Below, piece after piece: positions 1 through 64,000 of a DNA stretch of 64,000 nt (positions within the stretch are counted from its first letter, which is position 1; every line of letters starts with the position of its first letter). The translations under genes and the position numbers were made by a program. This DNA comes from Macrostomum lignano (Eukaryota), in assembly GCA_002269645.1 (NCBI GenBank), contig NIVC01000004.1:124001-188000 (forward strand). The letters run 5' to 3'. The notes below the pieces were generated by a model. The model was not told the DNA's origin and made no database searches. It saw only the letters and a list, made by a program, of their open reading frames with translations.

Positions 1-68
1 CTGCGAAGCAGAAATAAATGACATGCACTGTTGGCGCTGTGCTCTCCTCATCAGTCTTGGGTTAGTGG

Positions 69-1340
69 ATTCTGAACTGCAAGCACGTTCTGAACTGCAA
101 GCACATTCGGAACTGCAGGCACATTCTGAACTGCAGGCACATTCTGTACTGCAAGCACATTCGGAACTGCAGGCACATTCTGTACTGCAAGCACATTCTG
201 TACTGCAAGCACATTCTGTACTGCAAGAACATTCGGAACTGCAAGCACATTCGGAACTGCAAGCACATTCGGAACTGCAAGCACATTCGGAACTGCAGGC
301 ACATTCGGAACTGCAGGCACATTCAGAACTGCAGGCACATTCGGAACTGCGAGCACATTCGGAACTGCAGGCACATTCAGAACTGCAGGCACATTCAGAA
401 CTGCAGGCACATTCAGAACTGCAGGCACATTCAGAACTGCGAGCACATTCGGAACTGCAGGCACATTCGGAACTGCAGGCACATTCTGTACTGCAAGCAC
501 ATTCGGAACTGCAAGCACATTCGGAACTGCAAGCACATTCGGAACTGCAAGCACATTCGGAACTGCAAGCCCATTCGGAACTGCAAGCCCATTCGGAACT
601 ACAAGTACATTCGGAACTGCAAGCACATTCTGTACTACAAGTACATTCGGAACTGCAAGCACATTCGGAACTGCAAGCACATTCGGAACTGCAAGCACAT
701 TCGGAACTGCAAGCACATTCGGAACAGCAAGCACATTCGGAACTGCAAGTACATTCGGAACTGCAAGCACATTCTGTACTGCAAGCACATTCTGTACTGC
801 AAGCACATTCGGAACTGCAGGCACATTCTGTACTGCAAGCACATTCGGAACTGCAGGCACATTCGGAACTGCAAGCACATTCTGAACTGCAGGCACATTC
901 GGAACTGCAGGCACATTCGGAACTGCAAGCACATTCGGAACTGCAAGCACATTCGGAACTGCAGGCACATTCTGTACTGCAAGCACATTCGGAACTGCAA
1001 GCACATTCGGAACTGCAAGCACATTCGGAACTGCAAGCACATTCGGAACAGCAAGCACATTCGGAACTGCAAGTACATTCGGAACTGCAAGCACATTCTG
1101 TACTGCAAGCACATTCTGTACTGCAAGCACATTCGGAACTGCAGGCACATTCTGTACTGCAAGCACATTCGGAACTGCAGGCACATTCGGAACTGCAAGC
1201 ACATTCTGAACTGCAGGCACATTCGGAACTGCAGGCACATTCGGAACTGCAAGCACATTCGGAACTGCAAGCACATTCGGAACTGCAGGCACATTCTGTA
1301 CTGCAAGCACATTCGGAACTGCAGGCACATTCGGAACTTA
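69..1340. repeat. 18-bp minisatellite (GCACATTCGGAACTGCAA variants)
   Basis: Direct tandem repetition; produces the 6-aa periodic ORFs (QAHSEL)n. Confidence 0.97.
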
Positions 1341-1944
1341 AGTTGTATTCTGTGCCGAAATTTGCAATGCATTCAATAAATCAGATTATGTTTCTGTCAA
1401 CAGAATAATTTAAAATATCCGGAAGAAACATAAACATAAACGGCCCATTAGACAAATTAATGCATGCAAAACCACAGCGTGCTACTGTCAGTAGTTCGAG
1501 CAATCAGTCCGAAATAGCACAGCACTGTTAGGCCTCCCAGTGAATGGGAGCAGCTGACTAACCTCAACCATTCCGGCTGAAAACGAGGGAGGGCGAAGAG
1601 TCGGAGTGGAAAATGCAATGAAATTCGCATTCGGGAGTCATATCGATTGCTGCGGCTTCCAAGGTGCAAGTTACTAAGCAGCGGTGCGTGGCTAACTATG
1701 GACTGGCGCGCATAAACACGATAAGCATTGGAACTGGCTGAGGTGGGGAGAGGCGTGCCCGAGACAAAAGAGAGAATCACAATAACTCTACACCGAAGCA
1801 ATGGCCACTTTTATTAGAAACTTTGCTGCAACAAAGCAATATCCAACTGCTGTAGGGTTGCCTTGCTTAAACAGAAAATTTTACTGTTGATCTGCGACAA
1901 CAGCGCGACTTTGTGCTACCAACTCTATCTGCAATATGCCACCC

Positions 1945-2555
1945 GCAGTGGCTCTCCGCTGCCCCCACTGACTGCCCCTTCAGGCTCTCCGCTGTCCCCA
2001 CTGACTGCTCCTTCAGGCTCTCCGCTGCCCCCACTGACTGCTCCTTCAGGCTCTCCGCTGCCCCACTGACTGCCCCTTCAGGCTCTCCGCTGCCCCCACT
2101 GACTGCCCCTTCAGGCTCTCCGCTGTCCCCACTGACTGCCCCTTCAGGCTCTCCGCTGCCCCCACTGACTGCCCCTTCAGGCTCTCCGCTGCCCCCACTG
2201 ACTGCCCCTTCAGGCTCTCCGCTGTCCCCACTGACTGCTCCTTCAGGCTCTCCGCTGCCCCCACTGACTGCTCCTTCAGGCTCTCCGCTGTCCCCACTGA
2301 CTGCCCCTTCAGGCTCTCCGCTGCCCCCACTGACTGCCCCTTCAGGCTCTCCGCTGCCCCCACTGACTGCCCCTTCAGGCTCTCCGCTGTCCCACTGACT
2401 GCCCCTTCAGGCTCTCCGCTGTCCCACTGACTTGCCCCTTCAGGCTCTCCGCTGTCCCACTGACTGCTCCTTCAGGCTCTCCGCTGTCCCACTGACTGCT
2501 CCTTCAGGCTCTCCGCTGTCCCCACTGACTGCTCCTTCAGGCTCTCCGCTGCCCT
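1945..2555. repeat. 33-bp minisatellite (GCTCTCCGCTGCCCCCACTGACTGCCCCTTCAG), probably in RhoGAP 3' UTR
   Basis: Tandem copies visible; lies between RhoGAP stop (2696) and a minus-strand AATAAA near 1810. Confidence 0.93.
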
Positions 2556-2695
2556 TTAAGACACCTAGCAGCAAATACATTTGAACCGAACAAAAACCCA
2601 GACGACATGCACACAACAGGAATATAATTAGACAGCCACGTCAAGGCCATCATATCCTGGAGCTGGCAGCCTTAATCTTAGCTGAGGGCCTACCT

Positions 2696-5600
2696 TCAAT
2701 TCTCACAACTGTCACTGCCATCATCCTCTGGAATGGTGTCTGGATCTGCTGGTTAGAGGAGCAAGCGATCAGGGCATGGCAGCAGAATTATTGAGAACTA
2801 AATCGCCTGCCATACTGAAGCTGTTAGTAATGTAAATTTTTATATGCAAAAGCGCTGAAGATGTTGAATAACTTGTTCTTTGAGGGGCTTGGCAGGTCAA
2901 GTTTGATCTTAGCTTAAAGAAAATTGTTAGCACTGGCGCTAGTAAATATAGCACATATACTATTAACCGTACATGGAATTTTAGTAAATTAGAAGTAAGC
3001 ACCTGTTAAGTTATTATAGTATCTGAGTCCATAGCAACGGAAGACCATTGGGTCAGGCCAGTTGCTATAGTATCTGAGTCCATAGCAACGGATGACCATT
3101 GGGTCAGGCCAGTTGCTATAGTATCTGAGTCCATGGCAACAGAAGACCACTGGGTCAGGTCAGCTATAAAACCCTGGAGATGCTCACCCTTCCTAACAGC
3201 CTGCCCGCCGCCGCCCGTGGTTCGAACCCTTCGCAGGCCGGAGCCGCCACCAGCGTCCAGAGCCTCGCCGCCGTCGCAATCAGCTTCGTCAACGTCGATA
3301 TCGTCGAAATCGACACCCTGCGGATCGAAGGCGCTCGGCGGCCGGCGCTGCTGCTGAAGCTGCTGGCGAGTCTGCCGATTGAACGAAGACGACGTCGAGG
3401 ACGCCTCGACGCGACTGTTCAGGCTGACGTGCAGGGCGGCGGTCATCAGGAACTGCCGATCTCCGCCACCGCCAACGCCGCCGCCACCACCGCTGTCGGG
3501 CGATTGCAGCTCGGCGCTAGCAAACTGCTCAGCGGGGCCGAACACCACCTCGGCGCTGTCGATCAGCGCCTTGGCCACCAGCTTCTGGTGCCCGTAGTCC
3601 AGCACCTCGCTGAGGCTGGCGGTGCCGCTGGCCGCCTGGGCCGCCTCCTGGCGCGGCCGCAGCACGGTGGGTGCGAACACCAGCGCCAGGTTCTGCGAGC
3701 TCATCTGGTTGTCGGCCTGTCGGTCGGCCACGCGGGCCAGGTGGTGGAACAGTGCGCCGGCCAGCTGGCGGTTGGCTCGCGGCAGCCTGGCGACCAGCGC
3801 GGACAGACGGGCGGGGTCGGCGCCGTCGCGGCCGGCCTCGATGAAGTCTGAGTACAGCTCGCCAGTGAGCAAGGCGTCTGGCAGCTGGAGCAGTCGGTGT
3901 TTGAGCAGGCCGCAGACGGTGTGCACAGACTCTGTCTGCAGCGTCAGCGCCGGCTCGTCTGTCGAGTCGCACTGGGCGGAGAGTTCGAGCACGCGGCGCT
4001 TGGAAGCCTGTGGAGATCGGAGGGGAAGCTGGGGTGGATTGCGTGTTGTGCTGCCTGCTGTGCTGTCTGCTGTGTGCTGTGCTGTCTGCTGCCTGCTATG
4101 CTGTCTGCTGTGTGCTGTGCTGTCTGCTGTGTGTTGTGCTCTCTGCTGTGTTGTGCTCTCTGCTGTGTTGTGCTGTCTGCTGTGTGTTGTGCTCTCTGCT
4201 GTGTTGTGCTCTCTGCTGTGTTGTGCTGTCTGCTGTGTGTTGTGCTCTCTGCTGTGTTGTGCTCTCTGCTGTGTTGTGCTGTCTGCTGTGTGTTGTGCTC
4301 TCTGCTGTGTTGTGCTCTCTGCTGTGTTGTGCTGTCTGCTGTGTGTTGTGCTCTCTGCTGTGTTGTGCTCTCTGCTGTGTTGTGCTGTCTGCTGTGTGTT
4401 GTGCTGCCTGCTGTGTTGTGCTCTCTGCTGTGTGTTGTGCTGCCTGCTGTGTTGTGCTCTCTGCTGTCTTGTGCTCTCTGCTGTGTGTTGTGCTGCCTGC
4501 TGTGTTGTGCTCTCTGCTGTGTGTTGTGCTGCCTGCTGTATTGTGCTGTCTACTGTGTGTTGTGCTCTCTGCTGTGTGTTGTACTCTCTGCTGTGTTGTG
4601 CTCTCTGCTGTGTGTTGTACTCTCTGCTGTGTTGTGCTCTCTGCTGTGTGTTGTGCTCTCTGCTGTGTTGTGCTGTCTGCTGTGGGTTGTGCTGTCTGCT
4701 ATGTGTTGTGCTCTCTGCTGTGGGTTGTGCTGTCTGCTATGTGTTGTGCTCTCTGCTGTGGGTTGTGCTGTCTGCTATGTGTTGTGCTCTCTGCTGTGTG
4801 TTGTGCTGTCTGCTGTGTGTTATTCTCTCTGCTGTGTTGTGCTGTCTCTCGCAACCTAGACGGATATAAAAACGCCGTTTCCGCTACCTCCGTGGTGAAA
4901 TTTGAAGTCCCAAGCTGATTGCAATACGCCCCAGCAACGCACCTGCACTCGATAGACGCCGCTGATGGTCAGGCCGGCGCCTTCGGATTCGATAGCTTCG
5001 ATGCAGCGGCTCACCACTGCCGCGTGCTTGGCAACCTGCCTGGCCAGCATCAGCTGATGGTGATGGTGCTGGTGCTGATGCTGAGACTCGGAGCCCAGCA
5101 GATGTCCGGTGCTGGCCGGCTTCTTGAACAGGGTCTGGCGTTTGTCGCGAAACTGCAGCAGAGAGCTGGCGGTGTCGCGGGTGCTGCACCAGATGCGAGT
5201 GGCCAGACCCAGCTTGCTAGTGGCGGTAGCTGTCGAAGTCGACGTCGCGTAGGCGGCCGCGGTGGCAGTGGCGGTGGCCACGCAGACGGTCTCGCCGGCC
5301 GAGGACTCCTCGTCGTCCTCTTCTATTTCGTCCTCGCAGCAGGCGCCGGCCAGGTCGCAGACGTCAGCGGTGAACAGTGTTCCGGGATAGTGTTCCCCGG
5401 AGCCGCGACTCTCCTTCCGGGACGGCGGGCCGGAGGAGCCGCCGCCGACGCCGAACTCCTCGAAGGTGAACCGCGGCGGCGGATCGTCAGAGTCCAGGCT
5501 GATGCAGGTGCGCACAAACTCGCGGAACTTGCTGCCTGGCCGATAGTTCTGGTGGCTGGTGCGGCTGAGACTGCGCAGCTCCTGCGGTGCGAATGAATGA

Positions 5601-8600
5601 TGAATTTCTAACCCAGTGAGCTCAGCACGCCTGTGTAGTATGAGACAGACTTGGCCCACAAGGCCCGCGATGCTCTCAATCAGTGGCCTTGGCTTCTGTC
5701 TTGGCCGTGTTGGGTACGGATTCTACCCGGAAGTGAACTCGTGCGTATCAAGTGTATGCGGCCTCCCTATCTCTCAAGGGCCCAGTGTAGCACTGTGCTG
5801 ATAGACCTTTGGCTGGGCTCTCAGCTGGGGAGCTTCTTGGTTAGGCCGCCTCCCCCCCCCGGTCGCTGTGGGGTTGTTGGCTGTTGGGTTTGCGGTTACG
5901 GCGCAGCGGTCTCTCACCTCCCGCCCGCTGCACCTGGAGGCCTGGAGAAAGGCCAGTTAAGTGCCGACTCAAGAGCCCATAGACAGCGCTAGCCATGCCG
6001 GTCCTGTCGGCCGGTGGCATCTCATCAAAACTCTATTGCCGGCAAAGTTTTCCAGACTTAACTGCAGCAGACATGGCATTGCTAAGCAGTAAAGTAGCTG
6101 TTGGTTTTTTGCAACGGGAGTAGCGGAACACGAAAGAGAAAGCAGGGGAGCAGACGGGCCCCGGCCCAGGGCTCTCAGTTCGCCCACTTGATTGACTCAT
6201 AAAGGAGACAAATTAGTCAGAAAGAGCCCACACGAAAAGGAGTAATTCCCAGGGAAGGAAGGGGAGAAAAGAGGGGGATAGGGCTCACCTTTGTCTCCCA
6301 CTCGCCGTGGATAGAGAAGCAATTTCGGCCCCAATGGCTAGCAAAATAAAGATTGATCAGCAAAGACAGTAAGCGGAGCTGCTACTGAGCTGGCGAAGCG
6401 GAGGCTGGGCAGAGCAAGCGATAGGGCTGGCGTGGGAGGAAGCGAGCTCGGGACACCTCTGCAGGGGCGAGCCAGACGGAAATTAACTCTGCGAGAGCAG
6501 CTGTCAGCCTGTAAATTAAGCGGGCACCGCCCCATCCCTCAGTGAGAAAAACACGGAGGAATCCACCTGTGCCCCCCGCACACACCTGATTGTTGCTTTC
6601 CTTGGCCCGAGCGTAGCACTCGAAAAAGCCGCATGTGGCCGCTATGAAGCACTGGTCACCGCGCTCAATCAGCTCGCGGACTGAGCGCAGAATCTCCAGC
6701 TTCTTCTTCTCTCGCTGCTCCGTGACGCCGTTCAGCTCTTCGATGCAGCGCTGATAGGCCCGCCTGGCTGCCTCCCGCCTGGCCACGCTGTCCTCCTCCA
6801 GCTTCTTCTTGCGCACCAGCTTGGCTTCGTGCTTTGGGTCTCCGCGCAGCTGCGGCGGCCCGCCGCTCCCGCCGCCTGCGCTTGATCCGCCCGAGCCGCC
6901 GGTGCCTCCGCCGCCTTCAAGGCTGGTGGAAGCGACGAGCACCAGGCTGGTGGACTTAGTGTTGGTTTGCACGTACTCGGAGTGGGCCCGCTCCACCTGG
7001 CATTGGTTGGGGAACCAGCGGTGCAATGCACTTAACCTGCATAATAACTGCTCCTGCCTGAGGTTGCAGCACGGAGCAGAATTCTCACTGCAAACAAATA
7101 TACGATTCAGTGCACGGCCATTCATTTGGGGCTTGTGCCGCATTCACCTGGGGCTTGTGCCGCATTCATTTGGGGCTTGTGCCGCATTCACCTGGGGCTT
7201 GTGCCGCATTCACCTGGGGCTTGTGCCGCATTCATTTGGGGCTTGTGCCGCATTCACCTGGGGCTTGTGCCGCATTCATTTGGGGCTTGTGCCGCATTCA
7301 CCTGGGGCTTGTGCCGCATTGACCTGGGGCTTGTGCCGCATTCACCTGGGGCTTGTGCCGCATTCACCTGGGGCTTGTGCCGCATTCACCTAGGGCTTGT
7401 GCCACATTCACCTAGGGCTTGTCCCGCATTCACCTGGGGCTTGTGCCGCATTCACCTAGGGCTTGTGCCGCATTCATCTGGGGCTTGTGCCGCATTCACC
7501 TGGGGCTTGTGCCGCTTTCACCTAGGGCTTGTGCCGCATTCATTTGGGGCTTGTGCCGCATTCACCTGGGGCTTGTGCCGCATTCATTTGGGGCTTGTGC
7601 CGCATTCACCTGGGGCTTGTGCCGCATTCATTTGGGGCTTGTGCCGCATTCACCTGGGGCTTGTGCCGCATTCATTTGGGGCTTGTGCCGCATTCACCTG
7701 GGGCTTGTGTCGCATTCACCTGGGGCTTGTGCCACATTCACCTGGGGCTTGTGCCACATTCACCTGGGGCTTGTGCCGCATTCACCTGGGGCTTGTGCCG
7801 CATTCACCTGGGGCTTGTGCACGAAAATTGTGGCGGAGTGTAACAGTGCGATTCAACACCCACGAAGGCAAACACCCCCAAAGCACAGAAAGTGCACATG
7901 CCCGACGATTAGAAAGTCAGGGCCGATGTACACCGTGTGTGTGAGTGCGGTGTGTGCATGTGTACGGTATGTGTGTGCATGTGCTGAGGAGTCACTGGAA
8001 TTGGCAGAATTGCCTCACTGCTAGAAGTGGGACGATTTCGCCGAAGGCGTTACACCAGGGTGCCTATGCCGGAGTAGCAGAATCAGTAAACAGCAGGAAA
8101 GGCTGGAGACTGTGCTCAGAGCATGCCTGTAGCAAAAATAGTGGCACCCCGCTCTTCTAAGCTATGAGCGGCCAAATATTTTACTAAATGAAAAATTCCG
8201 GGTGCGCAAGCAACAGCAGCATCCGCTGCCAAGCCCGTGTATCAAAGCGGGTTCACCCGCTGCTCCTGCTCGAACTGCGCCACTTCCTGCCCGCCCGCTT
8301 CAGCTCCCGGCATTTTGCCTCATGCATGCAAAGGGTCTCATTTTTTTTTCAATCCCCTACAACGATAAGTGTAGCGAAGTTGGAAACTGCGAGAGACAAA
8401 CCCGGACAAGACCGGCTGGCATCTGCTTGCTGCCGCAGTGCTTACTGCTAAACATATCATCGATAATAATTGTATAGCTTAAGTCATTTTCAAGAGCTAC
8501 CGCAAATCAGAGCGACATTCGGCCTGTGAGGAGGCGAGTGCGTCACACGCTCCCACAGGGTGTACAACCTCCAGGACAATTCAACGCCAGCTCTCACCTC

Positions 8601-9843
8601 GGCGCAGCGCTGGTAATAGGCCTGCCTGGCCTGCTCCATCGCCTGCAGCGACTTGCGCCACAGCCGGACAGCGGCGGCCCAGTCGGCCTTCAGCCGCTTC
8701 CTGGCAGCCTCGTGCTCCTTGACCCGCGAGCGCAGCGCCTCGTGCACGATCTGCGGCACGCTGGCCCGGAATATCTGCTCGGAGGACTGGCAGTCTTGCT
8801 GGATGATGGCAGCGCCAGCCATGTAGTAGGACTGCAGCGGCAGGCTGCTGGAGGCCTCGGACCGCAGCACCTGCATGAACTGGCCCACCGTGTCGCCCAT
8901 GCGCTGGTGGTACTCCACGGACAGGGCGCACATCTTCTCTACCGAGTTGGCCACGTCTCGGACGTAGTCGGCCCACTGCTTGGCGCGTCTGGACAGAGCA
9001 GGTTTGAGAATCGATTGTGGCCGTAGCTTTGCTGCCCTCTGGACGGGCTAATGAGATGGCTAGTGTATTGTTATAGGGCTCAATAGGAATTGCTTGGCTG
9101 GCCAACGACTCAGTGGGAATTGCTCAGATGACCAAGGGCTCAAGGAGAATCACTCAGATGACCAAGGGCTCAAGGAGAATCGCTCAGATGACCAAGGGCT
9201 CAAGGAGAATCGCTCAGATGACCAAGGGCTCAAGGAGAATCACTCAGATAACCAAGGGCTCAAGGAGAATCACTCAAATGACCAAGGGCTCAAGGAGAAT
9301 CACTCAGACGATCAAGGGCTCAAGGAGAATCACTCAAATGACCAAGGGCTCAAGGAGAATCACTCAAATGATCAAGGGCTCAAGGAGAATCACTCAGACG
9401 ATCAAGGGCTCAAGGAGAATCACTCAAATGACCAAGGGCTCAAGGAGAATCACTCAGATGATCAAAGGCTCAAGGAGAATCACTCAAATAACCAAGGGTT
9501 TCTGTGGGACAGATATTTGGGGCATTCGGGGGCAACTGTAGCACTCGGATAATTAAATAGAAACTCACTTGAAGGCGTTCTCCAGGCAGCCCTCCTTCAT
9601 GGCGAACTGCTGGTCGATCTCGTCAGCAGCCGCACCGTCTGTCTCAGGGATCGCCGAGGCGGCGGCGGCAGCGGCAGCTGCGGCAGCAGCAGCGGCAGCG
9701 GCGGCGGTCGAGGCGTCTTCGGAAGCGGCAGTCGGGGGCGCAGGTGAGGAGCCACCGCTCGGCAGTGACTGGAACAGGGATTGAAAAAACTTGGCTGAAT
9801 CCCAGGTGTGGTGCCGGCGCTTGGCGCCCTGACTGTTCGGCAT
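2696..9843 (-). CDS. F-BAR + RhoGAP protein, ARHGAP29/ARHGAP45(HMHA1)/GMIP family, multi-exon, 5' end uncertain
   Basis: Phase-consistent GT-AG exons: ~9843(or 9828)-9569, 8988-8598, 6996-6586, 5581-4943, 4007-3188, 2745-2696. Joined sequence gives EGCLENAFK|RAKQWADYVRD (F-BAR start), NYRPGSKFREFVR, RCIEAIE..GVYRVQ|ASKRRVLEL (arginine finger), NQMSSQNLALVFAPTVLRP. Possible extra upstream exon 10037-9990 (MISGSADCPASQ). Confidence 0.88.
3012..3160. repeat. ~51-bp tandem repeat x3 in last RhoGAP intron
   Basis: GTTGCTATAGTATCTGAGTCCATAGCAACGG... repeated. Confidence 0.85.
4043..4845. repeat. TG/CT-rich degenerate minisatellite in the intron splitting the RhoGAP domain
   Basis: TGTGTTGTGCTCTCTGC-type units; Cys/Leu/Val ORFs are artefacts. 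Confidence 0.93.
7118..7820. repeat. 22-bp intronic minisatellite (CATTCACCTGGGGCTTGTGCCG)
   Basis: Direct tandem repetition. Confidence 0.96.
9115..9497. repeat. 30-bp intronic minisatellite (CACTCAGATGACCAAGGGCTCAAGGAGAAT)
   Basis: Direct tandem repetition. Confidence 0.96.
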
Positions 9844-10239
9844 GCTGCGGCACTAACTGCGGTTGCTACCGAGTTGCTAAGGCCGAATACGGTAGATGCG
9901 CTCCGGAGTCCCAACCTGACTAAGGTGGGCGGAGAAGAATTCCAGCTACTTAACTAAACAAGGCGGAGGCGCCGGGCCAGTTTTCTCACCTGGCTAGCAG
10001 GACAGTCTGCACTGCCGCTGATCATTTGCGACCCGGCCTGAGCCAATCAGCGAGTGCCGGTGAGGCGCTGAGATGAGACCAATGGGGCAATGAAGCATGA
10101 GCCCAAAACACACCGGTGGGGTTTGTTGGTTCGTGGAGAATTAGAAATAGGAGACAAAGGCGGCGGGCCTGACAGAGCCAGCAGGAAGAGGTACATTAAA
10201 ATTAATCACTAAGAGTAAGGTACACGTGAACTGTGGCGA

Positions 10240-10650
10240 CCCAACCCCCCAAGGATCTGGGAGGGTGGCGACCCAACCCTCGAGGATCTGGGAGGGTGGC
10301 GTCATAACACCTGAGGATCTGGGGGAATGGCGGCCCTACCCCTGAGGATCTGAGAGGGTGACGGTCCAACCCCTGAAGATCTGAGAGGGTGTTGTCAAAA
10401 CACCTAAGGATCTGGGAGGGTTGCGGCTAAACCCCTGAGGATCTGAAGGGTGGCCCAGCTTGAGGATCTGAAGGGTGGCCCAGCCTGAGGATCTGAAGGG
10501 TGGACCAGTCTGAGGATCTGAAGGGTGGCCCAGCTTGAGGATCTGAAGGGTGGCCCAGTCTGAGGATCTGAAGGGTGGCCCAGTCTGAGGATCTGAAGGA
10601 TGGCCCAGTCTGAGGGTCTGAGCGGTGGCGATCCAACCCCTGACGATCTG
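10240..10650. repeat. degenerate 25-31-bp minisatellite (TGAGGATCTGAAGGGTGGCCCAG core)
   Basis: Repeated GAGGATCTG core. Confidence 0.88.
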
Positions 10651-11611
10651 GCTGGGAGATGACTGTCATAACTCACAGATGACTCACAGATGACTCACAG
10701 GCTTAAATATAATCAACAGACAGTCAAAGATGAGATCAATATAACACAACAGGCACCCGAAGTAATGAACAGCGCATTGCAAGATTCCAACATGTGTGCA
10801 GAATTCTACCTGGCCCAGCGCACCTTCCGGCCCTGTCCTTGGCCACTTGGCCGCTCATTACGAATAGCTGTTGCGCACAAGAAAAGCTGCGAGGGCATGC
10901 AAAACATGAGGCACTGGGGGGGGGGTGATTCTGCGGACAGGCAGACCGGGTGAAGCCGGAGAGCTGGGCAGGCATTTAGAATTTACATAAAACCGCAAAT
11001 TGCATTGCAGAAGCCAGAAATTGCGCCTGCCGCTCAGACAGAAATAGTACATAAACACTGAATAGCATATTAATGAATTCAGGCTCTTAACTTTACAAAT
11101 ATCAACCAACTGGCGGGTCCTCTAGAAACCAGCGCTGCTCAACTCTAATACCACTCAATTCCGGGAATTATACAAGTATACCGTAGCACGAATCTTCCAT
11201 TCTAATGAAATGAACGAACAGAACACGGCAGATTCTTGCTACTCACTACTGACCAGCAGTAGGGTGAAGACAGTAAACTGAGTCTCTCACCATTTTGGTC
11301 AGCTTGCGGTTGACAGTCAGGCGCAATCTGGGCAGAGCGGCAGTCAGCGGCACCGCATCAGCAGACTCTGCGCTTGGCTATTGAATTCTCCGGATGACAG
11401 CGCGCACCACGTCAGCTCTTGAAGAAGATTTGTCTCTTGAAGAAGAAACAGAAATCCGAAAGGCGGAAGAACTGAAAAACCGTTTAGCATAGACTTTTAA
11501 GCATTAATAAATTGATGACAAATATAAAACTGATTCATAAAGCAGCATTGTAATCGTAGAATACATTTAATTTTAAACACTATAAGTCGTGAACACTAAA
11601 AACAAAAAAAC

Positions 11612-12065
11612 AGCTCAACAAGGACTTGTCAACAGCTGAACAAGGATTTGGAGAGTCGGCAGCTGAACAAAGACTTGGAGAGTCGGCAGCTGAACAAGGA
11701 TTTGGAAAGTCGGCAGCTGAACAAGGACTTGGAGAGTCGGCATCTGAACAAAGACTTGGAGAGTCGGCAGCTGAACAAAGACTTGGAGAGTCGGCAGCTG
11801 AACAAGGATTTGGAAAGTCGGCAGCTGAACAAGGACTTGGAGAGTCGGCATCTGAACAAAGACTTGGAGAGTCGGCAGCTGAACAAGGACTTGGAGAGTC
11901 GGCAGCTGAACAAGGATTTGGAGAGTCGGCAGCTGAACAAGGATTTGGAGAGTCGGCAGCTGAACAAGGACTTGGAGAGTCGGCAGCTGAACAAAGACTT
12001 GGAGAGTCGGCAGCTGAACAAGGATTTGGAGAGTCAGCAGCTGAGCAAAGCACTTAGCAGCTGAA
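11612..12065. repeat. 30-bp minisatellite (GGAGAGTCGGCAGCTGAACAAGGACTT core)
   Basis: Direct tandem repetition; 10-aa periodic ORFs in all frames. Confidence 0.95.
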
Positions 12066-13194
12066 CAGAACATCAAGTTTGAACGCTTATCACTTCGCCG
12101 CAACAGATCATTAAACTTACATAAAGTATAAGAAGCTAGCCGATAAGTACGGACGCGTGTGAATAAACTACAGTAGCATAAGTACTGGCATACCTTAATT
12201 TATGGAAAGTCCAAAAAGTGGTGTGAAGCTCGTATAAAGCCAGCAAGTGATTTCTTACCTATTGGTTTTTGATAAACAGAGCTTTACAACGAATAGGTAA
12301 TAACTTTATGCCTCACAGGAACACATCTAGGCAAAGCTAGAGCGGCAAGGACGGGGAGAAAGGCGGACGAGAGGGACTGAAGTAGCTGGCCAACAAATAG
12401 CAGACAGGCGCTGGTATGTTTCAGTTCAAGAGACTCCATTTAACTGCCGATGAATCCCATTGGTAGAGGGCCTTCTTCCCAGCCTGGACGAAGGAAAGAA
12501 GTAAGCGCAAGAAGCCTCTCTGATTGCTGCACCGGACCCCCAAGCAGCAGCGCCTTCCCAACCAGACCAGAGAAGGCGAAGCGAAGGCCCGGCAAAGCTC
12601 GCGCGCACTAAATCGCACTTTGCTTAACTTGCGGCCAGTTCTCAGACATGCCAAATCGGCTCTTCTGCCAATTGTGTTTGGTAATCAGTTATTTTCGAAC
12701 GGCTCCCATGTTCCAGGATGAGATTTGGGAAACCATAATATGCACAAGAGCAAGTGGGAAGGCTTGGGTGAAACCTTCATCTATGCTTTTATATGAGCCA
12801 TCAAATAAAATCTGCTGTCTTCAGCTTCGATGCCTTTCAAATCTCCATTAAATCGAAGGGAAAGGAGCCGGACGGGCGCCGCCACACCCCCAGGCCGGGC
12901 TATTTTTAGCTCAGGACATTGGCAAGAAAGGTCCCGGTGGGATAGAGCGGACACAGAAAGAACAGGCCTAACACTCGTAAACAAGTGGCAAGAAAAAAAC
13001 GAGGACTAGATGAGGAGACAAGTTCGAAACAAACGGCAGTGCAGCGCGCAAAGTGCAAACTACTTTTCGGCTTGAGGGTGGGCGGCAGACGGAAGGGCAT
13101 CGCAAGCACCCGCCTGGTGGCGGCAGCCAGTGGGATTCGGAAGAGCTGACTGAAAAAATCCCTGCCCTGGCCCTCCCCCCCCCCCATCATACGA

Positions 13195-13260
13195 GTGTAT
13201 CCTCATTTCTAAGCCAATAGCTCCGCCCTTTGCAATCGCCAATTACATCGGCATCTTTTG
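13195..13260. promoter_or_regulatory. possible promoter elements (two CCAAT, one GC-box-like CTCCGCCC)
   Basis: AGCCAATAGCTCCGCCC...GCCAAT between the divergently oriented RhoGAP and SGTA genes; motif match only. Confidence 0.3.
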
Positions 13261-13544
13261 CAAGAAATCGCAGCACAAAGCCTTCCTCTTCCTCTCCCCC
13301 AGACAAGCGCCCAGTCTCCGTGTGAGCGCAGAAGTAGCGGGTGGGGGCGGGCGAAATGCCAGCCAGCCTGACCGTCCCAGCCGCCAGCCTGAAGGCAAAA
13401 GCAAAAGCACTGAGAGGAAAAGTCCGCTGCCCCCGCCTATGCCGGTGTTCACTAAGCTGCTGCCCCATGCAGATGTCGGCATTTTTGCATGCAGGATTTG
13501 TAGAGCGTGCAGGTAAACTGGGTTGGAGAGAACAAATCATTAGC

Positions 13545-14250
13545 AACCACCCACCCCCAGTCTTTCAGTGTGCGCTTCAAACAGCCACCCCAGGCCTTCA
13601 GTGGGCAACTGCAGCCACCCACATTCAGTCCTTCGGTGTGCATTGCAACCACCCACATCCAGTCCTTCAGTGTGCGCTGCAACCACCCACCCCAGGCCTT
13701 CAGTGGGCAACTGCAACCACACACCCTTAGGCCTTCAGCGTGCATTGCAAACACCCACCCCAGGCCTTCAGTGGGCAACTGCAACCACACACCCTTAGGC
13801 CTTCAGCGTGCATTACAACCACCCACCTCAAGCCTTCAGCGTGCATTGCAAACACCCACCCAGGCCTTCGGCGTGCACTGCAACCACCCACCCCAAGCCT
13901 TCAGCGTGTATTGCAAACACCCACCCCAGGCCTTCAGCGTGCATTGCAAACACCCACCCCAGTGCAACTGCAACCACCCACTTCCTGTCCTTTGGTAGGC
14001 AACTGCAACCACCCACTTCCTGTCCTTCAGTGGGCAACTGCAACCAACCTCCAGTCCTTCAGTGGGCAATTGCAACCACCTCCAGTCCTTCAGTCAATGG
14101 GCAACTGCAACCACCTCCAGTCCTTCAGTCAATGGGCATTTGCAACCACCTCTAGCCCTTCAGTCAATGGGAAATTGCAACTACATCCAGTCCTTCAGTG
14201 GGCAATTGCAACCACCTCCAGTCCTTCAGTGGGCAACTGCAACCACCTGC
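13545..14250. repeat. degenerate minisatellite (CAACCACCC...CCTTCAGTGGGCAACTG)
   Basis: Repeated CAACCACC / CCTTCAG cores. Confidence 0.88.
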
Positions 14251-14879
14251 AGCTAACTTAGCTCTGCAAACAAACAACCTCAACTCTTTCAATGTGACAC
14301 TCATGCCTCACAATCATTTGCCTCTATTATCTTTATAGTTTATTAGTACTTGATATCATCAAGACTTCACATTGTTGAACTTCTTAAATAAACTTTAGAA
14401 TAATTCTATTAGAATAAATAAATTAGCATTTATCTTTTTAGACATGGCTTTATTAAGCATTGTTTAATTTTTTACTTTATTCAAAAACTGTGGAAGTGTA
14501 GCTCGTCTAACAAATAGTAGGAAAATAAACATCAACAAAACATAAAATAAAATTGGCTATTGAATTCAGGCTCAAGAAGGCTCAAGTCAGCTGTTCCACT
14601 TGCTCTAAGGGCTGGTGTTGTTTACCAATTTCGCTGCTCTGAGGATTAGAGCATTTCCTACATTGGAAAAACAAAGCAACACCTGCACATTAGAGCTAGG
14701 GAACATTGGCTAAATTACCATCTGCTTTTTTGTAAAAAATGTTGTGACAGTGAACCAATTCAGCTCTTTAAAGTGCTGGATGGGTGCAAATTTGACCATA
14801 AGCTTAAGATTATTGAAGCTTCTTATATCAGAATGCACAAACCAAACTTGAATGTGCAACTTGCTAGCAATGGGGTGGG

Positions 14880-16080
14880 GGTCCATGAGAATTGCCCGCA
14901 GACAAATTGCCCGCCGAGATTTGCCCGCAGGAGATATGCCCGTGGAGATTTGCCCGCCAAGCTTTTCCTGGGGAGATTTGCCCGCAGTGCAATTTGCCCG
15001 CGAGCGAGTTGCCCGCCGAGTTTTTTCCCACCGAGGTTTGCCCGTAATGCTTTTTTCCTGCAGCGCATTTAGCGACGCGGCAGATTTTGTCTGCATTGCC
15101 TTCCCAATGCTTAGTATTGGTTTTTGCGAGCTATCTTAGCCAAGGAGCAAGCAAACTCATCCATCCCATAGATTTCAATACGACGAAGGAGGTGGTTTGA
15201 ACCATAGACTATCACGTTTTTTCAACCAAACTCATCCAACGGGCGAGCAATCTCAGCCATAGCTTGTTTATTAAGCGAAAAATTTAATTGGTTCGTATAT
15301 AAGAGACTTTATGATAGAGCAGCACATCAATCTTGCTTGATTCCTCCCTTATTCTGCCACGTTGGAGAGAAGCAATTCTTCCAGTAGCTTCGTAAGTCCA
15401 GATTATATGTCTGGACGTCTTCAGCTTTATCCCGAGAATGCGTGAAGCAGTGCTCAAATTTTGTCTATCATTCCATGCGTTGATTAGCTTCTCTCTGTCG
15501 GAGTTGGATGTTTGTTGCAACTGAGCCATCGGAGGAGGAGGAAAGAAAGAAGGGAAGAGGAAATGAATGGGCAGACAAGCTATGGCTGAGATTGCTCGCC
15601 CGTTGGATGAGTTTGGTTGAAAAAACGTGATAGTCTATGGTTCAAACCACCTCCTTCGTCGTATTGAAATCTATGGGATGGATGAGTTTGCTTGCTCCTT
15701 GCCTGAGATAGCTCGCAAAAACCAATATGTGTTAATCTCAATAAAGAGATTTATACGATCAAAACGTTTTGATAGTAACTGCATATCAAATGCATATTTT
15801 TTTGGGGGGCAATGCAGACAGAATCCAGCTACCAAATGCGCTGCAGGAAAAAAGCATTGCAGGCAAACCTCGGCAAAAAAACTTGGCGGGCAACTTGCTC
15901 GCGGGCAAATTTCGGCGGGCAATTCTTGGCGGGCAAATCTCCATGGGCAATTCGCTCATGGGCAAAATGCACTGCGGGGAAATCTCCGCGGGAAAAGCTC
16001 GGCGGGCAAATCTCCATGGGCAAATCTCCTGCGGGCAAATCTCAGCGGGCAATTTGTCTGCGGGCATTTCTCGTGCTCCC
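14880..16080. mobile_element. foldback/MITE-like element with long inverted arms and internal Tc1/IS630-like HTH remnant
   Basis: 15141-15267 is the exact reverse complement of 15575-15701 (127 bp); outer arms with many TTGCCCGC/GCGGGCAA subrepeats are imperfectly inverted; spacer ORF 15529-15284 resembles a transposase N-terminal HTH. Confidence 0.8.
15284..15529 (-). pseudogene. truncated Tc1/mariner/IS630-like transposase N-terminal DNA-binding fragment
   Basis: DREKLINAWNDRQNLSTASRILGIKLKTSRHIIWTYEATGRIASLQRGR has the spacing of the paired-like HTH; no DDE domain present. Confidence 0.6.
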
Positions 16081-17227
16081 ATGGGGTGGAGCGTGAGCTA
16101 AGAGTATTATGAGCAGAGCCATGCCTATTTTTTTCTCTCTCTCCCTTTGTTATGTACTTGGCACTTTTGAAATTTTACTGGACTATTTTGACCCGCCTTT
16201 GGACTGTACAGTTTGTTTTGCTTAAATATATTGGTGCTAAAAATTAAGGTTAGTTGAATTTGCCCTGACAATAAGCAAACAAAGTAAGCAAAATTACTGA
16301 TGGAGGAATGAGATAATAAATACAATACAATGAAAGAATAGTTTAACAAACGAAGGTAGGCCTACTTAATTACTACTACAAAATAGTTATTTCTAATTCT
16401 AGTGCCATGATTCTAACTCTTGTGCAGACGTGGACTGAAGAGTTTCGTCCAGTGTTAAGATTTCCAATATTCTCTTGTGTATTCCATACCTTAAACTAAA
16501 TGTGGCACAGATGACAGATTGACAGAATATTACGGTTATAAAATTAATTTCGATTTTCGAAGGGCCTATGATAAAATGAAAAAAATATTACAAGGATTCT
16601 AGAATCTATAAGTCAAAATAGCGGTCGACGCTAAGTATACTTAGTAACCTAAAGTTTTTTTTACAATTCACATTTTGACAAGACACATTCAGACACGAAT
16701 TTTTTATTTTTATTATAACTTTCATAGAACTACTCCATAAGTCAAATTAACTTGTAGAGTATAACAATCCGTTCCGCTTCTCTTACTTAGCGAAGTAATA
16801 TCCTGGTACTATAATGAATATAATTGCTTGTTTAGATTATTTAATTTTTTTGTTCACACGCCACTCTCTGTTATTTACGCCCCAGCAATAAGATGGATGT
16901 TATCGAGACGAGACACCCATTATTATTATAATTATATCTCTTACAGAACCGTTTACAATAAATCATTTTGATTTATTTATATTATGTGATACGACTGCTA
17001 AAGCTTTGCCAACTCACTCATTCAAAGATCAGACTAAAGTGAAGCATAAGCCTGTATGTAGTCTTGTCCCATTTATGACCTTTTAATGTTTATTATAAAG
17101 GCTTCCACCTGAATTTCTGAGTAGGTACTGAACCCAAGTAGGTCTAAGTTCTATTGGAGTATTATTAGGCCCTACTATCTTAAAAACATTTCTCTTGGCT
17201 ATTGTACTCCTCAATTTAAAATTACAG

Positions 17228-20200
17228 TGAGTGAAAATAGGCCTAGTAAGAAAGATTTGCCATTAAGTATTATTCAGTTTCTTGAAAGTGAGCTTCAAAT
17301 TCATAGGGAAGGAGCTACCGATAATGACTTTGTAGAAAGCATTGAAGGTATGTATTATGTATGTACTATTAATATTTGTCATATAAAATTTGTTTTTTTG
17401 CCAAGTCATTTGATATTGTGCTAGTGGTATTCCTGTATGATACAAAATCCTACCACTTAACCACCAAAGTTGTCGAAGGGCTGATTCTTCTGTCTCTACA
17501 AATGATTCCCCAGCTGTCACTAAAGTTGTCAAAGAGCTTAACTTATGTCTTTATAAATGATTCCACAATGTGACCAAGTTGTTAAAGGGCTGCTTCTATC
17601 TCTACAAATGATTCCACAGTTGTCACCAAAGTTGTTATAGGGGTTAACTTCTATCTTTATAAATGTTGGTAGCTGCCACCAAGACTATTCTATTAATAAA
17701 TTATGAGTTTATGAATCTTAGAATAAGTCTAAGAAATATTTCTTGGAATTAGTCTGAGCATATATCTAAATATTTGTCTGAGTATATTGTTCTTAAAATA
17801 CTATTTAGCCCTTACAAGTATCATTATCCTGTTATTCCAGTAGTGTTTACTATTATTCTGGTAACATTTACTGTTATTCTGGCCTGAGTGGTATATTGGC
17901 TTACTGGTATATGTATTACATGTATTTCCAATCCTAGGTGTTACTGAGATCAGAGGGTCATAGCCTTTGGTTATTCTTTCATCTATGGCTCATTCCATAT
18001 AAGCATGGTCATAACATGACAGGTTATTTTTACTTATAAAATGAAATCTAATAATAGAATATACTAAACCAATATTTTAAATGAAAGATTATTTTGTCTA
18101 GAATATATTTATAGAGTTTCATATAGATATCATCATTAGTATAGATGCTATTAAACCTTAAATGACACTTATGGTCGTAACGACAGGATTTTTGACATAT
18201 AGAAACTAAAAGGTAAAAGTCTTATAACATTTTTCATTTTTGATATTTTGCAATACATTTTTAAAATTTGACTAAGAACATCTTTAGAAATCATACTCTT
18301 TTATTAGAATATATAAACTCAAAAGGCAACAAAGATACAAAAGAAAAGGCAGCCTTATGGTCGTAACATTATGGTCGTAACATATTTTTTTCTGTCAATT
18401 CAGTAACTTTAAGGTACTAATACATTAAAAATATAATAGATTATTTGGTCACCAATGCTTTTATCTGATGATGCAAGTACTATACTTTTATCTATAGTTT
18501 GTTTCAACCTTCAAAAGCTTTCTATTTGTTTTTAAAAGGTACAAAATCTTAATGATGTCTTTTGCTTCGAAAAATGTCCAAATTTTTACAAAAATGACTT
18601 TTTGCCAATTGATAACATACTAATCCAACATTTTACCATTCCTTTATTCTTAGATTGTATATATTGCACAATATAAACATTTGGTAAAAAAATAGGCTAA
18701 TTAGGCAATGGCAAGCAAAAATATTGACTTTTTTCTATTTTCCAAATATGTCCATCTTATATGGAATGAGCCCTATTGATTTGATTTAGGATCTTCTTCA
18801 TAGTCTCTTACTACTTCCACTTCTCAGTAGTATATATTGTATGTGTTCTCTGCCACTTCACTTCTCTTTTGCAAATGAATAACTCAGAAAACAATCTTCA
18901 ATAATGTTTACTCGGAACTTTTACTATTTGATACTGGCTTTCTTTTTGAAGGAACCGCGATGCGCAAGGTTGGTCTTTCCTCTGCCAAAAATGCTTCTAT
19001 TTATTACTAAAATTTGCTGCTAGTTTAAACAAAAATTAGTTTGTGTAAAATATTATGAAAAATACATGTATTATAACAAGTGTGTTTTCCTAGATTTGAC
19101 ACATATTCAAAATGAGTTATACAGTTATCAATTTTATAATAAAAGAATTGGGAGGGGCCCTGCACAATATTTAAATTTTATTCTGCTGATTTCAAGCCCT
19201 ATTTTTCATCATTACTTATTTTAAAAAGTAATTCATTAATTATATGTTTATTTTATAATTTTATAAGCTGTTGAAACCTAAGTCATATTCAAACAAACAC
19301 TTGTTGATAATTAGGATAGAAGTTTAAAAAATGAATAATTCTAGGCCTACTGATTCAATTTAAATCAAGATTTAAGTCCAGCATTGATCTTACTGGCTGG
19401 GGTACTATGCTGAATGAGTCTATCTAAATGTCTATCTAAATCATATGTTGGCAAACTCTGGCATTTGCCTCTTTTTCTGTCTTTTCATTAAAACTTTTTC
19501 TTGTCTCTTTTCTTTTCTCATTTCATTTATTTTATTGTCTTCTCTATTTTCTTTTCTCTCCTTTTATCATTCCTTTTTTATTTCCTCTTCTTTCTCTCTC
19601 TCTCCTCTGTTTTCTCTTCTCTCTCTTATCTATTCTTTCTCCATTGCTCTTTTTTGTTTCCTCTCTTCTCTCCTTTCTGCTTTCTTTTTTCTCTATTCTC
19701 TGTTGTGTCTATTTTCCTATATTTTCTTGCTACTCCCTCATCTTTCCTCTCTCTTCTCTAAGTTCTCATCTCTTATCTATTTATTCTTGTCTCTGCTCTT
19801 TTATTTCCCCTCTCTTCTGTTAGCTTTATTCTCTTATATGTTCTCTTGTCTATGTGTGTGTTCCCCAACAGATATTCTCTCAATAGATATTTTTTCCTTC
19901 AAATAGAAACCCTATTGGAATAAATGTTAAAAACCCGCAGACGCACACTTTAGAAAAGAGTCAAACTATTTTACCGCACTTTAGGATTATTAGAGATGTT
20001 CCAAAAGATCTGCAGTTTCATCGAAATCAAAATTCGCTAACTTTCCAAAATCAAAATTGAAATTTCCCAAAAATCATAATTCAGAAAAACAAAGTTTAGT
20101 ATGATCAACACTCACTTTTTTACTTTCAATTTACTGCTTAAGCAAAAAGTAATACATGTATATGTAGTAGAAAGTAGTTTATTTTTAGCAACTTTTTAGA

Positions 20201-22094
20201 CACTACCAAAATTTTCACTTCTAAATTTTTTTCAAAATTGAAATTCACTCTAAAAAATTTGAAGTTTTGGAAAATTGAAATTGAATTTTCGAAACATCTC
20301 TAAGCTTAATAAATTACAAGTGTATAAGCCCTTTCAACAGAGGTATTATACCCATTTGCATGTATATGTATTTGCTAGAGCAGCAGCCAGTAAGAAAGGG
20401 CAGCGCGCGTGCAGGTGCTGCGCCTGTGCGCGCGCTGCGCTTTAGAAAAATTTCAAAAGTGCGCCGGACACCATCCGCAGTTTTACAACTTTTTCCTATA
20501 GGGAATAGAAAAATTCAAACAAAAAATGAATTCATGTTTCGGGATACATTCCTTACTCTGACACCATATTCAGCTTTAATAATTTGTAAGTTGAAATTTT
20601 CTGTCCCAAAGGAAAAAAACATTAAGTATGTCAAAAGATGAATTCATTTGGCACCCCTTACAAACACATTTTGGAAGCAAATATTTCGAGAAATACAAAA
20701 GGCAATCGTGTGTCTAAGATGTCATTGCAAAGCTGAGACATTCGTCAAGAATTAATAAAAGTTTCAGAGCAAATGATTGAAGCATTGAGACGCAGCGATA
20801 AATCAAACTTTTTGTTAATCACCGATCTTCAACCAAGATCAACCAAAACTTCTGTAAATGACCTGCATTTGAAATCACTGGCGTCTGCCCTTCTAAAATT
20901 CTATTTAAATCCGTCTGAGCTAATTGATTAAAAGGCCTTCCCCTTTCTGTTGCCACCCAGTTGCTATGCAGTGCATCGAGTCGGCCTATGGACTAGGCGA
21001 ATCGAGGAACGGTGCCGAGCAGCAGCAGCCGCCTCGCCCAAGTCTGGCGGCCGTCTACGCTGCCGGCTGCCAGGCCCTGGCGTCGGAGATTCACCAGACA
21101 GCCGAGCGTCTCAAAGCCGAGGGCAACGCGCTGATGTCTGGCAACAGGCCGTTGGAGGCGGTGGCCGCCTATACGCGCGCCATCGAGACGGCGCCGGGCA
21201 GTGCTGTCTACCACTGCAACCGGGCTGCCGCCTATTCGAAACTCGGCGATCACGAGGCCGCCATCCGTGACTGCGAGCTGGCGCTGGCTGCCGACCCCGG
21301 CTACGCCAAGGCCTACGGCAGGCTGGGCTTCGCGTACGCCGCGACCGGCCGGCACGCCAGAGCGGCCGAGTATTATGGCCGGGCCCTGCAGCTGGAGCCC
21401 AACTGCGTAGGCTATCGCCAGAATCTGGACACCGCCAGGGCTGCCGCTGCCCGGGCTGACGTGAGTAACAAGGCTGCTCCTTGCTCCCTCATCCTCACCA
21501 GCATCTACTGACATCCTCATCAGTATCTAGTGACATCCTCACCAGTATCTACTGACATCCTCACCAGTATCTAGTACATCCTTACCAGTATCTACTGACA
21601 TCCTCATCAGTATCTACTGACATCCTCACCAGTATCTACTGACATCCTCACCAGTATCTACTGACATCCTCATCAGTATCTACTGACATCCTCACCAGTA
21701 TCTACTGACATCCTCACCGAAATTCCCGTGGCGTTTCCAGCCCACAGCCCAGCAGCGGCAGGCGCCTCAGCAGCAGCCGCAGCCGGACGGTCGGCCCCGC
21801 CTGCCGGTGGACTTCCAGATGATGATGAACCAACCGGATGCGCTGCGCCACGCCTCCCAGATGGTCACCAACATGGCCGGCCATCTGCCGCCGTCCTTGA
21901 ACCTCAGCCGGCTCAGCGCCGACGAGCTGGCCGGCATGGGCCGCGAGTTCGCCAGCTTCCTGGCCTCGCACAACCCCGCCCTGTCCGAGCAGCTCAACGC
22001 CTCCGTGTCCCGAGGCGGCGAAGGAAATGACGGCACCGGAGGCGGAGGCGGAAATGGAGAAAGGCAAAACCGACCACCTGACTATTTCTCTTGA
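17228..22094 (+). CDS. SGTA: small glutamine-rich TPR co-chaperone (SGTA/Sgt2)
   Basis: Exons 17228-17347 (KKDLPLSIIQFLESEL..ESIE), 20961-21460 (V|AMQCIESAYG, three TPRs ending KAYGRLG..YYGRALQLEP), 21741-22094 (Q/M-rich C-terminus, PPDYFS*); phases consistent; start probably A|TG across an intron. Confidence 0.92.
17450..17685. repeat. degenerate ~55-bp tandem repeat in SGTA intron
   Basis: CACCAAAGTTGT...TCTACAAATGATT recurs about four times. Confidence 0.65.
19490..19880. repeat. CT-rich low-complexity tract
   Basis: Near-pure pyrimidine plus strand; Phe/Ser/Leu ORFs are artefacts. Confidence 0.9.
19990..20303. mobile_element. possible small MITE
   Basis: TTAGAGATGTT (19990-20000) and AACATCTCTAA (20293-20303) are inverted; internal AAATTGAAATT repeats; no convincing TSD. 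Confidence 0.35.
21484..21718. repeat. 22-bp intronic minisatellite (CATCCTCACCAGTATCTACTGA)
   Basis: Direct tandem repetition filling SGTA intron. Confidence 0.95.
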
Positions 22095-22144
22095 TCGCAG
22101 CGATTATGCTATTGCCTAGCCTGCAACTTTACCCTTGCCTACGG

Positions 22145-22508
22145 TCCCAGATCCCGGCATTCATCCTTAGATCCCTACCTCACAGTCCCAGTCTCGGCAT
22201 TCATCCTAGATCCCTACCTCACGGTCCCAGTCCCGGCATTCATCCTAGATCCCTACCTCACAGTCCCAGTCCCGGCATTCATCCTAGATCCCTACCTCAC
22301 AGTCCCAGTCCCGGCATTCATCCTAGATCCCTACCTCACAGTCCCAGTCCCGGCATTCATCCTAGATCCCTACCTCACAGTCCCAGTCCCGGCATTCATC
22401 CCAGATCCCTACCTCACAGTCCCAGTCCCGGCATTCATCCCAGATCCCTACCTCACAGTCCCAGTCCCGGCATTCATCCCAGATCCCTACCTCACAGTCC
22501 CAGTCCCG
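22145..22508. repeat. 39-bp minisatellite in probable SGTA 3' UTR
   Basis: GATCCCTACCTCACAGTCCCAGTCCCGGCATTCATCCTA units; AATAAA near 22945. Confidence 0.95.
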
Positions 22509-23239
22509 GGCCCGCAGCTTACCCGTCCGGTGAATCCGGCCTGCTGTCATATCTGTAACTGCAGTTTTGCTATACACATATCTGTATGCCGGCCTTCTCA
22601 TGCTTGATGCATCATGTCTGCGCAGAAGCCTCGCAGCTAATATCCACTAATTTGCCCAGCAAGTTCCCCGCCGGTTGCCTTCTCCCACCTCATGTTTGAC
22701 TCCCCTCTGCTCCTACTAATTCTTGGGCGAACGTTTTTTTCCGAGAGACAGATCGCGCCTACTGGTTGCTATGCTGTTACTGTACTTTTGCTACCGTAAT
22801 GCTGTGATTATTATTCGCGAACTTAGTCTAGCGGCGTGTACTATGTTTGCTTCGGCCAAATTTATTATTATAAATGTTTTTATATAGTATTAGATTACAG
22901 AATCCGCACTCTCGATGCCTGACCGGGAAATTTTATACGCAGAAATAAAACATTGAATTTATTTTCCATTTGTTTCACTGCACTTCAATACATACATTCG
23001 TTAGATACTACTAGACCAGCAAGTAATATGAAGTTCTCATGGATTTATGGATAATGAGTTAGACGTCATTTAGGACGCATATTGGAAGAGGAATTTGCTC
23101 GTCAAGATTCAGCAATTATTCAAAGATTTTCAAGTCGTCTACCCTACTAAACTGGTGCATGCTTAGCCAATTGTCTGAGGTTGGGATCCAGTTAGTTAAA
23201 CATTTGCTCCGACCATTTAAACATTCTTTCTCTCCTCCG

Positions 23240-24062
23240 ACCCATTTCTGATCAGCTACTGACCCATTTCCAAACAGCTACTGACCCATTTCTAAATAGC
23301 TACTGACCCATTTCCAAACAACTACTGACCCATTTCCAAATAGCTACTAAACAATTTCTAAATAGCTACTGACCCATTTCCAAATAGCTACTGACCCATT
23401 TCCAAACAGCTACTGACCCATTTCCAAATAGCTACTGACCCATTTCTAAACAGCCACTGACCTGTTTCCTAATAGCTACTGACCCATTTCTAAACAGCTA
23501 CTGACCTGTTTCCTAATAGCTACTGACCCATTTCCAAATAGCTACTGACCCATTTCCAAACAACTACTGACCCATTTCCAACCAGCTACTGACCCATTTC
23601 CAAACAGCTACTGACCCATTTCCAAATAGTTACTGACTCATTTCCAAATAGCTACTGACCCATTTCTGAACAGCTACTGACCTGTTTCCAAATAGCTACT
23701 GACCCATTTCCAAATACCTACTGACCCATTTCCAAATACCTACTTACCCATTTCTGAAAAGCTACTGACCCATTTCCAAATACCTACTGATACATTTCCA
23801 AATAGCTATTGACCCATTTCTAAATAGCTACTGACACATTTCCAAACAGCTATTGACCCATTTCTAAATAGCTATTGACCCATTTCCAAACAGCTACTGA
23901 CCCATTTCTAAACAGCTACTGACCCATTTCCTAATAGCTACTGACCCATTTCCTAATAGCTACTGACCCATTTCCAGCCAGCTACTGACCCATTTCCAGC
24001 CAGCTACTGACCCATTTCCTAATAGCTACTGACCCATTTCCAGCCAGCTACTGACGCATTTC
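23240..24062. repeat. 22-bp minisatellite (AGCTACTGACCCATTTCCAAAC)
   Basis: Direct tandem repetition. Confidence 0.95.
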
Positions 24063-24769
24063 TAATTAAACAGCAACTCGCCCATTTCCATTACAATTAT
24101 GAATTTCGCATAATTGCAGCTAGCAATAAACTTGGTGTGTCAAGGCCCAGCTGGTTCCCACAAATTTAACTTTTACCTGTCAGACCAGCCGATTGAACAC
24201 TTCAACACTCAGTCACTTCTCTGCCAGCACTTGTCCAATGGAGCAGAGATTGGCACTGCAGTTCAGAGTTTCCCATGCATCTGGCATGTGCAAATGGCAG
24301 CTGGAGCTGATTAGAATGTCTTGCACGGTAATTAGGGTAATTACTCGCAAGAACTTTGATAATGCACGCAGGCATGCTTCAATTGTAGATGCATGGCTCT
24401 CGCGAACTGCTTGCACGAAATCTGCAGGCTCGAGTGCAACGCTTTTCTCACACGCGCTGCCTAATTGTCTTTAATTGGCAATTAGTTACTGCCCTGCTCT
24501 CCGCAGATGCTTTCCGAAACAGGTTGTTGAATAGTCGGCACGGCCGGTCCGAGGAACCTCGGCATTAACTCGCAGGGTGGGCCTTGAAATTGTCTTGTCG
24601 AATAGGCCATTTGTACTTTTATATTATAATGCCTTTAGCCATTGCAATGGATAACTTAGAATACATTCTATTGTATTTTAAGAAGATGGAAGATTGTCAT
24701 CCATTGCTCTCCTGGTTTTCGTTTTTCATTACTAAAATATAAAGTTTTTAGAAACCACAATCGGTGCCA

Positions 24770-25770
24770 GAGGTTGTCACAATGAGTGTCAGGTTGTCAT
24801 AATGAGCTTGTCACAATGAATGTCAGGTTGTCCCAATGAGTGTCAGGTTGTCCCAATGAGTGTCAGGTTGCCACAATGAGTGTCAGGTTGTCACAATGAG
24901 TGTCAGGTTGTCCCAATGAGTGTCAGGTTGCCACAATGAGTGTCAGGTTGTCATAATGACCTTGTCACAATGAATGTCAGGTTGTCACAATGAGTGTTAG
25001 GTTGTCCCAATGAGTGTCAGATTGTCACAATGAGTGTCAGGTTGTCATAATGAGCTTGTCACAATGAATGTCAGGTTGTCACAATGATCAGTTTCAGGTT
25101 GTCACAATGAGTGTCAAGTTTTCACAATGAGTGTCAGGTTGTCCCAATGAGTGTCAGATTGTCACAATGAGTGTCAGGTTGTCATAATGAGCTTGTCACA
25201 ATGAATGTCAGGTTGTCACAATGATCAGTGTCAGGTTGTCACAATGAGTGTCAGGTTGTTACAGCGAGTGTCAGGTTGTCACAATGAGTGACAAGTTTTC
25301 ACAATGAGTGTCAGGTTGTCACAATGAGTGTCAGGCTGCCCCAATGAGTGTCAGGTTGTCACAATGAGTGTCAGGTTGTTACAGCGAGTGTCAGGTTGTC
25401 ACAATGAGTGTCAAGTTTTCACAATGAGTGTCAGGTTGTCACAATGAGTGTCAGGTTGTCACAATGAGTGTCAGGCTGCCCCAATGAGTGTCAGGTTGTC
25501 ACAATTAGCGTCCAGTTGTCACAATGATATTCGGGTTGTCACAATGAGTGTCAGGTTGCCAGAATGAGTGTCAGGTTGTCACAATGAGTGTCAGGTTGTC
25601 ACAATGATCAGTGTCAGGTTGTCACAATGAGTGTCAAGTGAGTGTCAGGTTGTCACAATGAGTGTCAGGTTGTCACAATGAGTGTCAAGTGAGTGTCAGG
25701 TTGTCACAATGAGTGTCAGGTTGTCACAATGAGTGTCAGGTTGTCACAATCAGTGTCAGGTTGTTACAAT
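24770..25770. repeat. 20-bp minisatellite (GTCACAATGAGTGTCAGGTT)
   Basis: Direct tandem repetition. Confidence 0.95.
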
Positions 25771-25821
25771 GGTTTGATGCGTTTGATTTTTTTCGAGCTA
25801 CGCGTGTTTTCGGGACTACAG

Positions 25822-26000
25822 AGGCAATCTGCCCTACAATCCAGAGTTTAGTATCCATGCGGCAATCTGCCCTACAATCCCAGAGTTTAGTATCCATGCG
25901 GCAATCTGCCCTACAATCCAGAGTTTAGTATCCATGCGGCAATCTGCCCTACAATCCCAGAGTTTAGTATCCATGCGGCAATCTGCCCTACAATCCCAGA
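25822..26000. repeat. 38/39-bp tandem repeat (GGCAATCTGCCCTACAATCC...)
   Basis: About 4.5 copies. Confidence 0.9.
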
Positions 26001-26927
26001 GTTTAGTATCAATGCGGCATTCACCTTGCACTTTCACGATGCACGTCGCAAGCCACCCCACACTCGCAGGGCTGCAGTGGACAGAGTGCACAATAGCAGC
26101 GATTGGATGCGCGTTGCAGCCTCCTGTCCAGCTGCTCCAGGGCCCAATGGGTAAATAAATAAATGGGCCGGTACGAGCTACATAACGCGCACAGCTGAAA
26201 GGCTCACGTACGGAGCGAAATCTCCCTAAAAACTGTCAATCAACTGTCCAGCTGCCTCTACGCAGCATCTCTCTCGATGCGGTAAGTTCATTTACCAAAC
26301 TACTAAAAACTCGAGTAGCGAGACAGAATTCTGCACCAAATCATGTTCAAGCTTTGCCCTCCTGTCTTTTTAATGCCAACTTTTATGATGGTGCACTGCA
26401 GACTGTACATTAATTAGCAAGCTCTTAATTAATGTCTGCCACCGGTGAGTGGCTGGCCAGAGGGCGCCCCGCAGTGCACACATATCTGATAGATAACACA
26501 CATCACGCATATTTCGTCGCCTAATCCAGGGCGGCTAACTGTAACTTAGAGGCCTATCTTATAGGTTGCGTGCAACAGGAAAGCTTTGGCTGGAAATGTT
26601 GCATGCGTGATGCCCATGTGGCCGCTGCGTGCACGGAGTCCAGGTGAGCTTAGTGGCACAAGATAAGGCTGCTTTACGCTAACTACATGCGCTTTATTTT
26701 GAGAAAATTAAATTTATTAAATAAAATTTATGACAAAACTGTTAGAAAGTTGAACGGTTGGATCAGCTTGAGAAGTTTCGGCTATTACGAAAGTCATTAG
26801 CTACAGCTCGGGACCGGTAAGGGGAACTCGGGGGGGGGGGGGTCCTGCAGTTTCGAAGCCTTAACTCCAGGTTTTGAGAATGATCTCAGTGATTTCGATA
26901 TTAGAATCTGAGCGAGTTGGTTTTTAG

Positions 26928-29701
26928 CTCTGGGATTTCAAAAAAGAAAGAGCGGGCCAGCAATAACCCGGCTCCCGGTCCACTCCATTCTCTTTTCCAT
27001 GGCCGAACTCCAAGACTCAAATCGACTGCGAGAGCCGGCACAGCGGCAGAGGCGCTGGACAGCGGCGTCCGCCTTCTGTCTGAACTCGGCGCCAACGACG
27101 AGGACCTGGACGACGCCGGCATCGACACCTCCGCGACTGCCGCTATGGCCGCCGCTGACGAAGAGGACGAAGTTTCGAAGATGGTGGCGCCGTCGGCCGC
27201 GGCAGCTGTGCCCAAGCCGATCCGAGGCCACCTGATCGGCCGCCAGGGCACCTGGCAGCTGCACATCGACGCCGCAGCGCTTCGCTTCGTCCGTCAGCCG
27301 CCAGCGGCGTCTAAAGAATCAGCAAAGGATGACAATGAATCCTTCGTGTGCAGCTTTGACGACACAGTCGGTGTCGGCTTCATCAGCGATGGCGGCTGTC
27401 GGAGCCGCTACCTCTGCGCCTTCCGCTACGTCAGGCGGCCGGTCGCCGCGCCGGGCAGGCCGAGCGGGCCGCGCCAGCGCAGCCTCGTCTTGTTTCGCAT
27501 CGTGCAGCCGGCGGACCCGCCCGGCGTTGCCCTGGTCGGCCGGCTCTGCTCGCAGGCGGTTGCCCGATCGATGGGGCGCGAACCCGGGCCGCCTGGAAAA
27601 CGGCCGCTGCTGGTGAGCGGGCGGGGATTTCAATTTTTAAAGCAAACCCCCCCCCCCAAGCCTCGCACGATCTGGGCGCTCATGGCGCCCGTCTTTAGTC
27701 ATCCACGTCCAGAGCTCAGGCCCAGGGTGAGACGGGAGACCTGTACCTACCGGTAGTAATTACAACAATAACAAAATACACTGTTAGATAATCACAGCAA
27801 AGAACTGCCCAAGCTTCAAGCTTTGAGCCTCGAAACACAGACTGACTGAGCTTCAATTTCTTGCAGGGCAGGAGGCTTGACTGCTGTGCTTCGACTGCGC
27901 GTTCGAAGTCGACCATTTTCATTTCAAAATTTTGACCTTACATTAGAAATTTCATTAGAAATGACATTAAAAATGACAGTAGATGTGAGCTCAATGCAGG
28001 CTTTTACTGGGCCATTAACCAAGTCCTATCTCGCTTTCTTGTCTCATCTCGTCTCGTCCGCCCTCTGACCTGAAGGTGCTGCTGAACCCGCGCAGCGGCC
28101 AGGGCCGGGCGGACAAGCTGTTCAGGGAGACGGCCGAGCCGCTGCTGGAGGAGGCGGGGCTGGCGCACAGGCTGGTCCGCACCGAGTCCGCCGGCCACGC
28201 CACGCGGCTGCTGCGCGACTCGCCGGCCGAGGAGCTGCTGAGCTACTCCGGGCTCGTCATTGTCAGCGGCGACGGGCTGCTGTACGAAGCGCTGAACGGT
28301 CTGGCCGGCCGGCCGGACTGCCTCCAGCTGCTTCGCCGGCTGCCCTTCGGCGTCCTGCCGGCTGGCGGCGGCAACGCGGTGGCCGCGTCGTTGGCGCACG
28401 CCAACGGCGACTGCCTCGATCGCGAATTTGCAGTGACGGCCGCCTTCAACTTGGCCAAGGCGCGGCCTCGCCCGGTCGATCTGGCGCTTGTTGAAGCGGC
28501 CTCAGGCGCCAGCTACCTGGCCTGCCTGTCCGTTAACTACGGGTTGCTGGCCCAGGTGGACCTGGAGAGCGAGCGCTACCGCTTCCTAGGCGGGGCTCGG
28601 TTCGCCCTGGCATTCGGAATTCGACTGGCTGCGCCCGGCGGCCTGCGAGTATACAGAGCCAGGTGCGGGTTAGGGCCAGGTGCGGGTCAGGGCCAGGTGC
28701 GGGTCAGGGCCCGGTGCGGGTCAGGGCCAGGTGCGGGTCAGGGCCCGGTGCGGGTCAGGGCCAGGTGCGGGTCAGGGCCAGGTGCGGGTCAGGGCCAGGT
28801 GCGGGTCAGGGCCAGGTGCGGGTCAGGGCCAGGTGCGGGTCAGGGCCAGGTGCGGGTCAGGGTCAGGTGCGGGTCAGGGCCAGGTGCGGGTCAGGGCCAG
28901 GTGTTAAGCTACTTGACTTCTTCATTCATGAGCCAGGCGCACAGGTGCACAATTGTTCAGACGAGGTGTACATGCAGCTAGGTTAACTATTCAGTCTAGT
29001 GCTGGGTTCAATTGCAGCCAGGTACAAAGGTTGTGAGCTGTGCGCCACTACCTGCTGCCCGATTTGTGTGACAGATTTGCGTTACAAGTAGGCTCTGTTC
29101 GACCTCACTAGTGCGAATAGAAGCACTAAGCAGGCTCGGAGAAACTGAATCTTGGCTCGCACCAAACCACGCCTCTCGCAGACTCTCCTACTTGCCGGCA
29201 GAAGTTGCCGAAGCTAAAGACGCTGAAACCGCCGACGTCAGCAACGACAACGGCGACGACAACAACCGGAAGCCGCTGGCCTCGCTGAAGCGTCATTTGC
29301 CGGCCAGTCTGTCGGACCCGTTGCCTAGCAACGCAGGCTGGGTGACGGAGGAAGCGGACTACCTGCTGGTGCTGGCCAGCCTGCACTCGCACCTGGCTAC
29401 CGATAATTTCTACGCGCCCCCGTGCCGGCCGGACGACGGGCGCATCTACGTGACCTGGGTGGCGGCCGGGGTGTCCAAGGTCGACCTGCTGCGCATGTTC
29501 CTCAGTGTCGGCGACGGCGGCCACTTTCGAGCGCCGGCGTTCCGCTGCGCGGCGGCCCGCGCCTTCCGCCTGGAGCCGCTGGACGACGGCGGGCCGGTGT
29601 GCATCGACGGCGAGACGGCGCCATGCGAGGCGATGCAGGTGGAGCTGCTACCTCGCCTCGGCTTGGCGCTGACGCCGGCGCGAATCGGGATAACGAATTG
29701 A
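26928..29701 (+). CDS. SPHK: sphingosine kinase
   Basis: Exons ~26928-27612, 28076-28662, 29182-29701; motifs RPLL|VLLNPRSGQG, SGDGLLYEALNGL, PAGGGN, VDLESERYRFLG, VYRAR|LSYLP, IDGE. Possible first exon 26603-26643 (ATG CGT..TCC AG|gtgagc) is phase compatible. Confidence 0.93.
28658..28905 (+). repeat. 17-bp repeat made of the SPHK splice donor (CAG|GTGCGGGTCAGGGC), 15 copies
   Basis: GT at 28663 then every 17 nt to 28901. Confidence 0.95.
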
Positions 29702-30499
29702 AAGCGCATTTGATTGTCCTCATCCGCATGGCAACGTACACATCAATACTCGGACTGAACTGGGTTCTGCGCCTCAGAGATATTCCTTATGTACTATTTA
29801 TCGATTTGGAAATCAGAGACATTTATTTCTTTAGAGTAGACTATCGAATTTGGATCTTGAGTAGCGAAGGTCAAATATTTCACTTTGCACCTATGAGATG
29901 CACTTCTGCCTAGTAAAAACTTGATGGCGCGGATGCTGTGCTATTGGCGCTAAATTACCGTATCTAGGCTTAATTTAATAAACTTTTAACGCTTCCAGCC
30001 TGGCAACGATAAAAACCACTGACTTATCGCATTGTATGATACTTTGACCCTGACACAAACAACCAGTTTTGGCCATTACGAGCTAGTTTTCGAGCACAGT
30101 TGCTGCTTTTCCAGTTTTATTTCTCTATACACCCTCCTTCTATTTGCATTGGCATGAAATAAGTGTAGAATAATGGCATCGGTGCTTGGCAAAGTACGTA
30201 GCTCGTACGTGTATGCAATAGATAAATAATCCACAAATAAAGAGATGACAGCACGGTGAGAGATCACGGTGATGACAGCCCAATCGAAAGTCTTAGACGA
30301 GAGCAAATGTCTATGGCTCAATTCGAAGGAGCGCTTGTAAAGACGATAAGAGTCTTAGTTCGGGATTAAAAATCGTACCGACCTAAAAAATATGGCTTGC
30401 TTAGATCAGAGAAGGGTTAGATCAGCGTGACCCCAACAACTTTGAGAGTCCGCGGCAACTTGGACGACATTCGAGATCTGAACAAGAGCACAAAGCCGC

Positions 30500-31220
30500 C
30501 GACTAGCTCTTAAGCAAAGCAAGTGGGTCGTTGGAGTATCTAACCGTTGGCTTCAGGAGTCGAAAATAGAGTGACACAAACAACTCGGATTTGAATTCGC
30601 TGCTGCCAATATATTTGTCCACGAAGTCATTGGGTTAAGACGGCTCAAAGTATCCTGCTGGTTCGCTGGTGTCTTTGATCAGTGGACTGCAACAAGACTG
30701 TGTGGTGAGACCAACTGATTTCTTCCATGGAACAAGAGTTTCTCTGAATCACAGTCTTGACGCCGCCATGAAGATTACATCATCTAGAGAAGGGAAGGCT
30801 TGCAGAGAACTTCTGCCGATGTAGTTAGTCACTGTGAGCGACGAGGAGAAGTTATGGGCTTGTGTGTTCAGTGAGGATGCACCAAAGGAACTAATAAGAA
30901 CACTGTTATTCCTGAATGGACTGCATTTCGCTCTGCAAGGTGGAGATGAGCACTGGACGTGCGCTTATGGACCAACTATCTGTGCGCTTATCGAGATGCT
31001 TCAAACCTAGAAAAGTGGCTTTGTTGGTCTTGGTCCTCTGTCTTCCGCTAGAGAAGAAGTCATACCACTAACAATATCTACAACTAAGGAGCTAAGCTAA
31101 GCGATGCTAAAGAGTGCATATGATGGCTATATTCTTCCGTAAATGTCTTCAAAATGGACTTGAAAGTGGTTTAAATTACATAAGCTGGATAAATCTTCCC
31201 TGCGAGGAAGTAGGAATTAG
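30500..31220 (+). mobile_element. decayed Crypton-type (DUF3504/tyrosine recombinase) transposon
   Basis: Interrupted translations QSKWVVGVSNRW, DGSKYPAGSLVSLISGLQQ (30639), SLDAAMK, EEKLW, LLFLNGLHFALQGGDEH (~30905-30953) follow Crypton/DUF3504 motif order; stops and frameshifts present. Confidence 0.75.
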
Positions 31221-31404
31221 GAAACATATCGGCGGACGCGAAATTGAACTTTGCAGCGTATATAGTGCCGATCGTCACGATGTAAACTTTGCTGCCTTCT
31301 TGAATTTCCTCCAGGCGACTCTACCGAGACTGACAACCTTGCCGCTACGTCGACAACACCGACAACATTGAGAAGACGCTGGCGAGGTGGCGCTTACGAG
31401 AAGC

Positions 31405-31465
31405 CGTAGCCCAGTGGTCCAGCGCGGCGCTCTGATGTATGACTGCGTACGTATCCGCGGCGCTT
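31405..31465 (+). mobile_element. internally deleted copy of the SINE-like element at 49625
   Basis: CGTAGCCCAGTGGTCCA.CGCGGCGCTCTGATG joined directly to TATGACTGCGTACGT; both parts occur ~170 bp apart in the 49.6 kb copy. Confidence 0.65.
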
Positions 31466-32412
31466 TTTTGTCTGCTCAGAGGAGTCTGCGGGATGGGAAC
31501 CTCTCGCTGGTTGTAACGCAATGGTATATTATTCCCGGCGCAAGTCGTGTTATTCCAATATCATGCATCCCGACTGCAGAAAAGTGCATTGACTAGTGTT
31601 TCCACATAGGCTTGTTTATAATATATAATTATAAATAATTTGATAATTAATTTTTGGGTCACCTAATAAACTCGTTAAACTAATGTTTTTGTCTATGGAC
31701 AATAGCACGCATCCCTGTCAATGCTTGTCAATGCCGCTTAAAGTGCGCCGGGGTGCACACAGCCTCAGGCCGCGCTGACAAGTGGCGCCTCAACCGATTG
31801 CAACACAGGTGATTTGACAACAGTCTTGCAGTCTAACGTGCAAGAGCTACAGATTCAGCTTCTATAACTGCATATTTCAAAACTGGCAGTTCTATTGAAG
31901 ACAATGAATGCATCGAATGAAGACTAAAGGCGATCGCATTGAAGATAAAAACGTATACAGTGCAGCTGAAAATAAACAAACTAGTTTATTGTTAGCCTAA
32001 ATCAATAAATTATTTAAAGAATACAAAAGAACAAACATCGAGCATCCATAGCTAACATATTTCACTGATTTAATTTAAAGCGTATTAAAGCGTATGAGCC
32101 GATGCCCAAGCAGCCAGTGGGCTCGTATATTTAATTTAAGGATTAACCAGTGCTTTGCACTTGAATGCTTAGCTGAGACAATAGTAAAAAGTTTTGTTTT
32201 AAAAAGCAACATTGTTTGTACATAAAAAAATGCTGTACCGAGATGAACTTTTACAATCCTGCAACCTGCAAGTGTTATTAGATACTTTCTATCATGTTCA
32301 ATCAGCCCCAACAAACAGGCAGATGGTCCGCCCTAAACTCTCGGTTATCCCCCCTACTTCTGCATGTCAGAATGCGACGAAATTGGGAACTTTTATTGGC
32401 AATTCTGAGCAG

Positions 32413-33663
32413 TCAGGGCAGCACGAATACCAGCAGCACGCAGCCGATCTGAATGATTGACCCGTGCCGCAGCACCGCCCCGTCCTCGCAACCACCGCCG
32501 CCGCCGCCGCCAAACAGTGCCACAGGCGAGCAAAGGCAGCGGCACCCGGCGCCGCCGCCGCTGCCGCCTCCCGACAGTCGGAACCGGTGCCCCGCAGAGT
32601 CTAGCGCCGCCAGCGTTGCGGCTGCAGCCGACTGGGACTGGCGCTGCGCCGATCCCGTCAACCCGCCGCCGCGCCGCCCGGCCGCGGACTTCGCCGCCCC
32701 TTTCTGGCCGTCCTTTGCCCCGCTAAAGCCGACGCCGGCCGCCCAGGTCCGCTTGGCAGAGGGAGCGAAGAGCTGGCCATCCACCACGGTGCCGTGCTGG
32801 CTGTAGTTGATGAGCTCGAACACCCGGCCAGTTGGGTCGTAGTGGATCGTGGCGTGGCAGGAGGCGGCGGCGTACACGCAGTCGGAGCCCCACTGCTCAG
32901 CCAGGGCGATGTCGTTGCCGGCCAGCAGCCCGACAGTCGCCCCGGTGCGGGTCAGGGCGACCGGCGGCCCGCCGGCGGCCGGTGCGGCGCAGTGCAGGAT
33001 GGCCAGCGGTGGCGCCTCTGACAATTCCAAAGCCGATGCCAGTGGCTCCGCCGTGCGCGCAGGCGGCGGCGTGGCTTCTCGCTCGCCGGAGGACGACTCG
33101 GACAGGAAGCTATCAGCTGCGGCGGCTCGGCGCTTGCTCCGCTTCTGTCGCCTTTTGCCGCTGTACAGATCTTTGACCACCTGCGGCACTGGGGGCTGCG
33201 ACTGGGCCGCACCGCCCGGACGGTCCAACCGCCACGCTGGCAGGAAGCCGTCAATGCCGGCCGCTTTGGCCACAGCAGCGGCAGCGGCGCCAGCGCCTGT
33301 CGGTGGAGCTTCGTCTGGCGGCGCGGCGGCGGCGGCCTTTGTCAGCGCCATTGCCAGCTCGCAACGCAGCGCTACTCGGCGCCGCTTCTGGCGCTTCTCC
33401 TTGACGCCGCCTGAACCGGAAGCGGCCTCCGCATCGGCCGGCGGATGCGCCGGACACCGGAAGTCAAGACCGGAAGGCGGCGGCCGTTCGAGTCCAAGGC
33501 AGGCCAGGTGCTGGGCGGCCGGGCACAGGTCGCACTGGATGAGGGCGCCGGTTGCGCAGCCGTCGCCGCACATTTTGCATTGGCGCAGCGGCAGCGCCGG
33601 CAGCTTCCACTTGGGGCGGCCAGCCTGCGGCTGCTGCTCCGCTTGCTGCTGCAGTTGCGGCTG
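32413..33663 (-). CDS. PHF12: PHF12-like PHD finger + FHA domain, single terminal exon lacking a start codon
   Basis: CKMCGDGC..LIQCDLCP..HLACL..FRCPAH (PHD2 of PHF12), HATIHYD..FELINYSQHGTVVDG (FHA), LRHGSIIQIGCVLLVF*; phase-0 acceptor at 33664. Confidence 0.82.
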   Translation of the reverse strand, partial: QPQLQQQAEQQPQAGRPKWKLPALPLRQCKMCGDGCATGALIQCDLCPAAQHLACLGLERPPPSGLDFRCPAHPPADAEAASGSGGVKEKRQKRRRVALRCELAMALTKAAAAAPPDEAPPTGAGAAAAAVAKAAGIDGFLPAWRLDRPGGAAQSQPPVPQVVKDLYSGKRRQKRSKRRAAAADSFLSESSSGEREATPPPARTAEPLASALELSEAPPLAILHCAAPAAGGPPVALTRTGATVGLLAGNDIALAEQWGSDCVYAAASCHATIHYDPTGRVFELINYSQHGTVVDGQLFAPSAKRTWAAGVGFSGAKDGQKGAAKSAAGRRGGGLTGSAQRQSQSAAAATLAALDSAGHRFRLSGGGSGGGAGCRCLCSPVALFGGGGGGGCEDGAVLRHGSIIQIGCVLLVFVLP

Positions 33664-33819
33664 CTGCGGGGGTTGAAAATTATGGGGGAGATGGGGGAGA
33701 AAATATTCTCATAACTGGGAGGATTCGGCCGCTTAGAATTTTCTGCTGATGTTTATATTTCCTGTTCTAAGAAATTTTCTCTCTGCTACAAGTTTTTAAA
33801 GAATCTCTCGTATTCTTGC

Positions 33820-33960
33820 TGCTCGGAGAATTCCCCAAAGGATCTGGCTGCTCGGAGAATTCCCCAAAGGATCTGGCTGCTCGGAGAATTCCCCAAAGGA
33901 TCTGGCTGCTCGGAGAATTCCCCAAAGGATCTGGCTGCTCGGAGAATTCCCTAAAGGACA
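33820..33960. repeat. 29-bp tandem repeat (GGCTGCTCGGAGAATTCCCCAAAGGATCT)
   Basis: About 4.5 copies between CHMP5 3' end and PHF12 exon. Confidence 0.9.
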
Positions 33961-34263
33961 GCTGGAGTATTTAATAAATAATTAAAGTCATTAAACAATT
34001 AAAGTCAGTGCGTCAGATCTTTTAATGAATGGCAATTTATTAATAAAATTTATTGCAAGGTTAGCAAAAACGAAAATTAAACTAAATGCCAAAGCAACGC
34101 TTTGACTGAAAACTGAAATGCAACCAAAAAGCGTTAAACATTATTCAGCTGTGCTGAAAGCTCGGAGGTTTGAAAAACGGGTAGGCAGAAGTTTCAGAAT
34201 AGCAATTCCTGGTATTTGAAATGTCTCGCAAAAAATCTTGGACATAAAGTCTGCACGCGGAAT

Positions 34264-37200
34264 TCACTTGGCGCTGGCGGGAACCTTGGGCAGCCCGAAC
34301 TCATCCAGCTGCTGGTCTGAGGACTGCAATGCGAAGGAAGGATTGTAACGAATGGTTCCAATGCGAGCATCTAGAACTTTGGTAGGCACATAGATTGCGA
34401 GGTGAATATGCAGGTAGGCAGAGATTGGAAGGTGAATTTGCAGGTAGGCAGGTAGATTGGAAGGTGAGTATGCAGGTAGACAGGTAGATTGGAAGGTGAA
34501 TTTGCAGGTAGACAGGTAGATTGGAAGGTGAGTATGCAGGTAGACAGGTAGATTGGAAGGTGAATATGCAGGTAGGCAGAGATTGGAAGGTGAATATGCA
34601 GGTAGACAGGTAGATTGGAAGGTGAGTATGCAGGTAGACAGGTAGATTGGAAGGTGAAAATGCAGGTAGGCAGAGATTGGAAGGTGAATATGCAGGTAGA
34701 CAGGTAGATTGGAAGGTGAGTATGCAGGTAGACAGGTAGATTGGAAGGTGAGTATGCAGGTAGACAGGTAGATTGGAAGGTGAGTATGCAGGTAGACAGG
34801 TAGATTGGAAGGTGAGTATGCAGGTAGACAGGTAGATTGGAAGGTGAATTTGCAGGTAGACAGGTAGATTGGAAGGTGAGTATGCAGGTAGACAGGTAGA
34901 TTGGAAGGTGAATATGCAGGTAGGCAGAGATTGGAAGGTGAATATACAGGTAGACAGGTAGATTGGAAGGTGAGTATGCAGGTAGACAGGTAGATTGGAA
35001 GGTGAGTATGCAGGTAGACAGGTAGATTGGAAGGTGAGTATGCAGGTAGACAGGTAGATTGGAAGGTGAATTTGCAGGTAGACAGGTAGATTGGAAGGTG
35101 AATTTGCAGGTAGACAGGTAGATTGGAAGGTGAATTTGCAGGTAGACAGGTAGATTGGAAGGTGAATATGCAGGTAGGCAGAGATTGGAAGGTGAATATG
35201 CAGGTAGACAGGTAGATTGGAAGGTGAGTATGCAGGTAGACAGGTAGATTGGAAGGTGAAAATGCAGGTAGACAGGTAGATTGGAAGGTGAATATGCAGG
35301 TAGACAGGTAGATTGGAAGGTGAATATGCACATTTAAGTACTCTAGACAAGCAGATATGCAGGTTGGAAGGCAACTCACAGCGGGCGCCGATGCGGGCGC
35401 GCTGTCAGCGCCGGGCACTCGGCTCGGCACGCCAGGCGCACTGAGCGCCTCGTCCAGGTAAGACTGCCCGCCGATGTCCTCGGCGCCGAGGGCGTCCAGC
35501 TCGGCCTCCAGATCGGACTCGTCCACATCGGGCATGCCGTAGCTGCGGCCCATGATCTCGTTGATTTCGTTGGACTGATCAACAAAGCTTTCGAGATCGT
35601 CCTGAATTGTTGTCAGTGGTTAATGCCAATCGTGAGTCGGGAATCGGCCATAAACTGAATCAAAATCAGCCATAAACTGTCGGGAATCAGCTATAAACTG
35701 AGTCAGGAATCAGCCATAAACTGAATCAAAATCAACCATAAACTGAGCCAGAATCAGTCATAAACTGAGTCAGGAATCAGTCATAAACTGAGTCAGGAAT
35801 CAGTCATAAACTGAGTCAGGAGTCAGTCATAAACTGAGTCAGGAATCAGTCATAAACTGAGTCAGGAATCAGTCATAAACTGAGTCAGGAGTCAGTCATA
35901 AACTGAGTCAGGAATCAGTCATAAACTGAGTCAGGAATCAGTCATAAACTGAGTCAGGAGTCAGTCATAAACTGAGTCGGGAATCGGCCATAAACTGAGT
36001 CGGAATCAGCCATAAACTGAGCCAAAATCAGCCATAAACTGAGCCAGAATCAGCCATAAACTGAGCCAGAATCAGCCATAAACTGAGCCAGAAAATCAGC
36101 CATAAACTGAGCCAGAATCAGCAATAAACTGAGCTGGCAACCAGCCATAAACTGAGCCAGAATCAGCCATGAACTGAGCCAGAATCAGCCATAAACTGAG
36201 CCAGAATCAGCCATAAAATGAGCCAGAATCAGCCATAAACTGAGCCAGAATCAGCCATAAAATGAGCCAGAATCAGCCATATACTGAGCCAGAATCAGCC
36301 ATATACTGAGCCAGAATCAGCCATATACTGAGCCAGAATCAGCCATAAGCTTAGGTCTTTGGCTATGCTACCTGCAGGTCCTCAATTTTGTCCAAGTTGA
36401 CTCCGCGGTAGCTCTTCTTGAACTCCTTGACCCCGCCTCGCATAGCTTCCACTGTGGTTTTTGTATCCTTGACTGTCTGTATAGCGAAATTAGTCTGCTC
36501 CAAGTTGAAGCCCTGCTGCATCAGCTGCTCCCGCTGCTGCTCATAGCTTCGTTTCTGTTTGAGCACTCGCAGCGCCTTCTGCTTAACAAGATTCTTGGAC
36601 GGGCCGTCGCGCATTTTGGCCATCTGTTCGCGATAGCCAGAGAGCTCCTGATCCAGCTTGGCGATCTTCTTCTCTATGGACTCGCCCCGGCTGTCAATCT
36701 GGGTAAAAAAATTTAAAAAAATGGTTTAAGTACAAGATCATAGAAAGGGATAAATAGCTTTATTAATCTAATATATATAGCTTTTCTTAGCTATAGGCCT
36801 ATTATATAAAGAAGCCATATTACATGTTATAACTTTAATAATTTTTTTGTACAAAGCTATTATTAGTAATAAATATGCTAAAATCCATAGTCAGGATCAT
36901 GGCACGCCTACGCCAAAACTAGTGATGGATCCGAATATTTGGATTTGGAATCCGAATTCAAAAAAATGTGTCACTTTTTTAGAAATACAAATGTTTCAGA
37001 TTTGAAGTTTTTTCCAAATGTGCTTCCAAATATGAAAAAATCAAGAAACCTAAACAAATTCAGGTTTGTAAAAGAAATAAAACTTTTGAAATAAGAAAGT
37101 ATATTAAAAAAAAACAAAAACACAAGAATCAGTAATTTCCATTTGAAAAATACCAGTAAAACATATTTGAATCTGTTTCATAAAAAATGCAATGTTAACA

Positions 37201-39272
37201 TAGGTTTGAATTAAAAAAAGATATTAATACATTTGCAAACAAAAAAGAGCAATCCTTTGGTTTACAATCACCTATTTTGCCAGTTTTGGTTTGCAATCAC
37301 CTTCTATTTTGCTAGTTTTGGTTTACGATCACCTTCTATTTTGCCAGTTTTGGTTTATGATCACCTTCCATTTTGCACACTCATTGCAGCACAAAAATGG
37401 TGTGTTCAAAACTGGCTGACAAAAAATATGCAAAATTGAAAGTGCAGGAGCAGGATGATACTTTATATATTAGCTTTGGTATACAATTATTTGAATGTGT
37501 AACACACAAAAATGATCCTGAACTGAAGCTGGGTTAAAAATAATATTTATGTAACGCTCATGCACTTAAGTTAAAGTAATTTGCCAGCATGTGCATGTGT
37601 AGAAGTGATCGTGAACTGAAGATGAGGGGGGTGCATAGCAATGAAAATTAATTACAAAGATGTCAGACAAGCGACTATTTGACCTGGATTTTGATGCCCT
37701 CACTCTGAAATGAGCAGCGAGCAATTTTCCATTTTTTGAGACTATTTCTCATTTGACACACTTTCCTATAGCCAGTTTCAGTTTATAATCATTTCAATGG
37801 GAAACATACGTTTGGGTGATTGTAAACCAAAAGTGATATATAAGCTTCTAGCTCAAACTTTAGTATTTGACACATGGGACTATTTGACATTCTTACTTAT
37901 AGCTAGCTTTGGTTCATGATTGTTTTAATGGGCAACATGTGTAGGTGATTGTAAACTGAAGGTGATATATAAGCTACTAGCTCAAACTTTAGTACTTGAC
38001 ATATGGGACTATTTGACATGCTTTCTTACAGCTAGCTTTGGTTCATGATCATTTTAATAGGCAACATACGTGTGGATAATCATAAACTGAAGGTGAAATA
38101 TAAGCTACGACAGTCTTACCATCTTTTGAATAAACAAAATCAGTTTACCAACTTTTGATTTTGTTTAATTGGAAACCACATTTGGGTTTTATGTCTTACA
38201 ACTGTTTTTGGTAGTGATTGTCACTGTTTGAGATGATTGTCACTGTTTTAAGGTGAGTGTTAACCAAAGGAATGCCCAAAAAAGTATTAATAAAGAGAAA
38301 TTATAGGGCCTATGACTAATTTCCTATCTAAAAAAATTTTCATATATGAGCAAACCCTAGCAGCCACAAAGGTGGTAGCCTAAATGGCATACACATGCAT
38401 AAAGCATCCACCTCCACTAGACAGCCAATACCCAAATAGCCCCCTTTGCATTAAAGACAATTGGCCCTTGCAGGCTTGCACAAACCAATAGGCAATACAA
38501 TGCACCAGCATAATGTATATCTAACCCTTTTTTGTGCCAGAATTTGCTATGAAAAAGGCCATCTTCCTAATTTTGGGCAAAAAAATTGTTTACAAACACT
38601 AAATAATTCAAGCTTTCATTAAAGATATAGTAGTAAGCCTTACTTGGCTAGACCTAGGCTAGATAATTAATAGGCTAATACAAAAAAATCTCTTTATTAA
38701 AACAGAAATTTGGATTTTTCTATATAACTTATTTATGTTATATAATTTATGATCTATACATTTGTTATACTCTAAGACTAAATACAAATATATAACCTTT
38801 AGCCTAGGCTACCAAGGTCTATTTACATAGTCAAAGATAGACTTATCACCTAGGCCTATACCATAGGCAGCATAGGCTATGGCTATAAATTATTTATATG
38901 ATATTCTGATTTTTATAATGATATTAAAAATATTAGATAAAAAATTAAAATATAGGGGCATAACAAATCAGGCAGCACTTATTTTTAAATTATAATTATA
39001 AATTCTAGGCCTACAATATGATAAATATCTGATATCAACTAATATAACTTATATAAAAGATAATTACTATCTTGCTCTGTGCCAAAAATTAGTCAGAAAT
39101 CCAACATCAGAATCATTCTAAGACTGATATTGGTGTCATGTCACCTGAACCAGGCAGGCCAGGGTCACCAGGACAGTAGGACACTTACATTTGTGATTGC
39201 ATCATTCAAATTAGCTTTTGCAGGCTGTTTTCCACCACGGCCACCTCCAGATGAACCAAAAAGCCGCTGCAT
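34264..39272 (-). CDS. CHMP5: ESCRT-III subunit CHMP5/Vps60
   Basis: Exons 39272-39189 (MQRLFG..AITN), 36698-36372 ([18 protein letters not shown]), 35601-35380 ([15 protein letters not shown]), 34323-34264 ([14 protein letters not shown]); all phase 0, GT-AG. Confidence 0.96.
34395..35330. repeat. 32/30-bp minisatellite in CHMP5 intron 3
   Basis: GCAGGTAGACAGGTAGATTGGAAGGTGAGTAT units with a shorter variant interspersed. Confidence 0.96.
35630..36350. repeat. 22-23-bp minisatellite in CHMP5 intron 2
   Basis: CATAAACTGAGCCAGAATCAGC / CATAAACTGAGTCAGGAATCAGT units. Confidence 0.95.
37816..38107. repeat. ~128-bp diverged tandem duplication
   Basis: GGTGATTGTAAAC..GTGATATATAAGCT..TAGCTCAAACTTTAGTA occurs twice plus a partial third copy. 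Confidence 0.8.
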
Positions 39273-41183
39273 TGAAACTGTTAAGAAAATTGATTGAGGT
39301 ACAAGCCAAGGCTATAGTCGCCTATAGTTTGCTTCCACTATTATTCACACTTGTATATATAACCAACCAAGTTTGTCACACTTTGATATTTAAGCAACAA
39401 TTTTTAACTTTACCGTATAACTGATCAAGGAAGTTGTCTAGCTAGTATAGGTAGGCCTAAATGGCAGCACTATACACAGTCAGCGTTAGCATTTCGAACG
39501 GCAATGGCATGAGACTTGATCAGTCAGGTAGGTCAGTAAGGGCCAGGCTACGCGACGGTCGCCGATCCATGCCGAAAGACATTTAAAACGATCATCCGAT
39601 CTTTAACAAAATTGACCTGCCTTTTAAAGCATCTTTGTAGCTATTTTTTATGCACCCGTTTGGCGTCGAATGAGCTCTAATTTATAAAAAATTAAAAACC
39701 TTTTTGAGATACATCTATTCGGAAACCAGTCATTTCGACGAAAGCCATTAAACGCCCTCCCCTGGTATCAATTTTCATGACAACACTGATTTCTCATAAA
39801 CTTTGAAGCGTCTCGATTGAGCAGTCTAATAAAGCGTGTTTAAAAAGTGCTTCCAATTAATTATACGCATACCTCCAGCTGTATAAAGCTGCGTTTGGCG
39901 ATACTGTTGTATCTTTGGGTAAATGCATGCAACGAACAGACTTTATAATTATCGGTGTAACCAAGCCCAACAATCAATTCGATGTCTGACAAATATTTAC
40001 TTTTACATTTTACCGACGTTCAGTCGTTACTGTCGACGTAATGTAAAAGTACATATTTGTTAGCGACGTCAAAAGACGTCGGAAACATTGGCAGCTATTG
40101 TGGTGGGAAGCATTATTTTATCAGTGCAGTAGCAGTTAAAGTCCTGGTTATGGTACAGTAGGGATGTTTCTGTTTATAGACTCGGGTTGTGCGAGGGAAG
40201 TTTATAGAACCTCGCCATATTTGGCATGCGGGGAGAGCGTATCAGCAGTAGCAGCGTCGGCATCTTTGTTACCCCGTGCGATAAGTTGAGTGGACAGGTC
40301 CAAAACATCAGTACTTATGTATAATCTACAAGACCATGTAGTTGGATAGTTTGTGCAGGTCTTTGATAGTTCTCATCTCCTCAAAAGCAAACTTGAAGCT
40401 TAAATCAGCTCACACTGTCATGTCGGTTTGGCCATAAGTTAAGCTTGATTTATCATCATTGAAACAAACGAACTTTGTATATATTATTTATATCTTTCAT
40501 GCGACAGCAACCTGCATGGTCATTCCATTTACCAGACTCATGTCAGGCTACCAGCTTCTCTACAATTAGATCGAATCAACTTATTTAGCTTTCTAGAGAA
40601 GGACGCATAAAATTTGTGAGTTTAAAACATGGTTGTGTTGCCACGTTAGAATTCCAGAATCGCATTGAACAGTGCTGCTGCAGTAAAAATAATTTGTTTT
40701 AACAAACACCTGAGCCATTCTCCTAACTATAAGTAATTGAGTGGAATATAGCTGCACCAAATCCAGAATAATATTACAGTAATCGGAGTTCGGTCAAACT
40801 GAAACCGTCTCATCACCGAAAGCATTCAATGATGCTGGCTTTTTCGCTAATGAACCTGCACCAATTGATTGACACATGCTGTTGTGCCAGACACAGCTTT
40901 TCAACAAAGAATCTTTCCTGCCGCTAAAACCCATAAATGCATCCGAACGATGGCTTCCCTAAACTTCCGGGGCGGATAGTGGAAGGCGCAGGTGACGGGG
41001 CGGATGGTATTAAAATTGCATCAATCTTTTATCACCTTGCCAATCTACTGCAGAAATTAACTCTGAAGGCATAAAAGGCATAAAAGCACCAGAGCAGAAC
41101 AGCAAAAACGAGCTGCTCAATAGTGAACTGACTCGCACTTTCTCATCATAATTTTTCTCGCCCGCAATTCAACCAGCTCAAGA

Positions 41184-42122
41184 ATGTATCAAACCCAAAA
41201 GCAACTCAAGGCGCTGCTATATTGCCTGCTGCTGATGGCGCTCCCTGCCTCGGCCACGATCGATGCTGTGCATTCCGATCGGCAGATGGAGGTCTTCACT
41301 CAAGTGTCGCTTTCTGGCGCCCTATCGAGCTGCCGCCGCCTGCTGCTTATGCGCGTGCGGAGCCAGCAGGACTGCCTCATGCAGTGGATGAGGCTGCAGC
41401 AGATGGGAGCTCAGCCCACCTTTATCCACTACACACCTTCGACTGACTCGAGAGGCTGCGAGATCTCCGTCTGGTGCGACCAGCTGCTGTTGAACGAGTC
41501 GGAGACGCGCACCGCTCTGCTGCCGGCGTCTCAAAGTCCGCCGAGACTCGTGCTGTTCGCGGTCAAGTCCGGTAGCCAAGTCAACGTCCTGGACTCGTTC
41601 CTCACGCCCGTCGACTGCAACCGGTCTCTCCTCGTGTCGCCGATCGTCGGACCGCCTCCGCTCGACTTCTGGCGCTCGTGTTGGCTCGACCGACTTCCGG
41701 ATCTCGTGAGACTCGTGTCCGGCAACACGATCTCGGTCGAGCTGCTCAAGAACGGCGTCACGGCGCTGAAGATCTCGTTCGACGCCAGGTTCTCAGGACT
41801 GAATTCGACGAACTGGTTCAGCAAGGACAGGCTGGTCGCCAGCGAGCCGGACTTGGGTCTGGAAAACCAGACATTCAACTACTTCTCCGTTGCTGGTCAC
41901 GTGGATCCCGACGGGCTTAGTCGGTCATTCTTCATAAATATGGCTTACGGCGGCTGCTCAGGTGATGCTGGAGTTTTTGTTGTTACGTAAAAGCTCGACA
42001 TTTGTTCGTGGGCTAAAGCAGGCAGTGGCACGGCTCAGCCGAAAATTCTCTACAATTTGAAGGCCGGTCTTTGGGAGAACAATGCGAATCTGGCAGATCA
42101 CATGCTGATTACTGTTGCCTGA
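41184..42122 (+). pseudogene. secreted protein paralog A with in-frame TAA at 41988-41990
   Basis: Signal-like N-terminus; core nearly identical to paralogs B/C; homology continues in frame for 43 codons after the stop (KLDICSW..LYNLKAGLW..LADHMLITVA*). Confidence 0.75.
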
Positions 42123-42759
42123 ACTCGCTGTAAAAAGCGCCGACATAACAACGGAATGCAACCAATGTTTTGATTTTAATGTCCCATTTTTTCAGGTTGA
42201 ATAGGGGAAATCTTGGATAAAATAGCTTGCTCTTGTTTTTGCGTACTACAATTCTCTGATTAGGAAGGTTTTAGTCATCACAACCCTCTATGATAGTATT
42301 TCAGAATCACTAGTATTGAGAGAAAAATAAACAAGACCGGACTCTGAGACAATTAGCTTTCTTGTTGTCCGGAATCTCAAATGACTTTTTTCAATGGTTT
42401 TCATTTCTTTCAGATAGAATTGACAATGGCCATGATTTCAATCTAATTCATCGTTCGAGCTCCAAGGCCATTAAGTAAGGCCAGTTTCGGGTTATCACGC
42501 TGTGATTTTAAGGCCAAATTGATGAAGCCTCTGTTGCTTGGCTTCACATCCGCAGAGCCTTGTCTTGGATGTACTTTTGAAATCTTAGAAAGATTGTTCA
42601 AATCAGTTTCAAAATGGGTCTGAATCAATTGCACATTGGTTGGAGAAATCCGTGACCACGGACTACTTAAGTATCGATAAGTAGATATAAAGGGCGGTGA
42701 GCCGCGCTTAACTGCTGCGGCGGCCAACAGCGGTAGGACCAAGCGAGGGCAGCGGAGTC

Positions 42760-43080
42760 TACCTCGGCGGTCTGGTTCCCAGCGCCCGCGAGGATTTGCG
42801 GCGTCGCCGAGGGCTTGCCTGGGCTGCCTTTTGTTCTGTGAGAGCAGTCCTGCAGTCCGAGGCCTTACCTGACCGCCAGAGGACGGCGTTGTTCCAGGCG
42901 GTGATCGAGACCGTCCTGCTGTACAACTGACTGCTGTACTGATGCTGACAAAGTCGCTCGAGCAACAAGTTGACGCGGCGCAAGCTGGCCTGCTGCGCGC
43001 CGCCTTCAAGATCGGCCACGAGCGAGTGGCCAACGCGGCTTTTCATCACCGCGCCGGCCTGGTCCGTCAAAGCGACCTGT
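42760..43080 (+). mobile_element. decayed non-LTR retrotransposon (LINE) RT 3' fragment
   Basis: YLGGLVPSAREDLRRRRGLAWAAF..LFQAVIETVLLYN* then LTKSLEQQVDAAQAGLLRAAFKI: RT C-terminal/thumb region with stops. Confidence 0.8.
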
Positions 43081-44340
43081 TGCGCCGTCGGTGACTCCTG
43101 CCCGGTCCTTATTGACTTAACCCGAAGAGCAACCAGCATCACAGAGGCCACTTGCGAGTCATCAATGATTCGTTTGATCAAACACCTCTGCGGCAGTTCA
43201 AGCACAGCTGTGTTGACATTCCATGAAGCTACTACTGATTAACATCTACTTATACGCGGCTTTTTAGCCATCCCATAAGGTGTGCCTTTGTATAATTTAG
43301 CCAGTTAACAAGTGTACCAATAAATCCTCTTTTGAGGGATTTTCAATCTCTTTAGAGAAATTCTGCAGAGTAAATAGAAAGGGACCCCGTAGTTTTTGCT
43401 TTTCAAAAACAAGGAAACTTAGAATTATTTATATTCAACAACAATTGCATGGACTAAAGAGGAAACTGCAGATAACGGAAAAGCGAGCCAAATAGGATCA
43501 CAAAATTGATAAAATATCGCTACTTGTTTAAAAAAACTAACGATTTGCGAGACCAGATTACAAGACAGTTAATGTATATATAAGAGTTGTACACTGACAG
43601 CAGGATAGAACTTCAACAGTACATGTTGACAAGAGAATCCTAAGAACCGAGCACTCAACACTTGGCGGCTAACCTCGCATTTGCAATTGTAGCTGGACAG
43701 CAAAATTCAAAGGGGGTGTAGCACAGTCTAGTCTTTGCTAGTATATTTATTATCAATTTACTAGAAGGCGGGGTTGGTACATGCTTTAACAGGGGGGGGG
43801 GGGGGGGGTTTGTACGTGCGCATGATTTGCTATGTACTCGTATGTTATAACCAATCAGAATGGATGAGGCGAGAAAAGGTGGCGTGAGGCGCAAAGGCGG
43901 GGCAGGTGCAGTAGGCAAATCACGAGTAATAGTACAGACAGACGTACAATCAAGTAAACAAACCTTTACTCTTCAAACCAGTGTACGAGCGTATGTCTAC
44001 AGTTGAGTTCGCAGCGCAGTGACTGAGACCAACGGTCCAAGAGCTAGAACTCTAACACTGCTCATGGGCGCTAAAATCTTCGAACTCACTGCAAAAGTTG
44101 GTTAAAGGGACGCCAAAGCAAATTTAAAAGGTTCGAACAAAAATAATCGAAAATTTAAACAGGGTGACAAAATGGTGTTAGGAGTTTGCATGGGGTAAAT
44201 ATGCAAGCTCCGCAGCATTTGGTCTCAAGGAAACACGAATGGAAATGTTTAGATTTTAGAATTTTTGAGGATTTTCTGAAAAGATGACAAACAAAACTTT
44301 TTGAGTTTAAAGTACATCAGGAACAGTTACCGCAGCAAAT

Positions 44341-45343
44341 TCAGGCCACATAGACGAGCATGTAGTCAGCCAGCTGCACGTAGTCCTTCCAAAGACCGGC
44401 CTGCAAGTTGTACAGAATTCTGGGCAGAGCCGTGGTGCTGTTGCCGGTCAAGGCCCACGCACAAACATCATACTGGTCCATTACAGCCAGGACTCCAATG
44501 TCACCTGGGCAGCCACTGTACTCCATGTTTATGAAGAATGACCGACTAAGCCCGTCGGGATCCACGTGACCAGCAACGGAGAAGAAGTTGTATGTCTTGT
44601 TTTCCAGACCCAAGTCCGGCTCACTGGCGACCAGTCTGTTCTTGCTGAACCAGTTCGTCGCAGTCAGTCCTGAGAACCTGGCGTCGAACGAGATCTTCAG
44701 CGCCGTGACGCCGTTCTTGAGCAGCTCGACTGAGATCGTGTTGCCGGACACGAGTCTCACGAGATCCGGAAGTCGGTCGAGCCAACACGAGCGCCAGAAG
44801 TCGAGCGGAGGCGGTCCGACGATCGGCGACACGAGGAGAGACCGGTTGCAGTCGACGGGCGTGAGGAACGAGTCCAGGACGTTGACTTGGCTACCGGACT
44901 TGACCGCGAACAGCACGAGTCTCGGCGGACTTTGAGACGCCGGCAGCAGAGCGGTGCGCGTCTCCGACTCGTTCAACAGCAGCTGGTCGCACCAGACGGA
45001 GATCTCGCAGCCTCTCGAGTCAGTCGAAGGTGTGTAGTGGATGAAGGTGGGCTGAGCTCCCATCTGCTGCAGCCTCATCCACTGCATGAGGCAGTCCTGC
45101 TGGCTCCGCACGCGCATAAGCAGCAGGCGGCGGCAGCTCGATAGGGCGCCAGAAAGCGACATCTGTGTGAAGACCTCCGTCTGCTGATGGGACTTCACAG
45201 CATCGGCCTTTGCCGCGGTGGCTAGGAGCGCAATCAGCAGCTGGGCGCAGAGAAGATCTGCAAGCTTGCTAAGGAGGCAGCGTGCATTGCGTGAGATCGT
45301 TATCAAGTTACAAAAGTATTCAGACACGAGAAACTCACCTCAT
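44341..45343 (-). CDS. secreted protein paralog B (uncharacterised, Cys-containing)
   Basis: join(45343-45339 ATGAG, 45268-44341) over a 70-nt GT-AG phase-2 intron gives MSKLADLLCAQLLIALLATAAKA signal peptide; open ORF to TGA. Confidence 0.85.
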
Positions 45344-46479
45344 ATTGGCTTGGATATCCGCTGACTTTCTCACAGAGCGTCAAGCCGAAGAAAGGTTTTA
45401 TCCCCTATAAAGGGCGTGAAAGTGGAGCTAAAGAGCTGCTTAAGCATTTTGCTTAGAATCCCAATTAGAAAATCGTCACCTGAGAAAATCGCCCAGACAT
45501 GAGGCGAGATGATGAATTCAACCATTCTCGATTTTATCCCGCGCGTTTCCCACGCCAGAAAGCTTTTGTCTCTAAGAGAGAAATTAACTTTGCAATTTAC
45601 AATAGGGCTCTGCATTTTATGCTTGATTGATGCATGAATCAGTCATCAGTTAACGGGCCTGTTGCAAGATTACTTTCTCATTTGATTGACAGGTTGGTCG
45701 ACTAGGAAAAAGAAGAATTCCTGGTGGCCTTAGGGGTTTTAGCAAGAAACAAAGAGAATGGATGTCAGCAGCATTCATGTCCATTATTATGCTCTACTAC
45801 GCTCGTAGTCCAGCGATACGAGCTACTCCAGGAAGCCGAACCTGGCGCATCGATTTTCTTTAAATTTCCGGAAGATTTCTTTATAGACTATGCCTTTCTC
45901 TTTGTGTCCGTCTACACGCACTGCAGAAAGTGCAGTAACTGAGGCTGCATAGCAGCATAGGGGCAACCATTGTTTCCAGAAAATCTTTTTTCAGATCAAT
46001 CTAAGCGCTATCATTTTGGGTCGGAAATCCCAGTCTGTAGATGCTGTCGAATCGCTCATGAGCTGATTGAGTCCTTGCTCAGCTTATCATTTGCAAGCAA
46101 AATCTTAAAGTGAAAACTCTTTTAGTCGGTAAAACTTGGCATCTCGGACGCCTGAAGCAAATACCTGTCAGTCTCCTAAAGCTAAGAGTAACCGTGAGTT
46201 TCAAGGAAATTTGAGGAAATCAGACCTTGAAGCTTGTGAAATATCTGCTTGAAGTACATGTAACTCCAACTAAACGAGAGTGAGTAACTAGCAATCTTCG
46301 ACTCCTGTTTGGGGAGGCAACAAAGGAAGGAAAAGAAAGTTTTGAATAAACTACGCGTAAGGTTTTTACTTTGTACAGTGTCACTATTGTTCATTTCTTG
46401 AGCAAAATGATGTTTAAAGTAAAAAAGTATCCGCTCCTAAAGCCAGCTGTCTAGCCTACGAGCGTATGATAACAGATCA

Positions 46480-47380
46480 TCAGTGAGTTTTCGCTCTAGG
46501 CATCTGAGCAGCCCCCATGAGTGACAGCATTTCAGAATCACCCCCGCGATCCTTGACCTTCTCAGCAACTCCCCCGCGATCCTTGACCTTCTCAGCAACT
46601 CCCCCATGAGCCTTGACCTCTCCACAACTCCCCCATGAGTAACAGCATTTCAGAATCACCCCCGCGATCCTTGACCTTCTCAGCAACTCCCCCGCGATCC
46701 TTGACCTTCTCAGCAACTCCCCCATGAGCCTTGACCTCTCCACAACTCCCCCATGAGTAACAGCATTTCAGAATCACCCCCGCGATCCTTGACCTTCACA
46801 GCAACTCCCCCGCGATCCTTGACCTTCTCAGCAGCTCTCCCGCGATCCTTGACCTTCTCAGCAACTCCCCGCGATCCTTGACCTTCTCAGCAGCTCTCCC
46901 GCGATCCTTGACCTTCTCAGCAACTCCCCCATGAGTAACAGCATTTCAGAATCACCCCCGCGATCCTTGACCTTCACAGCAACTCCCCCGCGATCCTTGA
47001 CCTTCTCAGCAACCCCCCCCCGCGATCCTTGACCTTCTCAGCAGCTCTCCCGCGATCCTTGACCTTCTCAGCAACTCCCCCATGAGTAACAGCATTTCAG
47101 AATCACCCCCGCGATCCTTGACCTTCTCAGCAACTCCCCCGCGATCCTTGACCTTCTCAGCAACTCCCCCGCGATCCTTGACCTTCTCAGCAACTCCCCA
47201 TGAGCCTTGACCTTCTCAGCAACTCCCCCATGAACCTTGACATCTCAGCAATTCCCCCATGAACCTTGACATCTCAGCAATTCCCCCATGAACCTTGACA
47301 TCTCAGCAACTCCCTCATGAACCTTGACATCTCAGCAACTCCCTCATGAACCTTGACATCTCAGCAATTCCCTCCAAAAT
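46480..47380. repeat. 28-30-bp compound minisatellite (CCCCGCGATCCTTGACCTTCTCAGCAACT)
   Basis: Tandem units of two or three related types. Confidence 0.93.
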
Positions 47381-47999
47381 GCACAGCATTTCAGCAATTC
47401 CCCGTGCAAGCCCGCCTTAACTCTGCACTTTTACTGGCCACAGCTCGTATCTGAGTTCGTGAGCTCTGCGGTGAAAATCAGCCGAGGAGGAGCAAGAACT
47501 CAGGAACTGCTCCTAGGCTACTGAAATTTCAAATCTTATTTCGAATCTTATTGGTCAACTGCAGGAAGGCCACATTATCCGTGCCGCGCTGCACTGGCCA
47601 CAGCCGGCGCAGGAAGTGCTGTCTCTGACGCTACAGGCGCCCTACCGGTGAGGACAGGCGTTGTGTCGACTGCCTACTGACTGACGCTGGCGCCCCGGCC
47701 GATGTTCTCGCCCCGTGACCCTTAGCATGACAGCGTGTTCTGTTGTCGCAGTTGTTTTCAACGTTCACAGATTGTTTTATAAATAAAAAAATTGAGGCTG
47801 AAAGTTTTGAATGATGCTGATATTAATAGATCTTTTAGGGGATAAATATGCTGTTGTGTATTATATTTCACAATAACTTATCTCAAGATACACATTTAAA
47901 GTTTTAAAGAGTTTCACTTTAAAGGGGATTAGTTGACAGGAGACAACTGCGAGCTCGTCTTCGTCTGTCTCTATAGCGTAAAACTTATGCAAGGAAAAT

Positions 48000-49032
48000 T
48001 CAGGCCACATAGACGAGCATGTAGTCAGCCAGCTGCACGTAGTCCTTCCAAAGACCGGCCTGCAAGTTGTACAGAATTCTGGGCAGAGCCGTGGTGCTGT
48101 TGCCGGTCAAGGCCCACGCACAAAAATCATAATTGTCCATTACAGCCAGGACTCCAACATCAACAGGGCAGCCACCATACACCATGTTTATGAAGAATGA
48201 CCGACTAAGCCCGTCGGGATCCACGTGACCAGCAACGGAGAAGTAGTTGAAGTTCCTGGAGGCCAGACCCAAGACCGGCTCACTCCCGACCAGCCTGTCC
48301 TTGCTGAACCAGTTCGTCGCATTCAGTCCTGAGAACCTGGCGTCGAACGAGATCTTCAGCGCCGTGACGCCGTTCTTGAGCAGCTCAACCGAGATCGAGT
48401 TGCCGGACACGAGTCTCACGAGATCCGGAAGTCGGTCGAGCCAACACGAGCGCCAGAAGTCGAGCGGAGGCGGTCCGACGATCGGCGACACGAGGAGAGA
48501 CCGGTTGCAGTCGACGGGCGTGAGGAACGAGTCCAGGACGTTGACTTGGCTACCGGACTTGACCGCGAACAGCACGAGTCTCGGCGGACTTTGAGACGCC
48601 GGCAGCAGAGCGGTGCGCGTCTCCGACTCGTTCAACAGCAGCTGGTCGCACCAGACGGAGATCTCGCAGCGTCTCGAGTCAGTCGAGGGTGCGTAGTGGA
48701 CGAAGGCGGGGTCAGCTGCCTCCCTCTTCAGCTTCATCCACTGCTCCAGGCATTTCTGCAGACTTCGCGTGCGCGTCTGCAGCAGGCGGCGGCAGCTCGA
48801 GAGGGCGCCAGAGAGCGGCAACCGTCGGAAAACCCCCAGCTGACCGCCGCTTTCTGCGACATCGCCCCAGAGCATCAGCAGCAGCAGGGTGGAGATCAGC
48901 AGCAGGTTTCCATACGGCGGGCTGAAAGGCGGTTTTAGCATATAAAATTTCTTCCATAAATTATAGTCCAAGCAAAAAGCTCAAGCGCTTGAATAAGTTT
49001 CAAAGCTTAGCTTACGTTAATCTCGGCATCAT
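48000..49032 (-). CDS. secreted protein paralog C
   Basis: join(49032-49016, 48921-48000) over a 94-nt GT-AG phase-2 intron gives MMPRLTPPYGNLLLISTLLLLMLWG signal peptide; core and tail match paralog B. Confidence 0.85.
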
Positions 49033-49624
49033 GCTTATCTCTTGCAGTCAGACAGTTAGCGAATATTTGACTGCTTTCAAACTTTCTCAGTCTTTTTTGC
49101 TTTTCGTTTGCAAATCGCTCGCAATTTCCAGCTGATTTTATAGACAAAATTGATGGCCATTGCAGCGACGTGATAGCGACCGAATCAGGTGACAAAGGCT
49201 TATAGAAATGCTAATACAATGCTGATTATAACAAAAGAATACAAGTCTTAAAGGAGTCGAAGGCGTAAGAGAAACAGTTGCTTCCAGGAAGCAGCATGCG
49301 GCTGAAGAAGTCAGTGTCAGCTCAGCAACTTGCGAGCGCTGCCTCGGGGAAGTTGGGCTTCCTGCTTCTTTGCTGATTCTTTCACTTCCTGGTTTGTTTC
49401 AACTCAAACAAAGCCCAAGTCACTGAGGGAGCTCAGTATGCTGAGGGGGGAATTGATGTGAAGACACCGTCTTCCTGCGACTACCGGCACCATTTGTTTC
49501 CTTTTACTTGCATTCTTCCACCGGAGCCTCAAGTCTGACTGCAAAGCCGTGGATTTTTTCTTAGCATTCCTAGACGACTACAGCGACTCATGAGTAGCGG
49601 TCTCAATTCAGACAGGGCTGTACT

Positions 49625-49925
49625 CGTAGCCCAGTGGTCCAACGCGGCGCTCTGATGTGCCAGCGGCCGAGGCTCGATTCGAAGTGCAGTCACATTAATT
49701 TGGGGCTAGTTTGGAACCTCGGCTTTGCTCTGCTCGTGCAAACCTTCAAGGCACAGTGAAGTGTACATGCCTGATGATAAATAAAGTTAGGGCCGCTGTG
49801 CACTCCTGTGTGAGTGTGTGCCTGTGCGTATGACTGCGTACGTTTCCGCGCGCTCGTGTGCCTGTTCAGGGAAGTCGGTGGAATGGGCAGCAATGCCTCT
49901 AAGTAGGTCAAACTAACTCAATTCA
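49625..49925 (+). mobile_element. tRNA-derived SINE-like element
   Basis: A-box-like TAGCCCAGTGG (49627) and B-box-like GGCTCGATTC (49671) at tRNA spacing, no cloverleaf completion; related partial copy at 31405; 3' end approximate. Confidence 0.55.
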
Positions 49926-50034
49926 GACTCTTCTGGTTTATAAACCCTTCCTCGAAAGCCAAAATTTCTTGAAGTGAGCACCTGGTCACAGCGAGTCACT
50001 GAGTATCTGGTCAAAGGATTCTGTGAGTATCTGA

Positions 50035-50400
50035 TCACAGGACTTCAGTGAGCACCGGGTCACAGGACTTCAGCGAGCACCGGGTCACAGGACTTCAGTG
50101 AGCACCGGGTCACAGGACTTCAGTGAGCACCGGGTCACAGGACTTCAGTGAGCACCGGGTCACAGGACTTCAGTAAGTCCCTGGTCACAGGACTTCAGTG
50201 AGCACCGGGTCACAGGACTTCAGTGAGCACCGGGTCACAGGACTTCAGTAAGTCCCTGGTCACAGGACTTCAGTGAGCACCGGGTCACAGGACTTCAGTG
50301 AGCACCGGGTCACAGGACTTCAGTGAGCACTGGGTCACAGGACTTCAGTGAGCACCGGGTCACAGGACTTCAGTGAGCACCGGGTCACAGGACTTCAGTT
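50035..50400. repeat. 25-bp minisatellite (GAGCACCGGGTCACAGGACTTCAGT)
   Basis: Direct tandem repetition. Confidence 0.95.
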
Positions 50401-50909
50401 TGCTAGAATTGCAAGTACCCGGTAAGATGGAATAAAGGTGCAAGGAGCAACAAAAGTTCATCTGTGAGCTCTGCAGAAAATGTAATTGAGTATGATAATA
50501 CAGAGGAAATTCGTTCAGAGCTGAGCTGGGCTAAATATTGTCTGCGACAAAATTTATTGAAAACAGGCGACATGGGGAGCAGGGGGTTTCAGAACAACTT
50601 TAATCGATAGCTTTTTCAGGTGTTGCAGATTGCAAAATTTAAGTACTTCAGCAGCTTCAACTTTCACGTCAGTTTTTTTGTGTTAGTTGTCCATTCCGAA
50701 AAAAATTGTATGTACAAATTTGAAGAATGAGCTGAAGAGAAGAGCTGAGGATGGGTGCGTGGCGGCTTGCGATTCTTATTGTGGGAAATTTCGCTACCGA
50801 CTTGGGAATATTGCGCACCTCAAATCCCTTTTAAATTGGGAGTTTTCATCAACGATGCAGCAGTGCGAGGAAGGGAAGTGCAGACAGCTTTCAGCGGGTG
50901 TCTTGAGAT

Positions 50910-51305
50910 TCGAGTTCAGAGTTCAGAGTTCAGATCTCAGAGTTCAGAGCTCAGAGTCCAGAGTTCAGAGTTCAGAGTTCAGAGTTCAGAGCTCAGAGCT
51001 CAGAGCTCAGAGTTCAGAGTTCAGAGTTCAGAGCTCAGAGTTCAGAGCTCAGAGTTCAGAGTTCAGATCTCAGAGTTCAGAGTTCAGAGTTCAGAGTTCA
51101 GAGTTCAGAGTTCAGAGTTCAGAGTTCAGAGTTCAGATCTCAGAGTTCAGAGCTCAGAGTTCAGAGCTCAGAGCTCAGAGTTCAGATCTCAGAGTTCAGA
51201 GTTCAGAGTTCAGAGTTCAGAGTTCAGAGTTCAGAGTTCAGAGTTCAGAGCTCAGAGTTCAGAGTTCAGATCTCAGAGTTCAGATCTCAGAGTTCAGAGT
51301 TCAGA
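50910..51305. repeat. 7-bp repeat (AGTTCAG)n downstream of netrin stop
   Basis: Direct tandem repetition with AGCTCAG/AGATCTC variants. Confidence 0.95.
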
Positions 51306-51525
51306 TCTTGCATACGAAGAGGCAGAAACGAGGTGAAGGGGATCAGGGAACTTATGCAAAGTCAGTTTAGTGCAATGAGACCAGCAGCGGAACTGGCGGC
51401 GAATCCGAACGAGGCGGTGACCCGACGGCTTCTTCCATACAGGTTTTCCAAGCCGGATCCCGGATCCCTGATCTCAGATCCCAAATTTAGGATCCCAGAT
51501 CGCGGATCCCAAGGACCCCAAATCT

Positions 51526-60906
<9,381 letters not shown>

Positions 60907-61444
60907 GACGATTCGGGCTGTCTGCTTCTGCCTCCTACTGTCTCTGCTTCTAGGGGAGAGTGTCTTCTAATAGTAATTGATGCGCCAGAAGACCCGGGAG
61001 ACCGCACTGGACAACTCTCCGCTCTCTTTTCTCGCCTCTTCCGCCGTTTCTTTTTGGCGCCTTTTAATTAAAGAGAGAGAGAGAGGGGGCGCCGCCGCCT
61101 CTGCCCGGCGCAACCCATTGGCCCGGGCGCAGGCTGGGGACAGGGGGCTTCTTTGCTTATTTCTTCTGCCAGAAGCGAAGCGCGGCAAGATTGATGGTCC
61201 CCTGCGGACCGCCGACTGCTGGAGGCGAAGTGCCCGAGTCCGGGGTTGCCGGGGGAATCGGGGACTGCGGTCGGGGACTGATTGCGATAAAGTGGGATGA
61301 AGTGGGAAGTTCTCTTATTGAGCTGATTGGAGAGTTTTTACTGCAAGCATTCGACTGTCAGAGGTTCTGGCAGGTCTCATTAAATTCAGTCCGTATCGCA
61401 TTTTCTTACGGAATAAGAATTGCTCTCCTGTCAATAAGAGCCAC

Positions 61445-61922
61445 TGAGAAGAGGGAGAGGGAGAGAGGGAGGGGAGGAGAGAGGTGACAGGGAGAGAGGG
61501 AATGAGAGAGGGAGGTGACAGGGAGAGAGGAGGGAGAGAGAGAAGTGACAGGGAGAGAGGGGAGGAGAGAGGCAGAGGGAGGGAGGGAAGGGGAGAGAGG
61601 GGAGAGAGGAGAAGGGGAGAGGGGAGAGGGGAGAGGGAGAGAAGAGAGGAGAGAGAGGGGAGAGGTTAGAGAATAGGGAAGAGTTGATAGGAGAGAGGGT
61701 AAAGGCTAGAGGAGAAAGAGGAGAGAGTAGAGGAGAGATGATAGAGGGGACAGGGCTAGAGGGTAGAGAGGGGAGAGGAAATAAGGAGAGAGGGAAGAGG
61801 GGAGAGACGGGGAGAGGAGATAGGGAGAGGGGGAAGATGGGGGAGGAAGAGCGGGGATATGGAAGAGAGGATAGGAGAGAGGGAGAAGGTAGAGAGGGGA
61901 CAGGGAGAGGGGAGAGGGGAGA
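61445..61922. repeat. GA-rich polypurine tract upstream of netrin
   Basis: Almost exclusively G/A on plus strand. Confidence 0.92.
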
Positions 61923-62137
61923 GTGAAAGTTGGAAATAAGTTGGTAAGGACGACGACTCGAACCACCCGCGTCTGCTTAAGACTGATCTTGTCCTCATCG
62001 GGGTAAAGCAGCTTTATAAGCATACTATTTGTAATAGACTAATAATACTTAACTTGAATGGCGAGGTGCACGAACCCACCCCCGATGTATAAAAGTTATC
62101 CGGGCATTTGCTCCGAAACATGCATAAAAACTTGTGT

Positions 62138-62350
62138 GCTTGTCCTGATAAGTGTCAGAGTCTGCGCGCCTGTCCTGATAAGTGTCAGAGTCTGCGCGCC
62201 TGTCCTGATAAGTGTCAGAGTCTGCGCGCCTGTCCTGATAAGTGTCAGAGTCTGCGCGCCTGTCCTGATAAGTGTCAGAGTCTGCGCGCCTGTCCTGATA
62301 AGTGTCAGAGTCTGCGCGCCTGTCCTGATAAGTGTCAGAGTCTGCGCGCC
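62138..62350. repeat. 30-bp minisatellite (TGTCCTGATAAGTGTCAGAGTCTGCGCGCC)
   Basis: About 7 copies. Confidence 0.96.
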
Positions 62351-63099
62351 TTTATCCGCAGCTTAGTTTTACTCTTGCAATTCATTTCTAATTGCGTGTT
62401 AAAAAGGAACCTGAGAAATTTGCATAAACTGAAGCCACAAAGAAGGGATACATGTAGACACAATAAAGCGAATTAAGACAGGTTCGGGATTCCTGTATAA
62501 GTAAGTATTTTGCAATAAAAATTTTTCAATAGCTGATGTGAGAAAAAATGTAAAACTTTTATTTGAGATAATAGCTCATTGTTGCGCATGACTTGCATAA
62601 TCTTAAGCAATATTAGGCATTAAAATATTCATGTCATGATAGGCACTGTTGCTTTGAAAACTCTTCTAACCGTAAAATGAGTGAAGTTGTGAAGGCACTA
62701 AAAGATCCTTTCACAGTTGTCGATCAGGCGATCAGTTTTCTAAACTTGTTTTTGAAGGCAGCAGCAAGATGCAGAAAAATAAAGAGGGGCATAGTGTGTT
62801 GCAAAACAGAGGATGAAGTGAAGCATGTGGATTTCTCATGACGAGAGTTCCATTTATTCAACAGTTGCATCAATTGTTCATTGACTAGATTGACTAGAGC
62901 ATCGCTTTAGTAAAGTCATGGCGAGATAGAACTGCTCACTGAGATTCTCTGCAGGGCGAGCCGCACTCAGCAGGCTGATAACTTAATGAACTAAAATTTT
63001 TCCCAGGAAATAGGGCTAAAAATGCGCCACGAAATACGTAAAACCACAGGATTCCTCTTATAAACATTGATTACGCTCGCACCTCAGCATCAACACACT

Positions 63100-64000
63100 G
63101 GATCAGAGGATACCCCAGCATCAAGGATCAGAGGACAACCTCAGACATCAGAGGACGCCCCAGCAGCAAGGATTAGAGGACAACCACAGACATCAGAGGA
63201 CGCCCCAGCATCAAAGATCAGAGGACAACCTCAGACATCAGAGGACGCCCCAGCATCAAGGATCAGAGGACAACCTCAGACATCAGAGGACGCCCCAGCA
63301 TCAAAGATCAGAGGACAACCACATACATCAGAGGACGCCCCAGCATCAAGGATCAGAGGACAACCACAGACATCAGAGGACACCCCAGCAGCATGGATCA
63401 GAGGACAAGCTCAGACATCAGAGGACGCCCCAGAAGCAAGGATCAGAGGACAACCACAGACATCAGAGGACGCCCCAGCATCAAGGATCAGAGGACAACC
63501 ACAGACATCAGAGGACGCCCCAGCAGCAAGGATCAGAGGACAACCACAGACATCAGAGGACGCCCCAGCATCAAGGATCAGAGGACAACCACAGACATCA
63601 GAGGACGCCCCAGCATCAAGGATCAGAGGACAACCACAGACATCAGAGGACGCCCCAGCATCAAGGATCAGAGGACAACCACATACATCAGAGGACGCCC
63701 CAGCATCAAGGATCAGAGGACAACCACAGACATCAGAGGACGCCCCAGCATCAAGGATCAGAGGACAACCACAGACATCAGAGGACGCCCCAGAAGCAAG
63801 GATCAGAGGACAACCACATACATCAGAGGACGCCCCAGCATCAAGGATCAGAGGACAACCACAGACATCAGAGGACACCCCAGCAGCATGGATCAGAGGA
63901 CAACCTCAGACATCAGAGGACGCCCCAGAAGCAAGGATCAGAGGACAACCACAGACATCAGAGGACGCCCCAGCATCAAGGATCAGAGGACAACCACAGA
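63100..64000. repeat. 45-bp minisatellite with internal ATCAGAGGAC duplication, runs off window
   Basis: CATCAGAGGACGCCCCAGCATCAAGGATCAGAGGACAACCACAGA units. Confidence 0.96.

What the first reader, a model, noticed from the sequence alone, without database searches (positions are those of the whole stretch)
32413..35380. Start-less PHF12 exon directly behind CHMP5: chimeric splice, trans-splicing or truncation
The PHD2-FHA exon opens at a phase-0 acceptor (33664). Upstream, an in-frame TGA occurs before any ATG, and the first ATG (33573) falls after the first PHD cysteine. Only ~600 bp separate it from the CHMP5 stop on the same strand, leaving no room for the PHD1 half of PHF12. The CHMP5 exon-3 donor (35379) is also phase 0, so skipping CHMP5 exon 4 would give an in-frame ESCRT-III-PHD-FHA fusion. 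Alternatives are an operon-like SL trans-spliced cistron, distant upstream exons interleaved with CHMP5, or a duplicated fragment.
Basis: partly seen in the sequence, partly recalled or inferred. Interest (0 to 1): 0.72.

Follow-up and report, generated by a model that had tools for sequence, protein, structure and literature searches.

The report
Start codon supplied by spliced leader
A flatworm (Macrostomum lignano) gene for a shortened PHF12-like chromatin protein looks start-less most likely because this animal's trans-spliced leader RNA ends in AUG and supplies the start codon, probably with the gene as second cistron of an operon behind CHMP5, which is ordinary biology for this species.

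Summary
On the minus strand a 416-codon intronless ORF (33663-32413) encodes a PHF12-type PHD2 finger and an FHA-like domain. It opens at in-frame CAG acceptors behind a pyrimidine tract. An in-frame TGA lies upstream, and the first genomic ATG falls inside the PHD finger. The ORF starts 600 bp after the CHMP5 stop.

The window is Macrostomum lignano Mlig_3_7. [quoted passage not shown] SL addition at any of four clustered acceptors puts that ATG in frame.

The transcript-based GenBank model is 5'-partial and begins right after one of these CAGs. The canonical two-PHD PHF12 gene, elsewhere in the assembly, has the same Met-less annotation, beginning exactly after a consensus TTGCAG acceptor.

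Best reading: a lineage-specific, N-terminally truncated PHF12 paralog that gets its AUG from the SL, probably as the downstream cistron of a CHMP5 operon. The repeat-adjusted spacer is about 160-190 nt.

The CHMP5-PHD-FHA fusion is in frame but has no support. I could not retrieve SL-containing reads, so SL use is inferred. Interest is low: a new member of a known kind.

The parts
39189..39272 (-). CHMP5 coding exon 1 (ATG at 39272; 28 codons; donor GTAAGT)
   Evidence: GenBank CDS range
36372..36698 (-). CHMP5 exon 2 (109 codons)
   Evidence: Snf7 Pfam 1.4e-38
35380..35601 (-). CHMP5 exon 3 (74 codons). Phase-0 donor GTGAGT at 35379.
34264..34323 (-). CHMP5 exon 4 (19 codons plus TGA at 34266-34264). 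Its acceptor is TTGCAG.
34021..34054 (-). CHMP5 poly(A) signals: AATAAA at 34054 and 34041, ATTAAA at 34026
33814..33958 (.). 29-nt tandem repeat, 5 copies, in the spacer between the two genes. The second assembly copy has 3 more units (87 nt).
33709..33711 (-). In-frame TGA closing the reading frame upstream of the acceptor
33667..33705 (-). Polypyrimidine tract (31 of 39 nt are pyrimidines) ahead of the acceptor cluster
33646..33666 (-). Cluster of four in-frame CAG acceptors (first exon bases 33663, 33660, 33648, 33645). CTGCAG| before 33648 fits the published SL-acceptor motif [T/C]TNCAG. The GenBank CDS starts at 33645.
32413..33663 (-). Intronless PHF12-like ORF (416 codons plus TGA). 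Predicted protein is M plus 410 to 416 residues once the SL ATG is added.
33445..33579 (-). PHD finger of the PHD2 type, with all eight Zn ligands intact (C4HC2H, ending CPAH). It is the only PHD pattern in the window.
33571..33573 (-). First in-frame genomic ATG. It lies between PHD Cys1 and Cys2, so it cannot start a protein with an intact PHD finger.
32755..32955 (-). FHA-like core (aa 237-303; ...FELINYSQHGTVVDG...)
32416..32544 (-). Conserved PHF12 C-terminal block (CRC...AVLRHGSIIQIGC...FVLP)
32392..32397 (-). AATAAA poly(A) signal 16 nt after the PHF12-like stop codon

Best explanation
The ORF at 33663-32413 (minus strand) is a real, expressed Macrostomum lignano gene. It encodes an N-terminally truncated, lineage-specific paralog of PHF12 that keeps only the pre-PHD2 loop, PHD2, the FHA-like domain and the C-terminal block.

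Its mRNA is made by spliced-leader trans-splicing onto one or more of four tandem in-frame CAG acceptors (33664 to 33646). The 35-nt M. lignano SL ends in ...TTGCATG, so the SL itself supplies the cap and the initiator AUG, giving M-QPQLQQ... or M-QAEQQ....

The gene lies 600 bp behind the CHMP5 stop on the same strand. That is about 340-365 nt from the CHMP5 poly(A) signals and about 160-190 nt once tandem repeats are subtracted. It is therefore probably the downstream cistron of a two-gene CHMP5 operon, with the polycistronic precursor resolved by CHMP5 3'-end formation and SL addition.

Shown: the sequence anatomy, the homology, the organism, the SL sequence (from the literature), the 5'-partial transcript-based gene model, and the same pattern at the canonical paralog.

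Inferred: that SL is added at this site, that the SL AUG is the start used, and that the two genes share one promoter.
For: (1) Organism. The encoded protein is found only on GCA_002269645.1 contigs NIVC01000004.1 (100% identical to the window) and NIVC01001887.1. NIVC is the M. lignano Mlig_3_7 assembly.

(2) Known biology.
- The M. lignano SL is CGGTCTCTTACTGCGAAGACTCAATTTATTGCATG. [quoted passage not shown] The operon criterion is a repeat-adjusted spacer below 1 kb, with a mode near 100 bp. The acceptor motif is [T/C]TNCAG (PMC8629364).
- All reported flatworm SLs end in ATG, which can serve as initiator. In S. mansoni more than 40 cDNAs need it (Cheng 2006, via PMC9851317 and PMC12582326).
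- For Macrostomum the final ATG is described as a likely translation start (PMC10468722).

(3) Coding sequence extends upstream of the first ATG. PHD Cys1 and the conserved pre-PHD2 motif LPALPLRQC (family consensus LVPLPAKxC) precede ATG 33573. An in-frame TGA closes the frame at 33711.

(4) Acceptors. A pyrimidine tract is followed by four CAGs, all phase 0. Ten of the eleven AGs between the stop and the PHD finger are phase 0.

(5) Gene model. The GenBank annotation is built only from transcripts, with the SL trimmed and boundaries cut at SL-read peaks. Its CDS here is 5'-partial and starts at 33645, immediately after CTGCAGCAG|. The annotated transcript therefore begins there, with no upstream exon.

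(6) Internal control. The canonical M. lignano PHF12 (PAA85827.1, PAA52181.1, both 'partial') starts without Met at the first base after TTGCAG|. It has an in-frame TGA 18 codons upstream and no in-frame ATG in between. Its residues before the first internal Met (..SGSLM) align with the family N-terminal motif SGGLM.

(7) A functional gene, not debris. All 39 columns that are invariant across the nine-sequence alignment (eight PHF12 proteins plus this one) are retained. AATAAA follows 16 nt after the stop. The stop-free frame has P of about 5e-4.

(8) Spacer length is 338-366 nt, or 160-188 nt after removing tandem repeats.
Against: - I could not retrieve any SL-containing read or SL-bearing transcript. 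Exact look-ups of M-started versions (411, 412, 416 and 417 aa) found nothing, and two further homology searches found nothing.
- The best-placed acceptor (CCGCAG| at 33664) misses the published motif at one position. Only CTGCAG| (33649) fits it.
- The annotated start at 33645 lies in a CAG-rich tract, so a start next to an AG is not improbable by chance.
- An in-frame SL AUG is expected by chance in about one third of acceptors (28% in S. mansoni).
- Operon status rests only on distance and orientation. A separate promoter within the 600-bp spacer, with an outron, is not excluded. About 60% of SL-spliced genes in this species are not in operons.
- The two assembly copies are identical across the CDS, so there is no comparative signal.
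Confidence: 0.7

Rival explanations
1. The gene is SL trans-spliced and started by the SL AUG, but it is monocistronic. It has its own promoter in the roughly 350-nt spacer (or within the CHMP5 3' region) and makes a short outron that the SL replaces. There is no operon with CHMP5.
For: About 60% of SL-spliced M. lignano genes are not in operons. The canonical PHF12 paralog shows the same SL-type start with no same-strand gene called within 8 kb upstream. CHMP5 has strong poly(A) signals before the spacer.
Against: The repeat-adjusted spacer of about 160-190 nt falls in the operon mode of the published distance distribution. The spacer is mostly 3'UTR and tandem repeat, whose copy number differs between the two assembly copies.
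Confidence: 0.2
2. The acceptor is used in cis. Either CHMP5 exon 3 (donor at 35379, phase 0) skips exon 4 to make a Snf7-PHD-FHA fusion, or an unannotated upstream 5' exon carries the ATG.
For: The fusion is in frame (PASAPA-QPQLQQ). In parasitic flatworms acceptors are often shared between cis- and trans-splicing. A read-through operon precursor would put donor and acceptor on one RNA.
Against: - Transcript-based GenBank models keep the two genes separate, and the PHD-FHA CDS is 5'-partial starting mid-exon. That is impossible if an upstream exon were joined in the assembled transcript.
- CHMP5 exon 4 has a consensus TTGCAG acceptor closer to the donor.
- The fusion protein is not in the 15-billion-protein collection.
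- No PHF12 N-terminal or PHD1 coding potential exists anywhere in the 64 kb window.
- No plausible ATG-plus-donor mini-exon exists in the spacer.
Confidence: 0.06
3. A decaying duplicated fragment. On this reading it is a promoter-less, start-less PHF12 remnant, possibly a 5'-truncated retrocopy, that is transcribed only as CHMP5 read-through and is not translated into a functional protein. Alternatively it is translated from the internal ATG 33573 or from a non-AUG codon such as the in-frame CTG at 33654.
For: - An intact two-PHD PHF12 exists elsewhere.
- The window copy is intronless, whereas the canonical gene has two introns, one of them between PHD2 and FHA.
- It lacks the N-terminal helix motif, PHD1 and the MRG-binding region.
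- It has long Ala/Gly/Pro-rich low-complexity stretches and is 72% GC.
Against: - It shares only about 42-47% identity with its paralog, and only in short conserved blocks, yet keeps every invariant PHD2, FHA and C-terminal residue and a 416-codon open frame (P about 5e-4). This indicates long-term purifying selection.
- It has a tidy acceptor and a poly(A) signal 16 nt after the stop.
- Starting at ATG 33573 would delete a Zn ligand.
Confidence: 0.08

Closest known systems
Flatworm mRNAs whose initiator Met comes from the spliced leader's 3'-terminal AUG (Schistosoma mansoni; Cheng et al. 2006 J Biol Chem 281:733, as cited in PMC9851317 and PMC12582326)
   Same: The SL ends in AUG. The acceptor is in phase with an ORF that has no genomic start codon upstream of conserved residues.
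   Different: This is a different species and gene. Use of the SL AUG is shown experimentally in S. mansoni, whereas here it is inferred from sequence and from the 5'-partial gene model.
Macrostomum lignano operons as defined by Ustyantsev & Berezikov 2021 (PMC8629364)
   Same: The two genes are adjacent on the same strand. The repeat-adjusted spacer (about 160-190 nt) is well below the 1-kb threshold and near the 100-bp mode. Tandem repeats inflate the spacer. The downstream gene is conserved and opens at a CAG acceptor.
   Different: I could not check the SL-read support for the downstream gene, which that definition requires. Whether CHMP5 is itself trans-spliced is unknown.
Canonical M. 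lignano PHF12 (PAA85827.1 BOX15_Mlig009312g2, 594 aa; PAA52181.1 BOX15_Mlig014593g1, 593 aa)
   Same: It has the same species-specific signatures: a 2-residue insertion (..W..DC) in the FHA region, VGLL, NYSQ.GTVVDG, and a C-terminus ending VLRHGS...FVLP. It also has the same Met-less 5'-partial annotation beginning right after a CAG acceptor.
   Different: The canonical gene has the N-terminal motif, PHD1, a long linker and three exons. The window gene is intronless and starts about 28 residues before PHD2.
Human PHF12/Pf1 and yeast Rco1, scaffold of the SIN3B/Rpd3S deacetylase complex (PDB 8BPA; PMC10156912)
   Same: It has the atypical PHD2, which in human is structural and contacts the SIN3B CTD and HDAC. 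It also has the C-terminal FHA-like domain. Human PHF12 is the best PDB match, at 2.1e-15.
   Different: It lacks the N-terminal helix, PHD1 (the H3-tail reader), SID1/MRG-binding domain and the post-PHD2 SID2-like segment. It cannot form the histone-recognition module in the known way.

Membership tests
PHF12 / Pf1 / Rco1 family | Atypical second PHD finger (PHD2) preceded by the LVPLPxxxC loop and ending CPxH | tested here: met
   Pfam PHD 4.8e-07. All eight PHF12 queries match this finger better with their PHD2 than with their PHD1. All Zn ligands are invariant in alignment A1.
PHF12 / Pf1 / Rco1 family | C-terminal FHA-like domain plus the terminal HHGSxIKxGC block | tested here: met
   Human PHF12 816-870 aligns at 2.1e-15. 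Pfam FHA scores 19.4 bits, just under the 20.7 cut-off. Invariant residues are kept.
PHF12 / Pf1 / Rco1 family | N-terminal motif/helix and first PHD finger (PHD1) | tested here: not met
   There is only one PHD pattern in six frames of the 64 kb window. No tblastn hit to the N-terminal halves of eight PHF12 proteins falls outside the one exon.
PHF12 / Pf1 / Rco1 family | MRG-binding domain / SID1 (PF16737) between the two PHD fingers | tested here: not met
   There is no PF16737 hit, whereas 6 of the 10 relatives scanned have it. Only about 28 residues precede PHD2.
SL-AUG-initiated trans-spliced mRNA (flatworms) | The organism's SL ends in AUG | tested here: met
   The organism was identified by exact protein and contig match. 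The SL sequence comes from PMC8629364.
SL-AUG-initiated trans-spliced mRNA (flatworms) | A 3' splice acceptor in phase 0 with the ORF, with no genomic start codon upstream of conserved residues | tested here: met
SL-AUG-initiated trans-spliced mRNA (flatworms) | SL-containing reads or cDNA ending at the acceptor | not testable with these tools
   Only indirect evidence is available: the transcript-based, SL-trimmed GenBank model is 5'-partial and starts after CAG| at 33645. No SL-bearing transcript was retrievable.
M. lignano operon (Ustyantsev & Berezikov 2021 criteria) | Adjacent genes on the same strand with a repeat-adjusted intergenic distance below 1 kb | tested here: met
   The spacer is 338-366 nt from the poly(A) signals, or 160-188 nt after subtracting 178 nt of tandem repeats.
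M. lignano operon (Ustyantsev & Berezikov 2021 criteria) | The downstream gene is SL trans-spliced, or a polycistronic precursor is detected | not testable with these tools
   This needs RNA-seq reads or browser tracks.
CHMP5 / Snf7 (ESCRT-III), the upstream gene | Snf7 domain over the full protein | tested here: met
   PF03357 at 1.4e-38. The 230-aa product is identical to PAA62935.1 and PAA94648.1.

The most novel reading that the evidence does not exclude
The gene may have been born from a 5'-truncated, promoter-less and start-less duplicate of PHF12, possibly a retrocopy since it is intronless. It would have become expressible only because it landed behind CHMP5: operon read-through supplied transcription, and the AUG-ending spliced leader supplied cap and start codon. 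That would make it a concrete example of SL trans-splicing rescuing gene fragments. The product keeps the structural PHD2 and FHA but lacks the histone-reading module, so it could act as a competitor or variant scaffold for Sin3-HDAC complexes.
Probability: 0.3. Interest if true: 0.45.

Novelty: new member of a known kind. Interest (0 to 1): 0.2.

Why it matters
The main value is as a caution and a clean worked example. In flatworm genomes an ORF that opens at a phase-0 acceptor with no genomic ATG is the expected signature of an SL-AUG-initiated gene. It is not evidence of a chimeric transcript or a broken gene. GenBank models of M. lignano carry such genes as Met-less 'partial' CDSs.

A minor biological point: M. 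lignano has, beside a canonical PHF12, a conserved truncated PHD2-FHA paralog. If it is translated, it would lack the H3-tail and MRG15-binding module of the SIN3B/Rpd3S-type complex.

Tried and rejected
- Transcript evidence for the 5' end. A homology search with the full ORF returned only the window's own protein and a tick PHF12. A search with the N-terminal 109 aa and a search with a query stripped of low-complexity sequence both returned nothing. Exact look-ups of SL-AUG versions (417, 416, 412 and 411 aa), of the internal-ATG version (386 aa), of the CHMP5 fusion (627 aa) and of M plus canonical PHF12 all found nothing in the collection.
- Supplementary tables. Three M. lignano papers were searched for PHF12 and CHMP5, with no hits. 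No paper mentions both Macrostomum and PHF12.
- Comparative signal. The second assembly copy is identical across the CDS. It differs from the first only by 2 substitutions and an 87-nt repeat expansion in the spacer, so it is uninformative.
- SL RNA gene. There is none in the window.
- PHD1 or N-terminal exons in CHMP5 introns or upstream. None were found by PHD regex or by tblastn with eight PHF12 proteins.
- Locus-tag suffix. I first read the 'g2' suffix as an operon index and then rejected this. The two CHMP5 copies are g1 and g2 of one name prefix, and prefixes mark 95% sequence clusters.
- A mini first exon in the spacer. The ATGs at 34245, 34141, 33991 and 33712 lack a usable donor or frame.

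Full report
**What is there.** Read on the minus strand, the region holds two genes in tandem.

The upstream gene is a four-exon CHMP5/Snf7 gene:
- Coding exons lie at 39272-39189, 36698-36372, 35601-35380 and 34323-34264.
- The product is 230 aa, with a Pfam Snf7 match at 1.4e-38.
- Introns 2 and 3 are almost wholly minisatellites: a 22-mer in about 32 copies and a 32-mer in about 30 copies.
- Its stop is TGA at 34266-34264, followed by AATAAA at 34054 and 34041.

The downstream ORF starts 600 bp after the CHMP5 stop:
- A pyrimidine tract (31 of 39 nt) runs into cccccgCAG|CAG|CCGCAACTGCAG|CAG|CAAGCG.
- From 33663 a 416-codon frame runs without introns to TGA at 32415-32413, and AATAAA follows 16 nt later.
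- The frame is closed upstream by TGA at 33711-33709.
- The first in-frame ATG (33573) lies between the first and second cysteine of the PHD finger.

That includes the phase-0 CHMP5 exon-3 donor at 35379.

**The coding region is real.**
- Pfam finds a PHD finger (4.8e-07) and a sub-threshold FHA.
- The best solved-structure relative is human PHF12, at 2.1e-15, with PHD2 and the FHA region aligned.
- An exhaustive HMMER scan finds 146 relatives. Most are 600-1100 aa. Of the ten looked up, the named ones are PHF12 proteins or M. lignano hypothetical proteins, and the architecture is mostly PHD1, MRG-binding domain, PHD2 and FHA.
- In a nine-sequence alignment the window protein keeps every invariant PHD2, FHA and C-terminal residue.
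- A stop-free run of this length has P of about 5e-4 even at 72% GC.
- The finger is of the PHD2 type. Eight PHF12 queries all match it better with PHD2 than with PHD1, and the pre-PHD2 loop LPALPLRQC is conserved.
- Nothing resembling PHD1 or the PHF12 N-terminus occurs anywhere else in the 64 kb window.

**Which organism.** The exact protein occurs only on two contigs of GCA_002269645.1. NIVC01000004.1 is 100% identical to the window, and NIVC01001887.1 is a near-identical second copy. NIVC is the Macrostomum lignano Mlig_3_7 assembly. This changes the problem.

In M. lignano (PMC8629364):
- About 30% of genes receive one 35-nt spliced leader, CGGTCTCTTACTGCGAAGACTCAATTTATTGCATG.
- About 15% of genes lie in operons, mostly of two genes.
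- Spacers peak near 100 bp once repeats are subtracted.
- The enriched SL acceptor motif is [T/C]TNCAG.

The terminal ATG is a hallmark of flatworm SLs. It is documented as an initiator methionine in Schistosoma mansoni (Cheng et al. 2006, as cited in PMC9851317 and PMC12582326). For Macrostomum it is described as a likely translation start codon (PMC10468722).

**How the start-less exon most likely works.** SL addition at any of the four tandem CAG acceptors places the SL's ATG in frame. The first exon base would be 33663, 33660, 33648 or 33645, and the products would be M-QPQLQQQAEQQ..., M-PQLQQ..., M-QQAEQQ... or M-QAEQQ....

The GenBank annotation of this assembly is derived purely from transcripts. 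SL sequence was trimmed from reads, and transcript boundaries were cut at SL-read peaks. Its CDS here is 5'-partial, lacks Met, and begins at 33645, the base after CTGCAGCAG|. A 5'-partial call that starts mid-exon means the assembled transcript starts there and has no upstream exon. This is what an SL-AUG gene looks like after the whole SL, including the ATG, has been trimmed.

**An internal control supports this reading.** The canonical M. lignano PHF12 has two PHD fingers and three exons (PAA85827.1 and PAA52181.1, both flagged partial).
- It is annotated without Met, from the first base after a perfect TTGCAG| acceptor.
- An in-frame TGA lies 18 codons upstream, with no in-frame ATG between.
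- Its residues before the first internal Met (EFVPHPSPSGSLM) align with the family's N-terminal motif (..DLDTSGGLM).
- Translation of that gene must therefore also begin at an AUG that the genome does not encode at that spot.

**Operon.** The spacer from the CHMP5 poly(A) signals to the acceptor is 338-366 nt. Of this, 178 nt are tandem repeats, and one of these repeats differs by three units between the two assembly copies. The repeat-adjusted 160-188 nt and the shared orientation satisfy the published distance criterion for an operon. The criterion's other half, SL reads on the downstream gene, could not be checked. I rate SL-AUG initiation at about 0.7. Given SL use, I rate operon membership at about 0.7.

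**Origin and function (inferred).** The window protein and the canonical M. lignano PHF12 share derived characters that the other seven PHF12 proteins in the alignment lack:
- a two-residue insertion (..W..DC) in the FHA region;
- VGLL;
- NYSQ;
- a C-terminus ending VLRHGS...FVLP.

It is intronless, whereas the canonical gene has an intron between PHD2 and FHA. That fits a 5'-truncated retrocopy or intron loss, but I could not tell which.

Compared with human PHF12 in the SIN3B complex, it keeps the structural PHD2. It lacks the N-terminal helix, the H3-binding PHD1, SID1/MRG-binding domain and the SID2-like segment. Its role cannot be that of a full Rpd3S/SIN3B scaffold. A variant or competing subunit is speculation.

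**Rivals.**
- A CHMP5 exon-3 to PHD-exon fusion is in frame. Acceptors can be shared between cis- and trans-splicing in flatworms. Even so, the transcript-based models keep the genes apart, exon 4 has a consensus acceptor, and the fusion protein is absent from the collection.
- A dead fragment is unlikely given the conservation.
- Internal-ATG initiation would delete a zinc ligand.

**Limits.** No SL-bearing read or cDNA could be retrieved with these tools. No ortholog from another Macrostomum species was found, and the two assembly copies are too similar to inform. SL addition at this site is therefore inferred, not shown.

**Verdict.** The puzzle is resolved by known flatworm biology, and the result is a new member of a known kind, of low interest.

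Noticed in passing
window 35633-36348 and 34391-35330: CHMP5 introns 2 and 3 consist almost entirely of minisatellites: a 22-mer in about 32 copies, and a 32-mer in about 30 copies with a 254-bp higher-order period. They produce a strong local GC skew of 0.37.
   Followed up: partly
window 33814-33958; L002 equivalent: The 29-nt tandem repeat in the CHMP5/PHF12-like spacer has 5 copies here and 3 more (87 nt) in the second assembly copy. Apart from this the two copies differ by only 2 substitutions from the CHMP5 stop to past the PHF12-like stop.
   Followed up: yes
L003 7960-8040 and L004 7960-8040 (NIVC01000303.1, NIVC01003287.1): The canonical M. lignano PHF12 gene is deposited as a Met-less 'partial' CDS that starts exactly after a TTGCAG acceptor. 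UniProt models from the older assembly instead start at the internal Met, 12 residues into the GenBank CDS. This is probably a systematic annotation signature of SL-AUG genes.
   Followed up: partly
window 41184-41990 (+), 44341-45327 (-), 48000-48971 (-): Three paralogous single-exon ORFs of 268 to 328 aa share a long near-identical core (…CRRLLLMRVRSQQDCLMQWMRL…). The two longer ones have no Pfam match (the 268-aa ORF was not scanned), and their N-termini are hydrophobic. The first is not among the genes called in L001.
   Followed up: partly
window 57355-60906 (-): Exons of a laminin/netrin-type gene: Laminin_N at 1.5e-29 and Laminin EGF at 3.2e-18. The intervening sequence is filled with short tandem repeats that read open in several frames.
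   Followed up: partly
window 39986-40063: A 24-nt inverted repeat, 92% complementary with a 30-nt loop, lies about 700 bp upstream of the CHMP5 ATG and is flanked by GACGTC motifs. It could be a MITE end or a regulatory element.
   Followed up: no
window 27145-29701 (+): A convergent diacylglycerol-kinase-like gene (524 aa, DAGK_cat) ends about 2.7 kb from the PHF12-like 3' end, so the putative operon has only two cistrons. Its annotated ATG at 27145 is preceded by GC-rich sequence that looks coding, so the model may be N-terminally short.
   Followed up: no

Follow-up and report, generated by a model that had tools for sequence, protein, structure and literature searches.

Proteins with fibrinogen-like FReDs (ficolins, tachylectin-5, FIBCD1, angiopoietins, tenascin Fg and the snail FREPs) are secreted, form a multigene family, start their domain with a YCDxxxxGGGW motif and carry a late Cys...Cys loop with an Asp-Gly-Trp-like motif; the snail FREPs also diversify through conversion-like events. 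In the intelectins or X-type lectins (human ITLN-1, Xenopus XEEL) a fibrinogen-like N-terminal part is followed by a family-specific C-terminal part, and bacterial NF040941 proteins (e.g. those of Nannocystaceae) possess an intact YCD...GGGW subdomain, often together with myxobacterial Cys-rich repeats. At the DNA level, small tandem or inverted clusters such as those of globins, opsins and MHC genes undergo concerted evolution, which leaves mosaic tracts with synonymous-site identity that are confined to the alignable coding part and are high in GC3 when converted.

Three paralogous genes, here called A, B and C, were studied in a 64-kb window of Macrostomum lignano (the whole stretch of 64,000 nucleotides analysed, positions 124,001 to 188,000 of contig NIVC01000004.1). 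With FReD proteins they share predicted secretion, the multigene organisation and the late loop; the YCDxxxxGGGW domain start is also found in their relatives, and the structural model of one relative matches FReD structures. In contrast to FReD proteins, none of A, B or C matched PF00147 at E ≤ 1, the GGGW motif is absent from all three, and the best-conserved half of their domain (NWFS..RL..S, FFIN..YGGC..D.GW) has no sequence counterpart there. The family resembles intelectins in the succession of a fibrinogen-like and a family-specific part, but there is no sequence similarity and the TM-score is only ~0.33. The C-terminal ~190 aa of the bacterial NF040941 proteins are clearly homologous to the A/B/C domain (profile E 1e-46 to 1e-53), whereas A, B and C have a degenerate remnant of the YCD...GGGW subdomain after a unique N-terminal stretch. 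Compared with the concerted-evolution clusters, whose mosaic tracts, synonymous identity, restriction to alignable coding sequence and high GC3 all recur here, the locus showed nothing unusual; one participant bears a nonsense codon.

Gene models and predicted proteins

Gene A (41184..42122, + strand) is uninterrupted from its ATG to a premature TAA, beyond which the frame stays open and still homologous to the family until the family stop codon (TGA, 42120-42122); its N-terminus, MYQTQKQLKALLYCLLLMALPASA, resembles a signal peptide. A and B are convergently oriented; B and C form a tandem pair, with ORFs at 44341-45327 and 48000-48971, respectively (both - strand). No fourth paralog was detected by tblastn within the 64-kb window. 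The spacer between B and C contains a minisatellite (46512..47372; ~28 copies of a 30-nt unit), which lies outside the genes and marks their unrelated flanks.

Read without splicing, B lacks any in-frame ATG upstream of the signal peptide. Because splicing is needed to provide a start codon upstream of it, we infer from the sequence a 70-nt phase 2 intron (45269..45338, -; AG/gtgagt ... ctccttag/C), separating an exon 1 of five nucleotides (45339..45343, -; ATGAG) from exon 2 (44341..45268, -), which encodes the mature protein down to its stop codon, together with most of the signal peptide. The resulting N-terminus would be MSKLADLLCAQLLIALLATAAKA/DAV. A matching intron is likely in C: the candidate, of 94 nt (48922..49015, -; AC/gtaagc ... 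cctttcag/C), agrees with that of B in phase and position, and would join exon 1 (49016..49032, -; ATGATGCCGAGATTAAC) to the main exon (48000..48921, -), giving the N-terminus MMPRLTPPYGNLLLISTLLLLMLWG. An alternative, unspliced start of C would be the ATG at 48941-48939 (-). These 5' mini-introns of B and C had been overlooked in the first-pass annotation of the locus.

Judged directly from their sequences, A, B and C have hydrophobic N-termini and several N-x-S/T sites, which suggests that the three proteins are secreted. That annotation had already described paralogs for secreted, uncharacterised proteins, which agrees with our reading and with the lack of functional characterisation in any source; its further statement that the signal peptides are unrelated applies to C, the A and B regions being partly alignable. 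After its signal peptide, each protein would have an N-terminal stretch of ~90 aa that contains Cys, evolves fast and seems to be lineage-specific, followed by a C-terminal domain of ~190 aa.

The C-terminal domain and its relatives

The C-terminal domain (~197 aa; A 41532-42119, +; B 44344..44934, -; C 48003-48593, -) was modelled in B by AlphaFold2 with pLDDT mostly >90. A phmmer search of 1.84 billion representatives returned 278 relatives (28 of them below 1e-10, best 1e-52), all matching residues ~110-304, and when only the domain served as query, local phmmer reached per-domain E values as low as 1e-24. Exact-match look-ups of A and C returned nothing. The best relatives were multi-copy proteins of M. 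lignano, with up to 9 domain copies per gene model, and the others belonged to molluscs, amphioxus, a hemichordate, a crinoid, a nemertean, a sponge and myxobacteria. This large family thus occurs in invertebrates of marine and aquatic habitats and in some myxobacteria. No Pfam model was found for the ~190-aa domain, and the relatives whose names were looked up (30 of 278) were all uncharacterised or only automatically named. Two invariant cysteines and conserved NWFS and FFIN-Y-GC-D-GW motifs characterise the family; B and C keep both cysteines as well as the W, N, F, G, R, F, D and G that are near-invariant, and in A the second invariant cysteine is situated past the premature stop. Relatives pair the domain with PAN, EGF, SUEL-lectin, ZP and fn3 modules, all of them extracellular, and some are labelled by their sources as CUB-domain or SVEP1-like, again extracellular modules.

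In bacterial and metagenomic relatives the fibrinogen YCDxxxxGGGW motif stands directly upstream of the domain, and profile searching found proteins with PF00147/NF040941 immediately N-terminal of it, PF00147 matching only 8 of 60 relatives and only over profile positions ~15-52. The AlphaFold2 model (pLDDT 84.5) of one of these bacterial and metagenomic relatives, P0092, which had E 4e-7 in the single-sequence search, yielded 101 Foldseek matches at E ≤ 1e-3 with probability 1.0; the 50 listed of these 101 were either fibrinogen-like domains (fibrinogen, ficolins, angiopoietin/ANGPTL, tenascin Fg) or intelectin-type lectins. The best E values, about 1e-5, were obtained with ficolins, fibrinogen and intelectins, the last of these being the top matches (E 6e-6 to 1e-5). 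TM-scores of P0092 were only 0.44-0.49 (rmsd 7-8 Å), so that, as in intelectins, the family may have elaborated the C-terminal half of the domain in its own way. Top matches of the B model were nearly all fibrinogen-like domains as well, at weak scores (E 0.2-1, TM 0.25-0.34). NF040941 did not match B, a profile search of PDB sequences gave no match, and hhalign against an approximate fibrinogen gamma C-domain sequence aligned only the YCD/GGW motif, with a probability of 0.7%. A, B and C carry a VWCDQ sequence that MAFFT aligned to the VYCD of relatives, and they would have lost GGGW, retaining only this remnant of YCDM. The domain probably represents a strongly diverged branch of the fibrinogen-related/intelectin fold group, to which A, B and C are linked only by transitivity via P0092.

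The C-terminal half had previously been likened to a domain of coral skeletal-matrix proteins, a likeness that was not borne out. For comparison, coral USOMP-5/EP-like (egg-protein-like) sequences were drawn from the supplement of PMC4890752. These proteins too are secreted, come from invertebrates and bear a YC...GGW-type motif, but outside that motif they showed no significant profile similarity to the family (hhalign probability 0.13%, E 0.44). The NWFS and FFIN motifs are absent from the sequences in that supplement, and no coral protein was among the 30 relatives, of 278, with names looked up.

The placement of the domain leads to a testable lectin-like binding hypothesis for many 'hypothetical proteins'. 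A, B and C would contain a putative extracellular binding or lectin-like recognition module, with a candidate ligand site near the disulfide-bracketed GC...C loop, and the recognition, defence or adhesive role suggested earlier is compatible with a fibrinogen-like placement. While the conversion mosaic described below is, taken alone, textbook concerted evolution and carries little weight, it is more useful to have an unannotated family of ~280 representative clusters attached to fibrinogen-like/intelectin extracellular recognition domains. The family ranges from sponge to amphioxus, plus myxobacteria, with a strong expansion in Macrostomum. Its placement also suggests that Pfam/InterPro lacks a model of the NWFS / FFIN-Y-GC-D-GW family.

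Patchwork identity among the paralogs

Alignment of the 864-nt mature coding regions of A, B and C contained 138 variable sites. None of them fell in nt 193-464, a block of 272 nt (A 41455..41726, +; B 44740..45011, -; C 48399..48670, -) in which the three genes are identical, synonymous sites included (dS = 0), in line with the near-identical common core reported before. The segment preceding it had been described as shared by A and B and not by C, and indeed A and B differ at a single site over nt 43-472 (430 nt; A 41305..41734, +; B 44732-45161, -); C differs from them at ~30 sites within nt 45-191 and is the outlier at 29 of the 30 variable sites of this 5' part (dS 0.23-0.27). In the tail, B and C show zero differences from nt 739 to ~4 nt beyond the stop codon (B 44337..44465, -; C ~47996-48124, -), and A is the outlier at all 35 variable sites (35 of 120 sites, dS 0.79 against B/C). 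The earlier claim of a tail common to B and C was therefore correct for these two genes, although the tail of A can be read only past its in-frame TAA. Downstream of the core, dS between C and A/B was 0.13-0.15, and nt 465-620 displayed mixed singleton patterns among the three genes. Overall, dS was 0 inside the tracts and 0.2-1.9 outside them, and the segments support different trees: in the 5' part it is C that stands apart, and the tail separates A from the others. In permutation tests, 0 of 100,000 replicates (P<1e-5) reached the longest invariant run (272 nt), and the same was found for the longest runs of concordant polymorphic sites in A-B (26) and B-C (35).

These abrupt switches of identity were best fitted by segmental gene conversion, as had been proposed, on the evidence of alignment, site patterns and permutations (P<1e-5). 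We favour, with moderate confidence, the view that A, B and C are three old paralogs of a divergent fibrinogen-like family whose patchwork arose by repeated non-reciprocal interlocus gene conversion. The mosaic is ordinary paralog gene conversion in tracts of different ages, with no special diversity-generating system. In this comparison of three sequences without an outgroup, at least four events would be needed: an earlier homogenisation across the middle of the gene, a recent tract giving the 272-nt core common to A, B and C, an A-B tract across the 5' half and a B-C tract across the 3' tail. In unconverted stretches the old divergence would persist (dS about 0.8 to above 1). Beyond the limits of the coding sequence the loci are no longer similar, their flanks being unrelated, and conversion would be restricted to coding sequence because this is the sole part still alignable. 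GC3 was 0.54 in the unconverted A tail, against 0.84 for the core and 0.80 for the B/C tail; its high values in converted parts fit GC-biased conversion.

The coarse two-block pattern, A=B in the 5' half and B=C in the 3' half, might alternatively mean that B is a single chimeric gene, with an A-like 5' half and a C-like 3' half joined once, through recombination or duplication, and no ongoing conversion. We consider this unlikely, since one junction cannot produce a three-way core with dS = 0 while C is diverged from A/B on both sides of it, and leaves unexplained both the divergent island at nt 675-740 between B=C stretches and the mixed singleton patterns of nt 465-620; moreover, A is inverted relative to B, so that a reciprocal crossover would swap rather than share sequence. 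Macrostomum-type genomes have many repeats and are partially duplicated (PMC5730564), and the identical blocks could in principle be an assembly or polishing artefact, with similar paralogs collapsed or homogenised in the consensus. Nevertheless, one contig holds all three copies, each in distinct, unrelated flanks, and the identical stretches (57-430 nt) sit with sharp borders within clearly diverged sequence. These borders differ by pair, and polishing may erase a few SNPs but cannot build such a mosaic, which makes an artefact very improbable. Constraint on the 272-nt block at the DNA or RNA level, imposed for instance by a structured RNA or by an antisense gene that overlaps it, seems least credible of all: antisense ORFs of 85-130 aa do overlap the core in A, B and C, but they are expected in GC-rich, codon-biased sequence, no Rfam match was found, and constraint does not yield 0 differences at ~72 synonymous sites in three copies that elsewhere have dS of 0.2-0.8.

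The variable cysteine stretch and the nonsense codon of A

All three genes differ, as previously noticed, around NM-x-Y-x-GC-x-x-D (nt 675-740), within a variable stretch that runs from FFINM-x-Y-x-GC-x-x-D-x-G to the second Cys (A 41937-42002, +; B 44464..44529, -; C 48123-48188, -) and is flanked on both sides by B=C identical sequence. It looks like an island skipped by conversion. A different reading is that recognition drives diversifying selection on a ligand-binding Cys loop, from which conversion is actively excluded, as in immune lectin families. In its favour, all B-C differences downstream of nt 620 (n=10, nt 682-738) fall inside this Cys-bracketed stretch, 7 of the 10 are non-synonymous, and the family is related to fibrinogen-like lectins. 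Against this, dN/dS was 0.58 (B-C), 0.25 (A-B) and 0.14 (A-C), on 10-21 differences and very few sites; the variable residues occupy positions that also vary family-wide, the fold-defining residues being unchanged; and two independent tract ends account for the island equally well. Selection of this kind is thus improbable, and the earlier notion of a diversified cysteine loop, taken as positive selection, found no backing in dN/dS values that, on these few sites, never exceeded 1.

The in-frame TAA of A (41988-41990, +) lies 44 codons ahead of the normal stop, at a site that is Asp (GAC) in B and C and Asp in 66% of the family. A product truncated there would end before the second invariant cysteine and lose the domain's last strands. 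The nonsense codon is a recent acquisition, and A is probably a young pseudogene or null allele still exchanging sequence with its neighbours. We regard it as highly doubtful that the paralogs form a germ-line patchwork system, with the disabled copy as a sequence reservoir, that reshuffles segments around the putative ligand-binding loop of a fibrinogen-like lectin; if true, such a patchwork would parallel, in a flatworm, the diversification of snail FREPs or the pseudogene-templated conversion of immune receptors. Separately, the domain could be given a formal description as a new, widespread branch of the fibrinogen/intelectin fold group in invertebrates and myxobacteria. The premature stop had escaped the first-pass annotation. 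Paralog-specific read mapping will fail within the identical core, and annotators should note that A is interrupted and that B, and probably C, requires a tiny first exon.

Mosaic identity among the three paralogs

The three paralogous genes for predicted secreted proteins form ORFs of 268-328 aa, namely A on the plus strand (41184-41990, up to its TAA) and B (44341-45327) and C (48000-48971) on the minus strand, and a tblastn search found no fourth copy in the 64-kb window. Alignment of the 864 nt coding for the mature proteins revealed that the degree of identity, and the pair of genes sharing it, changed from one segment to the next. All three copies differ in nt 0-44, while in nt 45-191 A equals B bar one site and 29 sites differ in C. 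There follow 272 nt (193-464, hereafter the core) with zero differences among the three, a segment with 21 scattered singletons (465-620; 12 in C, 6 in B and 3 in A), an identical stretch (621-674) and another one where all three show differences (675-740). B and C match exactly from nt 741 until about 4 nt beyond the stop, a stretch in which A is one codon shorter and shows differences at 35 of 120 sites. In permutation tests, none of 100,000 shuffles reached the 272-nt invariant run, and the same was true for the concordant runs of polymorphic sites shared by A and B (26) and by B and C (35). The patchwork of identity described in the first-pass annotation was therefore correct and far beyond chance.

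Synonymous divergence followed the same segments: dS was 0 over the core and the B-C tail (the 3' end of the coding region), 0.03 between A and B in the 5' part, 0.09-0.15 within nt 465-620, 0.23-0.27 for C versus A/B in the 5' part, and above 1 in nt 0-44 (C versus A/B) and nt 675-740 (A versus B/C). The outlier copy thus shifts along the gene, being C in the 5' part and A in the 3' part. This shift, the tracts with a dS of 0 and the permutation tests support gene conversion, as had been proposed from the sequence alone. Since segments are shared rather than swapped, non-reciprocal transfer would be required; a crossover, A being inverted relative to B, would exchange sequence and not copy it. 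At least four conversion events of different ages would be needed. A single chimeric origin of B is unlikely, as it leaves unexplained both the three-way identical core between diverged flanking sequence and the divergent island within the B-C identity. That the identical blocks are an artefact of the assembly is unlikely, because A, B and C each lie in unique flanks and the tract borders are pair-specific. Inter-locus similarity stops at the borders of the coding sequence and the flanks of the three genes are unrelated. The spacer between B and C contains a 30-nt minisatellite. No shared flank or transposon that could have carried the duplication was found, the 100% flank matches corresponding only to overlapping flank windows and the minisatellite. 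GC3 was 0.84 in the core, 0.80 in the B/C tail (44344-44529 and 48003-48188) and 0.54 in the unconverted tail of A (41937-42119), a contrast that could reflect either GC-biased conversion or decay of A. Taken as gene conversion, the locus is a case of ordinary concerted evolution among a few clustered paralogs, one of which is interrupted. Literature searches on Macrostomum and gene conversion returned nothing pertinent.

The interrupted member is A, whose premature in-frame TAA (41988-41990, +) falls at a position where B, C and 66% of family members have Asp. Past this codon its frame remains homologous until a TGA placed exactly at the family stop position. The tail of A, compared to B/C, showed a dS of 0.79, a dN/dS of 0.31 and no frameshift, indicating that A remained functional over most of its history; the nonsense change is hence a recent one, a polymorphism or an error. 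A product cut at the TAA would lack the second invariant cysteine of the family. Nothing points to a variant nuclear code, and a variant reading of the TAA was discarded since B, C and the frame of A all end at TGA in the same position. At the other end of the genes, B lacks an in-frame ATG upstream of its hydrophobic N-terminus, and a 70-nt intron was read from the sequence (45269-45338, minus strand; ATGAG|gtgagt ... ccttag|C), splicing of which would give the N-terminus MSKLADLLCAQLLIALLATAAKA|DAV. C is readable from an ATG at 48941; an alternative start at ATG 49032 may be reached via a putative 94-nt intron with the same phase and position as that of B. In each of the three genes the identical core is also overlapped by ORFs of 85-130 aa on the antisense strand (41322-41878, 44588-45144 and 48247-48938), most likely as a by-product of GC-rich codon usage.

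The first-pass annotation had also proposed a diversified cysteine loop. We found no evidence of positive selection in this variable stretch, which comprises M-x-Y-x-G-C-x-x-D-x-G and extends from there to the second Cys: its dN/dS was 0.14-0.58, on 10-21 differences, and the changed residues occupy positions that vary family-wide, with every family-conserved residue kept. The simplest reading is therefore that the stretch is the segment left between two conversion-tract ends. The N-terminal ~50 codons gave a dN/dS of ~0.9-1.0 for C versus A/B and the structure model has low confidence over this part, indicating that it evolves almost freely. A phmmer search with the ~90-aa N-terminal stretch found no match among all fetched relatives, so that it looks lineage-specific.

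A widespread domain without a Pfam model

Pfam and NCBIfam searches with the window proteins gave no match, and neither phmmer with B nor family profile searches recovered anything relevant among PDB sequences. A word-indexed protein search with B also returned nothing despite the existence of relatives, and it was thus too insensitive at ~35-40% identity; a neighbouring kinase exon used as query gave no match in it either. Public assemblies had no exact record of A or C. HMMER, run against the full set of 1.84 billion representatives, yielded 278 relatives, 28 of them below 1e-10, and all 278 aligned to residues ~110-304, that is, to the conserved C-terminal domain of ~190 aa. The best relatives of A, B and C were M. 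lignano proteins with only 39% identity. The family extends to Branchiostoma, Ptychodera, the crinoid Anneissia, the nemertean Tubulanus, the sponge Oscarella, gastropods (Batillaria, Pomacea and Nucella) and oysters (Ostrea and Crassostrea), with further matches in ocean metagenomes and, via a separate profile search, in a Nannocystaceae bacterium. This spread between animals and bacteria suggests that the domain was transferred horizontally, either from animals to bacteria or the reverse. Two cysteines are invariant in the family alignment, which also contains the motifs NWFS..RL..S, N.FSI.GH, RRFFIN..Y.GCP.D.GWL.V.D....C.W and P.ILYS. A literature search on the family motif name found nothing pertinent.

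None of the named relatives looked up carried a functional name of its own, all being uncharacterised, hypothetical or automatically named (domain-containing, HMCN1, SVEP1-like). Partner modules were PAN/Apple, EGF, SUEL lectin, ZP and fn3, all extracellular, as likewise are the relatives whose source-given names are CUB-domain or SVEP1-like. In bacterial members (P0092 and P0166-P0170, from metagenomes and Nannocystaceae), the domain occurs together with myxobacterial cysteine-rich repeats (TIGR02232/DUF4215). Gene models of M. lignano contain up to nine copies of the domain; five of them (P0152, P0151 and P0001-P0003) have 3-9 copies in tandem under UniRef names that mismatch their content (Peptidase_S9, MULTIHEME_CYTC, HZS_alpha, TSPc, DUF4091 and others) and seem to stem from noisy annotation or merged gene models.

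Probable relation to fibrinogen-like and intelectin domains

Profile searches located a 'fibrinogen-like YCDxxxxGGGW' element (NF040941; PF00147 positions ~15-52) directly ahead of the domain in metagenomic and myxobacterial relatives. In the multiple alignment, ISVWCDQ of the window proteins aligns with VYCD of these relatives, and the GGGW has gone. An AlphaFold2 model of the B domain, built with the family alignment, had a pLDDT mostly above 90, and its Foldseek matches were almost all fibrinogen-like domains, though weak (E 0.2-1, TM 0.25-0.34). The model of P0092, a YCD-bearing relative (pLDDT 84.5), gave 101 matches at E<=1e-3, and the 50 listed were intelectin-type lectins, ficolins, or fibrinogen, angiopoietin/ANGPTL or tenascin Fg domains; TM did not exceed 0.49, and rmsd lay at 4-8 Å. 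Family sequence profiles did not reach solved fibrinogen-related domains, and an hhalign comparison of the family with a fibrinogen gamma C-domain sequence aligned only the YCD/GGW motif, not significantly. We regard the family as a very divergent branch within the fibrinogen/intelectin fold group; in the relatives this assignment is secure as far as the N-terminal half of the domain is concerned, it extends by homology to A, B and C themselves, and it is tentative for the C-terminal half. Together with the partner modules, it suggests a possible lectin-like or other extracellular binding role. What is modestly new here is that a widespread domain without a Pfam model is recognised as a divergent fibrinogen-like module.

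The resemblance to coral skeletal-matrix-type proteins suggested in the first-pass annotation found no support. A YC...GGW-type start motif is also present in USOMP-5 and its Acropora digitifera 'EP-like' relatives (sequences from the supplement of PMC4890752), but the remainder of these proteins has no significant likeness to the family profile (hhalign probability 0.13%), the NWFS and FFIN motifs are absent from the sequences in that supplement, and the 30 relatives looked up by name included no coral protein.

Genomic setting

The window is animal nuclear DNA, and scans of its 64 kb detected no tRNA genes or Rfam matches. A netrin-type gene on the minus strand (51526-60906) comprises exons for Laminin_N (59779-60906), laminin-EGF (59259-59882 and 57355-58092) and NTR (51526-52113), and minisatellites fill its introns. 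Other genes are represented by a RhoGAP exon (3006-3992, -), a TPR (SGTA-like) exon (20924-21511, +), a DAGK_cat/sphingosine-kinase-like exon (28076-29701, +) and a PHD-finger exon (32413-33573, -). Coding parts are GC-rich and spacers AT-rich; at 16001-20000 the GC content falls to 0.29-0.34, an AT-rich trough flanked by GC-rich coding blocks (0.55-0.62). The window contains about 27 separate minisatellite arrays, with units of 14-45 nt and up to 70 copies (for example 69-1338, 4043-4847, 7119-7820, 23239-24062, 24771-25771, 34391-35330, 53622-54869 and 63102-64000). For M. lignano, 15% of the genome is reported to consist of simple and tandem repeats (PMC5730564), and the tandem-repeat load of the window is in line with that figure, an agreement that is only suggestive. 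Many of the arrays in the window yield long spurious ORFs in several frames, and the kinase ORF (28076-29701) enters a 17-nt repeat that translates as GSGPGAGQGQVRVRARC units.
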